A stretch of 64,000 nucleotides of DNA from Candidatus Oxydemutator sp. (GCA_965203445.1 OZ241883.1:288001-352000), one strand, 5' to 3'; counted from the first letter of the stretch, positions 1 through 64,000 are shown. The notes: a model not told the origin generated them from the sequence alone. A program made the numbers and translations.

Positions 1-1
1 C

Positions 2-559
2 AATCGCCACATTTTCGACCTGCAAAGCGACGTTCAGCACGCGATTTTGGAAAGCACCGGACTGTTTCTGATGGACGTCTACATATGGAACCGCACCAAT
101 CCGTCCAAAAGCCTGATGTTCGGCAGTTACCCTTTCCCGTGCAATTTTTACGCTCAGAACACCGTCGAGTTCATCACGGTTTACGTCAAGGACGGCAAAC
201 CAGAAAACGACGTTTCGCCGGCGGCCAAACGGGCCAGTCGTCTGTCCCAAAAAGAATGGCGCGAGTTCACGAAACAAATATGGGACTTGCCCATTCCCGG
301 CAGAAATGATCTCGCGTTCGGGAAACATCCGGCGCTCATGCCGGAGGAAATAGCGTATCGCTGCATACGCCTGTTTTCCTTCGTCGGCGACGTAGTCCTG
401 GATCCTTTCGCCGGCAGCGGCACAACCTTGAAAGTGGCGAAACAACTGCAAAGAAAATACGTCGGCTATGAAATATATTCCGCCTATCGCCGGATCATCG
501 AGCAGAAACTCGCCTCGGCGGATCAAACGGATTTCTTGTATGCAGAAGCTTATCAATAA
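2..559 (+). CDS. Site-specific DNA methyltransferase (N4/N6 beta class), 5'-truncated by window edge; probable M2-type partner of the adjacent MTase
   Basis: Frame is open from position 2. HPALMPEEIA and the SAM-binding motif VVLDPFAGSGTT lie near the C-terminus (beta-class order). The stop overlaps the next MTase start. Confidence 0.88.
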   Translation, partial: NRHIFDLQSDVQHAILESTGLFLMDVYIWNRTNPSKSLMFGSYPFPCNFYAQNTVEFITVYVKDGKPENDVSPAAKRASRLSQKEWREFTKQIWDLPIPGRNDLAFGKHPALMPEEIAYRCIRLFSFVGDVVLDPFAGSGTTLKVAKQLQRKYVGYEIYSAYRRIIEQKLASADQTDFLYAEAYQ

Positions 560-1322
560 GATAGTCCTCGACGATTGTTTTTCTTTTCTCGCGCGATTGC
601 CTGAGGATGCCATTGACCTCGCCGTCATAGATCCCCCTTACAACATGGGCAAGGGCAGTTGGGACTCTTTTCGCAACCAGGACAATTTTTTTGCGTTCAC
701 GGCAAAGTGGCTGGATGAACTACTGCCCAAGATGAAAACCACCGGGAGCCTGTATATATTCAACAATCCGTTTAACAGCGCCTATATTTTGCGGATGCTG
801 GTAGAACGCAACGTCGTGTTCAGAAATTGGATCACGTGGTATAAAAAAGACGGCCTCAGCGCGTCGAAGAACAAATATGTGACCAACCAGGAGACGATTT
901 TGTTCTTCACGATGGGCGAGAATTATTGTTTTAACGCGGATGACGTCCGGGAGCCGTATTTGTCCGGTGATCGCATGAAGCACGCGGCCAGGAAGGGCAT
1001 ATTGAAGAATGGAAAGAGGTGGTACCCCGATCCGAGAGGACGTTTGTGTGCCGACGTGTGGGAATTCTCGAGCCACCGCCACAAAACAAAAGTCAACGGG
1101 AAAATAATCAAGCCCGATCATCCGACGCCCAAACCGGAAGATCTGATAACGCGCATGGTGACCGCCAGCAGCGAACCGGACGACGTTGTGCTGGACATGT
1201 TCAGCGGCACCGGAACTACCGCGTTGGTTTGTAAGAGGTTGGGACGCCGGTTCGTCGGTTTTGAAAAAGACCCTGAGTACCATGCCCACTTGCAGAAAAG
1301 GTTGGAACGTGTTCTTGCATAA
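540..1322 (+). CDS. N6-adenine DNA methyltransferase, M1.MboII-like
   Basis: ATG at 540. Motifs AVIDPPYN, NWITWYKKDG, KGILKNGKRW, HPTPKP and VLDMFSGTGTT. Closely resembles M1.MboII as I recall it. Confidence 0.9.
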   Translation: MQKLINKIVLDDCFSFLARLPEDAIDLAVIDPPYNMGKGSWDSFRNQDNFFAFTAKWLDELLPKMKTTGSLYIFNNPFNSAYILRMLVERNVVFRNWITWYKKDGLSASKNKYVTNQETILFFTMGENYCFNADDVREPYLSGDRMKHAARKGILKNGKRWYPDPRGRLCADVWEFSSHRHKTKVNGKIIKPDHPTPKPEDLITRMVTASSEPDDVVLDMFSGTGTTALVCKRLGRRFVGFEKDPEYHAHLQKRLERVLA

Positions 1323-2685
1323 CCAGATAGAAGACCTGCCCAATTATCACGACGCTATCGGCGACCAGCTCGAAAAGGCGCGCAGGGTCGCTCTTGTCGT
1401 CTCTTACGTCCAACGGTCGGGCGTCGCCGCCTTGAAGAAACGTATGGCTGAAATCGGCGGCAATATCCGTCTGGTCTGTAGTTTCGATATGGAAATTACC
1501 GATCCGCTGGCCATCAAACAGTTGATGGACATGGGCGCAACGGTCAAGATTTATCAAGCGCAAAGAGGTACTTTACACGCCAAACTCTGGTTGTTTAAGA
1601 ATGTCGAGGGATATTGGAATTGCATAGTCGGTTCTGCCAATTTGTCCGCCCACGCGCTACACGATAACGTAGAAGCCGGCGTGTTGATAGCAGGCAAGGA
1701 TAATCGAGAAGCGGTCGGCGAGGCATTGAAGATATTTGATTTCCTATGGAACGGAGACAACTGCCGCGAACTGACGAACGAGGATATTGAAACGTGGATA
1801 CAAGAGCGGGATAAGAGGGAAAAAATAAAACTGCGTTCCCCAAGACCTTTGTCTCCTGATGAAGGCATGGTTGTTCTGGAAGATTTTGTCAAAAGCTGGA
1901 TTGACATTGGAGTCGACGCACCGGCAGGCGGTGAAAAAACGGGCATAAGGGGAAGGCTTTGGCGCGGTTGGTACATTATTCCCGACCAAGGCTACATTGA
2001 CGATGAGTTGATGGATCGCCTCCACGGGATTTGCAAAATCATCTCTTCCGAAGAAACGATTATGGATATTTCATCCGGCAGCAAAGACGGACGGTTTGGC
2101 GGCATTCTTGAGATAGTGGAGGGGAAGCTTATCCGTCCCAAACGCAAAATGGACTCACGCCAGTTGTTTGTCCGACAAGAAAAGAATTATTTGATTCGTC
2201 TTGGTTTCGCGGTTCATCCCGAAAAGTCGAACGGAAAACCGGATCGCAACGTGCTGAGACTGACGGAACACGGGAAAAGATTTTCTCTCGCGGCAAAGAT
2301 CAATGAAAAAAAGAAAAATTACACGGAAGCCATGCGGGAGTACTTGTACAACGGCCTGCCTTTGCTGCAATTTACATACGGGTTGCTGAAACGAACGAGA
2401 AGCGTGAGCTTTACGGAATTCAGTTTTTTTGCCAGCCATGCGTATTCTCTCGACGAACTCGATAGTATTGCCGGTCTCGTACATATTTATCGAAATCTTC
2501 CGCCTGAGTCCCGAAAGCGTTTCGAGGTGGACGTGGATGCATATTTCCATGAGAAGTTGGAACCCACCGCGACCAACGTCAGGGGAAACTACGACAAGAA
2601 AGTCAAACACACCATGTCGGCCCTCGGTTGGTGCGCGGGATTGCAGTTTGATTCCGCCGAAAAAGAATTGCGGTTGGCAGAGTGA
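1309..2685 (+). CDS. PLD (HKD)-family restriction endonuclease with C-terminal DNA-recognition domain
   Basis: LHAKLWLF...IVGSANLS...NVEAG PLD nuclease motif. Likely GTG start at 1309 overlaps the MTase stop. Low-GC block shared with the two MTases. Confidence 0.8.
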   Translation: MFLHNQIEDLPNYHDAIGDQLEKARRVALVVSYVQRSGVAALKKRMAEIGGNIRLVCSFDMEITDPLAIKQLMDMGATVKIYQAQRGTLHAKLWLFKNVEGYWNCIVGSANLSAHALHDNVEAGVLIAGKDNREAVGEALKIFDFLWNGDNCRELTNEDIETWIQERDKREKIKLRSPRPLSPDEGMVVLEDFVKSWIDIGVDAPAGGEKTGIRGRLWRGWYIIPDQGYIDDELMDRLHGICKIISSEETIMDISSGSKDGRFGGILEIVEGKLIRPKRKMDSRQLFVRQEKNYLIRLGFAVHPEKSNGKPDRNVLRLTEHGKRFSLAAKINEKKKNYTEAMREYLYNGLPLLQFTYGLLKRTRSVSFTEFSFFASHAYSLDELDSIAGLVHIYRNLPPESRKRFEVDVDAYFHEKLEPTATNVRGNYDKKVKHTMSALGWCAGLQFDSAEKELRLAE

Positions 2686-2726
2686 GGCGATGGGATCAGC
2701 ATCGGCGCCCTTCGCGGCGCGTCGCT

Positions 2727-3143
2727 TTACGTCTCGACGATCTCGTAGTCGTAGGTAACGGCGGCGGTTTTCTCGAGCATCTTCGACACCGACGAATGCT
2801 TTTCGGCGGAGGCGCGTACCGCCTTGCGCACCTCGTTCTCGTCCAGATCGCGTCCGCGCACGATGAAGTGGCCGTGGATGCGCGTGAACACCGCGGGTTC
2901 GGTTGCGGCGCGTTCGGCTTCGAGCGCGATCTCGACGCCGTGCACGTCCTGCCCGGCGCCTTTCAGCAGCTGCACGACGTCGAAACCGCTGCACCCGCCC
3001 AAGCCCATCAACACCATCTCCATCGGTCGCGGCGCCAGGTTGCGCCCGCCGGCCGCGGGCGCGCCGTCCATTGTGACGCTGTGGCCGGAACCGGACTCGC
3101 CGAGAAACGACACGCGCCCGGTCCATTTTACGTTTGCCTTCAT
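2727..3143 (-). CDS. OsmC/YhfA family protein
   Basis: MKANVKW...GESGSGH...PRPMEMVLMGLGGCSGFDVV. Start overlaps the trpC stop. Confidence 0.88.
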   Translation of the reverse strand: MKANVKWTGRVSFLGESGSGHSVTMDGAPAAGGRNLAPRPMEMVLMGLGGCSGFDVVQLLKGAGQDVHGVEIALEAERAATEPAVFTRIHGHFIVRGRDLDENEVRKAVRASAEKHSSVSKMLEKTAAVTYDYEIVET

Positions 3144-3958
3144 CGCGCCGCGTCCGCGAGCAGACTTTGCAGCTTCGCGCCCGGGTCGTCGGCCGTCATC
3201 AGCGTCTCGCCGATCAGGCAGGCGTGGATCGCGCCGTCGCGCAGGCGCCGCAGGTCGGCGCCACAACGGATGCCGCTCTCGGCGACGACGATCTTGTCGT
3301 CGGGGACGCCGGGTGCCATCCGCAGGCTGGTATCGAGGGACGTCTCGAAGGTCGTGAGATCGCGGTTATTGACGCCGATCAACTCGAGGTCGGCGCCGAG
3401 CGCCAGCGCGCGCCCGAGTTCGGTCTCGTCGTGCACTTCGGCGAGCACGTCCATGCCGAGCTCGATGGCCAGCGCGAACAACTCGCGCATCAATCCGTCG
3501 TCCGGCAGGGCGGCCGCGATCAACAACAGCGCGTCGGCGCCGAGCGCCTTGCTTTCGTAGATCTGGTACGGGTCCATGATGAAGTCCTTGCGCAGCACTG
3601 GCAGCGCGCAGTGGCGGCGCACGAGATCGAGGATCGCGCCCGAACCGCGGAAAAAGCGGGTATCGGTCACCACCGACACGCACGCGGCACCCGCCGCCTG
3701 GTAGCCGCGCGCGATTGCAATCGGATCAAACGACTCGCGCAGCGTCCCCTTGCTCGGCGACGCGCGCTTGATCTCGGCGATGACCGCGGTCTCCCTGCGC
3801 GACGCGCGGCTTTTGATGCTTTGCGCAAAACCGCGCGCGCCGGGTTGTTCGGCGGCAAGTTCGCGCAGTTGCGCAAGGCCGTGCCTGGCGCGCCGCTCGT
3901 CAATCTCCTCGCGCTTGTGGGCGAGAATGCGTTCGAGCATCGAAGGCTGGGCCGACAT
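3140..3958 (-). CDS. trpC: Indole-3-glycerol phosphate synthase
   Basis: VIAEIKRASPSKG, LRKDFIMDPYQI, GVNNRDL, VAESGI, LIGETLM; operon context. Confidence 0.97.
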   Translation of the reverse strand: MSAQPSMLERILAHKREEIDERRARHGLAQLRELAAEQPGARGFAQSIKSRASRRETAVIAEIKRASPSKGTLRESFDPIAIARGYQAAGAACVSVVTDTRFFRGSGAILDLVRRHCALPVLRKDFIMDPYQIYESKALGADALLLIAAALPDDGLMRELFALAIELGMDVLAEVHDETELGRALALGADLELIGVNNRDLTTFETSLDTSLRMAPGVPDDKIVVAESGIRCGADLRRLRDGAIHACLIGETLMTADDPGAKLQSLLADAAR

Positions 3959-3961
3959 CGC

Positions 3962-5011
3962 CTACGCCGCCAGTTCGCGGCTTGTCGCAACGAGCGCCTC
4001 GAGTTTGGCCGCGGCCGCGCCTTGTTGCAGCGCGCGGCGCGCCATCTCCGCGCCGGCGCGCAGATCGGGCGCGCGGCCGGCGACGTAGAGCGCGGCACCC
4101 GCGTTGGCGACGACGGCGTCGGTGGCGGCGCCCTGCTCGCCGGCGAGCACCGCGCGCAATCGCGCGAGGCCGTCGGCCACCGACGATACGCGCAGTTCGC
4201 CGGCGTCCGCGCGGCGCTGGCCGAAATCCTCGGGCGTCACCGTGTAGCGCCGGCGCTCGCCCTCGATCAGCTCAAACACCCGCGTCGGCGCCGCGCTGCT
4301 GATCTCGTCGAGGCCGTCGTCGGAATGCACCGTGAGCACGCGCCGCACGCCGGTGGCGGCGGCGGTCTCGGCCATCGGTTCGAGCCATTTGCGGTCGAAT
4401 ACCCCGATCACGCGGCAGCGCGCGCGCGCCGGGTTCAGCAACGGCCCCAGCAGATTGAAGATCGTGCGCGTGGCGACGGCTTTGCGCGCGGCGGCGACGT
4501 GCTTCATCGCCGGATGGAAGCACGGCGCAAACAGGAACGCGATGCCGGTGCGCGCGAGACATTCGGCGGCCCGGGGCGCGTCCAGTTCGAGCGTAACGCC
4601 GGCCGCCTCGAGCACGTCGGCGCTGCCGCTGGTACTCGAAACCGCGCGATTGCCGTGTTTGGCGACGCGCGCGCCGGCGCCGGCCGCGGCCAGCGCCGCG
4701 CCGGTCGAGACGTTGAAGGTGCCGGCGCCGTCGCCGCCGGTGCCGCAGGTGTCGAGCAGATCATCCGCCGGCACGTCCATGGTCACCGCAAATCGCATCA
4801 GCACGCGCACCGCCGCCGCAAGCTCGGCCGCGCTCTCGCCCTTGTCGCGCAGCGCCATGAGCAGGTCGCGCGCGCGCTCGACGTCGGCGTCGCCGGATAC
4901 CAGCGCGCGCATCGAAGCACTCATCGCGGCGTCGTCGAGGTCGCCGCCGCGCCCCAACGTTGCGACGGCCGCGGCAATCGGATCGGGCGCGTCGGACGGC
5001 TCAGGCGGCAT
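3962..5011 (-). CDS. trpD: Anthranilate phosphoribosyltransferase
   Basis: [43 protein letters not shown]. Confidence 0.97.
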
Positions 5012-5585
5012 CTTCGAGAAAATTGCGCAGCAGGTCGTGGCCGTGCGCGGTCAGAATGGATTCGGGATGAAACTGCACGCCGGCGACCGCGTGGTGCCTG
5101 TGGCGCACGCCCATGATCTCGCCGACGCCGCCGCCTTCTGATTGCGTCCACGCGCAAATCTCGAGACAGTCGGGCAGCGTATCCTTTTTTATCACCAGCG
5201 AATGGTAGCGCGTCGCCTCGAACGGGTCGCTAAGCGCGGTGAACACGCCTTTGCCGTCGTGGCGTATCATCGAGGTCTTGCCGTGCATGATCTCGCGCGC
5301 GTGGACGATGCGCCCGCCGAAGGCCTGGCCGATGGCCTGATGACCGAGGCACACGCCGAGGATCGGCACGCGCCCGGCGAACGCGCGGATCGTATCGAGC
5401 GACACGCCGGCCTCGTTCGGCGTGCACGGCCCCGGCGAGATGATGATGCGCTCCGGACGCAGCGCGGCGATGCCGTCGACGTCGACCTCGTCGTTGCGCA
5501 CGACGCGCACCTCGGAACCGAGTTCGCGCAGGTACTGCACCAGGTTGTAGGTGAACGAATCATAGTTGTCGATCATCAAAATCAT
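5001..5585 (-). CDS. trpG: Anthranilate synthase component II (glutamine amidotransferase)
   Basis: [36 protein letters not shown]. Confidence 0.96.
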
Positions 5586-5621
5586 CGTGCCAGTATCATC
5601 GTGCCAGTATCATCGCGCCGG
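5581..5621. repeat. 14-bp tandem repeat (ATCATCGTGCCAGT x2 plus a degenerate third copy) overlapping the trpG start
   Basis: Read directly: atcatcgtgccagt-atcatcgtgccagt-atcatcgcgccgg. Confidence 0.85.
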
Positions 5622-5662
5622 CCCGTGCCGATGGGGAACGCGGGGACAGACGTTCGATTGTA

Positions 5663-7135
5663 TCAAAGCAATTCGCCGGCGCCGGCGGCGGCCTCGAACA
5701 TCGCGCGCGCCTTGCTCATCGTCTCCTCCCATTCGCGTTCGGGCACCGAGTCATAGACCAGCCCGGCGCCGGCCTGCACGATCAGCGCGCCGTCGCGGAT
5801 GAGCGCGGTGCGGATTGCGATGGCGGTGTCCATCGCGCCGTTCCAGCCGATGTAGCCGATGGCGCCGCCGTACACGTTGCGCTTGACCGGTTCGAGTTCG
5901 GCGATGATCTCCAGCGCGCGGATTTTGGGCGCGCCCGACAGCGTTCCCGCCGGAAACGTCGCGCGCAGCGCGTCGAGCGGGCGCAAGCCGTCGGCGGCGA
6001 TGGCGGTGACGTTCGAGACGATGTGCATGACGTGGGAGTAGCGCTCGACGACCATCTTCTCGGTCACGCGCACGCTGCCGGTGCGCGCGACGCGCCCCAG
6101 GTCGTTGCGTCCGAGATCGATCAGCATCAGATGTTCGGCGAGCTCCTTGGCGTCCGCCAGCAGTTCGCGTTCCAGGCGCAGGTCCTCGTCGTGGTCGCGG
6201 CCGCGCCGGCGCGTGCCGGCAATCGGGCGCACCGTCAGCCGCCCGTGTTCGAGGCGCACCAATATCTCGGGCGACGAACCGGCTATGCGGAAGTCGTCGA
6301 GGTCGAGGTAATACAGGTACGGGGACGGATTCAGGCGCCGCAGCGCGCGGTAGAAGTTCAGGCCCGGATGACGGAAAGGCGCGCTCAGGCGCTGCGACAG
6401 CACGATCTGCATCGCGTCGCCGTCGGCGATGTAGCGGCGGCACTTGTCGACCGCGCGCACGAACGCGTCGCGCCCGAAGCTCGACACGAAGTCGCGCTCG
6501 CGCGGCGGCGGCGCGTCGCAGCGGCGCGCTTGCGGCAGCGGCGCGCGCAGGCGTCGTTCGAGTTCGGCGACGTCGTCGCAGGCCTCGTCGTAGCCGTCGG
6601 CCCGCGAGGTGTCGGCGAGCGCGATCAGCGACAGCGTCCCGCGCAGGTTGTCAAACACGACGACGCGCTCGGACACCAACAGCAGAATATCGGGAATGCC
6701 GAGTTCGTCGGGGGGGCTTGCGCCGGCCAGGCGCGGCTCGATATAGCCGACGGTCTCGTAGCCGAAGTAGCCGACGAGACCGCCGATGAAGCGCGGCAGA
6801 CCGTCTATTTGCGGCACTCGAAACGCGGCCGCGTAGTCCGCGATCCAGGCGAGCGGGTCGCCGCCGTCGTGGCGTTGCTCGACGTGCCCGTCGCAGTGGA
6901 CGCTGACGCGCCCGCCGCTGACGCGGACGTGCCTGCGACAAGCCGCGCCGATGATCGAATAACGCCCCCAGTGCTCGCCGCCGCTGACCGATTCGAGCAG
7001 GTAGGTGTACGCGCAGTCGGCCAGTTTGCGATAGACGCCGACGGGCGTGTCGAGATCGGCCGCGACCTCGCGCACCAGCGGCACGTGCGTGTAGCCGCGT
7101 CGCGCCAGACGCCGGTATTCGTCGCGCGTGATCAT
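5663..7135 (-). CDS. trpE: Anthranilate synthase component I
   Basis: Start MITRDEY at 7135. LLESVSGGEHWGRYS, NPSPY, SSPEIL, KELAEHLMLIDLGRND, FPAGTLSGAPK. Confidence 0.96.
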   Translation of the reverse strand: MITRDEYRRLARRGYTHVPLVREVAADLDTPVGVYRKLADCAYTYLLESVSGGEHWGRYSIIGAACRRHVRVSGGRVSVHCDGHVEQRHDGGDPLAWIADYAAAFRVPQIDGLPRFIGGLVGYFGYETVGYIEPRLAGASPPDELGIPDILLLVSERVVVFDNLRGTLSLIALADTSRADGYDEACDDVAELERRLRAPLPQARRCDAPPPRERDFVSSFGRDAFVRAVDKCRRYIADGDAMQIVLSQRLSAPFRHPGLNFYRALRRLNPSPYLYYLDLDDFRIAGSSPEILVRLEHGRLTVRPIAGTRRRGRDHDEDLRLERELLADAKELAEHLMLIDLGRNDLGRVARTGSVRVTEKMVVERYSHVMHIVSNVTAIAADGLRPLDALRATFPAGTLSGAPKIRALEIIAELEPVKRNVYGGAIGYIGWNGAMDTAIAIRTALIRDGALIVQAGAGLVYDSVPEREWEETMSKARAMFEAAAGAGELL

Positions 7136-7143
7136 CGCGCGCT

Positions 7144-7809
7144 TCAGGCCGCGGCCAGCGCCGCGCGTAAATCCGAGATCGCGCGGCGGCGATCGCGGGC
7201 GCCGAACACCGCGGAACCGGCGACGAAGGTGTCGGCGCCGGCGGCCTTGATGCGGGCGACGTTGCCGGCGCAAACGCCGCCGTCCACTTCCAGGCGAACG
7301 TCGCGTCCGCTTTCGTCTATCCACTCCCGCACGCGGCGAATCTTGTCCAACGTCGCCGGAATAAATTGCTGGCCGCCAAAGCCGGGGTTGACCGACATCA
7401 GCAATATCACGTCGAGCCGTTCCAGCACCCGGCGCAGGCAGTCGGGCGGCGTCGCCGGGTTCAGCGCAAGCCCGCCGCGGCAGTGCCTGGCGCGGATCAG
7501 TTGCAGGCTGCGATCGACGTGCTCGCTGGCTTCCGGGTGAAACGTCACGTACGAGGCGCCGGCGTCGGCGAACTCCGCGATCAGGCGATCCACCGGCGTG
7601 ACCATCAGGTGCACGTCTATCGGCGCGTCTATGCCGTAGTCGCGCAGCGCGCGGCACACCATCGGCCCGAACGTCAGGTTGGGCACGTAGTGGTTGTCCA
7701 TCACGTCGAAGTGGATCATGTCGGCGCCGGCGTCGAGCACGGTGCGCACCTCCTCGCCGAGGCGCGCAAAGTCGGCGGACAGGATCGAGGGACAGATCAG
7801 GTCTTTCAT
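7144..7809 (-). CDS. rpe: Ribulose-phosphate 3-epimerase
   Basis: [39 protein letters not shown]. Confidence 0.97.
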
Positions 7810-8778
7810 CTACCGTTTGCGAAGAAGCTTGTGTATCCGATATTTGCAGTAGTCGAGCCGGTCGTGCAAGCCCCGGCGCACGCCGCCGCGTTCGCGGTAG
7901 CTCGGAAACCGCAGATGGCGCGAGGACGCGGCGCCTCGGATGATCTTGCGCGTCGTAAAAATGCGTTCAAAGCGCGCGAATATCGCGTCGTCGGTCAGGT
8001 AATCCAAGTCGCGGTTGTCGCGCAGGCGAGGTTCGGACAGACACGCCGCGTAGAGATCCTCGGATCGGTCCATTTCGGCGACTCTCTCCACCACCTCGTC
8101 GAAATTGTCGAAATCGTGGCAGTTGACGAAGGACTGGGGGTTGAACTCAAGGCCGATGAGCGGGTTGCCCCAGTATATCGGTATCGTGTCGGCGACCATC
8201 GCGTCGCAGATCTTCTCCGAAGTATAGCCGGGGTAGGAGGCGTTTTCAAAAATTATTGAAAACTTGTACGCCGACATGAAGTCCATCTTCGCCCGCGAGG
8301 TCGGCAGGCCGAAGCCGACGTTGTTGCGAAATCTTCCCGCGCTGTCCACGCGCTTGTAGGCGGAGAGCCTCGCAAAGAAAAAATTCCTCGCCGCGGGTTT
8401 CGGGTTGGCGTAGATGAAGTTGCAGAACTTGTCCTTGGCCGCCATCAGCGCGTCCACGTCTCGCGGCGACTTCAGCTCTTCGTAGCGGTTGCGTCCCCAA
8501 CGATAGGCGGGCAGCCTGTAGTTGCGCCGGGTTATCGGATAGTCGAAACCGAAGGCGTAGTCGCATTCCGAGAAATCGGGGCGCACGTTTTCCGCGGTGC
8601 AGAAGATGCGCACGCAGTCGTACGCCAGATAATCCTTGCCGAACGTCGAATAGAACAGGAAATCCGGCTTGTCGGAGATCTCGAGGTCGAACCTTTTCGA
8701 CAACAGCAGAAAAAACGGATTGTTGCGGGCGTTTGCCCCCGGCCAGAAGTCGCTGAAGTGAACCTTGAGGCTTTCCAT
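7810..8778 (-). CDS. Glycosyltransferase family 10 (alpha-1,3/4-fucosyltransferase-like)
   Basis: GT10 signature YKFSIIFENASYPGYTSEKICDA...IPIYWG; also KFCNFIYAN and VDSAG. Confidence 0.88.
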   Translation of the reverse strand: MESLKVHFSDFWPGANARNNPFFLLLSKRFDLEISDKPDFLFYSTFGKDYLAYDCVRIFCTAENVRPDFSECDYAFGFDYPITRRNYRLPAYRWGRNRYEELKSPRDVDALMAAKDKFCNFIYANPKPAARNFFFARLSAYKRVDSAGRFRNNVGFGLPTSRAKMDFMSAYKFSIIFENASYPGYTSEKICDAMVADTIPIYWGNPLIGLEFNPQSFVNCHDFDNFDEVVERVAEMDRSEDLYAACLSEPRLRDNRDLDYLTDDAIFARFERIFTTRKIIRGAASSRHLRFPSYRERGGVRRGLHDRLDYCKYRIHKLLRKR

Positions 8779-8824
8779 GGGGCATCCTCCCGCGTGATCG
8801 GCGTGGTTGGCCGGGCGGGGTGGG

Positions 8825-11335
8825 TCAGAAAGAAAGCTTCAGGCTGGTGAAGTAAAACCCGCCGGTATAGGGGAAGGGCGCGGTGCGTCGGCTGTACGGG
8901 AAAATACCGCGGAAAGAATTGTCCGGGCAGACGCGCACTCTGTCAGGATCAGCCGGGCAGCCGGGCGCTCTCAGATTTATATTGCGCTCCGGCTTGGTGT
9001 CGAGCAGGTTGTTGGCGCCGATGGTCCAGTTGAAACGGTCGTCAAAATGGTACGTGTATTCGACGTCGGCGAGCCAGCGCGCGCCGTAGGTCTGGCGCAC
9101 CTCGTCCTGTTTGGAAGTGACGCTGCCGTAGCGGTTGACGCGCAGCGTAAGGTCATGGTCGCCGCGCTGGTAGCGCGCCGTGAATTGGTGGCTCTGGCTC
9201 GGATGGCCGGTCTCGATGTAGGCGGCCTCGACGTCGTTGAACAGCTCGACGCCCGCATCCAGTCCCGGCGGCGGCGCGGGGTCGCCGCTGACTTCGGCGT
9301 CGTTGACATTCATCGCCGCGCTCAGGTTCAGCGTCGCCCCGTCGGCGAACGGGTGCGCGTATTCGGCGACCACGTCGACGCCGCGCGTCAAGGTATCTAT
9401 CGCGTTGGTGAAAAACTGAAACTGGAGGCCGTCTATATTGGTGATGCCGTAGTCGGCCATCAGGACGTCGCCGACCCGGCCTCTCACCTCGGGGCGTATC
9501 TGGCCGCCCCTTATCCGGTTCGACAGCACGATGCGGTCGCGGATCTTGATCGCGTAGGCGTCCACCGACAGCGTGACGCGGTCGAAGGGATGCGCGACCA
9601 GGCCGAGGCTCAGGCTCTGCGAGTTTTCCTCCTCCAGCGCCTCGATGCCAAGCGCGCGCGCGAAGTTGCCGTCGTTGCGCGTCGTCAGCACCTCCCTGCC
9701 CACGTTCATGCCGGTGTCCCGATCGAAGTTGAACTGGGTGCTGATGTTGTCCAGATAGGTCTGCGCCAACCCCGGCGCGCGGAAACCCGACGAGATCGTC
9801 GCGCGCAGCGCCAGGCGCTCGGACAATTCGTAGCGCGCGGAGAGCTTGCCGTTGAGGTCGCTGCCGAAATCGCTGTAGTCCTCGTAGCGCAGCGCGGCGC
9901 CGACGCGCAGACGCTCGAGCGGCCACGTCTCGGTATCCACGTAGAAGGCGTGGTTGTGGCGGCTCTCGTCCACTTCGTTGTCGGGTCTGAAGCCCGGGAA
10001 CACCTGTATTCCGGGCGTGCCGGGCACGGCCGACGTCGTGGTCGGCTGGTTGGCCGCCAACACGCCGCCGTTTATCCACGACGCCTCCTCGCCGGCCTTG
10101 ATCTCGTAGCCGTCGCGGCGGTATTCGTAGCCGGCGGCGAGATGCAGCGGCTGCGCCAGCCCCAATTCTATCTGGCGCGTGGCGTCGAGGTTGAACGTCG
10201 TCTGCTCGAACACCATTTCGCCGGCGTCGGCGGCTCTCGGGCTGTCGTCGCCGAGCGACACGTTCAGCGAATTGGTGATGCGAAACTCGAACGTGTTTCG
10301 GCCGTGGGTGACGCCCGCGTCGACGTCCCACGCGCCGAGCGTCGTGCGCGCGCCCAGCGTCAGCGCATCGTCGTTCACGTCGGTGTTGATGAACGGCAGG
10401 AAACCATCCGGATATATCGCCGGACGGTTGCGGGCATCGAGCGCGCGGCGGTAGAAGCCGGCGGCCTTGGTGTCGCGCCGCGACAGCCCGCCGAAGGCGT
10501 AGAACGTGACGTCGCCTATCGGCAGTTCGGAATTGAAGAACAGATAGTCGTTGTCGGACTCGGCGTCGCCGAAGCGGTGGTTTTTGCGGTCGAAGGCGGC
10601 CTCGCGCCCGGTGCTCGTATCGCACGGACTGCTGTATTGACAGCGCGGGTCGTCGCCGGCGCGGTTGGTGCGGTTGCGGTCGCGGCGCTCCGCGGCAAGG
10701 TGGACAAAGCCGCCGTTGGCCAGCTCCAGTCCGGTGTTGAAGCTGTAGCGCCGCTGTGCGCCGTCGCCTTCGTAGGTCTCGCCGAAATAGGTGAACAGAT
10801 CGGTCGCCCCGGTGCCCCGTTTCAGCACGATGTTGATGATCCCGGCGATGGCGTCCGAACCGTACTGGGCCGCGGCGCCGTCGCGCAGCACTTCGATGCG
10901 CTCGATGGCGCTCGCCGGAATCGCGTTCAGGTCGGTGCCGGCGGAACCGCGACCGACCGAACCGTTGATGTGCACCAGCGCGCTGTTGTGGCGGCGTTTG
11001 CCGTTGATCAGCACGAGCACCTGGTCGGGATAGAGACCGCGCAGCGTCGCCGGGCGCACCGCGTCGGTGCCGTCGCTGATGGTGGACACCGAAAAATTGA
11101 ACGACGGGATCAACGTCTGGAGCAGGCGCGCGGTCTCGGTGATTCCGGTGCGCGCGATCTGGGCCCCGGTGATCACGTCCACCGGCGCCGAGGTGTCGCT
11201 TATCGTGCGCGCTTCGGCACGCGAACCGACGACGACCAGGCGCTCGACTTCGGCGGCCGTCGCGGTCACCGCAAACGCCGCCGCGCCCGCCAGTCCGGTA
11301 AGGACGGCGCGTATCCTGCGGATGAGGACGTGCAT
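8825..11335 (-). CDS. TonB-dependent outer-membrane receptor
   Basis: Signal peptide, TonB-box-like ERLVVVGSR, plug motifs LRGL...VLVLINGKR and IERIEVLRDGAAAQYGSDAIAGIINI, C-terminal Phe. Confidence 0.94.
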   Translation of the reverse strand: MHVLIRRIRAVLTGLAGAAAFAVTATAAEVERLVVVGSRAEARTISDTSAPVDVITGAQIARTGITETARLLQTLIPSFNFSVSTISDGTDAVRPATLRGLYPDQVLVLINGKRRHNSALVHINGSVGRGSAGTDLNAIPASAIERIEVLRDGAAAQYGSDAIAGIINIVLKRGTGATDLFTYFGETYEGDGAQRRYSFNTGLELANGGFVHLAAERRDRNRTNRAGDDPRCQYSSPCDTSTGREAAFDRKNHRFGDAESDNDYLFFNSELPIGDVTFYAFGGLSRRDTKAAGFYRRALDARNRPAIYPDGFLPFINTDVNDDALTLGARTTLGAWDVDAGVTHGRNTFEFRITNSLNVSLGDDSPRAADAGEMVFEQTTFNLDATRQIELGLAQPLHLAAGYEYRRDGYEIKAGEEASWINGGVLAANQPTTTSAVPGTPGIQVFPGFRPDNEVDESRHNHAFYVDTETWPLERLRVGAALRYEDYSDFGSDLNGKLSARYELSERLALRATISSGFRAPGLAQTYLDNISTQFNFDRDTGMNVGREVLTTRNDGNFARALGIEALEEENSQSLSLGLVAHPFDRVTLSVDAYAIKIRDRIVLSNRIRGGQIRPEVRGRVGDVLMADYGITNIDGLQFQFFTNAIDTLTRGVDVVAEYAHPFADGATLNLSAAMNVNDAEVSGDPAPPPGLDAGVELFNDVEAAYIETGHPSQSHQFTARYQRGDHDLTLRVNRYGSVTSKQDEVRQTYGARWLADVEYTYHFDDRFNWTIGANNLLDTKPERNINLRAPGCPADPDRVRVCPDNSFRGIFPYSRRTAPFPYTGGFYFTSLKLSF

Positions 11336-11438
11336 AAAAATGATTATATCAACCGCCGACCCTTTGACGAAGCGCGGTTGCGCCCCGCCGGTAATTTGTT
11401 AAAATCAATAAACGATCCAAAAATAATCGTTTTTTCTT

Positions 11439-12344
11439 ATGACGAGACAACCGACGCTGCGCCAGCTGGGCTTTTTGATCAGCCTCGACGAACACCTGCA
11501 TTTTGGCAGAGCGGCGCAGGCGTGCTTTGTGTCGCAATCCACTTTCAGCCTGGCGATCAAGGAACTCGAATCGCTGCTCGGCGCGAAGCTGGTGGATCGC
11601 AACAGTCGGAGGGTGTTGTTCACACCGTTCGGCAAGGACGTGGTCGAGCAGGCGCGCGCGGTGTTGCGCGAGACCGACCGCCTGGTCGAGATCGCAAGCC
11701 GCGGCAAGGAACCGTTCACCGGGCGCCTGCGCCTCGGCGTGATTCCGACCATCGCGCCGTTCGCGCTGCCGGAGATGCTGCCGGACGTCCGCCGTCGCTG
11801 GCCGAAACTGCGGTTGTCGATCCGCGAGGACCTGACGGTGCGGCTGCACGAGGCACTGATCGCCGGTCATCTCGACCTGATCCTGATAGCGTTGCCGTTC
11901 GACCTGAAGGGCGTCGAGACGCTGGTGTTGTTTCGGGATCGTTTCAAACTTGCCTATCGCAAAGGCACGCGGCTTTTCGACCCGCGTCGCTACGACGAGG
12001 AGCAACTGCCCGACGGCAGTATCCTGCTGCTCGAGGACGGGCACTGCTTGCGCAACCAGGCGCTGTCGGCCTGCCGCGTCGAGAACGTGGACAAGATCAG
12101 CCCGTACAGCGCGAGCAGTCTCTACACGCTGGTGCAGATGGTCAACAACGATCTCGGCGTCACGTTCGTGCCGGAGATGGCGTGCAGCGGACGGCTGCTG
12201 GTGCGCACCAGCGTCGAGGTGGTGGACATGCCGCGCGCCGCGTACCGCGAGATCGGCTTCGCGTGGCGCCAGGGCACGGTGCGCGCCCCCGAATACCGAG
12301 ACTTCAGCGCCGCCTTTCAAAAACTCGATCCGGCGAACGCATGA
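11439..12344 (+). CDS. oxyR: Hydrogen peroxide-inducible LysR regulator OxyR
   Basis: LysR HTH (HFGRAAQACFVSQSTFS); redox motif LLEDGHCLRNQALSAC with the C-x8-C pair. Confidence 0.88.
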   Translation: MTRQPTLRQLGFLISLDEHLHFGRAAQACFVSQSTFSLAIKELESLLGAKLVDRNSRRVLFTPFGKDVVEQARAVLRETDRLVEIASRGKEPFTGRLRLGVIPTIAPFALPEMLPDVRRRWPKLRLSIREDLTVRLHEALIAGHLDLILIALPFDLKGVETLVLFRDRFKLAYRKGTRLFDPRRYDEEQLPDGSILLLEDGHCLRNQALSACRVENVDKISPYSASSLYTLVQMVNNDLGVTFVPEMACSGRLLVRTSVEVVDMPRAAYREIGFAWRQGTVRAPEYRDFSAAFQKLDPANA

Positions 12345-12387
12345 GCACGCATCGCGGCACCCGGCCGCGCCCGCCCCGCCCCGCCTC

Positions 12388-13968
12388 GTGACCACGCCGA
12401 CCGACGCCGCCGCGCGACGCTCGCCGAGGCGCCCACTCAGGCGCGCACTGCTAAGCGTGTCCGACAAAACCGGCGTCGTAGATTTCGCGCGCGCGCTGCG
12501 CACCGCCGGCGTCGAGATATTGTCCACCGGCGGCACCGCGCGCGCGCTCGCCGCGGGCGGCGTCGAAGTACGCGACGTATCGGACTACACCGGCTTCCCG
12601 GAGATCATGGACGGGCGCGTCAAGACGCTGCATCCGCGCGTTCACGGCGGCCTGCTCGCGCGGCGCGACGCCGACGCCGCGGCCATGCGCGAATACGGTA
12701 TCGCCGGCATAGATCTGCTCGCGGTCAACCTCTACCCATTCGCGCAAACCGTCGCACGCGCCGACTGCACGACCGAGGAGGCAATCGAGAGCATAGACGT
12801 GGGCGGCCCGGCGATGATCCGGGCGGCGGCAAAAAATTACCGCCACGTCACGGTCGTCGTGGATCCGGCGGATTACGCCGAGATTGCCGAGACAATCGGC
12901 GGCGGCGGCGACGTCGCCGACGACCGGCGCTTCGCGTTGGCGACAAAGGCTTTCGAACACACCGCGGCCTACGACCGGATGATCGGCGGCTGGTTTGCCG
13001 CACGCACCGCGCCGGAGGAAGATGAGCTGCCGAAAACCTGGGGCGGTTTCGCGCGCACGGCGGCGCTGCGCTACGGCGAGAACCCCCACCAGCGGGCCGC
13101 GCTCTACGGTGACGGCGGCCCGTGCAGCGCGCGCCGGTTGCAGGGCAAGCCGATGTCGTTCAACAATTATCTGGACGCCGACGCCGCGTGCCGCACGCTG
13201 CGCGAGTTCGGCGAAACACCCGCCTGCGTCATCGTCAAACACGCCAACCCGTGCGCCGCCGCATGCGCGGACGACGCCGGCGAGGCCTACGCGCGCGCCC
13301 ACGCCGCCGATCCGTTGTCGGCCTTCGGCGGCGTCATCGCGCTGAACCGCGCACTCGACGAGGCCACCGCGCGCGCCGTCGTCACGACGCAGTTCGTCGA
13401 GGTTATCGCGGTGCCCGAGGCGCACCCCGGCGCGTTGCGGGTGCTGGCTGCCAAACCCGGGGTGCGCCTGCTGGCGTACCGCGACGACGCGCGCGACGGC
13501 GTGCTCGCCGTCAAGAGCATACGCGGCGGCTTACTGGTGCAGCAGGAGGACGAGGCGCGCGTCGAGGCGGGCGACCTGCAAACGGTGACCCGGCGCAAAC
13601 CGAACGCCGCCGAGATCGCGGACCTGCTGTTCGCGTGGCGCGTGGCCAGGCACGTGCACTCGAACGCAATCGTCTGCGCCGCCGGAATGCGCACCGTGGG
13701 CATCGGCGGCGGCCAGACGAGCCGCGTGGACGCGGTGCAAATCGCGCTGCACAAGGCCGCGCGCTGCGGCCATACGCTCGCCGGCGCGGCCATGGCGTCG
13801 GACGGATTCTTCCCGTTCGCCGACGCCGTCGCGCGCGCGCACGAGGCCGGCGTCGCGGCGGTCATCCAACCCGGTGGTTCGATGCACGACGCCGACGTGA
13901 TCGCCGCCGCCGACGAACGCGGCATCGCGATGGTGTTGACCGGCGTGCGCCATTTTCGGCACGGGTGA
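12388..13968 (+). CDS. purH: Bifunctional AICAR transformylase/IMP cyclohydrolase
   Basis: RALLSVSDKTG, GRVKTLHP, IDVGGPAMIRAAAKN, LRYGENPHQ, ASDGFFPF, GVRHFRH. The GTG start at 12388 is approximate. Confidence 0.95.
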   Translation: MTTPTDAAARRSPRRPLRRALLSVSDKTGVVDFARALRTAGVEILSTGGTARALAAGGVEVRDVSDYTGFPEIMDGRVKTLHPRVHGGLLARRDADAAAMREYGIAGIDLLAVNLYPFAQTVARADCTTEEAIESIDVGGPAMIRAAAKNYRHVTVVVDPADYAEIAETIGGGGDVADDRRFALATKAFEHTAAYDRMIGGWFAARTAPEEDELPKTWGGFARTAALRYGENPHQRAALYGDGGPCSARRLQGKPMSFNNYLDADAACRTLREFGETPACVIVKHANPCAAACADDAGEAYARAHAADPLSAFGGVIALNRALDEATARAVVTTQFVEVIAVPEAHPGALRVLAAKPGVRLLAYRDDARDGVLAVKSIRGGLLVQQEDEARVEAGDLQTVTRRKPNAAEIADLLFAWRVARHVHSNAIVCAAGMRTVGIGGGQTSRVDAVQIALHKAARCGHTLAGAAMASDGFFPFADAVARAHEAGVAAVIQPGGSMHDADVIAAADERGIAMVLTGVRHFRHG

Positions 13969-13972
13969 CGGC

Positions 13973-15265
13973 GTGGACGCGCTGATCGTCGGCGGCGGCG
14001 GCCGCGAGCACGCGCTGGCGTGGAAAATGGCGCAGAGTCCGCTGGCCGGCAAGATATACGTGGCGCCGGGCAACGCCGGCACGGCCCTGGAGGACGGCGT
14101 CGTCAACGTCGCAATCGCGGCGGACGACCTGGACCGGTTGTGCGCGTTCGCGCGCGAGCGCGGCGTCGGGGTCACCGTGGTTGGTCCGGAGGCGCCGCTG
14201 GCGGCGGGTATCGTGGATTGCTTCCGCGAGCACGGGCTTGCCGTCGTCGGCCCAACGCGCGCCGCCGCCAGGCTCGAATCGTCCAAGGTCTTCTGCAAAG
14301 ACTTCCTGCGCCGGCACGCCGTCCCGACCGCCGACTACCGCGTCTTCGACGACGCGCGCGCGGCGCGCGCGCACCTGCGCGCGTGTCCGCTGCCGGTCGT
14401 CGTCAAGGCCGACGGCCTGGCCGCCGGCAAGGGCGTCGTCGTCGCCCGCGCCCGCGACCACGCGTTGCGCGCCGCCGACGCGATGCTGTCGGGCGAGCGT
14501 TTCGGCGGCGCCGGGCGCCGCATCGTCGTCGAGGATTTTGTCGCGGGCGAAGAGGCGAGCTTCATTTGCCTGTGCGACGGCGAAACGCTGCTGCCGTTCG
14601 CCGCGTCGCAGGATCACAAGGCGCGCGACGAAGGCGGCGCCGGCCCCAACACCGGCGGCATGGGCGCGTATTCACCGACGCCCGTGGTCACCGACGACGT
14701 ACGCGAGCGCGTGCTGCGCGACGTCGTGCGCCCGACGCTCGCCGGCCTGGCCGCCGACGGCGTCGCGTTCACCGGCTTTCTGTACGCCGGCCTGATGGTG
14801 AACGCGACCGGCGATGCGCGCGTGCTCGAGTTCAACTGCCGCCTGGGCGACCCCGAGACGCAGCCGCTGTTGATGCGCCTGCGCTCGGATCTGCTCGAAT
14901 TGTGCGCCGCGGCCGCCAGCGGACGCCTGCAAGAGAGCGCGCCCGAGTGGGACAAACGCGCCGCGTTGGGCGTCGTGCTCGCCGCCGCGGGCTATCCCGA
15001 CGCCTATGAAACGGGGCACGCCATCGAGGGGCTGGATCGCGTGCCGCACGATACGAAGGTCTTTCACGCCGGCACCAGACGCAACGGCGCCTCGGTCGAG
15101 ACCGCCGGCGGGCGCGTGCTGTGCGTAACCGCGCTCGGCGACGAAGTCGCCGAAGCGCGCAAACGCGCCTACCGCGCGTGCGCCGAAATCAGCTGGCCGG
15201 GAATGTTCTTTCGTCGCGACGTCGGACAACGGGCAGCCGACCGCGACCACCCTGCGGGCGAATAG
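13973..15265 (+). CDS. purD: Phosphoribosylamine-glycine ligase
   Basis: GGGGREHAL, KADGLAAGKGV, GPNTGGMGAY, EFNCRLGDPETQ. Confidence 0.97.
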   Translation: MDALIVGGGGREHALAWKMAQSPLAGKIYVAPGNAGTALEDGVVNVAIAADDLDRLCAFARERGVGVTVVGPEAPLAAGIVDCFREHGLAVVGPTRAAARLESSKVFCKDFLRRHAVPTADYRVFDDARAARAHLRACPLPVVVKADGLAAGKGVVVARARDHALRAADAMLSGERFGGAGRRIVVEDFVAGEEASFICLCDGETLLPFAASQDHKARDEGGAGPNTGGMGAYSPTPVVTDDVRERVLRDVVRPTLAGLAADGVAFTGFLYAGLMVNATGDARVLEFNCRLGDPETQPLLMRLRSDLLELCAAAASGRLQESAPEWDKRAALGVVLAAAGYPDAYETGHAIEGLDRVPHDTKVFHAGTRRNGASVETAGGRVLCVTALGDEVAEARKRAYRACAEISWPGMFFRRDVGQRAADRDHPAGE

Positions 15266-15355
15266 ACAAGAGCATTGGGAGAAACGGCGTTGCCGCCGGC
15301 TTTTCTACCGGGTTCCCGAAGGGAGCGCGGCGTTGACGGAGCGGACGGGGCGCGC

Positions 15356-16615
15356 TCAGCCCTTCTTCATCGCCTCAAAGAAGGCGTCGTTGCTCTTGGT
15401 GGCCTTCATCCGCGTCAGCAGGAACTCGACCGCTTCCGGCTCGTCCATCGAGTCGAGGAACTTGCGCAGGATCCATATTTTCTGGAGTTCGTCCGGGTCT
15501 ATCAACAGTTCCTCGCGGCGCGTGCCGGAACGCTTGATGTTGATCGCGGGATAGATGCGCCGTTCGGCGATTCTGCGGTCCAGGTGTATCTCCATGTTGC
15601 CGGTACCCTTGAACTCCTCGTAGATGACCTCGTCCATCTTCGAGCCGGTGTCTATCAGCGCCGTCGCCAAAATGCTGAGGCTGCCGGTACCGTCCACGTT
15701 GCGCGCGGCGCCGAAGAAGCGCTTCGGACGGTGCAGCGCGTTGGCGTCGACGCCGCCGGTCAGCACCTTGCCCGACGACGGCGCCACCGTGTTGTGCGCG
15801 CGCGCAAGCCGCGTGATCGAGTCGAGCAGGATGACGACGTCGCGCTTGTGCTCGACCAGCCGCTTGGCCTTCTCGATGGCCATGTTGGCGACCTGCACGT
15901 GGCGGTGGGCGGGCTCGTCGAAGGTGCTCGAGATGACCTCGCCGCGCACCATGCGCTGCATTTCGGTGACCTCCTCGGGACGCTCGTCTATCAGCAGCAC
16001 CATCAGATACACGTCGGGGAAGTTGGCGGCGATGCTCTGCGCGATGTTTTGCAGCATGATGGTCTTGCCGGCCTTCGGCGGCGACACGATCAGGCCGCGC
16101 TGCCCTTTGCCTATCGGCGCGACGATGTCTATGATGCGCGCGGTGATGTCCTCGGAGCTGCCGTTGCCGCGCTCGAGGCGCAGGTGGTCGTCGGCGTGCA
16201 GCGGCGTCAGGTTCTCGAACAACACTTTGTTGTGGGTCTGATCCGGCGCCTCCATGTTGATGGTCTCGACCTTGAGCAGCGCGAAGTAACGCTCGCTTTC
16301 CTTCGGCGGGCGGATCTTGCCGGTGATGGTGTCGCCGGTTCTCAGTGAAAAACGGCGGATCTGGCTCGGCGACACGTAGATGTCGTCGGGGCCGGCCAGG
16401 TAGGAGCAGTCCGCCGAACGCAGGAAGCCGAAGCTGTCCGGCAGGATCTCGAGCGTGCCCTCGCTGTAGATGTCCTCCCGGTTGCGCGCCGTGGTCTTCA
16501 GGATCGAGAAGATGATGTCCTGGCGCTTGGCGCGCGACACGTTCTCGATGCCGAGCGATTCGGCCATCATGCTCAGCTCGGCGGCCGGTTTTCTTTTGAG
16601 TTCGGGGATGTTCAT
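15356..16615 (-). CDS. rho: Transcription termination factor Rho
   Basis: Start MNIPELK at 16615. [46 protein letters not shown]. Confidence 0.98.
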
Positions 16616-16825
16616 AGATAAAGACTCTTGAGTTCTGGTTCCGGCTCGTCGCCGGAAGGGTCCAGGTCCGGGGAAATCCCTGGTCGAGTAAGCCCGTGGC
16701 GGAGGAAGGGGCGGCATCCTTGCCGGCAAATTTTCAGTCGCTTGTCGTGCCTCCGCGAAACTACCGGGTCGTGGCCGGGCCGGATGCGTGTGGACGCATT
16801 GTCGGCAATTTACCGGCGCTGTCAA
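16616..16825 (-). promoter_or_regulatory. Putative rho promoter (TTGACA-N16-GACAAT) and ~175-nt 5' leader
   Basis: Minus-strand TTGACA at 16825-16820 and GACAAT at 16803-16798. A long leader fits the known Rho autoregulation by attenuation. Confidence 0.45.
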
Positions 16826-16865
16826 GTCGGTGTACGGGCGACCGCGTCCGCGCGCTGGCCCCGCG

Positions 16866-17198
16866 TCACAGGAGCTGGTCTATAAAAGCCGTCAACTGTG
16901 AGCGCGTCAGTGTACCCACCTTGGTGCTCTCGACGTTGCCGTTCTTGAACAGCAACAGCGTCGGGATGCCACGGATACCATAGCGCGCGGGCGCCTCCGG
17001 ATTGGCGTCCACGTCGAGCTTGACGATTTTCAAGCGCTCCTTGTATTCGGGGGCGATTTCCTCGAGCAGCGGCCCGACCATCTTGCACGGCCCGCACCAC
17101 TCGGCCCAAAAATCAACCAGCACCGGTATCTTCGAGTCGAGAACCTCGCTCTGAAAACCGGCGTCGCTGGTATCGCTGACGTGCGCGCTTGTAGCCAT
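16866..17198 (-). CDS. trxA: Thioredoxin
   Basis: [14 protein letters not shown]; trxA-rho synteny. Confidence 0.97.
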
Positions 17199-17237
17199 CG
17201 TTGTTCTATAGTATATGAAATTTCGGACGCAAATGGT

Positions 17238-18080
17238 ATGCCCGCAACATTTCTTTTCCTGGCGGCGATTGCCGCGGCACCGGCAGCCGCCGCCGACGCG
17301 GCCGACGCCGCGCGGGCGTGCCGGCTGATCGGCGGCAAACTGTCCTCGATCGCGATCGAGGAATGTCTCGACAGGCGGCTCGTCGCGAGCGGCTTTTACA
17401 CCTCGGGCGGTCTGCCGATCCTGTACAAGGAATACCCGCCGCTGGACAAACGCCGTCCGCTCGCGCGCGTGCTGTTGATCGGCGGTACGCACGGCGACGA
17501 GTACGCGTCGTTCAGCGTGACCCTCAAATGGATGAAGATACTGGACCGCCACCACTCGGGCCTGTTCCACTGGCACGTCGCGCCGGCCGTCAACCTCGAC
17601 GGCCTGCTCGAAAGTCCGGCGGTGCGCGTCAACGGCGGCGGCGCCGACTTGAACCGCAACCTTGCGAGCGCCGACTGGGACGGCGAGGCTTTGTCCTACT
17701 GGCGGGAACGCCACGGCGCCGACCCGCGCCGCTATCCCGGCGCCGCCGCCGGCAGCGAAAACGAGTCGCGCTGGCTGGCGCACGAGATCGAGTCGTTTCG
17801 ACCGGACGTGATCGTCTCGGTGCACGCGCCGTACGGGATCGTTGATTACGACGGCCCGGCGACGGTCGCGCCGCCGGCGCGCCTCGGGCCGCTGCCGTTT
17901 CTCGACCTGCCGACCTTCCCCGGATCGCTCGGCCGTTACGCCGGCGAGGATCGCGCGATCCCGGTGCTGACCATCGAGCTGGCGTCGTCGAGACACATGC
18001 CGAGCGACCGCGACCTGCGGACGATCTGGACTGATCTGGTGCGCTGGTTGCGCGAAGGCGTCGGCGCGCGCGCGAGATAA
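17238..18080 (+). CDS. M14-family zinc carboxypeptidase (MpaA-like murein peptide amidase) with signal peptide
   Basis: GGTHGDE (HxxE), NLDG, DLNRN, SVHAP, LTIEL; hydrophobic N-terminus. Confidence 0.82.
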   Translation: MPATFLFLAAIAAAPAAAADAADAARACRLIGGKLSSIAIEECLDRRLVASGFYTSGGLPILYKEYPPLDKRRPLARVLLIGGTHGDEYASFSVTLKWMKILDRHHSGLFHWHVAPAVNLDGLLESPAVRVNGGGADLNRNLASADWDGEALSYWRERHGADPRRYPGAAAGSENESRWLAHEIESFRPDVIVSVHAPYGIVDYDGPATVAPPARLGPLPFLDLPTFPGSLGRYAGEDRAIPVLTIELASSRHMPSDRDLRTIWTDLVRWLREGVGARAR

Positions 18081-18108
18081 CGTAGGAATCAGGACGCCGC
18101 GGCGGCGC

Positions 18109-19281
18109 TCACGTGCGCCCCTCGAACACGATTTTCCAAACACCGTCCTCGATCTTCCAGAATTGCTGCTTGCGGTAGGCGACGTTGTAGTTGTTGCTGC
18201 GGTAATCCTGATCGAAGCGCGCCACGACCAGCTCCGGGTCGCGCGAGTAGAGCAGCAGATCCACGTCGCTGACGCCGACCGTAACGAAAGTCTTGGCGCG
18301 CGCGTTGCGCCGCACGCGCGCCTCCAGCTCGCGGTAATCCTCCCTGCGATCGCGGTAGTCGCGCGAGTAGTGCGACAGGTATTTGCCGGTGTCGAGACTC
18401 TGCCAGTCGCCGCGCCAGCGTCCGATGACGTCGAGCAATTCTCGTTGCCGGCGCCGCCACGCGGCCGGCTCCAGCCAGACGACGTCGTCGGCCAGCACCA
18501 CCGGCAGACCCGCTATTCTCGTCCGCCGCCGCAACTGCCGCACCACTTCGTTGCTGGCGACGACGCAACCGCGGCTGGTGCGCGGCGGACGGCTGTAGGT
18601 GACGCGCGGCACGCCGTGCAGCCAGATGCCGTGGCCGCTGCGGTGCCAAAGGCGATCCCAGGCGTTCGGGTAGTCGAGCGGATAGGCGCCGGCGCCGTAG
18701 AACTCGGCCAGCCGCCCGTCATGGATGTCGTGGGTGATTTTATAGACGCCGGTAGGCGTGCGTTTGTCCCCCTCGCTGCGCTTGTCCATGCCGCCCTTGC
18801 CGTGGGCGGCGTAGTAATCGGCGACCAGCGACGGCGTCTCGCCGGCGTTCTCGAACAGGTAGAGGCGCGAGCGCGCGGCGTCGAAGAGCAGCGCGTGGCG
18901 GTGGCGCGCGGACAGCCGCAGTATGTTGGCCGGCAGTTTGTCCGCGGGCGCCAAGCGGTGGCGCATCCGCGCCTTCGCCTCGTCCAGCAAATCGGCGACC
19001 CGAGTCTTGGCGCCGGCCTCCGGGCGCGGCAGCAGCGCCGGCTGCCCGGCGCGCACCGCCAGCAGATCGGCACGCAACATCGCCGCGATCCCGAAGTTCG
19101 GATGGCGCCGCAAGACGTCGTCCAGTTCCTCGAGCGACCGTTGCGGCCGCGCCGACGCCAACGCCTGCAACGCCGACCCGAAACGCACCTCGGCCGCTTC
19201 CCTTTCCACGCCCGTGGCCGGTGCCCCCGCGAGCGCCCACGCGCAGACGAGCAGCGTCGTTTTTGCAAGCCGATTTTTCAT
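18109..19281 (-). CDS. L,D-transpeptidase (YkuD) family protein with C-terminal NTF2-like domain
   Basis: KRSEGDKRTPTGVY and GIWLHG...TSRGCV catalytic His/Cys; W...WQSLD...YLSHYS...WKIVFE tail. Confidence 0.88.
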   Translation of the reverse strand: MKNRLAKTTLLVCAWALAGAPATGVEREAAEVRFGSALQALASARPQRSLEELDDVLRRHPNFGIAAMLRADLLAVRAGQPALLPRPEAGAKTRVADLLDEAKARMRHRLAPADKLPANILRLSARHRHALLFDAARSRLYLFENAGETPSLVADYYAAHGKGGMDKRSEGDKRTPTGVYKITHDIHDGRLAEFYGAGAYPLDYPNAWDRLWHRSGHGIWLHGVPRVTYSRPPRTSRGCVVASNEVVRQLRRRTRIAGLPVVLADDVVWLEPAAWRRRQRELLDVIGRWRGDWQSLDTGKYLSHYSRDYRDRREDYRELEARVRRNARAKTFVTVGVSDVDLLLYSRDPELVVARFDQDYRSNNYNVAYRKQQFWKIEDGVWKIVFEGRT

Positions 19282-20150
19282 CGTCGCCGCACGACCCGTT
19301 CGCGTGCGATCTTCCAACCGTCGGCGGTGTCGCGCAGCAACAGATTTTTGGTCACGGTGCTGGCCAGCAGGTTGGAGCGATATTTCTGCACAAAGGTCAC
19401 GTTCGCCGAACCATCGTCGCGGCGCCGGACTTGCAAGCCTGAAATCTCTATATGGATGCTTTTGGGGCCCAGGATGCGGTCGCGGCGCTGCCGCTTCCAG
19501 GCCTCATGGTCGGTGCCGGAGCGCGGACGGTAATCGCCGGCGTAACTCGTGAAATAGTCGTCCAGATTCTTGCCGGCCCAGGCGCGCGCCCAGCGGCGCA
19601 CGCTGGCGACGATGGCCGCGTCGGCCTCCCGCGACGCGCGTGCCGGCGGCGCCGGTTCCTCGACCAGGGAGCTTTCGATTTCGGCCGCGGCCAACACCGC
19701 GTCCGCCGGCGTCGAAGGCGTCGCCGGCGGAGTCACGCGTTCGCTCCCGACCAGTTCATAGCGCGGCGCCGCGACTTCCATCGAATCCAGCGCCAGCGCG
19801 TTCTTATAGCCGCGCGCCGCGCGATACGCGTACAGCGCGCGCAGATTGCGGTGACCGGTGGCGATGACCGGGGCCGTCGCAATCGCCTTCTCGAACAGGC
19901 GCGCGGCGAGATCAAGGCGGCCTTGCCGGGCGGCGATGATACCGAGGTTGTTGAGTATGCCGGGGTCGTCCGGGTAGCCCTCCTCGAGTTGCTTGAACAG
20001 CCTGTGCGAAGCTTCGAGATCGCCGGCCTGGAACTTGTCGAGCGCCCGCCGGTAACGGGGGTCCTCGCTGACGTCGGCGGCGGCGGCGGCCAGCGCCAGC
20101 AGGCAGCCGGGCAGCAGCCACCGACAACCTTTTCTCGAGAGGGAATACAC
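19278..20150 (-). CDS. Exported TPR protein with NTF2-like C-terminal domain
   Basis: Signal peptide; TPR ([18 protein letters not shown]); WARAW...YFTSYA...WKIARE. Overlaps the L,D-transpeptidase start. Confidence 0.78.
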
Positions 20151-20254
20151 GTCGTATTTTGTCGGCTTACCAGTGCTACCATATTATAGCCGCACGCGGC
20201 TGTGATAGTGTAACGAGATGTGCTCATCCCGTAATCTGGGCGCGGTGCGCTGAC

Positions 20255-21358
20255 GTGAAAATATACCGGGTCGGCGGCAGCGTGCGCGACGAACTGCTCG
20301 GACTGAGCGTCGGCGAAAAGGACTGGGCCGTCGTCGGCGCGACGCGCGAGCAGATGTTGACGCGGGGGTTCAAGCCGGTCGGAAAACATTTCCCGGTGTT
20401 CATCCACCCCGACAGCGGCGAGGAATACGCGCTCGCGCGCACCGAACGCAAAACCGGGCGCGGCTACCACGGCTTTTCCTTCGACGCGGCGCCGGTGGTC
20501 ACGATAGAGCAGGACCTGGCGCGCCGCGACCTGACCATCAACGCGATGGCGCGCGCCGCGGACGGGCGCCTGGTGGACCCCCACGGCGGCCGCCGCGACG
20601 TCGAGGCGCGCGTGCTGCGCCACGTCTCGCCGGCCTTCGTCGAGGATCCGGTGCGCATCCTGCGCACCGCGCGCTTTGCCGCGAAACTACACGACCTCGG
20701 CTTTGTCGTGGCCGCCGAGACGATGGCGCTGATGCGCACGATGGTGCGCGACGGCGAGGCCGACGCGCTGGTCGCCGAGCGCGTCTGGCAGGAGACCGAA
20801 AAAGCGTTGACGACGCCCCGTCCGTCGGTGTATTTCGACGTGCTGCGACGCGCCGACGCGCTCGCGCGCACGTTGCCGGAGATCCACGCGCTGACAAACG
20901 ACGACCGTCAGGCACTGCGCGCGCTCGACGACGCGGCGACGCGCCACCCGCCCGAGACCCTGCTGGCGTTGCTCGCGGATTTTGCGAAGCGCCGAGGGCT
21001 ATCGCTGATGCCGCTCGGCAAACGCCTGAAACTGCCGGGGCGCCATCGCCGCCTGATGGCGGCCACCGAGCGTTGGCTGGAGGCGCTGACCCGCGCCGAG
21101 GTCCTGGCGCGCGAGGATCTCCTCGACCTGCTGGAAGGCACGCGCGCGACGCACGACGGGCGGCGTCTCGACTCGTTGCTGAGCGTATGCTCCTTAGGGC
21201 GCGGCGCACCGTCGCCGCGCGGCGCGGCGCGTATCCGACGGGCGTTGCACGCGCTCACCGACGCGGACTTGCGCGCGGCGCTCGCCGACGCCGCCAAAAA
21301 AGACGACGTCAAAAGGCGCGTGCGCGAGCTGAAGCTTGCCGCGCTCACAGATATATAA
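20255..21358 (+). CDS. cca: tRNA CCA-adding nucleotidyltransferase (short form, HD domain not evident)
   Basis: [43 protein letters not shown]. Confidence 0.92.
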
Positions 21359-22127
21359 AACCGAACAGCAGCGCGCCGAGCACGCAACGGTACACGACGA
21401 AGGGCAACATACCGACCCTTTCGACGAAACGGACAAACAGCCGTATCGTCGCCAGCGCGAACGCGGCGGCGACCACGAAGCCGAGCGCAAGCGGCAGCCA
21501 CTCCGTCGGCACCCGCGTCAGCTGCCACGTTTGCAACGCGGCGGCGGCGAGGATTACCGGGATCGCAAGCAGCAGCGAGAAATGCGTCGCGCGCTCGCGC
21601 GACAGACCGAGCAACAGCGCCGCCGTGATCGTGACACCGGTGCGCGAGGTTCCGGGAATCAGCGCCAGCGTCTGCGCGGCGCCGATCCACAGCGCGCAAC
21701 GCCACGTGATTTCGCGCACGTCGCCGCTGCGGCCGGCGTCGGCAAACCACAAGGCCAACGCGAAAAAGACGGTGGCCGCGGCGATCACCGGCGGTGCGCG
21801 CAGGTGCTCCTCGACCACGGTCTCGAAGGCAAATCCCGCCGCCAACACCGGCAACGACGCCACCGCGAGCGCCGCAAGCAGCCGCCGGTCTTCGGCGCGC
21901 CCCGGGGCGCGCGGGTGGCACGCGAGCAGCAGCGCCGCGAGCTGCGGCCGGTAATGCCAGACCACCGCGAACAAGGTGCCGGCGTGCACCATAACGTCGA
22001 AGGCGAGAACGTCGCCACGCGCACCCAGCGCCTCGTGCGCCAGCGCGAGATGTGCCGAACTCGACACCGGAAGAAATTCGGTCACACCCTGGATCAGAGC
22101 GAGAAGAATAACGTGGAAATTATCCAT
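21345..22127 (-). CDS. uppP: Undecaprenyl-diphosphate phosphatase
   Basis: [32 protein letters not shown]; multi-TM. Confidence 0.94.
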
Positions 22128-22202
22128 GGTGCACAATACTTAAGGTAGTATTGGACCTCAAGTATAGCAGCCGCGACGCCGAGCTGCCGGCCAACGACCC
22201 GT

Positions 22203-22952
22203 ATGAACGAGCACACGAACGACGCCGACAAGACGGCGCTGATCACCGGCGCAGGTCGGCGCATCGGCGCGTGCATCGCCAAGACGCTGCACCGGGGCGG
22301 CTTCAACGTCGTGCTTCACTGCCGCCGCGCGCGCGCCGACGCGGACGCGCTGGCCACGGCCCTGAACCAAAAGCGCGACGACTCGGCGCACGTGCTGGCG
22401 GCCGACTTGCTCAGCCTCGAGGCGCTCGAGGACCTGGCGGACGCGGCGCGCGCGCGCTGGCGGCGCCTCGACGTGCTGGTCAACAATGCGTCGGTGTTTC
22501 GCGCGACCGCGCTCGACGAACTCGACGAGGCCGCCTTCGACGAGTTGATCGGCGTCAACCTGAAAGCGCCGTTGTTCCTGGCACGGCAACTGGCGCCGGA
22601 GCTGCGGCGGCGCGGTGGCTGCATCGTCAACCTGACCGACATCCACGCCGGGCGTCCGCTGCGCGGCCATCCGGTGTATTGCGCGGCGAAGGCCGGGCTG
22701 GCGATGCTGACGCGCTCGCTGGCGCGCGAGCTGGCGCCCGAGGCGCGCTGCAACGCGGTCGCGCCCGGCGCCATCCTGTGGCCGCGGGACGACGACGATG
22801 ACCGGCGCCGGCACGAAATCGTGCGCCGCACCGCGCTCGGGCGCACCGGCGATCCGGGCGACGTGGCGCGGGCGGTGGCGTTCTTAGTGACGGCCGAGTA
22901 CGTCACCGGACAGACGATTACCGTGGACGGCGGCAGGACCTTGCGCAACTGA
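22203..22952 (+). CDS. Pteridine reductase (FolM-like SDR)
   Basis: TGAGRRIG, LVNNASVF, YCAAK, VAPGAILWP. Confidence 0.85.
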   Translation: MNEHTNDADKTALITGAGRRIGACIAKTLHRGGFNVVLHCRRARADADALATALNQKRDDSAHVLAADLLSLEALEDLADAARARWRRLDVLVNNASVFRATALDELDEAAFDELIGVNLKAPLFLARQLAPELRRRGGCIVNLTDIHAGRPLRGHPVYCAAKAGLAMLTRSLARELAPEARCNAVAPGAILWPRDDDDDRRRHEIVRRTALGRTGDPGDVARAVAFLVTAEYVTGQTITVDGGRTLRN

Positions 22953-23063
22953 GTCGGGGCCTAGGCGAAACAGCGGGCGCCAATCGTTCCCGCCCCTCGC
23001 TGGTCCCGCCCCCGACGTCGGGGCCGGCACGCGGCAACGGCCGGCCGGGGCGGGTGCTCCAGG

Positions 23064-23426
23064 TTACGAGGCGGGGCGGGAGTCGGACTCGATGAAACAG
23101 ATGGCGACGTCAAAGGCCTCCTGATAAGCCTGGGTGACCCTGACCAGCAAAGCGGTCATCGGGTCGGCGGAGGTGGCAGTGCCGCCGGAAATCTGCTCCA
23201 GGTCGCTGCTTTCGAGCGCTCGCATGGCCTGGTAATCAGGCACGCAGACGTGCACTACGGCGGCGGTGTTCTGCACCGTGCGCACCTTCAGGGCGGCGTC
23301 GCGCACGTTGAGCGCCTTGGCGGGGTCGCTCTTGACCGCCGCCAGCAACGCCTTGTCGGCGGCGTATTTCTTCGCCAACAGCGCGGACACGACCTCGTTC
23401 GTCGCCGGAATTTGTATCGTCGTCAT
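23064..23426 (-). CDS. NHLP (nitrile hydratase-like leader) RiPP precursor peptide
   Basis: Leader with KSDPAKAL, VRTVQNT..VVHVCVP and LESSDLEQISGG double-glycine site, then a 38-aa core. GAGGAG RBS and a TACAAT -10 box lie upstream. Confidence 0.75.
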   Translation of the reverse strand: MTTIQIPATNEVVSALLAKKYAADKALLAAVKSDPAKALNVRDAALKVRTVQNTAAVVHVCVPDYQAMRALESSDLEQISGGTATSADPMTALLVRVTQAYQEAFDVAICFIESDSRPAS

Positions 23427-23586
23427 TGCATCTCCTCGGTGGTTTCAGGATTCTCGCGAACGTTCGTCGGCGCTACTCCGACTGAATTTCGTGCCGGGCG
23501 ATTGTAACACCGCCGGGTGCGCGCCACCCGCTGCCAGAAGCGATTGAACGGGGACTGCGTCCGCGGCCCCGGCGCGGCCGGCGGCG

Positions 23587-25443
23587 TCAGGCGCGACCGT
23601 CGTCTTTGCGGTGCGCGCGGCCGGCGATGGCGCTCAGCAGCGCGTCCGGCGTGCGCCGATGCCGGCGCAGCAGGCACCCGGAGAAATTGCCAGGCGTGCA
23701 TCCTTCCACCGGGCACCGCAAATCGTCTCTCCTGGCCAGCATTTCCCAGGCGTATTCGAGCGCGCGGTTGCGATCCCTGAAAAAATGATCGGCCCAGTCG
23801 GGGTTGGCGAAACCGCTGCGCTTGAAGGTGTTCATGACCGGCGTCGGCGTGCGTGCGAACAGCAGTTCGACGCCCAGCCCGACCAGCGTGCGCGCCAGCT
23901 GGTGCAGCATCTCCTCGCCGGTCGCGTCTATCTCGGTGATCGCCACCGCGTCCACGATGATGAACTTCAATTCCGGCTGGCTGGCGACGCGCTCGAGCAC
24001 GTGGTCGTGAAAGTAACCGGTGTTGGCAAAGAACAACGGCCCGTCGAAACGGATCACCGCGACTTTGGGGCATACCTTGAGGATGTGTCGCGCCGCGTCG
24101 CGCAGCGTGCCGTCCTTGTGTCTCGCCATGATCGTGATGGTCGGGCGCATCGTGCGGTACACGTACAGACCGAGCGACAGCAAAACGCCGGTCAGAATGC
24201 CGTTCTCCAGGTGCGGCGCGTAAAACAGCGTCACCGCGAAGGTGATCACCGCCACCACCGTATCGTGGCGCTGCACGCGCCACATGTATTTGAAGGGTTT
24301 GACGCGCACCAGGCCGGCGACCGCCAGGATCACGACCGCCGCCAGCGTCGGCTGCGGCAAGTGGTAGAGCAGCGGCGTCAGAAACAGCAGCGTCAACCCC
24401 ACCAGGGCCGCGGTCACCACCGACGAGAAGCCGGTCGCCGCCTTGGCGTCGAAATTCACCGCCGAGCGCGAAAACGACCCCGACACCGCGTAGCCCTGGA
24501 ACAACCCGGCGACGACGTTCGACAGGCCCTGGCCGATCAACTCCTGGTCCGCGTCGAGACGCTGGCGCGTGCTCGCCGCCATCGCCTTGGCGATGGAAAT
24601 CGCCTCCATGAATCCGATCAGCGCGATCGCGACGGCGACGCTGAACAGCTGCTGCACCGCGCCCAGGGTGAACGTCGGCATCTCGAACGACGGCAGGCCC
24701 TGCGGGATTACGCCGACGACGCGGCCACCGTGCTTCTCGAAGCCGAAGTACCAGGAGAGCAGCGTCGCCACGACGACCGCCACCAGGATGTTGGGCACGC
24801 GCGGCAGGTAGCGCTTCAGCAGTACCATCAGCGCGAGCGAAAGCACCGCGATGACCAGCGTCGGCCGGTGCGTGTGCGCGGCGGCGGCCACCACCGTGTC
24901 CCATACCATCTCGTAGTGATGCTCGGCTTTTTCGACGCCGACGCCGAAAATTTTCCCGAGTTGTGACGTCGCTATGATAATCGCGGCGGCGTTGGTGAAC
25001 CCGACCACGACCGGGTGCGACAGAAAGTCCACCATCATGCCGAGGCGCACGACGCCGAGCGTGAACTGGAACAGGCCGACCATCAGCGCCAGCAGTACCG
25101 CGTACGCAAAATAACCGCCGCTGCCGCTCGCCGCCAGCGGCTCGATGGCCGACGCCGTCAGCAGCGAGACGACCGCCACCGGCCCGGTCGCCAGCTGCCG
25201 CGACGAACCGAACAACGCCGCCACCGCGACCGGCAGGAACGACGCATAGAGACCGTAATACGAGGGCAGCCCGGCCAGTTGGGCGTAGGCCATGGATTGG
25301 GGAATCAGCACCAGGGCGACGGTGGTGCCGGCGATGACGTCGGCGCGCAGCGACCGCGCGTTGCGCAACTCGCCGATCCAGCCGGTAAAAGGCGTTACGT
25401 TTCGATAGAAACCAGAGAGCGTTTTTCTGAACTTTTTCGGCAA
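23587..25443 (-). CDS. SulP-family anion permease with STAS domain
   Basis: LIPQSMAYAQLAGLP..YGLY, GSSRQLATGPVA, QELIGQG, GSFSRSAVN, RFDGPLFFAN. Confidence 0.93.
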   Translation of the reverse strand: MPKKFRKTLSGFYRNVTPFTGWIGELRNARSLRADVIAGTTVALVLIPQSMAYAQLAGLPSYYGLYASFLPVAVAALFGSSRQLATGPVAVVSLLTASAIEPLAASGSGGYFAYAVLLALMVGLFQFTLGVVRLGMMVDFLSHPVVVGFTNAAAIIIATSQLGKIFGVGVEKAEHHYEMVWDTVVAAAAHTHRPTLVIAVLSLALMVLLKRYLPRVPNILVAVVVATLLSWYFGFEKHGGRVVGVIPQGLPSFEMPTFTLGAVQQLFSVAVAIALIGFMEAISIAKAMAASTRQRLDADQELIGQGLSNVVAGLFQGYAVSGSFSRSAVNFDAKAATGFSSVVTAALVGLTLLFLTPLLYHLPQPTLAAVVILAVAGLVRVKPFKYMWRVQRHDTVVAVITFAVTLFYAPHLENGILTGVLLSLGLYVYRTMRPTITIMARHKDGTLRDAARHILKVCPKVAVIRFDGPLFFANTGYFHDHVLERVASQPELKFIIVDAVAITEIDATGEEMLHQLARTLVGLGVELLFARTPTPVMNTFKRSGFANPDWADHFFRDRNRALEYAWEMLARRDDLRCPVEGCTPGNFSGCLLRRHRRTPDALLSAIAGRAHRKDDGRA

Positions 25444-25627
25444 GTCGCTACCACCGACGATGAACGCTTATAGTAACACGGGGCGGCGAGCGACTTTCAT
25501 TGCCACGCTACCCATGCCCTCATCCCCATAGGCTCCCATACCGGCCCGTGGGCTTTGCTGGAAAAAATCCACCCTTTGCTATACTCTGCACAATCCGCCA
25601 ATCACGGCGGCCAAAGGAGGAAACAAC

Positions 25628-25996
25628 ATGAGCTCACTATACGAAAGAATCGGCGGCGAAGCGGCCTTGGACGCGGCCGTGAACAAGTTCTATGAAAAGG
25701 TGCTGGCCGACGAACGCATCAAACATTTCTTCGAGGGTGTCGACATGCAACGCTTGGCGCGGCACCAGAAACGCTTCATGACCTACGCGATGGGCGGCGC
25801 ACCGGATTATCCGGGACAGACGCTGCGCGCGGCCCACAAGGGGCTGGTCGAGAACATGGGGTTGAGCGACGAGCACTTCGACGCGGTGCTCGAGGACCTG
25901 GGAGCGGCGCTGAAAGACCTGGGCGTCGCCGACGATCTGGTCGCGGAAGCGGCGGCGATCGTCGAGTCCACCCGCGGCGACGTGCTGAACCGCTAA
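25628..25996 (+). CDS. Group I truncated hemoglobin
   Basis: SLYERIGGE, FYEKVLAD..I.HFF, HQKRF, LRAAH, HFDAV; AGGAGG RBS. Confidence 0.93.
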   Translation: MSSLYERIGGEAALDAAVNKFYEKVLADERIKHFFEGVDMQRLARHQKRFMTYAMGGAPDYPGQTLRAAHKGLVENMGLSDEHFDAVLEDLGAALKDLGVADDLVAEAAAIVESTRGDVLNR

Positions 25997-26030
25997 CCGG
26001 CAACCAGCCCGGGCGCCCCGGCGGAGCGCG

Positions 26031-27065
26031 ATGGAATACCGAACCTTAGGCGATACCGACGTCGAAGTCAGCGTCATCTGTCTCGGCACGATGACCTGGG
26101 GCGAGCAGAACACCGAGGCCGAGGCGCACAAGCAGCTCGACTACGCGGTCGCGCACGGCGTCAACTTCATAGACACCGCCGAGATGTATCCGGTGCCGCC
26201 GAGACAGGAGACACAAGGGCGCACCGAGGCGTACATCGGCAGCTGGTTGCGGCGGCGCGACGACCGCGAGCGGCTGATCATCGCGAGCAAGGTATCGGGG
26301 CCGGGTATGCAGGACTACCTGCGCGGCGGCCCGCGGCTTACGCGCGACCACGTCGAGCGCGCCGCCGAGGCGAGCCTCGAGAGGCTGGCCACCGACTACA
26401 TCGATCTCTACCAGGTGCATTGGCCGGCGCGCCGCACCAACTTCTTCGGCAAGCTCGGCTATGCGCACGAGGATGACGACGACGCGACGCCGATCGCGGA
26501 GACCCTCGAGGCGTTGGGCGATCTGGTCGCGCAAGGCAAGGTGCGCCACGTCGGCATCTCGAACGAGACGCCGTGGGGGGCGATGGCGTGGCTGCGGGAG
26601 GCCGCGGCCCGAGGGCTGCCGCGCATCGTCGGCATCCAGAATCCGTACGGCCTGCTCAACCGCACGTTCGAGGTCGGCCTGGCCGAGATCGCGCACCGCG
26701 AGCGATGCGGGCTGCTCGCCTACTCGCCGCTCGGCTTCGGCGTGCTCAGCGGCAAGTACCTGGACGGCGGGCGTCCGCCGGGCGCGCGGCTTACGCTGTT
26801 CGACTACTTCACGCGCTACACCGGCGAGCGCGGCGTCGCGGCGACGCGCCGCTACGTCGAAATCGCGCGCCAGGCGGGCCTCGACCCGGCGCAGATGGCG
26901 CTGGCCTACGTCAACACGCGCCCGTTTCTGACCAGCAACATCATCGGCGCGACGACCATCGAACAGTTGCGCGACAACGTCGAAAGCGCGGCCACGACGC
27001 TGTCCGAGGACGTGCTCGCGGCCATCGAGCGGGTGCACGAGGAACTGCCCAATCCCTGTCCGTAA
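26031..27065 (+). CDS. tas: NADP(H)-dependent aldo-keto reductase Tas
   Basis: LGTMTWGEQNT, DTAEMYPVPP, DLYQVHWP.R.TN.FG, LLAYSPL, C-terminal PNPCP. Confidence 0.9.
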   Translation: MEYRTLGDTDVEVSVICLGTMTWGEQNTEAEAHKQLDYAVAHGVNFIDTAEMYPVPPRQETQGRTEAYIGSWLRRRDDRERLIIASKVSGPGMQDYLRGGPRLTRDHVERAAEASLERLATDYIDLYQVHWPARRTNFFGKLGYAHEDDDDATPIAETLEALGDLVAQGKVRHVGISNETPWGAMAWLREAAARGLPRIVGIQNPYGLLNRTFEVGLAEIAHRERCGLLAYSPLGFGVLSGKYLDGGRPPGARLTLFDYFTRYTGERGVAATRRYVEIARQAGLDPAQMALAYVNTRPFLTSNIIGATTIEQLRDNVESAATTLSEDVLAAIERVHEELPNPCP

Positions 27066-27103
27066 CCCGGGCGACCACGGGTCACGACGTCATTCTCCGC
27101 CAC

Positions 27104-28057
27104 GTGCCGGCGCCCTTCACCATTCGGCTGGAAACGGAGGCCGCCACCGGCGACGAGCGCTGCCTCGCAAGCATCGCCTTTCCGGACGACGGCGGCGGCC
27201 AGGCCGTCGCCACCGGACTGTCGCCGCTGGGCGACGACCGACGCTGCCAGAACTGGTACGCGCGTAAGCCGGTGCGCCACGCGCGCGCGGGGGCGCTGCA
27301 CTACGCCTACAATGACGAGCTGCTATTCGGCCACGTCCGGCTGGCGGGCGACGCGCGGCTGGAGTCCGAGGCCGGCGCCGCGTACCGCACGATTTTGCAC
27401 GTGCTCGAACGCCGCCGCATGGCGCTGATAAGAGCCTGGCATTACCTGCCGCGCGTCAACGAAGACTCGCGTTACCGCGCGTTCTGCCGCGCGCGCGCGC
27501 ATGCGCTCGGCGCGACCCCGCAATCGCGCTATTGCGCCGCCACCGTGATCGGCACGCGCGCGGCGCACGGCGTGCTCTATTTCCTGGCGGCGAAACAAGC
27601 CGGGGTCGCGATAGAAAACCCGCGCCAAGTCAGCGCCTACCGCTACCCGCCGCGCTACGCCGACCCGCCGCCGGCGTTCGCGCGCGCGACGCTGAAACGA
27701 TGGCAAGAGACCCGCCAGCTCCACGTCTCCGGCACCGCCGCCATCGTCGGCCACGAATCAACGCACGCCGGCGACGTCGCCGGGCAGTTCGGCGAGATCG
27801 TCTGCAATCTCGAGGCCCTGATCGAGGAGGCGGCGCGCGTGGAACCGGCCTTCGCCGGCGCCGGGGTCGCCGATTTTTCGCACTGCGTCATCTATCTCGA
27901 TCGGCGCGCCGACGACGGGAAATTCCCGGACGCGGCGCGTGCGCGTCTCGCCCCGCGCTCCGGGCAAACTCGATTGCGCCTGTTTTGCGGCGAGATGTGC
28001 CGTCCCGAGCTGCTGGTCGAGGTCGAGGGTCTGCTCGAGAAACAGGAACGCGCTTGA
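27104..28057 (+). CDS. FkbO/Hyg5/XanB2-family chorismatase (hydroxybenzoate-forming type)
   Basis: IENPRQVSAYRYPPRY, PAFARA, VSGTAAIVGH, MCRPELLVEVEG. Start is uncertain (GTG at 27104). Confidence 0.78.
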   Translation: MPAPFTIRLETEAATGDERCLASIAFPDDGGGQAVATGLSPLGDDRRCQNWYARKPVRHARAGALHYAYNDELLFGHVRLAGDARLESEAGAAYRTILHVLERRRMALIRAWHYLPRVNEDSRYRAFCRARAHALGATPQSRYCAATVIGTRAAHGVLYFLAAKQAGVAIENPRQVSAYRYPPRYADPPPAFARATLKRWQETRQLHVSGTAAIVGHESTHAGDVAGQFGEIVCNLEALIEEAARVEPAFAGAGVADFSHCVIYLDRRADDGKFPDAARARLAPRSGQTRLRLFCGEMCRPELLVEVEGLLEKQERA

Positions 28058-28149
28058 CCACCCGCGACGACGACGGGCGCGCCGCGGCCTCGACCCGTCC
28101 GTCGCTTCATTCGGCACAAAAACCCGACGACCCGCGCCAATAACCGCCG

Positions 28150-28965
28150 ATGCCCGAACTGCCCGAAGTCGAGACGACGCGCCGCGGTCTTGCGCGGCAC
28201 CTGACGGGGCTTGGCATCCGCGACGTCGTCGTGCGCGAAAGGCGGCTGCGCTACCGCGTGACGCCGGGGCTGCGCGCCAGGCTGCGCGGGCGGCGCATCG
28301 CCGCAATCGGCAGGCGCGGCAAATACCTGTTGCTGTATCTCGACCGCGGCTGTCTGCTGTGGCATCTCGGCATGTCCGGCAGCCTGCGCGTAACCGACGC
28401 CGCCAAAGCCGCGGGCAAACACGACCATCTGGATCTGGTATTCGGCGGCGGCGCGGTGTTGCGCTTCCGCGATCCCCGCAAATTCGGCTTCGTGCTGTGG
28501 AGCGCGCGCGAACCGCTTGGCCACAAACTGCTCGCCGGCCTCGGCCCGGAACCGCTGGGAGCGGACTTCGACGGCGACTACCTGTACGAAAAATCACGCG
28601 GGCGCCGCGCGCCGGTCAAGCATTTCATCATGGACGGGCGCGTCGTGCCCGGCGTCGGCAACATCTACGCCAACGAGGCCCTGTTCAAAGCCGGCATACG
28701 CCCGGCGCGCGCCGCCGGTCGCGTCTCGCGGCGGCGTTACCAAGTGCTGGCCACGGCCATCCGCGACGTGCTGAAACGGGCAATACGCAAAGGCGGCACG
28801 ACGCTGCGCGACTTCACGAGGGACGACGGCCGGCCCGGTTATTTCGGCCAGACGCTTGCGGTGTACCAACGCGCGGGCGAAGCCTGCCCCGCGTGCGGCG
28901 GCGCCATCCGCACCCATATCCTCGGCCAACGCTCGACGTTCTACTGTCCGCGCTGCCAGACCTGA
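28150..28965 (+). CDS. mutM: Formamidopyrimidine-DNA glycosylase
   Basis: MPELPEVET, HLGMSG, GVGNIYANE, C-terminal Zn finger CPAC...CPRCQ. Confidence 0.98.
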   Translation: MPELPEVETTRRGLARHLTGLGIRDVVVRERRLRYRVTPGLRARLRGRRIAAIGRRGKYLLLYLDRGCLLWHLGMSGSLRVTDAAKAAGKHDHLDLVFGGGAVLRFRDPRKFGFVLWSAREPLGHKLLAGLGPEPLGADFDGDYLYEKSRGRRAPVKHFIMDGRVVPGVGNIYANEALFKAGIRPARAAGRVSRRRYQVLATAIRDVLKRAIRKGGTTLRDFTRDDGRPGYFGQTLAVYQRAGEACPACGGAIRTHILGQRSTFYCPRCQT

Positions 28966-29132
28966 GCGGGCACGAACTCAACTCTCGAGAAACTCCCCAG
29001 AAATTGCCCCAGACTCTTGAAATGTGAACTGTCGGCACCGGACACGACTATCAGGTTCTTTACCGGCGCACGCGGCAGAAAACGCTTGTCATACAGATGT
29101 ACAAGCTCCCGCTTCAGTGTTGAGAATGCCAT
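28966..29132 (-). pseudogene. 5' remnant of a lower-GC gene, possibly a GT-A-like glycosyltransferase
   Basis: Short ORF (LIVVSGADSSHFKSLGQFLGSF) that runs into the 3' end of convergent mutM. GATAAT-N6-ATG start. Lower GC than its flanks. Confidence 0.35.
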
Positions 29133-29139
29133 CGGAGTA

Positions 29140-30897
29140 TTATCGTGCGGTAAGCACCGGCGCCACCAGCGCGCTCCCCATCCCTCTCGGGTCGGACGCG
29201 GCGTCCAAAGTGCGCCGACGCCGGTCGTGCACGATTACCTGCATGTTGCCAAAGGCGCGCTCGCGCGGTTGCAGTTTGTGGCCGAAGGCCCGCAGTTGTC
29301 GCTGCACCCGCGGCGTCAACGCGCGCGGCTCGAAACTGATCTCGTCGGGCAGGTATTGGTGGTGGTAGCGCGGCGCAGCGACCATCGCCTCGGCGTCGGC
29401 GCCTTCGAGAAACCGCAATATCGCCAGCAGCACCATCGTGATGATGCGGCTGCCGCCGGGCGTGCCGATCACGGCGAGACGGCCGTCGTGCTTGACGAAC
29501 GTCGGCGACATGCTCGACAACATGCGCTTGCCGGGCGCGATCGCGTTGGCGTCGCCGCCGACGAGACCGTAGAGGTTCGGCGTCCCGGGCTTGGCCGCGA
29601 AATCGTCCATCTCGTCGTTCAGCAGAACACCGGTGCCCGCGACCATAAAACCGGAACCGAACGGATAATTGATCGACAGCGTCGCGGCGACGCGGTTGCC
29701 GTCGGCGTCGAGAATCGAGTAATGCGTCGTGTCCTCGCCTCGCGGCGCGCCCGCGGGCGGGGCGGCAAGCGGAGCGGCAGCGGGCGTCGCGCGCCCGGGC
29801 GCTATGGTCGCGGCCAGCGCGGCGGCGTGCTCGGCGCTCAGAAGACGCGCGACGGGCACCGCCACGTAGTCGGGATCGCCCATGTGTTCGGCGCGGTCGC
29901 GGTAGGCGCGCCGCATCGCCTCGACGACGTGGTGGACGCGCTCGGCCTCGCCCATCGCGACCAGATCGAAGCGCGCCAGCTGATTCAGCATTATGCCCAA
30001 CACGAGACCGCCGGACGAAGGCGGCGCCGCGCTGACAATCTCGGCGCCGCGGTAGCGCACGCGCACCGGCTCGCGCTCGACCACGCGGTAGCGTTCGAGA
30101 TCCTCAAGCCGCCAGATACCGCCGCCGCGGCGCACGCCCGCGACCAGCCGCGCGGCCAGGGCGCCGCGATAGAAACCGCGCGCCCCCTGAGCGGCGATGC
30201 GCTCCAACGTCGCCGCCAGATCGGGCTGGACGATCCGGTAACCCGGCGGCGGCACCTGGCCGTCGTGCAGAAACACCGCGGCCGCGGCGGGCGACGCCGC
30301 CAGCGCCGCGAGGCGAAACTCGACGCGCGCGCGATAGATGGCATCTGCCGCAAATCCCTCCCGCGCCAGGCGAATTGCGGGTGCGAGACTGCGCGCGAGC
30401 GGCAGCCTGCCGTAGTCGCGCGCGAGATGCCAGAGCGCCGCCGGCACCCCCGGAATCCCGGCGGCCAGCGCGCCGTCCACCGAGGCGCCCTCGACAACCT
30501 CGCCGTCGTCGCCTATATACAAGTTCCGGTGGGCGTCAAGCGGCGCGCGCTCGCGCGCGTCCAGCATCACGGTCTTGCCGTCGGTCGCGCGATGCAACAG
30601 CCAGAAGCCGCCGCCGCCGAGACCCGACGAATATGGCTCGACGACCGCGAGTGCCGCGGCCGCGGCGACCGCCGCGTCGAAGGCGTTGCCACCTTGCCTG
30701 AGAATTGCGAAAGCGGCGCTGGTCGCGAGCGGATGCGCCGTCGCCACCGCGGCCACGCGCGGCGCATCCGCGTCCTGCGCCGTCGCCGGCGGCATCGGCG
30801 CCGCGACACTACCGCAAAAGACCAATATCGCGGCGCGCGAAGACCTCGCCAAAAGGCGCACAAAAGGCGGGATTGCGAGTGGGCGTGCGAGTGTCAC
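29140..30897 (-). CDS. ggt: Gamma-glutamyltransferase
   Basis: [24 protein letters not shown] autocleavage Thr, [26 protein letters not shown]. Confidence 0.96.
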
Positions 30898-31379
30898 CGA
30901 CGCTCGTGCTTGCGCTTCATCGCCGCCTCGACCGACGGCGCGACGAAAGCCGAGACGTCGCCGCCCAGTTCGGAGATCTCGCGCACCAGGCCGGAAGAGA
31001 TAAAAGCGTGCTCGTCGGAAGGCATCATAAAGACCGACTCCAACTCGTCGTCGAGCTTGCGGTTCATCCCCGCCAACTGGAACTCGTACTCAAAATCGGA
31101 CACCGCGCGCAAGCCGCGCAAAATCACGCTGGCCGCGTGCTCCCGCGCGAAGTTCACGAGCAATCCGTCGAAGCCGCGCACTTCGACCCCCGAGTAGCGC
31201 GAGAGCACGTCGCACGCGAGCGCCACGCGTTCGTCGTCGCTGAAAAAAGTTCGCTTGCCGGAGGCGACGGCGACACCGACGATGATACGGTCGAACAACG
31301 GCGCGGCGCGACGCACCAAGTCGGCGTGCCCATTGGTAACCGGATCGAACGTTCCCGGATAGACGGCGATCAAAGCCAT
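30894..31379 (-). CDS. coaD: Phosphopantetheine adenylyltransferase
   Basis: [33 protein letters not shown]. Confidence 0.97.
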
Positions 31380-31502
31380 GGCGGTATTATGCCGACAACC
31401 GAATTTTTAACGACGGAACTATGGTCATAGCATGATTTGCCGTTGGCGGGCGTGCCGCTCTGATTGGCGGCGCTCACCCAAACCAGCCGCCACAAAACGC
31501 CC

Positions 31503-34500
31503 TTATTCTCGCGCCGCAGTCTCCGTCGGCGGGCGCTGACGGCTGACGTCATGGCCGCCGTAGCGCAGCACCGGGTACTGGGTGCTCGTGCCGAAGTCCC
31601 ACGGGTTGTCGCCACCCGCCACGCCGTCCAGGTTCACGTTCCAGGCGGCGTAGATTCCGGTGTAGGCCGTCGGCGCGCGCAACTCGGAGGTGCTCTTGCC
31701 CACACCACCGCGACTCGTTGACTGACCGGAGGTATCGGTGTTCCAGTAACTGTTGGTTACTGTTCCGCTGTCGAATGCTCCTCCTACGAGGCCGCCTGCC
31801 CACGACCGCCACCACGACCACCCGCTGACCGCCCCCGTCGCGTAACTGGCGGCTATCTTCCCCTGGTTCCCCCCTACGAGGCCCCCCTTATAACTCTCCC
31901 CATCGACCGCCCCCGTCGCGTAACTGGCGACTATCTCGCCAGAGTTATCCCCTATGAGACCGCCTGTCTCGAACCTCCCGTTAACCGCCCCCGTCGCGTA
32001 ATTTGCATATATCTTTCCTCCCGGGCGGTTAATTCCCACGAAGCCACCTGTTGACCATCCCGTGGCCCTAACCGTCCCTTTCGCGCAGCTGGCGCTTATC
32101 GTCCCGCTATTCCTCCCCACAAAACCACCTACGTAGTAATACCCCCTGACTACGCCCTGCGCGCAGCTGGCACTTATGCTCCCTTTGTTACGACCTGCCA
32201 CACCCCCGACGTTGTAGTTCCCCTCGACATTCACGCTGAGCAACTTCACTTGTGTAATACTGCTCGAGTCGTCAAGATAGCCGAACAGACCGATATAATC
32301 GCGGCTCCGTCGTTTGATGTATAAATTGGAAATGCCGTGGCCGTTGCCGTCAAAAATGGCAGCATATCTGTTGCTGATGCCGCCAACGGGCTCCCAACCG
32401 GCGCCACCGTTGTAATACAGATCGTCGGTGCGGGTCCGATAGCCGGTGTTGAAGTTCAGGGCGGTCATCAGTTCGTAGCCCTTGCAACCCACGACGACAC
32501 CGGTGGTCGGGCAGCCCATTCCTGCCATCGCTCTTGGAAAAGCAGGCGCGTAGGATGGATAATCGGCCGCGCCGTCCGGCGTGCCGTCGCCGTTCAAGTC
32601 CCAGCGTATCGCGTGCAACTGGCTCAGGCTTCTTATTTCGATGAGACCGTTGTTATTACTATCGTAGTCTCTTGACCCCGTCACCGCGATAGTGAAAGTC
32701 AGCGTCGTCGCGTCACCATCGGAGTCGGCCGCCGTCCAGGTGTACGTCGCCGTCGTAAAAGCCGTCGCCGCCACGCCGGACAGCGTTCGCGTACCTGCGT
32801 CAAGCGACAAACCAAGCGGCAGCGCCAGCGTCGCCGCACTCCCTGGGCCCGTCAGCGCGTAGCGCAACGCGCCGTTACCTCCACGCGCCTCCGGCAGCAT
32901 CTTGCGAACCGATTGTTCGCCGGCCACGTATATCTGCCGCGCTATCGTCGCCACGCCGAACGAGGGATGCAGGTCCATCCGACCGACCACGATGACATAG
33001 GCCGTGGCCGAACCGTCCTGCGCCGTTACTCTCACCGTGCTGACGGTGTCTCTATCCGAGTTCAGCAAGACTTGATGACCTATGGCGGTGTCGGCATCTG
33101 GCGGCGCATACGCTACCGTCGCCCCGGTAGATGCAGCCGTCGCCGCTATCGTCACCCGGCCGGTGCTGCTGCCCGCAGTGGCAAAGTAGGAAGTAGTACC
33201 GGCATCGAAGGACGGCGACAATGGCAATGCAGCGCCGGCGCCGGGCATCGCGTTGCGGATGCTCAACGCGCTCAACCTGCTGTCAGCGGAAATCGCCGGC
33301 TGGACTGCTTGCTGCAACGCCAGCGACGTCGTGCTGTGGCCATACCGCAATATCGGATATTGGGCTCGTGTACCGAAGTCCCACGGATTGTCGGCGCCCA
33401 CCACGCCGTCCAGGTCCACGTTCCAGGCGGCGTAAATCCCGGTGTACGCCGTGGGCGAACGCAACTCGAAGGTCTTCTTGCCCGTACCACCGGCACTCTC
33501 TGTCTGACTGGAAGCCCTGGTATCCCAGTAACTGTTGATCGTTACTGCTCCGTAACCGTTGAGGCTTCTGCTCGACCCTACGAGGCCTCCTGTATTCCGA
33601 CTCCCATTGACCGCCCCCGTCGCGTAACTGGCGACTATCTCGCCATTATTTTCACCTACGAGGCCTCCTATATTCCAACTTCCATTGACCGCCCCCATCG
33701 CGTAACTGGCGACTATCTCGCCATCATTTTCACCTGTGAGACCGCCTAATCTCGAATTTCCATTGACCGCACCTGTCGCGTAACTAACGGTTATCTTGCC
33801 ATGCTCCCACCCTACGAGGCCGCCCACAGTCGAACTCCCATTGACCGCCCCCGTCGCATAACTGGCAGTTATCTCGCCAGTGTCCCGCCCTATGAGGCCG
33901 CCTACATGCGAACTCCCGTCGACCGCCCCCGTCGCATAACTGGCAGTTATCTCGCCGGAGTTCGACCCTACGAGGCCGCCCACAGTCTCCCCCTCGCTGA
34001 CCGTCCCTGTCGCGCAACTGGCAGTTATCTTGCCAGAGTTCCACCCTACGAGGCCGCCCACATTCGACGGAAACGGCTGATACAACCGCCCTTTGACCGC
34101 CCCCGTCACGCAGCTGGCATTTATACTCCCTCTGTTACGACCTGCCACCCCCCCAACATGGATGCGCCCCTCAGCGTCCACATTGAGCAACTTTACTCGT
34201 GTAACATTGCTCGAGTCGGCAAGACGACCAAACAGACCGATATAATCGTGGTTTCGTCGTCTAATGTATACATTGGAAATGCTGTGGCCATTGCCGTCAA
34301 ACGTCGCGGCATACATAGGATCGGATGAACTGCAGGAATACAAATACGTTCCGCTACAAGGGGCGATAGGTTCCCAGCCTTTGCCGCCGTTGTAGTAGAG
34401 GTCATCGGTGCGGGTGCCCGTAGTGCCGGTGTTGAAGTCCAGATCGGCAGCCAATTCGTAGCCTTTGCATACGCCGCTGCTGGCGGAACTCCGGCGACAG

Positions 34501-36810
34501 CTTATTCCCGATGTCGCACCAGGAAAAGCGGCGGCGTAGCCGGCGACGTTGGTCGGATTCCTGCCGTCGCCGTCCAGGTCCCAACGCATCGCGTTCAGCT
34601 GCATAAGATTCTTAATCTCGATCAGGCCGTCCTGGTCGCTGTCGTAATCGAACACCGTGATCGGGAACGTCAGTGCCGCCACGTCGCCGTCCCTGTCGGT
34701 CGCCTTCCAGGTGTACGTCGCCGTCGTAAAGGCCGCCGTCGGCGTGCCCGACAACGTCCGCGTGCCCCTGTCCAACGACAAGCCGGGCGGCAGCGTCAGT
34801 GTCGCCGTGCTCCCCGGACCCGTCAGCGCGTAACCCAACGTGCCGTTACCCTCGTCCGCCGCCGGCAGCGTCTTGTGAACCGGCCCGCCGACCACGTATA
34901 TCTGCCGCGCTATCGTCGTAGCGCCGAACGACGGGAGACTGTCCGGCTGCCTTACCGTGACGACGTAGGTGGTAACCGAACCGTCCTGCGCCGTTACCGA
35001 CACCATGATGGCGGTGTCGCCGCCGATGGTCAGCGCGACTTGGCGGCCGGCGGTGGCGGTGGCGGCGTCCGCCGTGCTCAACGCGACCGTCGCCCTGGAA
35101 TGCGATGCCGTCGCCGACACCGTTACCCGTTCGGCGTCAACGTCCACCGGGACGGTATAGGAAGTAACCCCGCCCTCAAAGCCCCGTAACAGGTTCGGCA
35201 GCGTCGCGACGCTGGCACCGGCCGTAACGCGCAATTCGCGCAACGAAGCATCGGTGGAAATCGTCGGCTGACCAGCCTTCTGCGACGCCACCGACGTACT
35301 GCTGAAGCCATATCGCAGCACCGGATACTGGGTGCTCGTGCCGAAGTCCCACGGATCGTCGCCGCCCGCCACGCCGTCCGCGTCCACGTTCCAGGCCGCG
35401 TAGATTCCGGTGTACGTCGTCGGCGCGCGCAACTCGAAGGTCTTCTGGCCCATGCCGCCGTCGCTTCCTGACTGACCGGAAGTCCTGGTATCCCAGTAAC
35501 TGTTGTATACAGACCCGATGTACCCCGGATATCTATATATTCCGAAGGGGCGAAATCTGGGGTATTTAAGACCCACCAGGCCACCCGTGTAGCTACTCCC
35601 GGTCACCTTCCCCATCGAGTAGCTAGCGACTATCGTTCCGTCACCATTGTTCCCCGCCAGGCCACCCGTATCTTCATGCCCAGACACTCTACCCGTCGCG
35701 TAACTGGCAACTATCATTCCTCCGTTCGTCCCCGCCAAGCCACCTGTCTGCCTATGCCCGGAAACTTCCCCCGTCGCATAACTGGCGGTTATCCAGCCAC
35801 TATTCGATCCCACGAGACCACCCGCTCGCTCTCTCCCAGAAACTGTCCCTGTCGAATAGCTGGCAATTATCCTCCCACCCCAGTTATACCCTACCAAACC
35901 GCCGATTTGGGATGCCCCATTGACCATAGCCATTGAGTGGCTGCCGATTATCCTTCCTTCTCGATTAACCCCCACCAAGCCGCCCGCGCTGTGGCCTGTG
36001 CCAGCGACGGAACCAGAAATGTAGCTGGTGCTTATCGTGCCATGGTTACGACCCACCAGACCACCGACATAGCCGTACGCGGAAACCGCCACGTCGAGCA
36101 GACCCACCCCCGCTATTCTCCCCGTAAGATGGCCAAACAAGCCTACTTTGCTCTGACGGCTGCGGGCAATAAACAGATTGGAAAGAGTATGGCCATTGCC
36201 TTGAAAAACACCGAAATAGGAATTCGTGGAATCACTGCCGATAGGATTCCAGCCCGCGCCGTTGTTGTAATACAGGTCGTCGGTGCGGGTGCTGGCATCG
36301 CCAGTGTTGAAGTTCAGAGCGGTGACCAGCTCGTAGCCTCTGCATGCGTCGGTTGTGGCGGAACTCCGGCGACAGCTGATTCCCGACGACGCGCCCGGGA
36401 AGGCGGCGGCGTAGCCGGCGACGTTGGTCGGATTCCTGCCGTCGCCGTCCAGATCCCAACGCATCGCGTTCAGCTGAGCCAGGTTCTTAATCTCGATCAG
36501 GCCGTCCTCGTCGCTGTCGTAATCGAGCACCGTGATCGGGAACGTCAGCGTCGCGCCATCGCCGTCCTCGTCGGTCGCCGTCCAGGTGTACGTCGCCGTC
36601 GTAAAGGCCGCCGTCGGCGTGCCCGACAACGTCCGCGTGCCCCTGTCGAAAGACAAGCCGGGCGGCAGCGTCTCCGCGTTCCCCGGACCCGTCAGCCCGT
36701 AACCCAATGTTCCGTTGCCGCTGCTCGCCGTGGGCAGGATCAGGGAAGTAATGCGCCTGTGGATCACGTAGGTTTGCGTCGCTATCGTCGCGCCGCCGAA
36801 GTCCGGGCGC
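31503..36810 (-). repeat. Three ~1.5-2.0 kb intragenic module repeats (~36810-34940, ~34940-32972, ~32972-31503)
   Basis: Shared DNA such as ccaggtgtacgtcgccgtcgtaaaggccgccgtcggcgtgcccgacaacgtccgcgtgcccctgtc near 34707 and 36582. ccgaagtcccacgg occurs near 31591, 33373 and 35341. Confidence 0.9.
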
Positions 36811-39800
36811 ACGTCCGGAAACTCGCCCTGCAACGTCAGCGTGTACGGGTTCCGACGGGGATCGGGGTCGTTGCTGACCATGGTCAAAGTCCCCTCGCTG
36901 GTCGTATTCTCTCTCGGATTCAGCGATAAGCGCAATTCCCGCGTGATCGTTGTGGCGGCGGCTATCGTTGCGGTGCCGGTGTCGTTCAAGCTGAAACCGG
37001 CGCCGGTTACCTGGATCGAGTCCAGCACAAGATCCCGGAAGTGGCCCGTGTTTCTGATCGTCAGCGTCGCGGTCTCCGTGCCAGCCCATACTTTGCCAAA
37101 GTCGTAGGTGTTGCCCGATGCGTAAATCTTGCCGTTGACCTGGACTTCTATCTCCGGCCAGATGATCAACGCTCTCAGGGTCTTCGTCGGCGGCGCGCCG
37201 TGGTAGTTGCTTATGATTTGCAACTCTTTCCTGTGCGCAAATCGGACCCTGTGCTGCTGCTCCACCGCCCGCAAATGAACGTCCCACGTGTGCGAACTGC
37301 CGGACGTGATGGTGGTAGGGAAGGAACCCTCGATGGTGTACGGGGAGTTGCGGTCGTAACGAGAGGGAACGTCGAGCGCGCGGACTACCAGGTCGGCGTT
37401 ACCGTCGTTTTCGACCGTAACCCGCACCGTCGCCGTCGTTCCGTACGGCACGTCGGGCAGGTCGCAGAACGACGATGTTTCCGTGCAACCGGAGTACGTG
37501 ACATCCGGGATGGGGCCGGCACCGACGCCAGTCAGATTGACCCGCGCGGTCGCGTCCGGGTGGTCGCCAGTGAACGTGAGCGTCGCCGCATACGTCGTCG
37601 CCACGACGCGTGGCGTGAAGCGCACGTCCCACGTGGCGGTCGAACCGGCGGCGATGGATTGCGTGGCGGAAGACACCAGGCTATAGGCATCGTCCGCATC
37701 GGCCAGAGCCGACGTGACGAGCAACCGCTCGGCACTGTTGTTGGTTACGATCAACGTTCCCATTTGCGCGGTGGTAACGTTCACAAGTCCGAGATCGCAC
37801 GTCCGCGCCCGTGTCGTCGAACGGCATCCGCCGCCGAAGCCGACTTCCATCAGCGGCAGGCGCCGGCTGCCGTGGAGACGGATTGTGTGCGTGGCCACGG
37901 CGGAGCCGGAGGTGGTGAGCGTCAGCGTCTCGGTGTAGGCGCCCGGATCTGTCGGGCGGAACTCGACGGTAATACTCTTAGGCTCAGGGTCATTTTGGGT
38001 TATCAGATACTTTGGATACACATCGGTGCTTAAGCGAAAAACCCCGCTGCCGGTCGTAAGATCAGCGGCAACCCACAAGTCCTCGTTGCCGATGTTTTTC
38101 AGGTGCACCTTCACATTGGTGGATACCATGACGCCGTCGCTGGCGACTATGGTTCCAACGTTGTGCGTGGTGGCTTTGCTCAAAACGTAGCGGCGGTTGT
38201 CATCGGCGCCAATCGAAGCCAGCAGCAGCGGGCCGCGTCCCTTGCCTCTCAAGCGCACGGTGTGCTTGGGCGCGTTCGAGTGAATGGTCAATACCGCGTT
38301 GTCCTCGGCGGACGGCACGCGCGGCGAAAAAGCCACAGTAAGGGGCGTCGAATCGCCAGGTTCCAGTTCGCGCGTGTCGCGCGTGTCGCTCGTGACCGTA
38401 TAGGCCATCCCGCGACGCTCGTTCAACCATCGTTCGACGTCCTCATTGGGCGCGGACACCGCGGGAACAAAATCGCCGGGCGTCACGACGATGGACTGGA
38501 TTCTGAGCGGCGCGGTGCCGATATTTCCGATGGTTACTATCTGGCGATCTGTGCGACCCACTCGCGCATTAAAAGGAGGCCCGAAGATGATAGGAATAGC
38601 CTCAACACCACGCCCCTCCAGACTCAACCGCCACTCGCCCCGCTCGCGGTCGTCGCTGCGAACCGTCAACTCCCCGGCATGGGTCGTCGTGTCCTTGGGC
38701 GAGAAGCGCAGCCGCCACGTGTGCGAGGCGCCCGCGGCTATCGTCGCGCCGCCACCGCCGCCGACGACGCTGAAACCGGTGCCGCTCGTTTCCAGCGAAC
38801 GGACGACAAGCGCCCGGCCCGTCCCCGTGTTCGTTACAACCACCGGCACGGTCAGGCTCGTGCCCTTCTCCACCTTACCGAAGTCGTAGGCACCGACGTC
38901 CGATGAATAAGACCGACCGTCTACCGACACCTCCATGTCGGACCAGACGACGCCGCAAATCAGAACCTGCTGCGGAAACATCGCACGGTCGTTGCTCATT
39001 ATGCTCAACTCCGCATTCCGTGAACCACGGAATCGAAATTTCGGAATACAACTCACGTCCCAACGGTCGGGAACCCCAACTGGAATGGTAGCGGTAGCAG
39101 GGCCATCGAGATGGTAATCGCGGCCATAACGTTGGTTCACCGAAATCGAACTGATCACAAGAGCCTGGTTCCCCTCGTTGTCGATCTCCACCCGCACCGT
39201 CCTCGTTGTGCCCACGGTCACGTCGTCCAAATAACAATAATGGTATTCCTTGCCATCATACCCGGGCATATTGTCCTCATCGCTGCAACCCCAATACCGG
39301 ATCACCATCTTCGGGCCGACGCCATGGCCGTCCAGGTGCACCGTACGCGAACTCAACGCCGGATCGTTGCTCTCGAAAACCAGCGCACCGGCGTAACTCG
39401 TAGCCGCGACCGGCGGACTGAAATGCAAAGTCCACGTGCCGGTGGAACCGGAATCGAGCAGGCGATCCGCGGGGCCGGCCAGACGATACACACCGCCCGA
39501 GACCGTCGGCGTTACCCGCAACGCCTCCTCGCCGACGTTGCCGACGATGACCTTCACCGACGATGTGCCGCCGGCGAGAACGCCACCGAAATCGCACGTC
39601 CGCGTCATCGTCGCATAGCGGCAACCCGCAAAACCCGTCAACACCAGCGCCGGCGCCGTGCCGGTGCCCGCAAGCCGCACCTGGTAGGGTTTGCCCCCAA
39701 GATGATTGCTGGTGATCGTCAGCGTCGTCTCGTGCACGCCACGGCGCGGCGGACGGAAAGACACGTGCAGCGTCGTCGAGGCCTCGGGCCCCACCGTGAA

Positions 39801-42800
39801 GGTGGCGCTGCTCGACCACGCGAACGACGACGTGCTCGCCAACGCGACGCCGCTTACCTGCAATGCTATTTCGTCGGCGTCTGCGTCGGTGTTGGAGACA
39901 ACCACCAGCACCGACGTGCTGTCGCCGACCGACTGATCCTCGAAGGAATACCGGCCCGCGTCCTGGAGCGTAACGCCGTCTATCGAGACGGCCAGGTCCG
40001 CGCCGATGCCCCGGCCTTCCAGAGCCACTTTCGGTTTGCCATTCTCATTCTCCGGATCGTTGTTGTTGATAGTCAGCATGATGCCGTTTGGGGTCGGGCC
40101 GTACCCGCTCGGCGAAAAATGCACCTGCCACGTAGAGGACCCTCCCACCTCGATGGTTGCCGAACTGGGGCCGTGCACGGTGAAATCGTCGCCCGCTACC
40201 ACTACCGAAGAAATCTCCAGCGCCTCCCCGCGACCCGCGTTGGTTATCGTCAGCGTCGTGGACGTCTCCTGGCCGACTTCCACGTCGCCAAATTTGCATA
40301 TGCCGCCGTCGGCTTTGACGGCGGGACACACGGCAAGCTCGAACCGCATCTTCGGCGCAAACGCCTCCCCGCGCAGCACTATCGTATAGGTGGTTCGCGC
40401 CGGAAGCGGATCGTCGCTGATGATCGTCAATTCCGTTCGCGCGTCTTCGCGAAAACTCGCGCGCGGCGCAAACGACAGCACGAAGGACGCGCTGCTCATC
40501 TCCCCGATGTGATGGGGTGCTGAAGAACCGCCGCCGGCCTCCTGAATCGAAAACAGACCACTGCCGACGGTCAGACTCTTGATCTCCAGGACAGCGTCGC
40601 CGTGGTTGCCGATTTCCATGGTGCGCGTCGCGCTGCTGCCCGAACGCACTCTCCCGAATGAATAGGCGCCACCCGGGAAAACGCGCAACACCGGCGCCAC
40701 GCCCCGGCCCTCCAGCCGCACCTCGTTCCCCTCAGTGTTGTAGGCGTTGCTGGCAAAGGCCAGCGTCGCCGTCGCCACACCGCGTCGCTTCGGGCGAAAC
40801 TGAAAACGGTATGAATGCCTTGGCGACATTATCGTGAACATATTCGTCCGCCACGAGGAATCCATCGGACTGAACCAAAATTGATCAGAGGGGTCCGTCT
40901 CCACGCCTGTTATATTCAACGTCTGGTTGCCCAGGTTTCTTACCCACACGTGGAAAACACTTGTGCGATTCACGCGCGTGGCGGAAACCTCTCTGTCTTC
41001 GATCAATATCTTCGGCCCAACCCCGAATCCGGTAAGCGATACCGTCCAATCGGGTATAGAGGCGCCCCTCTCGCTGCCGCGTATCGTCAAATCCGCCTCA
41101 TGCGCGCGCGACCCGTGCTCGGCCGGTTTGAACACCAACGGGGTTTCATACTCGGCACCGGCCGCGATGGTGGGCGAAGTGCCCGCGTCCGATCCGACCC
41201 CCGGCAGGGAAAAACCCTCGTTGTCAGGTCGCAACGTGAAATCAACGCTCAGTGCCTTCTCGCCGCGGTTCCATAGTTTGAGCGTCGCCGTCGAAGGTTT
41301 CCTGGCGACGACGTCTCCGGCGTCGTAGGTGCCGCTGGACTTGTACGCTTTGCCGTTGATATACACTTGCAGCCCGCCTTCCAGACGGACGTTCTTGATT
41401 ACCGGCGAGGTCGTCGGCGACAGCGACGTAAGCCGCGTCGCCCAACGCAGGTCGCCACCCGACCGCGGAAACCTGAAACTGCCGCCGGGACGCACCTGAT
41501 ACCAGCGCCCGCCCCCGTCGTTCGACAGATAGTAGGTGACGTCGGTGTTCGCCGGCTTGACCTCGGTCGTCGTCAGATGGATCAATGCCGGCACCACGCT
41601 ACCCATGTTGACCTTGCTCGATTCCACCCAGCCATGCCCGGTATCAAATAAGGTAGTGCTCGCAGCGGTTGTGGAGATACCCCCATTGAGGCATACCTTC
41701 CGCGTGTTGGTAGCAAGGCCAAGAACCGCGTCAATATCCATATCATCATCCAAATCACCTAAAGCTACAGCATGTGCTGCACCACCTAAGAAATTGTAAC
41801 CAGTGGTTTTGTACGTTCCTCTCTCATTCGAGTATATTATCGAAGTTCCAGCATTGTTTCCTTCGATCAAGTCCAAATCTCCATCGCTATCCATATCTGC
41901 CAACTGTACGTCCACGGTGCTATTGCCCGAACCGTTGATCTCGATGCCTGTATCGAAATAACTACGATCCGAACCGTTGTTCAGATACAAGGTGTTCCTT
42001 GCGCCATCGGTACCAGCCACGATGTCAAGTCTGCCGTCATTATTCACATCCCCAAGAGAAATGCTGCTCACCGAAGCGTCGTGTGAATACACCTCCTCGA
42101 ATGTCCAATTCCCAGTGTTGCGAAAAACCCTGAGCTTCGCTCCGCCACCGAGGACAAGATCGGCACGATCATCGCCATCAAAATCACCGCTTGCGATCAC
42201 CTTGTCGGCACCATTCGCAGAGAAACTGCCCCGCCGATCAACTTCCCCACGGCTGCTAATCTTGAATAGCAACACACCATCAAAGGCCGCCGACACCAAA
42301 TCTGGGCTATCGCCGTCGTCCACATGGATTATGACCAGATCATTGGAAGCCTGACCAGACATTTGGAAACCCTGCTCAAAACCACCATCCCCGTCATTCT
42401 TATAGAAAAACGGCAGGTAGTGTTGCTTCACCTTCTTGCGCGCCACTATATCTTTATTACCGTCCCTATCCAAGTCCAAAAATACCAAAGTGTCATGCGA
42501 ACCAGTGCTGACCTTAGCAGCCCTGAAGGAAATAGCGCCCGATGCTAAATCGGTGTAGAGTACGAAAAGCGCGTCGGAACTGCCGATGATCACATCGGCC
42601 ACAGCATCTCCGTCCACGTCCTGTAGCGCGATGTCGTGGATGGTGGCACTGCCCAAAGCAGAGAACTGCTGATAAACGGGATGAGCCACATCCTGAAAAG
42701 AATAGCTCCCTTTGTGCACACCACTTGCCGGCGCCAGGGTAATCCCCCGCTGCGATCCCTGCCCGGTCGAAACACGCGCGGTCGAACTGCTGATATTGAT

Positions 42801-42929
42801 GAGAGCCTGCGACTGGAAGTCGTAAAAAGATGGGAGGCCCTGCGTCGTGCCGTACGCTGCCCCCGACAGCGACAGCAGCAACGCCGCCGCGCCTGCTTTG
42901 TACGGAATATGTCGTCCAACAGAGAACAT
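31503..42929 (-). CDS. Giant (3808 aa) secreted/surface protein: FG-GAP/VCBS repeats, ~13 choice-of-anchor-D (ASH-like Ig) domains, 3 x [Ig + Ca-binding cap + GLUG beta-helix], cadherin-like sandwiches
   Basis: Signal peptide; DVDGD/DLDRDG/DFDGDD/DVNNDG/DMDSDG repeats; repeated FG.V....T.T..I.N.G...L.I...SNDP domains; DYDSDxDGLIEI; GGLVG repeats; WDFGTSTQYPVL caps. Confidence 0.88.
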   Translation of the reverse strand: MFSVGRHIPYKAGAAALLLSLSGAAYGTTQGLPSFYDFQSQALINISSSTARVSTGQGSQRGITLAPASGVHKGSYSFQDVAHPVYQQFSALGSATIHDIALQDVDGDAVADVIIGSSDALFVLYTDLASGAISFRAAKVSTGSHDTLVFLDLDRDGNKDIVARKKVKQHYLPFFYKNDGDGGFEQGFQMSGQASNDLVIIHVDDGDSPDLVSAAFDGVLLFKISSRGEVDRRGSFSANGADKVIASGDFDGDDRADLVLGGGAKLRVFRNTGNWTFEEVYSHDASVSSISLGDVNNDGRLDIVAGTDGARNTLYLNNGSDRSYFDTGIEINGSGNSTVDVQLADMDSDGDLDLIEGNNAGTSIIYSNERGTYKTTGYNFLGGAAHAVALGDLDDDMDIDAVLGLATNTRKVCLNGGISTTAASTTLFDTGHGWVESSKVNMGSVVPALIHLTTTEVKPANTDVTYYLSNDGGGRWYQVRPGGSFRFPRSGGDLRWATRLTSLSPTTSPVIKNVRLEGGLQVYINGKAYKSSGTYDAGDVVARKPSTATLKLWNRGEKALSVDFTLRPDNEGFSLPGVGSDAGTSPTIAAGAEYETPLVFKPAEHGSRAHEADLTIRGSERGASIPDWTVSLTGFGVGPKILIEDREVSATRVNRTSVFHVWVRNLGNQTLNITGVETDPSDQFWFSPMDSSWRTNMFTIMSPRHSYRFQFRPKRRGVATATLAFASNAYNTEGNEVRLEGRGVAPVLRVFPGGAYSFGRVRSGSSATRTMEIGNHGDAVLEIKSLTVGSGLFSIQEAGGGSSAPHHIGEMSSASFVLSFAPRASFREDARTELTIISDDPLPARTTYTIVLRGEAFAPKMRFELAVCPAVKADGGICKFGDVEVGQETSTTLTITNAGRGEALEISSVVVAGDDFTVHGPSSATIEVGGSSTWQVHFSPSGYGPTPNGIMLTINNNDPENENGKPKVALEGRGIGADLAVSIDGVTLQDAGRYSFEDQSVGDSTSVLVVVSNTDADADEIALQVSGVALASTSSFAWSSSATFTVGPEASTTLHVSFRPPRRGVHETTLTITSNHLGGKPYQVRLAGTGTAPALVLTGFAGCRYATMTRTCDFGGVLAGGTSSVKVIVGNVGEEALRVTPTVSGGVYRLAGPADRLLDSGSTGTWTLHFSPPVAATSYAGALVFESNDPALSSRTVHLDGHGVGPKMVIRYWGCSDEDNMPGYDGKEYHYCYLDDVTVGTTRTVRVEIDNEGNQALVISSISVNQRYGRDYHLDGPATATIPVGVPDRWDVSCIPKFRFRGSRNAELSIMSNDRAMFPQQVLICGVVWSDMEVSVDGRSYSSDVGAYDFGKVEKGTSLTVPVVVTNTGTGRALVVRSLETSGTGFSVVGGGGGATIAAGASHTWRLRFSPKDTTTHAGELTVRSDDRERGEWRLSLEGRGVEAIPIIFGPPFNARVGRTDRQIVTIGNIGTAPLRIQSIVVTPGDFVPAVSAPNEDVERWLNERRGMAYTVTSDTRDTRELEPGDSTPLTVAFSPRVPSAEDNAVLTIHSNAPKHTVRLRGKGRGPLLLASIGADDNRRYVLSKATTHNVGTIVASDGVMVSTNVKVHLKNIGNEDLWVAADLTTGSGVFRLSTDVYPKYLITQNDPEPKSITVEFRPTDPGAYTETLTLTTSGSAVATHTIRLHGSRRLPLMEVGFGGGCRSTTRARTCDLGLVNVTTAQMGTLIVTNNSAERLLVTSALADADDAYSLVSSATQSIAAGSTATWDVRFTPRVVATTYAATLTFTGDHPDATARVNLTGVGAGPIPDVTYSGCTETSSFCDLPDVPYGTTATVRVTVENDGNADLVVRALDVPSRYDRNSPYTIEGSFPTTITSGSSHTWDVHLRAVEQQHRVRFAHRKELQIISNYHGAPPTKTLRALIIWPEIEVQVNGKIYASGNTYDFGKVWAGTETATLTIRNTGHFRDLVLDSIQVTGAGFSLNDTGTATIAAATTITRELRLSLNPRENTTSEGTLTMVSNDPDPRRNPYTLTLQGEFPDVRPDFGGATIATQTYVIHRRITSLILPTASSGNGTLGYGLTGPGNAETLPPGLSFDRGTRTLSGTPTAAFTTATYTWTATDEDGDGATLTFPITVLDYDSDEDGLIEIKNLAQLNAMRWDLDGDGRNPTNVAGYAAAFPGASSGISCRRSSATTDACRGYELVTALNFNTGDASTRTDDLYYNNGAGWNPIGSDSTNSYFGVFQGNGHTLSNLFIARSRQSKVGLFGHLTGRIAGVGLLDVAVSAYGYVGGLVGRNHGTISTSYISGSVAGTGHSAGGLVGVNREGRIIGSHSMAMVNGASQIGGLVGYNWGGRIIASYSTGTVSGRERAGGLVGSNSGWITASYATGEVSGHRQTGGLAGTNGGMIVASYATGRVSGHEDTGGLAGNNGDGTIVASYSMGKVTGSSYTGGLVGLKYPRFRPFGIYRYPGYIGSVYNSYWDTRTSGQSGSDGGMGQKTFELRAPTTYTGIYAAWNVDADGVAGGDDPWDFGTSTQYPVLRYGFSSTSVASQKAGQPTISTDASLRELRVTAGASVATLPNLLRGFEGGVTSYTVPVDVDAERVTVSATASHSRATVALSTADAATATAGRQVALTIGGDTAIMVSVTAQDGSVTTYVVTVRQPDSLPSFGATTIARQIYVVGGPVHKTLPAADEGNGTLGYALTGPGSTATLTLPPGLSLDRGTRTLSGTPTAAFTTATYTWKATDRDGDVAALTFPITVFDYDSDQDGLIEIKNLMQLNAMRWDLDGDGRNPTNVAGYAAAFPGATSGISCRRSSASSGVCKGYELAADLDFNTGTTGTRTDDLYYNGGKGWEPIAPCSGTYLYSCSSSDPMYAATFDGNGHSISNVYIRRRNHDYIGLFGRLADSSNVTRVKLLNVDAEGRIHVGGVAGRNRGSINASCVTGAVKGRLYQPFPSNVGGLVGWNSGKITASCATGTVSEGETVGGLVGSNSGEITASYATGAVDGSSHVGGLIGRDTGEITASYATGAVNGSSTVGGLVGWEHGKITVSYATGAVNGNSRLGGLTGENDGEIVASYAMGAVNGSWNIGGLVGENNGEIVASYATGAVNGSRNTGGLVGSSRSLNGYGAVTINSYWDTRASSQTESAGGTGKKTFELRSPTAYTGIYAAWNVDLDGVVGADNPWDFGTRAQYPILRYGHSTTSLALQQAVQPAISADSRLSALSIRNAMPGAGAALPLSPSFDAGTTSYFATAGSSTGRVTIAATAASTGATVAYAPPDADTAIGHQVLLNSDRDTVSTVRVTAQDGSATAYVIVVGRMDLHPSFGVATIARQIYVAGEQSVRKMLPEARGGNGALRYALTGPGSAATLALPLGLSLDAGTRTLSGVAATAFTTATYTWTAADSDGDATTLTFTIAVTGSRDYDSNNNGLIEIRSLSQLHAIRWDLNGDGTPDGAADYPSYAPAFPRAMAGMGCPTTGVVVGCKGYELMTALNFNTGYRTRTDDLYYNGGAGWEPVGGISNRYAAIFDGNGHGISNLYIKRRSRDYIGLFGYLDDSSSITQVKLLSVNVEGNYNVGGVAGRNKGSISASCAQGVVRGYYYVGGFVGRNSGTISASCAKGTVRATGWSTGGFVGINRPGGKIYANYATGAVNGRFETGGLIGDNSGEIVASYATGAVDGESYKGGLVGGNQGKIAASYATGAVSGWSWWRSWAGGLVGGAFDSGTVTNSYWNTDTSGQSTSRGGVGKSTSELRAPTAYTGIYAAWNVNLDGVAGGDNPWDFGTSTQYPVLRYGGHDVSRQRPPTETAARE
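33560..34150 (-). repeat. 78-bp (26-aa GLUG) coding tandem repeat array; related arrays at ~31790-32200 and ~35570-36070
   Basis: ccattgaccgcccccgtcgcgtaactggc-like units start at 33604, 33682, 33760, 33838, 33916 and 33994. Confidence 0.9.
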
Positions 42930-43013
42930 TGGATTTCCAAGCTTTGGAAGTTACATATTCTGGCAACAGAAGTCAAAGCGAAGGAGACTTCCCCGCTTCG
43001 CTATAATCCCCGC
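42930..43013. promoter_or_regulatory. 84-bp divergent promoter region with inverted repeat TTCCAA-gct-TTGGAA and a TATAAT box
   Basis: Inverted repeat at 42935-42949. TATAAT at 43002-43007, 6 nt before ATG 43014. Confidence 0.5.
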
Positions 43014-46000
43014 ATGAGGTCGCTGCCCCCAAAAAAGCGCGTTTTGTGGCTGGCCGGCCTGGTTTTCACCCTGGTGATGATCGGCTTGGCCGAGTATGCG
43101 GAACCGCCGAACGAGGGAGCGGACACCGAAGCGCCCGTATCATCAGTCGCCACGTCTGACCAGCCTGCGCCACCAGAACCACCCAAGAACTTCCGCTCAG
43201 TACTACAGGCCGTTAAAACCATCCCGGCGCATCTTCAAGACGCCAAGACCCAGCGTCAAGTCATCTACGCAAAGCGCGTGGCCGGCACAGCCGAACCGCA
43301 CGCCGGACCGATGGCGTTGTTGTCGCAGATGAAGGAAGTAAAAATCGAATACCTGAACCAGTTTGACGTAACGACAATCGAGATACCACCGGATTGGGAC
43401 GCCGGATGGCTGATGGAGATTCTGAACGAGGATACATCAGTGGAATACACGGAAAAAGCAGACTACGAGATTACCTTACACAGGGCGCCAGTAACGCCGA
43501 ACGACCCATTCTTTCCGCAACAGACCAACCTGCACGATCCAGTCCGCGACGTGGACGTGAACGCGCCACAGGCGTGGGCCTATACGACCGGAAACGCAAG
43601 CAGCGACGGCATAGTGGTGGCGGTGATGGACACCGAATTTGCCATTCATTCTGATTTCGAGGGCAACTTGTGGGTCAACGATCAAGAGATAGCAGGCAAC
43701 GGCATAGACGATGACCACAATGGCTTGGTGGACGATATTCACGGCTACGATTTCTCTCGCAGCACGGGAAACCTGACGGCAGGGACGGCTGGGCACGGTG
43801 CGACAGTAGCCGGCGTCCTCGGCGCGCGCGGGAATAACCGACATCAGATAGCAGGGGTCAGTTGGAAGGTCCGTATGATGTTTTTGGACTTTATCAGAGA
43901 CCGCGGCAGCTTTATACCTGGTATAGGTGAGCCTTTGACAGCATTTAACTATATTCTGAATATGCGCGACCGGCACGACGACGATACGCTCCCCGGGGGT
44001 GCAGATATCAGGATGATCAATGCCAGTTGGACAAGAACTCCACCGTCTGATTGCATCCCCAAGACACTTTCTAAGGCATACAAAAGACTGGAAGCCAGAG
44101 GCATCTTATTTGTCCAAGGTGCAGGCAATGATGGTACTGACATAGATGGAACTGATACGTGGCCGCGGTGTTTGGAGGGGTTGTCAAACCACATTCATGT
44201 TGCGTCTCACGATAGGACCAGCTTTTCCCTGGCATCCCGTTCCAGGGCATCCCGCTCCAACTACGGGTTGGAAACGGTTGATTTGGCGGCGCCGGGCGAG
44301 GAAGTGCTGGCCGCGGTACGCGCAGATGGCTCTATAGGTCGAAACAGCGGCACTTCCCTGGCGACACCGCACGTATCGGGCGCGACGGCCTTGCTGTGGA
44401 ACTACCGTCCCGACCTGACGATGGTTGCGGTGCGCAACATCCTGCTTGAAACCGTGCGCCGGGTTCCGGAGTTGGCGGGCAGGGTGGCCACTGGCGGCGC
44501 GCTGGACGTGGGAAACGCGCTCTACATGGCGTCTCTGACGCCGGGGATAGTGCTTCACACGTCGCGCACGGCGGTGATCGAGGGCGGCAGGGGGTATGCG
44601 GACGTATCGCTCAGGCTTCCGCCGTCGTGGCGCACGACGTCGGGCGTGGCGGTGTTGCGGGCGGGTGTCGCACAAGGTTTGGGCGAGGTGTCGCCGTCGT
44701 CGCTGACGTTCACGTGGTCGAACTGGCGCGAGGCGCAAAGGTTTTCGTTCGACGCGCGCGACGAGTTGGACGTGGGGAGCGGCTACACGGCGGACATGAG
44801 GATAGCGGTGGACGCGCTGCGCACGACGACGGATTCGAGGGGCATATCGCCGACGACGGTCACATTCACGGTGGCGGACGTGGGGGTCTCGTCTGCGACG
44901 GTGTCATCATTGTCCGGCGACGAGGTGTCGGAGAGCGACGGGAAAATTGCATTCCGTATCCGTCTGCGCGGCGTGGCGGGCACGGCATCTACACCGGTGG
45001 ACGTGGGATACCGCCTGTCGGGTGCGACGCGTGGCGGGGTCGCGGGGGATACGGGCAGGGACTATACGTGGCCTGTGGGCTACGACGCCGAGGCCGGTAT
45101 CGGCACGGCGACGGTGGTGGCCGGGGATACGGCTGTGGTCGCGCTGCCGCTGCACGACGACGAGGTCAACGAGGCGGACGAGGACGTGTCGCTTGCATTG
45201 CTGCGGGTGGTCGCGGGCGGTGTCGAGGGCGTCTTGTCGTCGGGCAGCCGCGCGACGGTGCTTATCAACGACGACGATCCGCTGACGGTCAGCATCGAGA
45301 ATATCACTTCTACGGGTACATTCGGAGGTCGAGTTGTCTCCTATGTTCCGGTGTGGTGTGGCGAGAGACCGCGCAGAGACCCTTTTTCACTTCTAACACC
45401 GGATGTACCCGAAGGTTGTTCGATCAGGTATCGGATCAGGATGAGCGGCGTGTCGTCGGGCGCGGTGGTGGTGCCGTGGCGTGCGCAGCGCTGGTCGTAT
45501 CAGGGTATTGACGACCAGCGCAACGACGCGAGTCGCCCGGACGTGGCTACGGAGGGGGGTATGCCGCAGGCGGACGGCGGGGTGATGGGAAGCGCGTACA
45601 TAGAGGCGGGAGAGACCAGCGCGACGATTGAGGTGGTGGCGTTGCGGGACAACTTCGATGAAAGTGAAAGTGGTGATATTTTCGAGATGAGGTTGGGCGA
45701 ATCTGAGCCAAGCACAAGAGCGGGTCGGGTGACGAGTCGAAACCATCGCCGCGCTCATTTCAGCTCTGGGAGGCTAATGGATTTGTTTGGATTTTCCATC
45801 GACGACCCTGATGGCAATTTAATTCATCGCATAAGCGCGCGCGCCGCTGTTTCCCCGGTGGCGGAGGGAAGCAGCGCGGTGTTCACGGTGGAGTTGGAGC
45901 ATCACTCTCTCCACACAAGCGATCCGCCGGCGGCGGGCCACCCGTTGGTGGTGGATTGGGTATTGGGCGGCGTGGAGTCATCGGATTACGCGGGCGCGTC

Positions 46001-47396
46001 GTCGGGGAGTTTGTCGTTCGCGACGCGCGGGGTGCAGAGCGTGGTTGTGCGTCTGGTCGAGGATGGCGTAATCGAGGCCGACGAGGAATTGGTGCTGACG
46101 CTCTACAACGAGCGTTCAAGCAACCTGCGAAGCGGGATACGAGTAATAACACCTTCGGTGCGCGCGACAATCCGCAGCCGGGAGCGTGCGACGGTGCGCC
46201 TGGAGAGTCTGGCTACGCGGATGTTCGAGGGCAGCACCGGGACCGCGTTTCGCATCTGGCTGGAGAGCAGCGGCGGTGTTCCGATCACGGTCGAGCAGGG
46301 GGCGGTGGTGTCGTGGACGCTGGCGGGCAGTGCCGTGGAAGGCCTGGACTACCGCCTGTCGCCTTCGGGCCGCGCCGAGATCCCGGCGGGCGGCAGCGAG
46401 ACGGTGGTGCGTCTGTGGGCGCTGGCCGACGCCGTGCGCGAGAGCAGCGAGAGCGTCGTGATGCGTCTGGCCGGCGTGGACGCGCGCGGCGCGGTGGATG
46501 CCTCCGACAACAAGGCGCTGGTGTTGTCCGATGATGAGGCGCGGACGGTGATAGCGGCAAACCGCGTGTTGCGCGTAAAGGTGCGCGCGCTGTTGCAAGG
46601 CGCGTATGACCCGGCGCGCACTATGATGCGCACGGCGCTGATAGAACACCTGCCGGCAATGCAACCGTATAACGTGCGCCCATGGCACCACGCGGCGACA
46701 ACGACGGTGCCCGGAATAACAAACGGATCGGGCTTGTCATCGGTTACGGCGACGGTCGTGGACTGGGTGCTGGTGGAGTTGCGCACGGCGCCCCCCGATG
46801 TAAGCACGGGTGCAAGCACAAGTGCGAGCACCGGTTCAAGCGCGCAGGCGGCGGCGAACGCGCCCGCGTTCGCCCGGGAAGCGGCGCTGCTGTTGCGCGA
46901 CGGCACCATCGCGGGCATACGCCCGGGCGCATCCTCGCCGTCGGAAGCGCTGGAACCGGGCGGCGTATCGTTTGCAGGCGTGGATGTCGCCACCGCCAGC
47001 AGCGGCACTTGGTACATAGTCCTGCACCACCGCAACCACCTGTCGGTGATGTCCGCCGCCCGCCTGGAGTCCCAGGACACCGCCTGCCCCGCCGATTACT
47101 GCGCCGACTTCCGCACCGCCCAATCCCACGGCGACGGCCAGGTTGCCGTAGGCGAAGGCCTATACGCACTGCCCGCCGGCGACACCAACCGCGACGGCAC
47201 CATAGACGCACAAGACCACGCCCTGATACGCACAACCAACCTGATCCCCCTGACCCCCGCCCACTACCGCACCCCGAACGAGTCCGGCAACTACAAAGCC
47301 GACGCCGACCTCAACCACGACGCCGAAGTCCTGTCCCAAGACCGCCACTTCATAATAAAGAACCACGGCCGCCGCCGAATGATTTCGGTACGGTAA
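43014..47396 (+). CDS. S8 (subtilisin-family) serine protease with Calx-beta domains and a dockerin-like C-terminal domain
   Basis: N-terminal TM/signal; VAVMDT (Asp), GHGATVAG (His), GAGND (oxyanion Asn), SGTSLATPHVSG (Ser); DDEVNEADE and EDGVIEADEE Calx-beta motifs; GDTNRDG and DLNHD Ca loops. Confidence 0.87.
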   Translation: MRSLPPKKRVLWLAGLVFTLVMIGLAEYAEPPNEGADTEAPVSSVATSDQPAPPEPPKNFRSVLQAVKTIPAHLQDAKTQRQVIYAKRVAGTAEPHAGPMALLSQMKEVKIEYLNQFDVTTIEIPPDWDAGWLMEILNEDTSVEYTEKADYEITLHRAPVTPNDPFFPQQTNLHDPVRDVDVNAPQAWAYTTGNASSDGIVVAVMDTEFAIHSDFEGNLWVNDQEIAGNGIDDDHNGLVDDIHGYDFSRSTGNLTAGTAGHGATVAGVLGARGNNRHQIAGVSWKVRMMFLDFIRDRGSFIPGIGEPLTAFNYILNMRDRHDDDTLPGGADIRMINASWTRTPPSDCIPKTLSKAYKRLEARGILFVQGAGNDGTDIDGTDTWPRCLEGLSNHIHVASHDRTSFSLASRSRASRSNYGLETVDLAAPGEEVLAAVRADGSIGRNSGTSLATPHVSGATALLWNYRPDLTMVAVRNILLETVRRVPELAGRVATGGALDVGNALYMASLTPGIVLHTSRTAVIEGGRGYADVSLRLPPSWRTTSGVAVLRAGVAQGLGEVSPSSLTFTWSNWREAQRFSFDARDELDVGSGYTADMRIAVDALRTTTDSRGISPTTVTFTVADVGVSSATVSSLSGDEVSESDGKIAFRIRLRGVAGTASTPVDVGYRLSGATRGGVAGDTGRDYTWPVGYDAEAGIGTATVVAGDTAVVALPLHDDEVNEADEDVSLALLRVVAGGVEGVLSSGSRATVLINDDDPLTVSIENITSTGTFGGRVVSYVPVWCGERPRRDPFSLLTPDVPEGCSIRYRIRMSGVSSGAVVVPWRAQRWSYQGIDDQRNDASRPDVATEGGMPQADGGVMGSAYIEAGETSATIEVVALRDNFDESESGDIFEMRLGESEPSTRAGRVTSRNHRRAHFSSGRLMDLFGFSIDDPDGNLIHRISARAAVSPVAEGSSAVFTVELEHHSLHTSDPPAAGHPLVVDWVLGGVESSDYAGASSGSLSFATRGVQSVVVRLVEDGVIEADEELVLTLYNERSSNLRSGIRVITPSVRATIRSRERATVRLESLATRMFEGSTGTAFRIWLESSGGVPITVEQGAVVSWTLAGSAVEGLDYRLSPSGRAEIPAGGSETVVRLWALADAVRESSESVVMRLAGVDARGAVDASDNKALVLSDDEARTVIAANRVLRVKVRALLQGAYDPARTMMRTALIEHLPAMQPYNVRPWHHAATTTVPGITNGSGLSSVTATVVDWVLVELRTAPPDVSTGASTSASTGSSAQAAANAPAFAREAALLLRDGTIAGIRPGASSPSEALEPGGVSFAGVDVATASSGTWYIVLHHRNHLSVMSAARLESQDTACPADYCADFRTAQSHGDGQVAVGEGLYALPAGDTNRDGTIDAQDHALIRTTNLIPLTPAHYRTPNESGNYKADADLNHDAEVLSQDRHFIIKNHGRRRMISVR

Positions 47397-47416
47397 CCGG
47401 CAGGGTTTTCGGCCCG

Positions 47417-47498
47417 CCCTCTCCTAGGGGGAGAGGGTCGCATTGCGGGTCGGCGGCCATGCTTTCCCATTTCTTATTCTCCTCTCTCTGGGAGAGGA
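47417..47498. repeat. Pair of CCTCTC...GAGAGG hairpins (REP/BoxC-like), possibly a terminator between convergent genes
   Basis: CCCTCTCC-taggg-GGAGAGGG (47417-47437) and TCCTCTC-tctgg-GAGAGGA (47480-47498). Confidence 0.55.
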
Positions 47499-47519
47499 AA
47501 ATATCAGCCACACCGACGC

Positions 47520-48542
47520 CTATTTGACGCCGTACGAGGCTTCCAGTTCCTTTATCATCAAGTCCGCCTGCTGCGGTTCTTTGGAGTGGCGGCCGGCCGC
47601 GGCAACCGCTTTTCTCGCTATTTCCACCGATAGCTTCTCCTTGTCTATGCCGATGTATTTTCGGCCCTCGTTCAAGGCCGCCACGGCCGTCGTGCCGCTG
47701 CCCACGAAGCAGTCGAGAACGACGTCCCCGGTTCGGGTGAACAGGCGTATCGCCCGTCTCGGCAGCTCGACCGGAAATTGGGAATCATGGTCGGCGTTGC
47801 TGCGCACCGACGGCACGTTCCAGACGCCGCGCGAACCCCAATCAACCCATTCTTCCCTGGTCAGTCTCGAGCGATCAATTTTTGTTATTCCCGGCTTCCA
47901 GAAAATGTAGAGATATTCGAACTCGTCCACCGAACGATACGAGATGGTGTGCCACCGCGAGTTTTCCCAGGCCGCGTCCTTTACCCACACCCGGCGATCG
48001 TACAGATAAAAACCCGCCTTTGCCGCCGCCGCCTCTACCAGACCGCCGGCCAGAAACACCCTGGTCTGCGGCTGGTATTTCCCGCCCCTGACGTTGTTGC
48101 CGTTGAGCCTGCGATCTATCGTCTGCTCGCTGCACCCGAAGTGTTCCGCAAGCCTGTATCTGTTCCAGTCCGGATGTTTTTTCTTCACCGCCAGGACGTC
48201 CTCCCGGGACAGGTTTATTCTCCTTCGAGACACGTTCTCGGCCATGATTTTCGGCATGGTCTCGTCCTTGAAGCAGAGAACGTCGGCGATGTTCACGGCC
48301 AGAAAACCGCCGGGTTTGACGATGGGGTAATGCAAAGATATGACGTCTCTCAACAACGCTTTCCAGCATGCAAAAGACAGATCCTTCTCGTATTCCTTGC
48401 CCACGAAATAAGGCGGCGACCATATGCTCAGGGCAATGGATTCCGGCGCAATTCTTTTCAGGAAATGCCTCGCGTCGCCGTGATAGACGTTGTTCGGCGC
48501 AAGCGGGCGGCGCAGATTGATTACCGCCACGTTCCGGTGCAC
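47520..48542 (-). CDS. Orphan N4-cytosine-type DNA methyltransferase (beta class) with internal HTH-like insertion
   Basis: WSPPYF, HDSQFPVELPRR, VVLDCFVGSGTT; insert NRYRLAEHFGCSEQTIDRRL. Confidence 0.88.
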   Translation of the reverse strand: MHRNVAVINLRRPLAPNNVYHGDARHFLKRIAPESIALSIWSPPYFVGKEYEKDLSFACWKALLRDVISLHYPIVKPGGFLAVNIADVLCFKDETMPKIMAENVSRRRINLSREDVLAVKKKHPDWNRYRLAEHFGCSEQTIDRRLNGNNVRGGKYQPQTRVFLAGGLVEAAAAKAGFYLYDRRVWVKDAAWENSRWHTISYRSVDEFEYLYIFWKPGITKIDRSRLTREEWVDWGSRGVWNVPSVRSNADHDSQFPVELPRRAIRLFTRTGDVVLDCFVGSGTTAVAALNEGRKYIGIDKEKLSVEIARKAVAAAGRHSKEPQQADLMIKELEASYGVK

Positions 48543-48620
48543 TCCCGCTTTTCCCGGTCATAGGCGATGGTTTGCGTTTTCACTTGTAGACCAACCACCC
48601 CGTGGTGCCCACGTCGGTTT

Positions 48621-49199
48621 CTACACTCCCTTTACCAGCAGGAAGTATTCGACGGCGCCGGCGCGCGCCTGGCGTACGCTTTGCCAGGCGCGCGGCGGCG
48701 CAAAAGTGCCGGCGGCGGATTCGACGTACACCAGCGCATCCGGGCGGATCAGTTCGGGCCGTTCGTGCAGGCGCTCGCAGGTTTGCGCAAGCAGGTTCCC
48801 GCAAAACGGCGGGTCGAGGAAAACGACGTCGTAAGGGCCGGCGGCGGTGAACGCCTCGGGACGCGCGAGGAAACTCGCGGCGTCGCAATGGACAACCTCG
48901 AGGCCGTGCGCGCCGAACTCCTCGGCGTGGCGCCTGATCCGCGCGCACACCTCGGCGTTCGCATCGAGCAGCGTGGCGCGCGCGGCACCGCGCGACAGCG
49001 CCTCGAAACCAAGCACGCCGCTGCCGGCGAACAGATCGAGGCAGGCGGCGCCCTCTATCGCCGGTTGCAGCCAGTTGAACAGCGTCTCGCGGGCGCGGTC
49101 GGGGGTCGGGCGCACGGCAGCGCCTGCGACCAACGAGAGCGTGCGCCCGCGCCAGCGCCCGGCGATGATTCGAACCGTGCCCGCGCGCCGTCGCGCCAC
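48621..49199 (-). CDS. rsmD: 16S rRNA m2G966 methyltransferase
   Basis: VRIIAGRWRGR, RPTPDRARETLFNWL, LDLFAGSG, FLDPPF. Confidence 0.95.
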   Translation of the reverse strand: MARRRAGTVRIIAGRWRGRTLSLVAGAAVRPTPDRARETLFNWLQPAIEGAACLDLFAGSGVLGFEALSRGAARATLLDANAEVCARIRRHAEEFGAHGLEVVHCDAASFLARPEAFTAAGPYDVVFLDPPFCGNLLAQTCERLHERPELIRPDALVYVESAAGTFAPPRAWQSVRQARAGAVEYFLLVKGV

Positions 49200-49210
49200 C
49201 GGGACGCCCG

Positions 49211-50545
49211 TCAGCCGCCGACGATGACGACGCTGAAATCGCCGCCAATGCGGCGCCGGAAAACATCGGCAATATCGCGCGCCTCGGTGCGCTCGACGTT
49301 TTCTACGAAGGTGTCGAGATAGTCGAGACCGAGACCGAAGAAAGCCATGCGGCTGACCCAGTGGACGATCTGGCCGTTGTCGCTGATACTCAGCGGGAAA
49401 CCGCCGCGCACGTTGTCCTTCGCCAGCGCCAACTCCTCGGCGCTGGGGCCCGTGCGCACAAAGTCGTCAATGACCTTGCGCGTCAACGCAAGGGCGTCAT
49501 CCACCTGATCGCCGCGCGTCTGAAAACCGGCCATGAAAACGCCGCCCGCGAGATGCCGCGAGAGGCCGCTCCAGATGCTGTAGGCGTAGCCGCCCGCAAC
49601 GCGCACCTCTTCGACCAGACGCGATCCGAAACCGCCGCCGCCGAGGATATGGTTGCCGAGATAGAGCGGAAAGAAATCCGCGTCGCCATAGCCGATGCCG
49701 GGCCGTCCGATATAGACGTGGGCCTGCTCCGAGTCGAACGCGATCCGGCGCTCGCGCGGCGCGTTACGGGCGGGCAACGGCGGCAGCGGCGGCGGGCGCG
49801 CGCCTTCGGGCAGCGCCTGCGAGATGCGCGCGGCCAGGTCTTCGGCGCGCGCGCGCGCGACGTCCCCGACTATCGTAATGCCTAAGTTGCGCGCCACCAT
49901 GTGACGGCGGTAGAAAGCGCGCGCGTGCCCGAGCTTGATCGCAACAACGGTGTCGCGCTCGCCGCCGGTCGGGTGCGCGTACGGATGGTCGCCGTAAATC
50001 TCGCGCGCGAAGGCGATGCCGGCGAGCGTGCCCGGGTCCTGCCTGCGCTTGTCTATGCCGGTCAACACCTGCTTGCGCAGCCGCTCGAATTCGGAGCGCG
50101 GAAAATCCGGGCGCGACAGCACCGTCAGGAAAGTATCGAAAGCCGGCTCGAAGTACGCGCGCGCGACCAGCGTGCGCAACGACAGACCGGTCATGTCGCG
50201 GTCGGCCCACGCCGAGTATTGCGCGCCGACGTTGTCGAAGCGCTCGACGATGGTATCGAAGTCGAGGCCGCCGGCGCCGCGGCCCAGCATCTGCGCGGCC
50301 AGGCGCGCCAAGCCGTGCGCGGCGCCGTCGCGCGCGCTGCCGGCGTCGAACGTGAGGCGAATATCCACCATCGGCAGCTGCGGCCGATGCACGTAATAGA
50401 CGCCCGCACCCCGCGCGGTCGTCCAGTGCTCGATCTCGACCGCACCGGCCGCCGGCGCCGGCGGCACGAGCGTCGCCCAAACCGCCCAAACCGCCAAGCG
50501 CGGCAGGCGCACCGAGCGCGGCAGGCGCGTCGGCGGACGTTTCAC
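49211..50545 (-). CDS. M16 family peptidase, non-catalytic subunit
   Basis: FDAGSARD, NHILGGGGFGSRL..EVR...GYAYS; no HxxEH motif. Confidence 0.88.
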   Translation of the reverse strand: MKRPPTRLPRSVRLPRLAVWAVWATLVPPAPAAGAVEIEHWTTARGAGVYYVHRPQLPMVDIRLTFDAGSARDGAAHGLARLAAQMLGRGAGGLDFDTIVERFDNVGAQYSAWADRDMTGLSLRTLVARAYFEPAFDTFLTVLSRPDFPRSEFERLRKQVLTGIDKRRQDPGTLAGIAFAREIYGDHPYAHPTGGERDTVVAIKLGHARAFYRRHMVARNLGITIVGDVARARAEDLAARISQALPEGARPPPLPPLPARNAPRERRIAFDSEQAHVYIGRPGIGYGDADFFPLYLGNHILGGGGFGSRLVEEVRVAGGYAYSIWSGLSRHLAGGVFMAGFQTRGDQVDDALALTRKVIDDFVRTGPSAEELALAKDNVRGGFPLSISDNGQIVHWVSRMAFFGLGLDYLDTFVENVERTEARDIADVFRRRIGGDFSVVIVGG

Positions 50546-51924
50546 GGGCGCTCCACGCCCTGCGGTTCCAGCACCGCGACGGTGCGCCGGTCGGGCGACA
50601 GGTAGCGCTTTGCGACCTCGAGCACCTGCTTTGGCGTGACCGCTTCGATGCGTTCGCGGTAGCGGAACAACTCGCGCCAGCCGATGCCGATTGTCTCGAG
50701 GCTGCCGAGCAGATACGCCTGGTGGCTCAGCGAATCGCGCCGGTACACTTCGTGCGCGACCAGCCGCGCCTTGACGGCGACGAGTTCGTCGTCGTGGACG
50801 GGTTCATCGCGCAGCGCGGCGATCTCGCGCGCAAGCGCCTGCTCCAGAGTATCCATCGCGACGCCTTTGACCGGCGCCGCGCTGACGGTGAACAGATCGT
50901 CGTAGCGGGTGTACGGGTTGTAGCCGGTGCCCGCGTGCTGGGCTATCGCCTCGCCGCGCACCAGGCGTTTGGCGAAGCGCGAAGTGCCGCCGCCGCCAAG
51001 CACCGCCGACAGCACCGACAGCGCGTACGGGTGCCACTCGACCGGAGTCCGGCCGACGCGCGGCACGCGATAGCCCATCGCCAGGTAGGGCTGCACCGCG
51101 CGCGCCGCGACCGTAACGCGCCGCTCGCCGCGCTGCGGCGGTTCGTTTCTCGACTTGCGCGCCGGCAGCGCGCGCGCCGCTATCGGCCCGAAATAGCGTT
51201 GCGCCAATTCGCGCACCCGCACCGGATCAACGTCGCCCGCGACGACGTATACGGCGTTATTCGGCGCGTACCAGCGCGCGTACCAATCCCGCAAATCGGC
51301 AAGCGACAACTGCTCGACGTCCTTCATCCAGCCGACGATCGGGTTGCGGTACGGCGCGTTGTTGAACGCCGTCGCGTAGAGTTGCTCGCCCACCAGCGCC
51401 TCGGGGCGGTCGTCCACGCGCCAGCGCCGCTCCTCTTTGACGACCTCGCGCTCCTTTTCCAGATCCTCCTCGCGCAGAATCAGATTGACCATGCGGTCGG
51501 ACTCGAGCTCGAAACTGACCGGCAGCCGCGCCTTCTCGAAGTGCTGGTAATACGCGGTGTAGTCAGAACCGGTGAAGGCGTTGTCGCGCCCGCCGTAGCG
51601 CTTGATCGTACGCGTGAACTCCGTGCGCGGATATTTCTCGGTGCCCTTGAACATCATGTGTTCGAGCAGATGCGAGATACCGGTGACGCCGCCGTATTCG
51701 TCGCCGCCGCCGACGCGATACCAGATCTGCGCGACGACTATCGGGGCGCGGCGGTCCTGCTGCACCAACACCTTCATGCCGTTGTCGAGCGTGAACTCGG
51801 TCACGCCGTGCTCGGGCGCGGGCAACACCGCGCCGTCGTGCGCCGGCGGCTGCGCGCAGCCCGCCGCCAGCGCGACGACGAACGTCGCAAGCCCTCGCCC
51901 AAAAACGTTTCGCGGCGGCATCAT
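50542..51924 (-). CDS. M16 family zinc peptidase, catalytic subunit (possible lipoprotein)
   Basis: GISHLLEHMMFKGT (HxxEH), NAFT..DYTAY; LAAGC lipobox-like. Confidence 0.92.
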   Translation of the reverse strand: MMPPRNVFGRGLATFVVALAAGCAQPPAHDGAVLPAPEHGVTEFTLDNGMKVLVQQDRRAPIVVAQIWYRVGGGDEYGGVTGISHLLEHMMFKGTEKYPRTEFTRTIKRYGGRDNAFTGSDYTAYYQHFEKARLPVSFELESDRMVNLILREEDLEKEREVVKEERRWRVDDRPEALVGEQLYATAFNNAPYRNPIVGWMKDVEQLSLADLRDWYARWYAPNNAVYVVAGDVDPVRVRELAQRYFGPIAARALPARKSRNEPPQRGERRVTVAARAVQPYLAMGYRVPRVGRTPVEWHPYALSVLSAVLGGGGTSRFAKRLVRGEAIAQHAGTGYNPYTRYDDLFTVSAAPVKGVAMDTLEQALAREIAALRDEPVHDDELVAVKARLVAHEVYRRDSLSHQAYLLGSLETIGIGWRELFRYRERIEAVTPKQVLEVAKRYLSPDRRTVAVLEPQGVERP

Positions 51925-52007
51925 GGCGAGGGATTATATACGCAAGGAATCACAAGGGGCGCGGGAACGACGGGGTGGGCAGGGACGGGCGAGTCTATAA
52001 TCCGTCC

Positions 52008-52943
52008 ATGTTGTTTGGGCAACTGAAGCAACGCTTCGCCAAAACCAGCACGCGCCTGACCGGCGAACTCGCGGCGCTGTTTCGGCGCGGCGACGACGCG
52101 CGTTTCTACGACGAGCTGGAGACGCGGCTGCTTGCCGCCGACGTCGGCGCCGCCGCGAGTCTCGCGCTGATGGACAAGCTGAAGGGCCGTGCAAAACGGG
52201 GCGGCGCCGACGACCTCGACGCATTGCTCGCGATGCTGCGCGACGAGATCGCCGCGATCCTGAAACCGTGCGAGACGGCGAACGGCGAAATGCCCGCGCC
52301 GCGGCCCGACGGCGCGCCTTTTGTCATCATGGCCGTCGGCGTCAACGGCGTCGGCAAGACGACGACCTTGGGCAAGCTGGGACACCGATACAAAACGCGG
52401 GGATGGTCGGTTACGTTCGCCGCCGGCGACACGTTCCGCGCCGCGGCCATCGAGCAGTTGCAGGAGTGGGGGCGACGCTGCGGCGCCTCGGTCGTGGCGC
52501 AACGCCCGGGCGCGGACGGCGCCGCGGTGTTGTTCGACGCGATGGCGTCGGCGCGCGCAAAAGGCGCCGACGTGCTGCTCGCCGACACCGCCGGGCGGCT
52601 GCATACCGACCGCAACCTGATGCAGGAATTGCAAAAGGCGAAACGCGCCGTCGCGCGGCACGACGAGAGCGCGCCGCACGAGACGCTGTTGGTGGTGGAC
52701 GGCGGCGCCGGCCAGAACGTGCTCGCGCAAGCGAGAGCCTTCCACGACGCGCTCGGCATAACCGGGCTCGCTGTGACCAAGCTCGACGGCACCGCGAAAG
52801 GCGGCGTGCTGGTGGCGATGGCCGCCGAACTCGCGCTGCCGATCCGCTTTATCGGCGTCGGCGAAGCGCCCGCGGATCTGCGGCCGTTTCGCGCGCGCGA
52901 ATACGCCGGCGCCCTGCTCGGCATAGACGACGAGGCGCCGTGA
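52008..52943 (+). CDS. ftsY: Signal recognition particle receptor FtsY (NG domain only)
   Basis: GVNGVGKTTT, DTFRAAA, DTAGRLH, TKLDGTAKGG. Confidence 0.96.
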   Translation: MLFGQLKQRFAKTSTRLTGELAALFRRGDDARFYDELETRLLAADVGAAASLALMDKLKGRAKRGGADDLDALLAMLRDEIAAILKPCETANGEMPAPRPDGAPFVIMAVGVNGVGKTTTLGKLGHRYKTRGWSVTFAAGDTFRAAAIEQLQEWGRRCGASVVAQRPGADGAAVLFDAMASARAKGADVLLADTAGRLHTDRNLMQELQKAKRAVARHDESAPHETLLVVDGGAGQNVLAQARAFHDALGITGLAVTKLDGTAKGGVLVAMAAELALPIRFIGVGEAPADLRPFRAREYAGALLGIDDEAP

Positions 52944-53012
52944 TCGCGCGGCACGGGCAAGAACCGCGGCCACACCGCCGCCGTTTTTCGGCGCGGCTAT
53001 AATACACGCGCG

Positions 53013-53561
53013 ATGTTGCCCACCACGTTCAAATCTCACCAAAAATGGGGCGTGCCGACCGCCGTGGCCACTGCCGCAACGTTGGCCATGGCGACGTGCG
53101 CGGCGGCGCCCGGCGCGTCTCCGGCCGCAACCACGCCGCCGCTGCGGGCGGACACCGTCTGGATACAGAAGAACGAACGCAAACTGCATCTGATAAGCAA
53201 CCGCAAAATCCTGCGCACCTTTCCGATCAGCCTCGGCCGGAATCCGCGCGGACACAAACGGCGCGAGGGCGATTCACGCACGCCCGAAGGGTTGTACACC
53301 ATCGCCAGGCGCAAGCACGTCAGCGCATACTACCGCGCGCTCGAAATCTCCTATCCCAGCGAAATAGACCTGCGTCTGGCGGCGGCAAGAGGCGTCCCAC
53401 CCGGCGGCCAAATCATGATACACGGCGAGCCGGACGACCCGCTGAAAAAAATCGCGCTGAAAAAAGACTGGACGCAGGGCTGCATCGCGCTCGCAAACCG
53501 GCATATGCGCATCGTGTGGGAAGCGACGCCGGCCGGCGCGCGCGTCGTGATCGAACCTTGA
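53013..53561 (+). CDS. L,D-transpeptidase (YkuD) family protein
   Basis: HKRREGDSRTPEGLY, ISYP, GGQIMIHG...DWTQGCIA. Confidence 0.9.
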   Translation: MLPTTFKSHQKWGVPTAVATAATLAMATCAAAPGASPAATTPPLRADTVWIQKNERKLHLISNRKILRTFPISLGRNPRGHKRREGDSRTPEGLYTIARRKHVSAYYRALEISYPSEIDLRLAAARGVPPGGQIMIHGEPDDPLKKIALKKDWTQGCIALANRHMRIVWEATPAGARVVIEP

Positions 53562-53635
53562 CGTGATGCATCCGGGACGATGAAGACGCCGCGCCGGGAA
53601 CCGTCGCGCGCATAGCGCGGCGCGCCACGACGACG

Positions 53636-54004
53636 ATGTCGCCGAAGGAATGGCCCTGGAACAAGGCGGGCGCCTGGCTGACGCGGCCGATGGCCGCCGA
53701 CGTGCCGTCACCGAACGACTTTGACTGCGTCCTGGACGGCATCCGCCCGGCCGACGTGCCGTTGATCGAGGGGCGCACGCGCATCGGCGAGATCATCAAG
53801 TGCCCGCTGCCGCGCGACGACGGCACCGGCTTTTGCCACGCGCTGCCGTGGCAGGACGACGACGCGCACGAACCGTCCCGGCGCTATCTCGACGACCCCG
53901 ACGCATTGCGCATAGCAAAACCGCGCGAACCGGAAACGAACGCAGGCACGAGTGGCGGCGCGACGCGGACGCGACAAACGGGCGACGGCGCCGGCGCGAC
54001 GTGA
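53636..54004 (+). CDS. Hypothetical protein or gene remnant
   Basis: Protein-like composition; stop overlaps the fadE start (GTGA). No family recognised. Confidence 0.4.
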   Translation: MSPKEWPWNKAGAWLTRPMAADVPSPNDFDCVLDGIRPADVPLIEGRTRIGEIIKCPLPRDDGTGFCHALPWQDDDAHEPSRRYLDDPDALRIAKPREPETNAGTSGGATRTRQTGDGAGAT

Positions 54005-56466
54005 TCATCGAGACCGCGGTGCAACTGGCGTGGCTGGCGGCGCTCGTGCTGGCGACGACGACGGTATTCTGCTTCCGTCAGCCGCGCTTGGCGCGCATCG
54101 CAAGCATAGGCGCGCTGCTGCTCGCGTACAGCGTGCTGTCGCCGGCGCCGGTCTGGTTGCAAGCCGTCTTGTGGGTGGCGTTCGCGGCCGCGGCCGTCGT
54201 CATCGGCCACACCGGGCTGCGCCGTGAATTACTGAGCCGTATGCTGCTGCGCCTTTTCCGCAAGGCGCTGCCGGAAACGTCGGCGAGCGAACGCGACGCG
54301 ATTGCCGCGGGCAGCGTGTCGTGGGAAGGAGAGTTGTTCACCGGCAATCCCGACTGGACGAAACTGATGGGGCAGGAAGCGGCCGCGCTGTCCACCGAGG
54401 AGGCCGCCTTCCTCGACGGCCCGGTGCACGAGCTGTGCGAAATGCTCGACGACTGGCGCATCACGGACACCGAGCGCGACCTGCCACGGGCGGCCTGGGA
54501 GTTCATCCGCGAGCACAAATTCTTCGGCGTCATTATTCCGAAAGAGCACGGCGGTCTCGGCTTTTCGGCCTACGCCCACTCGTGCATCGTGATGAAGATC
54601 GCAAGCCGTTCGGTGGCGGCGGCGGTTACGGTGATGGTGCCGAACTCACTCGGGCCCGGCAAACTGCTGCTCGAATACGGCACCGAAAAACAGCAACAAC
54701 GCTATCTGCCGCGCTTGGCCGACGGCCGTGAAATACCGTGCTTCGCGCTGACCGGGCCGCAGGCCGGCTCGGACGCAAGCCGCATACCCGACACGGGCGT
54801 CGTCTGCCGCGACACGTTCGAGGGCCAGGAAGTAACCGGCATCCGCCTGAATTGGGACAAGCGCTACATCACGCTCGCGCCGGTCGCAACGTTGCTGGGT
54901 CTTGCCTTTCGCCTGCAAGATCCGAAACGCCTGCTGGGCGGCGACGAAGACGTGGGAATCACGCTGGCGCTGATTCCGACCGCCACCGCGGGCGTCGAAA
55001 TCGGCGCCCGCCACCTGCCGCTCAACGTCGCGTTCATGAACGGACCGACGCGCGGACGCGACGTGTTCATCCCGCTCGACTGGATCATCGGCGGCGCCGA
55101 ACAAGCCGGCAACGGCTGGCGCATGTTGATGGAATGTCTGGCCGACGGGCGCGCGATCTCCCTGCCGGCGCTGGCCACGGCCGCGTGCAAGACCGCCTGC
55201 TGCGCGACCGGCGCCTACGCGCGCATACGCAACCAGTTCCGGCTGCCGATCGGCGAATTCGAGGGCGTCGCCGAGGCCGTGGCGCGCATCGCCGGCAACG
55301 CCTACCTGGCCGACGCCGCGCGCAGCGTCATCGCCGAGGCGCTGCAACGAGGACACAAGCCGGCGGTCGCCTCGGCCATCGTCAAATACCATCTGACCGA
55401 AAGGATGCGGCGCACGGTCAACGACGCGATGGACGTGCACGGCGGTTGTGGCATCTGCGTCGGCCCGCGCAACCACGTGGCGCGCCTTTACCAGGCGGCG
55501 CCGATCGCGATCACCGTCGAGGGCGCCAACATTGTGACGCGCAGCATGATCATATTCGGCCAGGGCGCGATCCGCTGCCACCCGTGGTTGCGCAAGGAGA
55601 TGGAGGCGGCGGCGAGCGGCGACGACGACGCGCTCGAACGCTTCGACGAAGCATTCTGGGACCACCTGTCGCAGACGGCGACCAACGCCGGGCGCTGCCT
55701 GGTATGGGGGATACTCGGACGCTGGCCGATTCGCGTTCCGTCGGGCCTGCACCCGGCGCGCCACTTCCGCGCGCTGACGCGGATGGCGGCGCTGTTCTCG
55801 CTGGCCGGCGACCTCTCGCTGTTTCGCCTGAACCACTCGCTGAAGCGGCGCGAGCATCTGTCGGCGCGCCTGGGCGACATGCTGAGCCACCTGTACCTGG
55901 CGTCGGCGGCGCTCAAGCATTTCGACAACCGCGACCGGCCCTACCACGAACGGCCGCTGCTCGACTGGACGATGCACGAGTGCACGCGCTGCTTTCACCG
56001 CGCGTTGCAGGATCTGATCGACAATTTCCCGTGCCGCTGGAGCGCGCTGAAACTGCGGCTGCTGGCGTATCCGCTAGGACGGCGCTCGTTGTCCGGCAAC
56101 GACAAGCTCGACGACGAGGTCGCGCGCCTCGCGTGCGAACCGCTGCCGGCGCGCGACGCGCTGCTCGAGGGCATCTTCCTGCCGGCGGACGCGGGCGACC
56201 CGCTGGCGGCGATCAACGACGCGCTGAACAAGGTCGTCGCCGCCGAGATACCGGAAAAGAAATTGCGCGCAGCGCAGCGTGACGGCGAACTGCCGGACGA
56301 GATCGCGGTTGATCTGCAACGGGCGGTGACCAGAAACATCATCACCGCCGAAGAGGCCGAAACCGTGCGCCGGGCGCGCGTCGCGCGCGACGCGGTCGTG
56401 CAGGTGGACGAATTCGCGCCCGATTTGTCACAGACCCGTGCCCGCTCCGCCGCGCCTTTTGCATAG
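54001..56466 (+). CDS. fadE: Acyl-CoA dehydrogenase FadE
   Basis: N-terminal TM helices; VMVPNSLGPG, PCFALT.P.AGSDA, WDKRYITLAP, ITVEGANI; long C-terminal extension. Confidence 0.94.
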   Translation: MIIETAVQLAWLAALVLATTTVFCFRQPRLARIASIGALLLAYSVLSPAPVWLQAVLWVAFAAAAVVIGHTGLRRELLSRMLLRLFRKALPETSASERDAIAAGSVSWEGELFTGNPDWTKLMGQEAAALSTEEAAFLDGPVHELCEMLDDWRITDTERDLPRAAWEFIREHKFFGVIIPKEHGGLGFSAYAHSCIVMKIASRSVAAAVTVMVPNSLGPGKLLLEYGTEKQQQRYLPRLADGREIPCFALTGPQAGSDASRIPDTGVVCRDTFEGQEVTGIRLNWDKRYITLAPVATLLGLAFRLQDPKRLLGGDEDVGITLALIPTATAGVEIGARHLPLNVAFMNGPTRGRDVFIPLDWIIGGAEQAGNGWRMLMECLADGRAISLPALATAACKTACCATGAYARIRNQFRLPIGEFEGVAEAVARIAGNAYLADAARSVIAEALQRGHKPAVASAIVKYHLTERMRRTVNDAMDVHGGCGICVGPRNHVARLYQAAPIAITVEGANIVTRSMIIFGQGAIRCHPWLRKEMEAAASGDDDALERFDEAFWDHLSQTATNAGRCLVWGILGRWPIRVPSGLHPARHFRALTRMAALFSLAGDLSLFRLNHSLKRREHLSARLGDMLSHLYLASAALKHFDNRDRPYHERPLLDWTMHECTRCFHRALQDLIDNFPCRWSALKLRLLAYPLGRRSLSGNDKLDDEVARLACEPLPARDALLEGIFLPADAGDPLAAINDALNKVVAAEIPEKKLRAAQRDGELPDEIAVDLQRAVTRNIITAEEAETVRRARVARDAVVQVDEFAPDLSQTRARSAAPFA

Positions 56467-57118
56467 TTTCGTCGCCGTCACCGCCGTCGTCGCCGGCATC
56501 GTGTGGGTCGCGGCCGCGGCCGCGGGCGACGACGGCGCGCTTCCCGATTACTTTACGGTGCGCCCCCTGTTCTGGTCGCAACTATACGCCGACGGCGGCG
56601 AGACGCTGTATTGCGGCGTGCCGATTACCCGCCGCAAGTCGCCGAGACTGAACGTCGAGCACGTATTCCCGATGTCGTGGGTGGCACGCGCCGTCGGTTG
56701 CGGCAGACGCCGGGCGTGCCGCAAGCACAGCGCGCGCTTCAATCGCATCGAGGCCGACCTGCACAATCTTTATCCGGCGCGCGCCGACGTCAACCAGGAA
56801 CGCGGCAGCATGGCGTTCGGCATCGTGCGCGGGGAACGGCGGCGCTACGGCAAGTGCGACTTTGAGGTTCACCACGGCGCGCGCGTCGTCGAACCGCGTC
56901 CCGAGGCGCGCGGCAAGATCGCGCGCGCGATGTTCTACGTGGCGAACCGCTACCATTTGCAAATCTTCCCCCGCCAACGGCGCCTGCTGCGACGGTGGAA
57001 CCGCGCGCACCCGCCCGACGCCGAGGAAAGGCGGCGCAACGACGCAATCGAACGCATGCAAGGCAACCGCAACCCCTATATAGACGATCCCGCGCTCGCC
57101 GACGCGCCGAGGCGATAG
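56438..57118 (+). CDS. Endonuclease I (EndA-like) exported DNase
   Basis: Signal peptide; TLYCG, NVEHVFP, ADLHNLYPA..VN..R, RGKIARAMFY, QGNRNPYI. Confidence 0.88.
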   Translation: MPAPPRLLHSFVAVTAVVAGIVWVAAAAAGDDGALPDYFTVRPLFWSQLYADGGETLYCGVPITRRKSPRLNVEHVFPMSWVARAVGCGRRRACRKHSARFNRIEADLHNLYPARADVNQERGSMAFGIVRGERRRYGKCDFEVHHGARVVEPRPEARGKIARAMFYVANRYHLQIFPRQRRLLRRWNRAHPPDAEERRRNDAIERMQGNRNPYIDDPALADAPRR

Positions 57119-57235
57119 CCCGTGCAGCCGTGCACGTGTTCATCAATTTCTCCGTCCCCCGGTTCCGTCCAGGGGGCGCGGGAAGAACGGAAGAGAACGT
57201 GGGCAGGACGAGGGGGGGCAGATTGCAGTACCTTG

Positions 57236-57670
57236 CTATGGGCAAATTTCCCGCGGCTTCAAGGGCTCAAGCCCAAGCTGCTTCCTGACGGTATTGTGTC
57301 TATATTCCAAAATCACACATCTTTCAAGATGCTCGATCCGTTTCTCGATCTGTGCCTCCTTTCTGCTTCCTATCCCTATCTGTGTCCCAGAATAGATAGA
57401 AAGGAAGAATACAGCCATCGCAACGTTCAATATAATGCCTAAGCCATGGGCCTCCAACTGCGAGAATTTGTAAAACAGCACCATTCCCGCGCCTGACAAA
57501 AGCACCGGAATCGCTGCCGCAAGAACCGCTGCATCACCGCCGCTTTCCCCTATAAGCCACCCGACGACCAACCCAACAATCATAGCCGCCAGCAAGGTTG
57601 TGGCATGGTGGAACAGCCGCTTCATGACATGAGACCATCTTCGGCCGTCTATCGGCCGACCTTCTATCAT
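57236..57670 (-). CDS. Hypothetical membrane protein (~3 TM), low GC
   Basis: Three hydrophobic stretches; TAATG coupling to the upstream ORF. Confidence 0.6.
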   Translation of the reverse strand: MIEGRPIDGRRWSHVMKRLFHHATTLLAAMIVGLVVGWLIGESGGDAAVLAAAIPVLLSGAGMVLFYKFSQLEAHGLGIILNVAMAVFFLSIYSGTQIGIGSRKEAQIEKRIEHLERCVILEYRHNTVRKQLGLEPLKPREICP

Positions 57671-57984
57671 TAGACGTTAATTTTCTTCCCAGTATCGGAA
57701 AGCCAGATTCCTCCCCGCGGCGGCCATCGAAAAATGTTTGTCCATATATCGGAATCATCCGATTCCGCCTCTTCCAAACCTTGCAGATAAGATCTCAACG
57801 GATCCTCTTTGTCTAATTTTTTCCGGCATTTATTCCATGATTCCCCTTTCAATACGCACTTTTGGAAATCCTTTCTATCGTATTCCGATGCGGCATCCGG
57901 CGATGGATCACCGGCGCTTGCCAAGCCGCCGAATCCGAACGCAGCTGCCGACGCCAAGCAGAAAACATACAGTAATTTTTTCAT
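57670..57984 (-). CDS. Small hypothetical secreted protein, low GC
   Basis: GGAGG RBS; signal peptide MKKLLYVFCLASAAAFGFGGLASA; C-x8-C pair in the mature region. Confidence 0.65.
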   Translation of the reverse strand: MKKLLYVFCLASAAAFGFGGLASAGDPSPDAASEYDRKDFQKCVLKGESWNKCRKKLDKEDPLRSYLQGLEEAESDDSDIWTNIFRWPPRGGIWLSDTGKKINV

Positions 57985-58137
57985 GGCGATACCTCCTGCC
58001 GATAGTTGCAACAAGTGTATTGTGCAGGAAAAGCAATGATAGCACACGAAGCCGCTGGACGGCTGCGGTTCTCCGCCCGTCAATCCCGTCCGCGCCAAGC
58101 GCTTTCACGGCAACAACGGCGGGAGTAATATAGGTGC

Positions 58138-59427
58138 ATGGAACCGCGCTATTCCAACGTCTTTATCGTGGATGGCGTGCGTACGCCGATATTGAAGGCG
58201 CGCGGCAGGCCGGGGCCCTTCTCCTCGGGCGATCTCGCGGTGGCGGCGGGACGCGCGCTGTTGTTGCGCGCCGGCGTCGGCGGCGACGCGCCCGACGAGG
58301 TGGTGCTCGGTTGCGTGATGCCGGGCGCCGACGAGGCCAACGTCGCGCGCGTGGCGGCGCTGCGTATCGGCGTCGCCGAGTCGGTGCCGGCGTGGAGCGT
58401 GCAGCGCAACTGCGCGTCGGGCATGCAGGCGCTGGACGCCGCCGCCGCGCGCATCGAGCGCGGCGCGTCGCAACTGGTGCTGGCCGGCGGCGTCGAGGCG
58501 ATGAGCCGCGCGCCGCTGTTGCTCGACGAGCAGGCGCTCCACTGGCTCGCCGATTGGCGCGGGGCAAAAAATCCGGCGGCGCGTATCCGGCATCTGGCGC
58601 GCCTGCGCCCGCGCCATTTCAAGCCGGTAATCGCGCTGCTGCGCGGCCTGACCGATCCGATTGTCGGCATGTCCATGGGCCAGACCGCCGAGAAAATCTC
58701 GCGGCGCTTCCGGATAGGCCGCGAGGACATGGACCGTTTCGCGCTGCGCAGCCACGAGCGCCTGGCGCGCGCCGTCGCACGCGGTCGTTTCACTGATGAA
58801 ATCGAACCGCTCTATTGCGAACAAGGCGCGCTCGAGTACGACGACGGACTGCGCAAAGACACCGACGCGGCGAAGCTTGCGGCGCTGCAACCGGCGTTCG
58901 AGCCGCTGTCCGGCAACGTCACCGCGGGCAACAGCGCGCAAGTCAGCGACGGCGCCGCGTGGTTGCTGCTGGCGTCGGAGGCGGCGCTCGAAAAACACAA
59001 GCTGCAAGCGCGCGGGCGCATCGTCGCGGTCGAGTGGGCCGCGCTCGACCCGTCGCAGATGGGGCTGGGGCCGGTGCACGCCGCCGGGCGCCTGCTCAAA
59101 CGTCTCGGGCTTACGCCGCACGACGTGGACTACTGGGAGATCAACGAGGCGTTCGCCGGCCAGGTGCTGGCGTGTCTCGCGGCGTTTGCGGACGAGGACT
59201 ACTGCCGCAACGTGGTCGGTCTTGAACGCGCAATCGGACCACTAGACGAAGAGCGCCTGAACGTGGACGGCGGCGCGATCGCGTGCGGACATCCGGTCGG
59301 GATGAGCGGCGCGCGCATCGTGCTGCACGCGCTCAACGTGTTGCGGCGCACCGGCGGGCGACGCGCGTTGGCGACGCTGTGCATCGGCGGCGGCCAGGGC
59401 GGCGCGTTGTTGGTCGAGGCCGTCTGA
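58138..59427 (+). CDS. fadI: Acetyl-CoA C-acyltransferase (thiolase), FadI-like
   Basis: VQRNCASG, NEAFA, GHPVGMSG, LCIGGGQG. Confidence 0.88.
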   Translation: MEPRYSNVFIVDGVRTPILKARGRPGPFSSGDLAVAAGRALLLRAGVGGDAPDEVVLGCVMPGADEANVARVAALRIGVAESVPAWSVQRNCASGMQALDAAAARIERGASQLVLAGGVEAMSRAPLLLDEQALHWLADWRGAKNPAARIRHLARLRPRHFKPVIALLRGLTDPIVGMSMGQTAEKISRRFRIGREDMDRFALRSHERLARAVARGRFTDEIEPLYCEQGALEYDDGLRKDTDAAKLAALQPAFEPLSGNVTAGNSAQVSDGAAWLLLASEAALEKHKLQARGRIVAVEWAALDPSQMGLGPVHAAGRLLKRLGLTPHDVDYWEINEAFAGQVLACLAAFADEDYCRNVVGLERAIGPLDEERLNVDGGAIACGHPVGMSGARIVLHALNVLRRTGGRRALATLCIGGGQGGALLVEAV

Positions 59428-61484
59428 TGAGCGCGGAACGGGACACACCGGGACACGACCCGCGCCACTGGCAGGTGCGACGCGAGGCCGGCGGCATCGT
59501 CGCGTTGACGCTCGACCACGCCGAGCGTTCGGCGAACGTGCTCGACGGCGAAGTGTTGAGCGAGTTTGCCGCGCTGCTCGGCGAGTTTGAGCGCGAGGTT
59601 CCGGCGGGCGTCCTGATCCGATCCGGCAAGGACAACGGTTTTTTGGCGGGCGCCGACGTCGGCGAGTTCGCCCACTTGGGCACGCGCGAACGGGCGCTCG
59701 ACAAACTGCACGCCGGACAAGAGCTGATGGATCGTCTCGAAGCGCTGCGGTGCCCGACGCTGGCGCTGATTCATGGATTTTGCGCCGGCGGCGGCCTGGA
59801 GCTGGCGCTCGCCTGCGACTACCGCGTCGTCGAAGACGCGCCGCAATGCCGTCTGAGCCTGCCCGAGGTGCGCTTGGGGATTCATCCGGGTTACGGCGGC
59901 AGCGTGCGCCTGCCGCGCCTGATAGGCGACGTGCCCGCCTTGCGCCTGATGCTGTCGGGCGCCGCGGTCGGCGCGTGGCGGGCAAAACGCATCGGGCTGG
60001 CCGACCACGTAACGCGCCGCGACGCCCTTACGGCGGCGGCGTTGGCCATGCTGCGGCAAAAGCCGCCGCCGCGCGCCGCGCCGCGTCTGCGGCGCATTCC
60101 GAAGATCCCGCTGCTGCGCCGCGGCATCGCGTTCTTCATCGGCCGCTCGCTTGCAAAACGCGTCGACCGGCGACACTATCCGGCGCCGTGGCGCCTGCTG
60201 AGGTCGTGGTGCGAGGCACGCGGGAACCAGGCGCGACAAACGCGGGCCGAGGCCGACTCGGTCGCGTCGCTGTTCGACTCCCCGAGCACGCGCCAACTGA
60301 TAAGGGTATTCGAGTTGCGCCGGCGTTTGCAGGCGGGCGGCGGACAAGACGTGCACCGCAAGGGCCCGCGGGCGGTGCACGTGATCGGCGCCGGCACGAT
60401 GGGCGGCGACATCGCGGCGTGGTGCGCGCTCAACGGCCACGACGTAACCCTGCAGGACCGCGAAGCCCGTCTGATCGCGCCGGCGATGGCGCGCGCGCGC
60501 CGCTTGTTTGAAAAGAAACTCCGGCAGCAGGCACGCACCGCAATGGAGCGGCTGCTGCCCGACGCACGCGGACGTGGAATCGAGCGCGCCGACGTCGTCA
60601 TCGAGGCCATCGTCGAGGACCTCGACGCCAAGCGCGCGCTGTACGCCGAGGTCGAGGCGCGCATGAAGCCGGAAGGGCTGCTTGCGACCAACACTTCGAG
60701 TCTGCCGCTGGCCGCGCTCGCGCGCGATCTCAAGCGGCGCGAACGCCTCGTCGGCCTGCACTTCTTCAACCCGGTGGCAAAGATGCAGCTGATCGAGGTC
60801 GTACACGGCGACGCGCATGACGACGGGGACGGCGCCCGCTGGCCGGCCGAGGCGGCGGCCTTCGCGCGTTCGATCAGACGCCTGCCGCTGCCGGTGCGCT
60901 CGTCGCCTGGCTTGCTCGTCAACCGCGTGCTGATGCCGTACCTGGCCGAGGCGATGCGCATGCGCGACGAAGGAACCGCGGCCGGAACGATAGACGCGGC
61001 GGCCAGGGAATTCGGGATGCCGATGGGGCCGCTGGAACTCGCCGACGTCATCGGGTTGGACGTCTGCCTGTCGGTCGCCGCGACGTTGCACGACGCATTC
61101 GGGCGGACGCCACCGCAGTCGCTGCGACGGCACGTCGAGAACGGACGCCTGGGGCGCAAGAGCGGACACGGGTTCTACCGCTGGAAAAAAGGCCGCGTGC
61201 GCACGACGCGCGCCAAGCCGAGGCCGAACCGCGACGTGCTCGACCGTCTGATGTTGCCGCTGGTCAACGAGGCAATCGCGTGCCTGCATGAACGACTCGT
61301 CGAAGACGGCGACGTGCTAGACGCCGGCATGATCTTCGGCGCCGGCTTCGCGCCGTTTCGCGGCGGGCCGTTGCAGTACCTGCGCGACAACGACGCCGCC
61401 GCGCAGCTTGCGCGCCTGCGAGACTTGGCCGCGCGCCACGGCGAACGCTTCCGCCCGGCGCCCGGCTGGGACGAATGGACGTAA
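59427..61484 (+). CDS. fadJ: Fatty acid oxidation complex alpha subunit (enoyl-CoA hydratase / 3-hydroxyacyl-CoA dehydrogenase), FadJ-like
   Basis: FLAGAD, GGGLELALAC, LPEV.LG..PG, IGAGTMG, TNTSSL, GLHFFNPV. Confidence 0.88.
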   Translation: MSAERDTPGHDPRHWQVRREAGGIVALTLDHAERSANVLDGEVLSEFAALLGEFEREVPAGVLIRSGKDNGFLAGADVGEFAHLGTRERALDKLHAGQELMDRLEALRCPTLALIHGFCAGGGLELALACDYRVVEDAPQCRLSLPEVRLGIHPGYGGSVRLPRLIGDVPALRLMLSGAAVGAWRAKRIGLADHVTRRDALTAAALAMLRQKPPPRAAPRLRRIPKIPLLRRGIAFFIGRSLAKRVDRRHYPAPWRLLRSWCEARGNQARQTRAEADSVASLFDSPSTRQLIRVFELRRRLQAGGGQDVHRKGPRAVHVIGAGTMGGDIAAWCALNGHDVTLQDREARLIAPAMARARRLFEKKLRQQARTAMERLLPDARGRGIERADVVIEAIVEDLDAKRALYAEVEARMKPEGLLATNTSSLPLAALARDLKRRERLVGLHFFNPVAKMQLIEVVHGDAHDDGDGARWPAEAAAFARSIRRLPLPVRSSPGLLVNRVLMPYLAEAMRMRDEGTAAGTIDAAAREFGMPMGPLELADVIGLDVCLSVAATLHDAFGRTPPQSLRRHVENGRLGRKSGHGFYRWKKGRVRTTRAKPRPNRDVLDRLMLPLVNEAIACLHERLVEDGDVLDAGMIFGAGFAPFRGGPLQYLRDNDAAAQLARLRDLAARHGERFRPAPGWDEWT

Positions 61485-62066
61485 GCGGCGACGCGGTCAC
61501 CGGACGCACGATACCGGAGTTGTTCGAGCGGCGCGACGACGCCGCACGCCGTGGCCTATTTGCAATTCGACACCGACGCCGGGGAATGGCGCCGCTACCG
61601 CTGGAGCGGCGTGCGCGAACTCGCGCGACGCCGCCAGGCGTGGCTGAGAACGTTGGCGCTCGGCGCGGGCGAGCGTGTCGCGCTGATGATGCCAAACGGC
61701 GTCGAATAGGTCGCGTTCGACGTGGCCGCGGCCGGGCTTGGTCTGGTTACGGTGCCGCTGCACGCTGTGGTCGGCGAAGGCCGCCCGTACCCGTCGGTCA
61801 TCGCCGTCCCCGACGCCGAGGGCTGGTGGAGCGCGGCCGCGGACGTCGGCGATTACGCGCGCGCGGAGGCGCGCGCATTCGCGCTAACGCGCATCCGCGA
61901 GCGGCTGTCCTCTTTCCCGGCCTACGCCGAGATCAAAAAAGTCGCGCTGATTGCGCGGCGCTGGAACATGGAAAACGAGCTGCTGACACCGACGCTCAAG
62001 CCGAAACGAAAAGCGATTCTCGCGCGCTACCGAACGCTGGTGAACGAGTTGTACACGGGGCACTGA
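61475..62066 (+). pseudogene. Long-chain fatty-acid-CoA ligase pseudogene
   Basis: N-terminal fragment (TIPELF...GERVALMMPNGVE*VAFD...VPLH) is fused directly to the C-terminal fragment (VVGEGRPY...LLTPTLKPKR). Frameshift at ~61533-61551, in-frame TAG at 61707, AMP-binding core deleted. Confidence 0.85.
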
Positions 62067-62126
62067 GGAACGCCGACGAACGGTCTCGGCCCGCGGAATT
62101 TCTGCTTTTCGACGCACCGCCGCGGT

Positions 62127-63125
62127 TCACGCGCGGGCGGCGGCACGGTGCTTCAGAAACCACGCGCAGGTGTTGGCAATGCCTTCGGCCAGACCAATGC
62201 CGGGGCGCCACCCCAGCTTTTCCATGATCGAAGTATCGAGCAGTTTGCGCGGCGCGCCGTCGGGGCGCCCGGGGTCGAAGACAACGTCGCCCTGGTAACC
62301 GACGGCGGCGCGCACCAGCGACGCGCACTCGGCGATTGTGACCTCGCGTCCCGAACCGACGTTGATATGCGACTGCATCGGCGACGTGCAGGCGTCGTAG
62401 GCTTCGCCGGACAATTCGATAACGTGGACGCAGGCGTCGGCCAGATCGTCCACGTGTAAAAAGTCGCGTTTCGCCTCGCCGGTACCCCATACCTCGAGGC
62501 TAGCCTTCCCGCCCTCCATAGCGTCGACAAAACGGCGAATCAGGCCGGGAATCACGTGACTGTGTTCGGGATGAAAATTGTCACCCGGCCCGTACAGGTT
62601 GGTCGGCATCAGACTGCGGTAGTCGGTCGCGTATTGGCGGTTGTACGACTCGCACAACTTGATGCCGGCGATCTTGGCGACGGCGTACGGCTCGTTGGTC
62701 GGTTCGAGCGCGCCTTGCAGCAGCTCCGACTCGCGCATCGGCTGCGCGGCGAGGCGCGGATAAATACACGAACTGCCGAGGAACAACAAACGCTGGACGC
62801 CGGCGCGCCAGGCTTCGTGGATCACGTTGGCCTCGATCATCAGATTGCGGTAGATGAACTCGGCCGGGTAGGAGTCGTTGGCGTGGATGCCGCCGACGCG
62901 GGCCGCGGCGAGCACCACGCAATCCACCGGGGTGGTCGCAAAAAATTCCCGCACCCGCGATTGTTCGCACAGGTCTAGTTGTTCTCGGTCACGAGTTACG
63001 AGATTGGCGTAGCCGCGCTTTTCGAGACAACGCAGAAGCGCCGAACCGACCATGCCGCGGTGGCCGGCCACGTACACCGCCGCGTTCTTGTCCAAGGCGC
63101 CCCGCGCGGCGGCCGTTTCAGGCAT
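62127..63125 (-). CDS. fcl: GDP-L-fucose synthase
   Basis: [52 protein letters not shown]. Confidence 0.96.
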
Positions 63126-64000
63126 TTCCGCCCGCCGACCGTTCGCGCCGCGCAAGCTCGAGGTCGTGCTCGACCATCTCCGCCACCAGTTCGTCGAAGG
63201 TCACTTTCGGGCGCCAGCCGAGCCGCTCTCGCGCCAGCGTCGCGTCGCCACGTAAGCTGTCCACTTCGGCGGGGCGGAAATAACGCCGCTCAACGCGCAC
63301 GATCACACGCCCGTCGGCGTCCACCCCCTGCTCGTCGAGTCCTTTCCCCCGCCAGTTGACGCGCACGTCCAATTTGCGCGCCGCGGCCTCCAGAAACTCG
63401 CGCACCGAGCGTTGCTCGCCGGTCGCGAGCACCAGGTCCCGCGGCTCGTCCTGCTGCAACATCAGCCACTGGCCCTCGACGTAATCGCGCGCGTGGCCCC
63501 AGTCGCGGCGCGCGTCGAGGTTGCCGACATAGAGACACCTCTGCAAACCGAGCTTGATACGCGCCAGGGCCCTGGTGATCTTGCGGGTGACGAAAGTCGC
63601 GCCGCGCATCGGCGACTCGTGGTTGAAAAGGATGCCGTTGCAGGCGAACAGGCCATACGCCTCGCGGTAAATCCTGGTAATCCAGTACGCGTACAGCTTG
63701 GCGGCGCCGTACGGCGAACGCGGCTCGAACCGGGTGGCCTCGGTCTGCGGACTTTGCGGGTTGTTGCCGAACATCTCGGAAGTGGAAGCCTGGTAGAAGC
63801 GCGTCTTGTCGCCCAACTGCAACGTGCGTATCGCCTCCAACATGCGCAGCACGCCGACCGCGTCCGAATTCGCGGTGTATTCCGGCTCCTCGAAAGAGAC
63901 CGCGACGTGCGACTGCGCCGCAAGGTTGTAGACCTCGTCGGGCTGCGTCTTTTGCAGGACGTGCATCAGGCTGCTGGCGTCGGTCATGTCGCCGGCGTGC
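63118..64000 (-). CDS. gmd: GDP-mannose 4,6-dehydratase (5' end beyond window)
   Basis: [49 protein letters not shown]. Confidence 0.96.

Follow-up and report, generated by a model that had tools for sequence, protein, structure and literature searches.

The window analysed here is the whole of a 64,000-nucleotide stretch from Candidatus Oxydemutator sp. (GCA_965203445.1, OZ241883.1:288001-352000). On its minus strand, a small gene of 120 codons lies between a short-chain dehydrogenase gene and a gene for a SulP permease. An earlier note on this DNA had described it as an orphan NHLP/proteusin-type RiPP precursor with its own promoter. The features of the locus are as follows.

Ends at 22952, plus strand: short-chain dehydrogenase gene (the pteridine reductase of the earlier note), neighbour of the precursor gene
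23064..23426, minus strand: precursor gene, 120 codons plus stop (ORF list, coding-like codon-position GC, 13 homologues with a conserved leader)
23067..23180, minus strand: core, residues 83-120; 38 aa, net charge -3, one Cys, no Gly
23181..23186, minus strand: codons of Gly81-Gly82, the double glycine; putative C39 peptidase cut site, near-invariant in 33 aligned members
23181..23426, minus strand: leader, residues 1-82; NHLP (nitrile-hydratase-alpha-like) domain of a divergent kind, last residues DLEQISGG
23432-23437, minus strand: Shine-Dalgarno-like GAGGAG, 5 nt upstream of the ATG (direct sequence reading)
23501..23509, minus strand: TGtTACAAT (TACAAT at 23501-23506), putative extended -10-like element about 70 nt upstream, no recognisable -35
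23587-25443, minus strand as the precursor gene: SulP permease gene, upstream neighbour across a 160-nt gap
25628-25996, plus strand: truncated-globin gene between sulP and an aldo-keto reductase gene

The reading frame was exactly as previously claimed, with an 82-aa leader ending LESSDLEQISGG and, after it, the 38-aa core that had been quoted. The GC content at its three codon positions (0.61/0.45/0.86) was similar to that of the neighbouring genes. The strong ribosome-binding site and the two neighbours were likewise found, the former as the GAGGAG motif and the latter as the short-chain dehydrogenase and SulP. Only part of the proposed promoter stood. The TACAAT box is present with a TGt before it, but a promoter scan returned no sigma-70-like site, for want of a -35 element. 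The small hairpin proposed for the 5' leader of about 70 nt was no stabler than expected by chance (z +0.54), and 134 of 200 shuffles folded as well. With neither a -35 element nor a fold above chance, a promoter of its own is unproven for the gene, and transcription could equally well come by read-through from sulP, which lies on the same strand.

Comparison of the 35 window proteins with Pfam revealed no radical SAM enzyme, YcaO, LanM/LanC or C39 transporter. The statement that no maturation genes lie nearby was therefore correct, and the orphan status is even stronger since the complete genome is also without them. Elsewhere in the window, a 3808-aa ORF (31503-42929, minus strand) carries HYDIN/VesB-like Ig, ASH, FG-GAP, cadherin-like, GLUG and He_PIG repeats and resembles a surface adhesin of very large size. 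The segment 43185-44315 (plus strand) showed 38% identity to the subtilase (S8) domain of a 1276-aa protein that follows a precursor array in the sister species G001; composition-based gene calling found no gene in it. Beyond it lie short ORFs with atypical codon-position GC and then an N6/N4 DNA methylase gene (47520-48542), and this region (44555-48542) may be a mobile-element remnant. In G001 the sulP and aldo-keto reductase genes are adjacent, with no truncated-globin gene between them.

Leader and core of the predicted protein

The curated NHLP leader model TIGR03793, which had been suggested as a check, matched the window protein at 15.1 bits (E 0.016) and missed its cut-off of 50.9. Pfam assigned the protein to no family. 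A profile of 33 family members (A2) was run against the PDB, and all nine matches with E < 1e-3 were NHLP leaders or nitrile hydratase alpha chains. These included the NHLP leaders 8tb1_A (E 1e-9) and 9cjx_A (E 1.4e-4) and the nitrile hydratase alpha chain 1v29_A (E 1e-6). A paralogue in the same genome (93155-93373) scored 43.7 bits on TIGR03793 and matched the window protein with E 3e-8; because it matches both, it links the window protein to the TIGR03793 family. The earlier assignment of an NHLP-type leader was borne out by the profile matches and this paralogue, and the leader is a divergent member of that type.

A word-indexed protein search found 13 homologues, the best with E 3e-35 (14 proteins at E <= 0.01 with the query, 109 candidates). 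When 1.84 billion representatives were compared exhaustively, 20 proteins reached E <= 0.001; two are long proteins matched over short stretches. The small homologues have a conserved leader up to (S/A)GG, followed by cores that could not be aligned. Throughout the 33 aligned family members, G81 and G82 were nearly invariant and the core was hypervariable, and the window protein retained all invariant and near-invariant positions. A pattern search derived from the family alignment produced 99 hits on genome contigs and 109 on metagenome contigs, none of which was confirmed by tblastn. Judged from its sequence, the window gene most likely encodes an NHLP RiPP/bacteriocin-type precursor of a genus-specific, divergent subfamily.

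Among its 38 residues the core has 4 Thr, 4 Ser, a single Cys and no Gly, and it lacks the Cys/Ser/Thr/Gly richness of the NHLP type. Weak similarity to it was seen only in the cores of P0003 and P0029, and each of these similarities was equalled by 12 of 2000 shuffles. The possibility of a frameshifted hydrophobic core was rejected, as neither of the other two frames yields such a sequence. The metal site of nitrile hydratase is a tight cysteine cluster. In the window protein this cluster is lost, and its only two Cys residues, C61 and C109, are 48 residues apart. An AlphaFold2 model (mean pLDDT 65.9) predicted three helices in the leader (residues 10-39) and one in the core (residues 89-114). 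Foldseek comparison of this model with the PDB gave nothing at E <= 0.001, a result that counts neither way because the model is too weak.

Related loci and the machinery of the sister species

In the three sister species (G001, G002 and G003), the same short-chain dehydrogenase (pteridine-reductase-like) gene has a member of the family next to it. The leader of the window protein is 51% identical to that of its positional orthologue in G003, and all three positional orthologues have a hydrophobic core. Those of G001 and G003 are located downstream of folB-folK. In the host genome (G000), folB-folK is about 1 Mb away and sulP is the upstream neighbour instead. The order sulP-precursor-dehydrogenase recurs on three contigs from other public runs. 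Contig X3 (1081 nt) is about 90% identical, and X4 (791 nt) spans some of the leader and the beginning of sulP. The leader also aligns on X5 (4540 nt), from a run labelled sponge metagenome; the core region of this contig consists of 259 unlike letters, and 126 of 1860 letters differ in its sulP stretch. The recurrence of this gene order with a conserved leader could reflect continued selection. The 86-aa protein P0002, whose contig measures 1081 nt, parallels the window protein as far as the first glycine of Gly-Gly, then departs from it and ends six residues on. This ending is a +1/-1 frame product of the window gene, as would result from a frameshift at the cleavage site in the P0002 strain.

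The sister species, with genomes of 1.6-1.8 Mb, possess many more genes of the family. Profile A1 had 44 matches in G001, 19 in G002 and 37 in G003 against 3 in the host genome, and the family is roughly ten-fold smaller in the host than in its congeners. Outside the genus, A1 matched in none of 15 other genomes of the taxonomic family and in one of 22 in the remaining order. Many congener copies form tandem arrays, such as those at L040:9702-12844 in G001 and L043:5741-9928 in G003. Their cores are mostly hydrophobic and Gly/Ala-rich with acidic tails, and a few are long, soluble and helical. The G001 array contains two near-identical repeats of a gene pair, in which a gene for a hydrophobic Gly/Ala-rich core with an acidic tail precedes one for a soluble helical core of about 60 aa; this suggests a recent duplication of two-gene units.

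Maturation and export genes accompany these precursors in the sister species. A C39 peptidase domain over cut-off was found in all three congeners, in exactly one C39-ABC gene each, as was YcaO over cut-off (one each). SagB genes were found in G001 (two) and also in G003 (one). Each congener has one canonical NHLP export gene, and the three-gene cassette, scored as present in all three, was read gene by gene in G001. The G001 export locus contains, in order, a SpoIIE-type response regulator, a histidine kinase, TolC, a TIGR03794 HlyD protein (220.1 bits, cut-off 156.2), a TIGR03796 protein (956.9 bits, cut-off 853.3), a TIGR03797 protein (752.5 bits, cut-off 709.4), two SagB-family dehydrogenases (TIGR03605) and a sulfotransferase. 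A second G001 locus contains a SagD/YcaO fusion gene, an adjoining gene for a PoyD-like radical SAM protein and two precursors with Cys/Ser/Thr/Gly-rich cores. The PoyD-like protein scored 319.6 bits on TIGR04517, just below the cut-off of 325, and with it the proteusin link drawn by the earlier note holds at the level of the genus. Because G001 has both the export cassette and the YcaO/PoyD-like locus, the genus holds a complete NHLP/TOMM-proteusin-type system.

Precursors and exporter also occur together across the order. TIGR03793 matched at E <= 1e-5 in 13 of 41 genomes, 11 of which have TIGR03796 over cut-off; the other two NHLP-positive genomes are the host and G030. TIGR03796 was over cut-off in none of the 28 genomes that lack NHLP matches. 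This pattern agrees with the NHLP/transporter correlation of Haft et al. 2010, as given in the excerpt of that paper (PMC2887384).

The host genome: remaining precursors, missing machinery and empty sites

The host genome consists of one contig of 2,378,814 bp with 63.6% GC and a completeness of 100%. The further loci of interest are listed here in genome coordinates, except for the last, which lies in the window.

93035, 418996, 1077303 and 1154830: other NHLP-like genes with leader end SGG
1854528 and 2114887: NHLP-like genes without Gly-Gly
1151259-1151777 (G000:C1; L022:6260-6778): Nif11-type Gly-Gly precursor gene, TIGR03798 35.4 bits, cut-off 32.3
1301908-1302036: response-regulator remnant, residues 344-386 of 392 left
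1302084-1302623: sulfotransferase remnant, residues 58-237 of 333 left
11336..11377 of the window: empty syntenic site of about 42 bp between a TonB-dependent receptor gene and a LysR-like/purH block

The dispersed set of precursors suspected earlier is thus present, comprising four further NHLP-like genes with Gly-Gly as well as one gene of the Nif11 type, and the advised search for paralogous leaders did find further NHLP-like leaders in the genome. TIGR03793 gave six other matches, none over cut-off (best 45.7 bits). The genus leader HMM, searched in six frames of the genome, revealed nothing beyond seven known loci and no hidden degenerate copies. The Nif11-type protein reads EEMADVSGG at its leader end, followed by a 41-aa core; its gene, also with no transporter, is 3 kb distant from the NHLP-like one at 1154830. 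The precursor genes stand singly amid housekeeping genes, and no recognisable maturation cluster was seen at the five Gly-Gly NHLP-like genes or the Nif11-type gene among 70 neighbouring proteins scanned. One paralogue has an HlyD-family gene 1.4 kb away. A radical SAM gene near the paralogue at 1854609 was set aside as a maturase, that paralogue being without Gly-Gly. All six Gly-Gly-type precursor genes are intact.

The search for an NHLM transporter and modifying enzymes, also advised earlier, found none in the complete genome. The best C39 peptidase score was 15.2 bits against a cut-off of 22, and this weak match was rejected as a transporter since its Pfam domains are GspA-like (AAA_22, GspA C39-like and peptidoglycan-binding). 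YcaO had 0 matches, SagB scored at best 16.5 bits against a cut-off of 78.4, and LanC (PF05147) had 0 matches at E <= 0.1, leaving no LanM/LanC lanthipeptide enzyme. No PoyD-like radical SAM protein was found with TIGR04517, though the control of this search matched nowhere. The histidine kinase, TolC, HlyD, both SagB, the PoyD-like and the YcaO proteins of G001 also found no tblastn match in the host genome at 1e-5. The best TIGR03796 match reached 296.9 bits against a cut-off of 853.3 and misses the N-terminal domain. The machinery could still be encoded on a plasmid that the one-contig assembly lacks.

The flanks of the G001 export cassette are collinear in the host genome, with 65-87% identity. 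Between them, the response-regulator and sulfotransferase remnants are only 47 bp apart, as against about 14.6 kb between the corresponding genes in G001. The site is a deletion scar, and therefore the ancestor had the intervening DNA. The reading frame of the 180-codon sulfotransferase remnant is still open. Beside the scar, a chromate transporter gene (G000:C1:1302614-1303467, L026) is N-terminally truncated, starting at residue 116 of the G003 protein, and has a frameshift near residue 248.

Other sites that are occupied in G001 are empty in the host. The flanks of the YcaO locus are adjacent, separated by 335 bp as compared with 5.2 kb in G001. At the site between the TonB-receptor gene and purH, G001 carries a 3.4-kb stretch containing six tandem precursor genes (L040:9702-12844), and G003 has a precursor array in the matching interval before its TonB-receptor gene. 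Window positions 11378-11961 align with L040:8944-9528 at 84% identity (blastn) and the TonB receptors of the window and G001 are 68% identical over their full length. The rho-purD gap measures 90 bp in the window and contains two additional precursor genes in G001. Searches for remnants found nothing significant at the YcaO site, at the array site inside the window or at three sites of dispersed precursors. Because remnants are lacking, the direction of change is unproven for the YcaO locus and likewise for the array sites, and gain in the sister lineage is possible there. Loss is shown at the export locus only, where alone remnants are found. The 672-aa purH ORF next to the array site (11950-13968, plus strand) appears over-extended at its 5' end; its homology to G001 purH begins near 12445, and its upstream part overlaps a LysR-like gene starting near 11440.

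Interpretation and comparison with known systems

We consider the window gene likely to be a stranded member of an NHLP/TOMM-proteusin-type precursor library that is specific to the genus, left without a cognate route of cleavage or export. In the sister species, dozens of precursors would share the leader and be cut after Gly-Gly. Their export would fall to one NHLM cassette made up of HlyD, a C39-peptidase ABC transporter and another ABC transporter, together with TolC, and some precursors would probably be tailored by SagB-type dehydrogenases, the YcaO cyclodehydratase and the PoyD-like radical SAM enzyme. The host lineage seems to have lost all this machinery together with most of the library, the export cassette through a deletion that left truncated flanking genes behind. 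The window gene would be a survivor, intact and coding-like, with no cognate cleavage or export, and probably recently orphaned. Since it has no cognate means of cleavage or export, it would stand outside any working pathway. Stranding is favoured because every known partner is absent from the complete genome, the export locus is a deletion scar, the family is about ten-fold smaller than in the congeners, and precursor and exporter co-occur across the order. Of the outcomes that the earlier note named as refuting, one occurred, the lack of a C39 transporter; the other two did not, since an HMM match, though a weak one, and paralogues were both found.

The loss of the machinery was probably recent, and we infer that the peptide is not matured in the host. 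Against a long-dead relic, the window gene is undecayed in its frame, ribosome-binding site, typical GC3 and conserved leader residues. Six intact Gly-Gly-type genes would be unexpected if they had been useless for long. The intact precursors and the open sulfotransferase remnant fit a recent loss, and equally allow a function independent of the exporter.

Such a function might be that of the uncleaved 120-aa protein, a small nitrile-hydratase-alpha-like domain with a helical tail that was co-opted for a cellular role other than secretion. Its frame and all conserved leader positions were kept despite the loss of the exporter, relatives on other contigs retain the leader as the core varies, and the helices predicted by AlphaFold2 in leader and core would suit such a domain. 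NHLP leaders are reported as structured in the excerpt of PMC12537861. Nevertheless, a conserved leader with Gly-Gly and a hypervariable core is the pattern of a secreted precursor, and the presence of the exporter in 11 of the 13 genomes of the order with NHLP matches speaks for the same. The ending of P0002 shortly after the Gly-Gly site suggests that the core is dispensable in that strain, and neither a partner nor a regulated context is visible around the window gene. On balance, we regard an uncleaved role of the window protein as unlikely. The broader idea, that all six precursors persist without an exporter through a second, cleavage-independent role of NHLP-domain small proteins, seems rather improbable. 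They might then be uncleaved cytoplasmic proteins or, for the paralogues with hydrophobic tails, tail-anchored membrane proteins. If this were true, the 19-44-copy families of the sister species would be more than an antibiotic library.

The precursor might instead still be cleaved and/or modified in trans by unrecognised machinery, such as a generic ABC/HlyD exporter combined with another protease, and both trans processing and leader-driven export had been put forward in the earlier note. Six intact Gly-Gly-type genes remain in the host, which also encodes ABC exporters without C39 (297, 290 and 174 bits on TIGR03796) and has the HlyD-family gene near one paralogue. The genome-wide survey found no C39 domain over cut-off, YcaO, SagB, PoyD-like enzyme or LanC, the export cassette of the genus is deleted, and the 70 proteins around the five NHLP-like genes and the Nif11-type gene include no recognisable maturation cluster. 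These results do not support either proposal for the host, and we hold processing in trans to be quite doubtful. High-GC DNA gives rise to many long spurious ORFs, and 53 ORFs of at least 40 aa overlap positions 20000-27000, but a chance ORF can practically be dismissed here, being effectively refuted by the conserved homologues (13, down to E 3e-35, and the 20 proteins that reach E <= 0.001 in the exhaustive comparison) and further opposed by coding-like codon-position GC, positional orthologues in three congeners and the Shine-Dalgarno motif upstream of the start.

The reading as a stranded precursor implies that a well-formed RiPP precursor can occur in a complete genome that is unable to mature it. 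Mining that starts from precursors should look for the transporter across the whole genome. Precursor and machinery would here be caught in the process of uncoupling, with a datable deletion scar, providing a natural test of how fast orphans decay or are reused. A product could be sought in the sister species rather than in the host, as they have up to 44 divergent NHLP genes, many with hydrophobic cores resembling class IIb bacteriocins, and a full set of export and tailoring genes.

The system resembles the NHLP/NHLM systems in several respects. According to the excerpt of PMC2887384, these have a long nitrile-hydratase-alpha-like leader with an acidic end of the form L.E/D.L..(I/V)SGG, a hypervariable core and many paralogues per genome, some of them distant from the enzymes. 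The exact three-gene transporter is found over curated cut-offs in the congener G001 (TIGR03794/03796/03797). In contrast, the leader in the window diverges too far to reach the curated cut-off (15.1 vs 50.9 bits), the congeners have up to 44 profile matches against the 1-12 per genome given in that excerpt, and the host has precursors but no transporter.

Similarities to the proteusins (polytheonamide PoyA/PoyD) and to TOMM systems include the NHLP leader of the window protein and, in G001, the PoyD-like radical SAM gene next to the YcaO/SagD fusion gene, with SagB-type dehydrogenases elsewhere in that genome. However, the host is without epimerase and cyclodehydratase, and unlike TOMM azole peptides the window core is not rich in azole-forming residues (one Cys, no Gly). 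NHLP clusters of sponge symbionts carry YcaO, PoyD-like and nitroreductase genes, as far as the excerpt of PMC9426513 describes them; the same gene order as in the window was found on contig X5, from the sponge-metagenome run. The srp proteusins also form an NHLP-type family in sponge-associated bacteria, often with YcaO co-located, and in the partial text of 10.1101/2023.06.09.544420 they are described (after Nguyen et al. 2021) as having 252-bp precursor genes, an LCCCW core and a brominase partner. Compared with that description, the window protein differs in its 120 aa and in having no LCCCW core, and the system is not the srp family.

Class II bacteriocins and microcins share the Gly-Gly end of the leader. 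Within this group, the class IIb model (lactobin A/cerein 7B, TIGR03949) scored 18.4-21.1 bits, against a cut-off of 21.5, on two host paralogues and two of the congener copies tested, all with hydrophobic Gly/Ala-rich cores. The window core differs from class IIb in being acidic rather than hydrophobic, and did not match TIGR03949. The window leader of 82 aa is domain-like, as against 15-30 aa in class II bacteriocins, and the host has no C39 transporter. Compared with all these systems, what is new in the subfamily is only its divergence beyond the curated model, and the system itself is of a known kind. The unusual feature is a complete genome with intact precursors and a deleted exporter, beside sister species rich in such genes.
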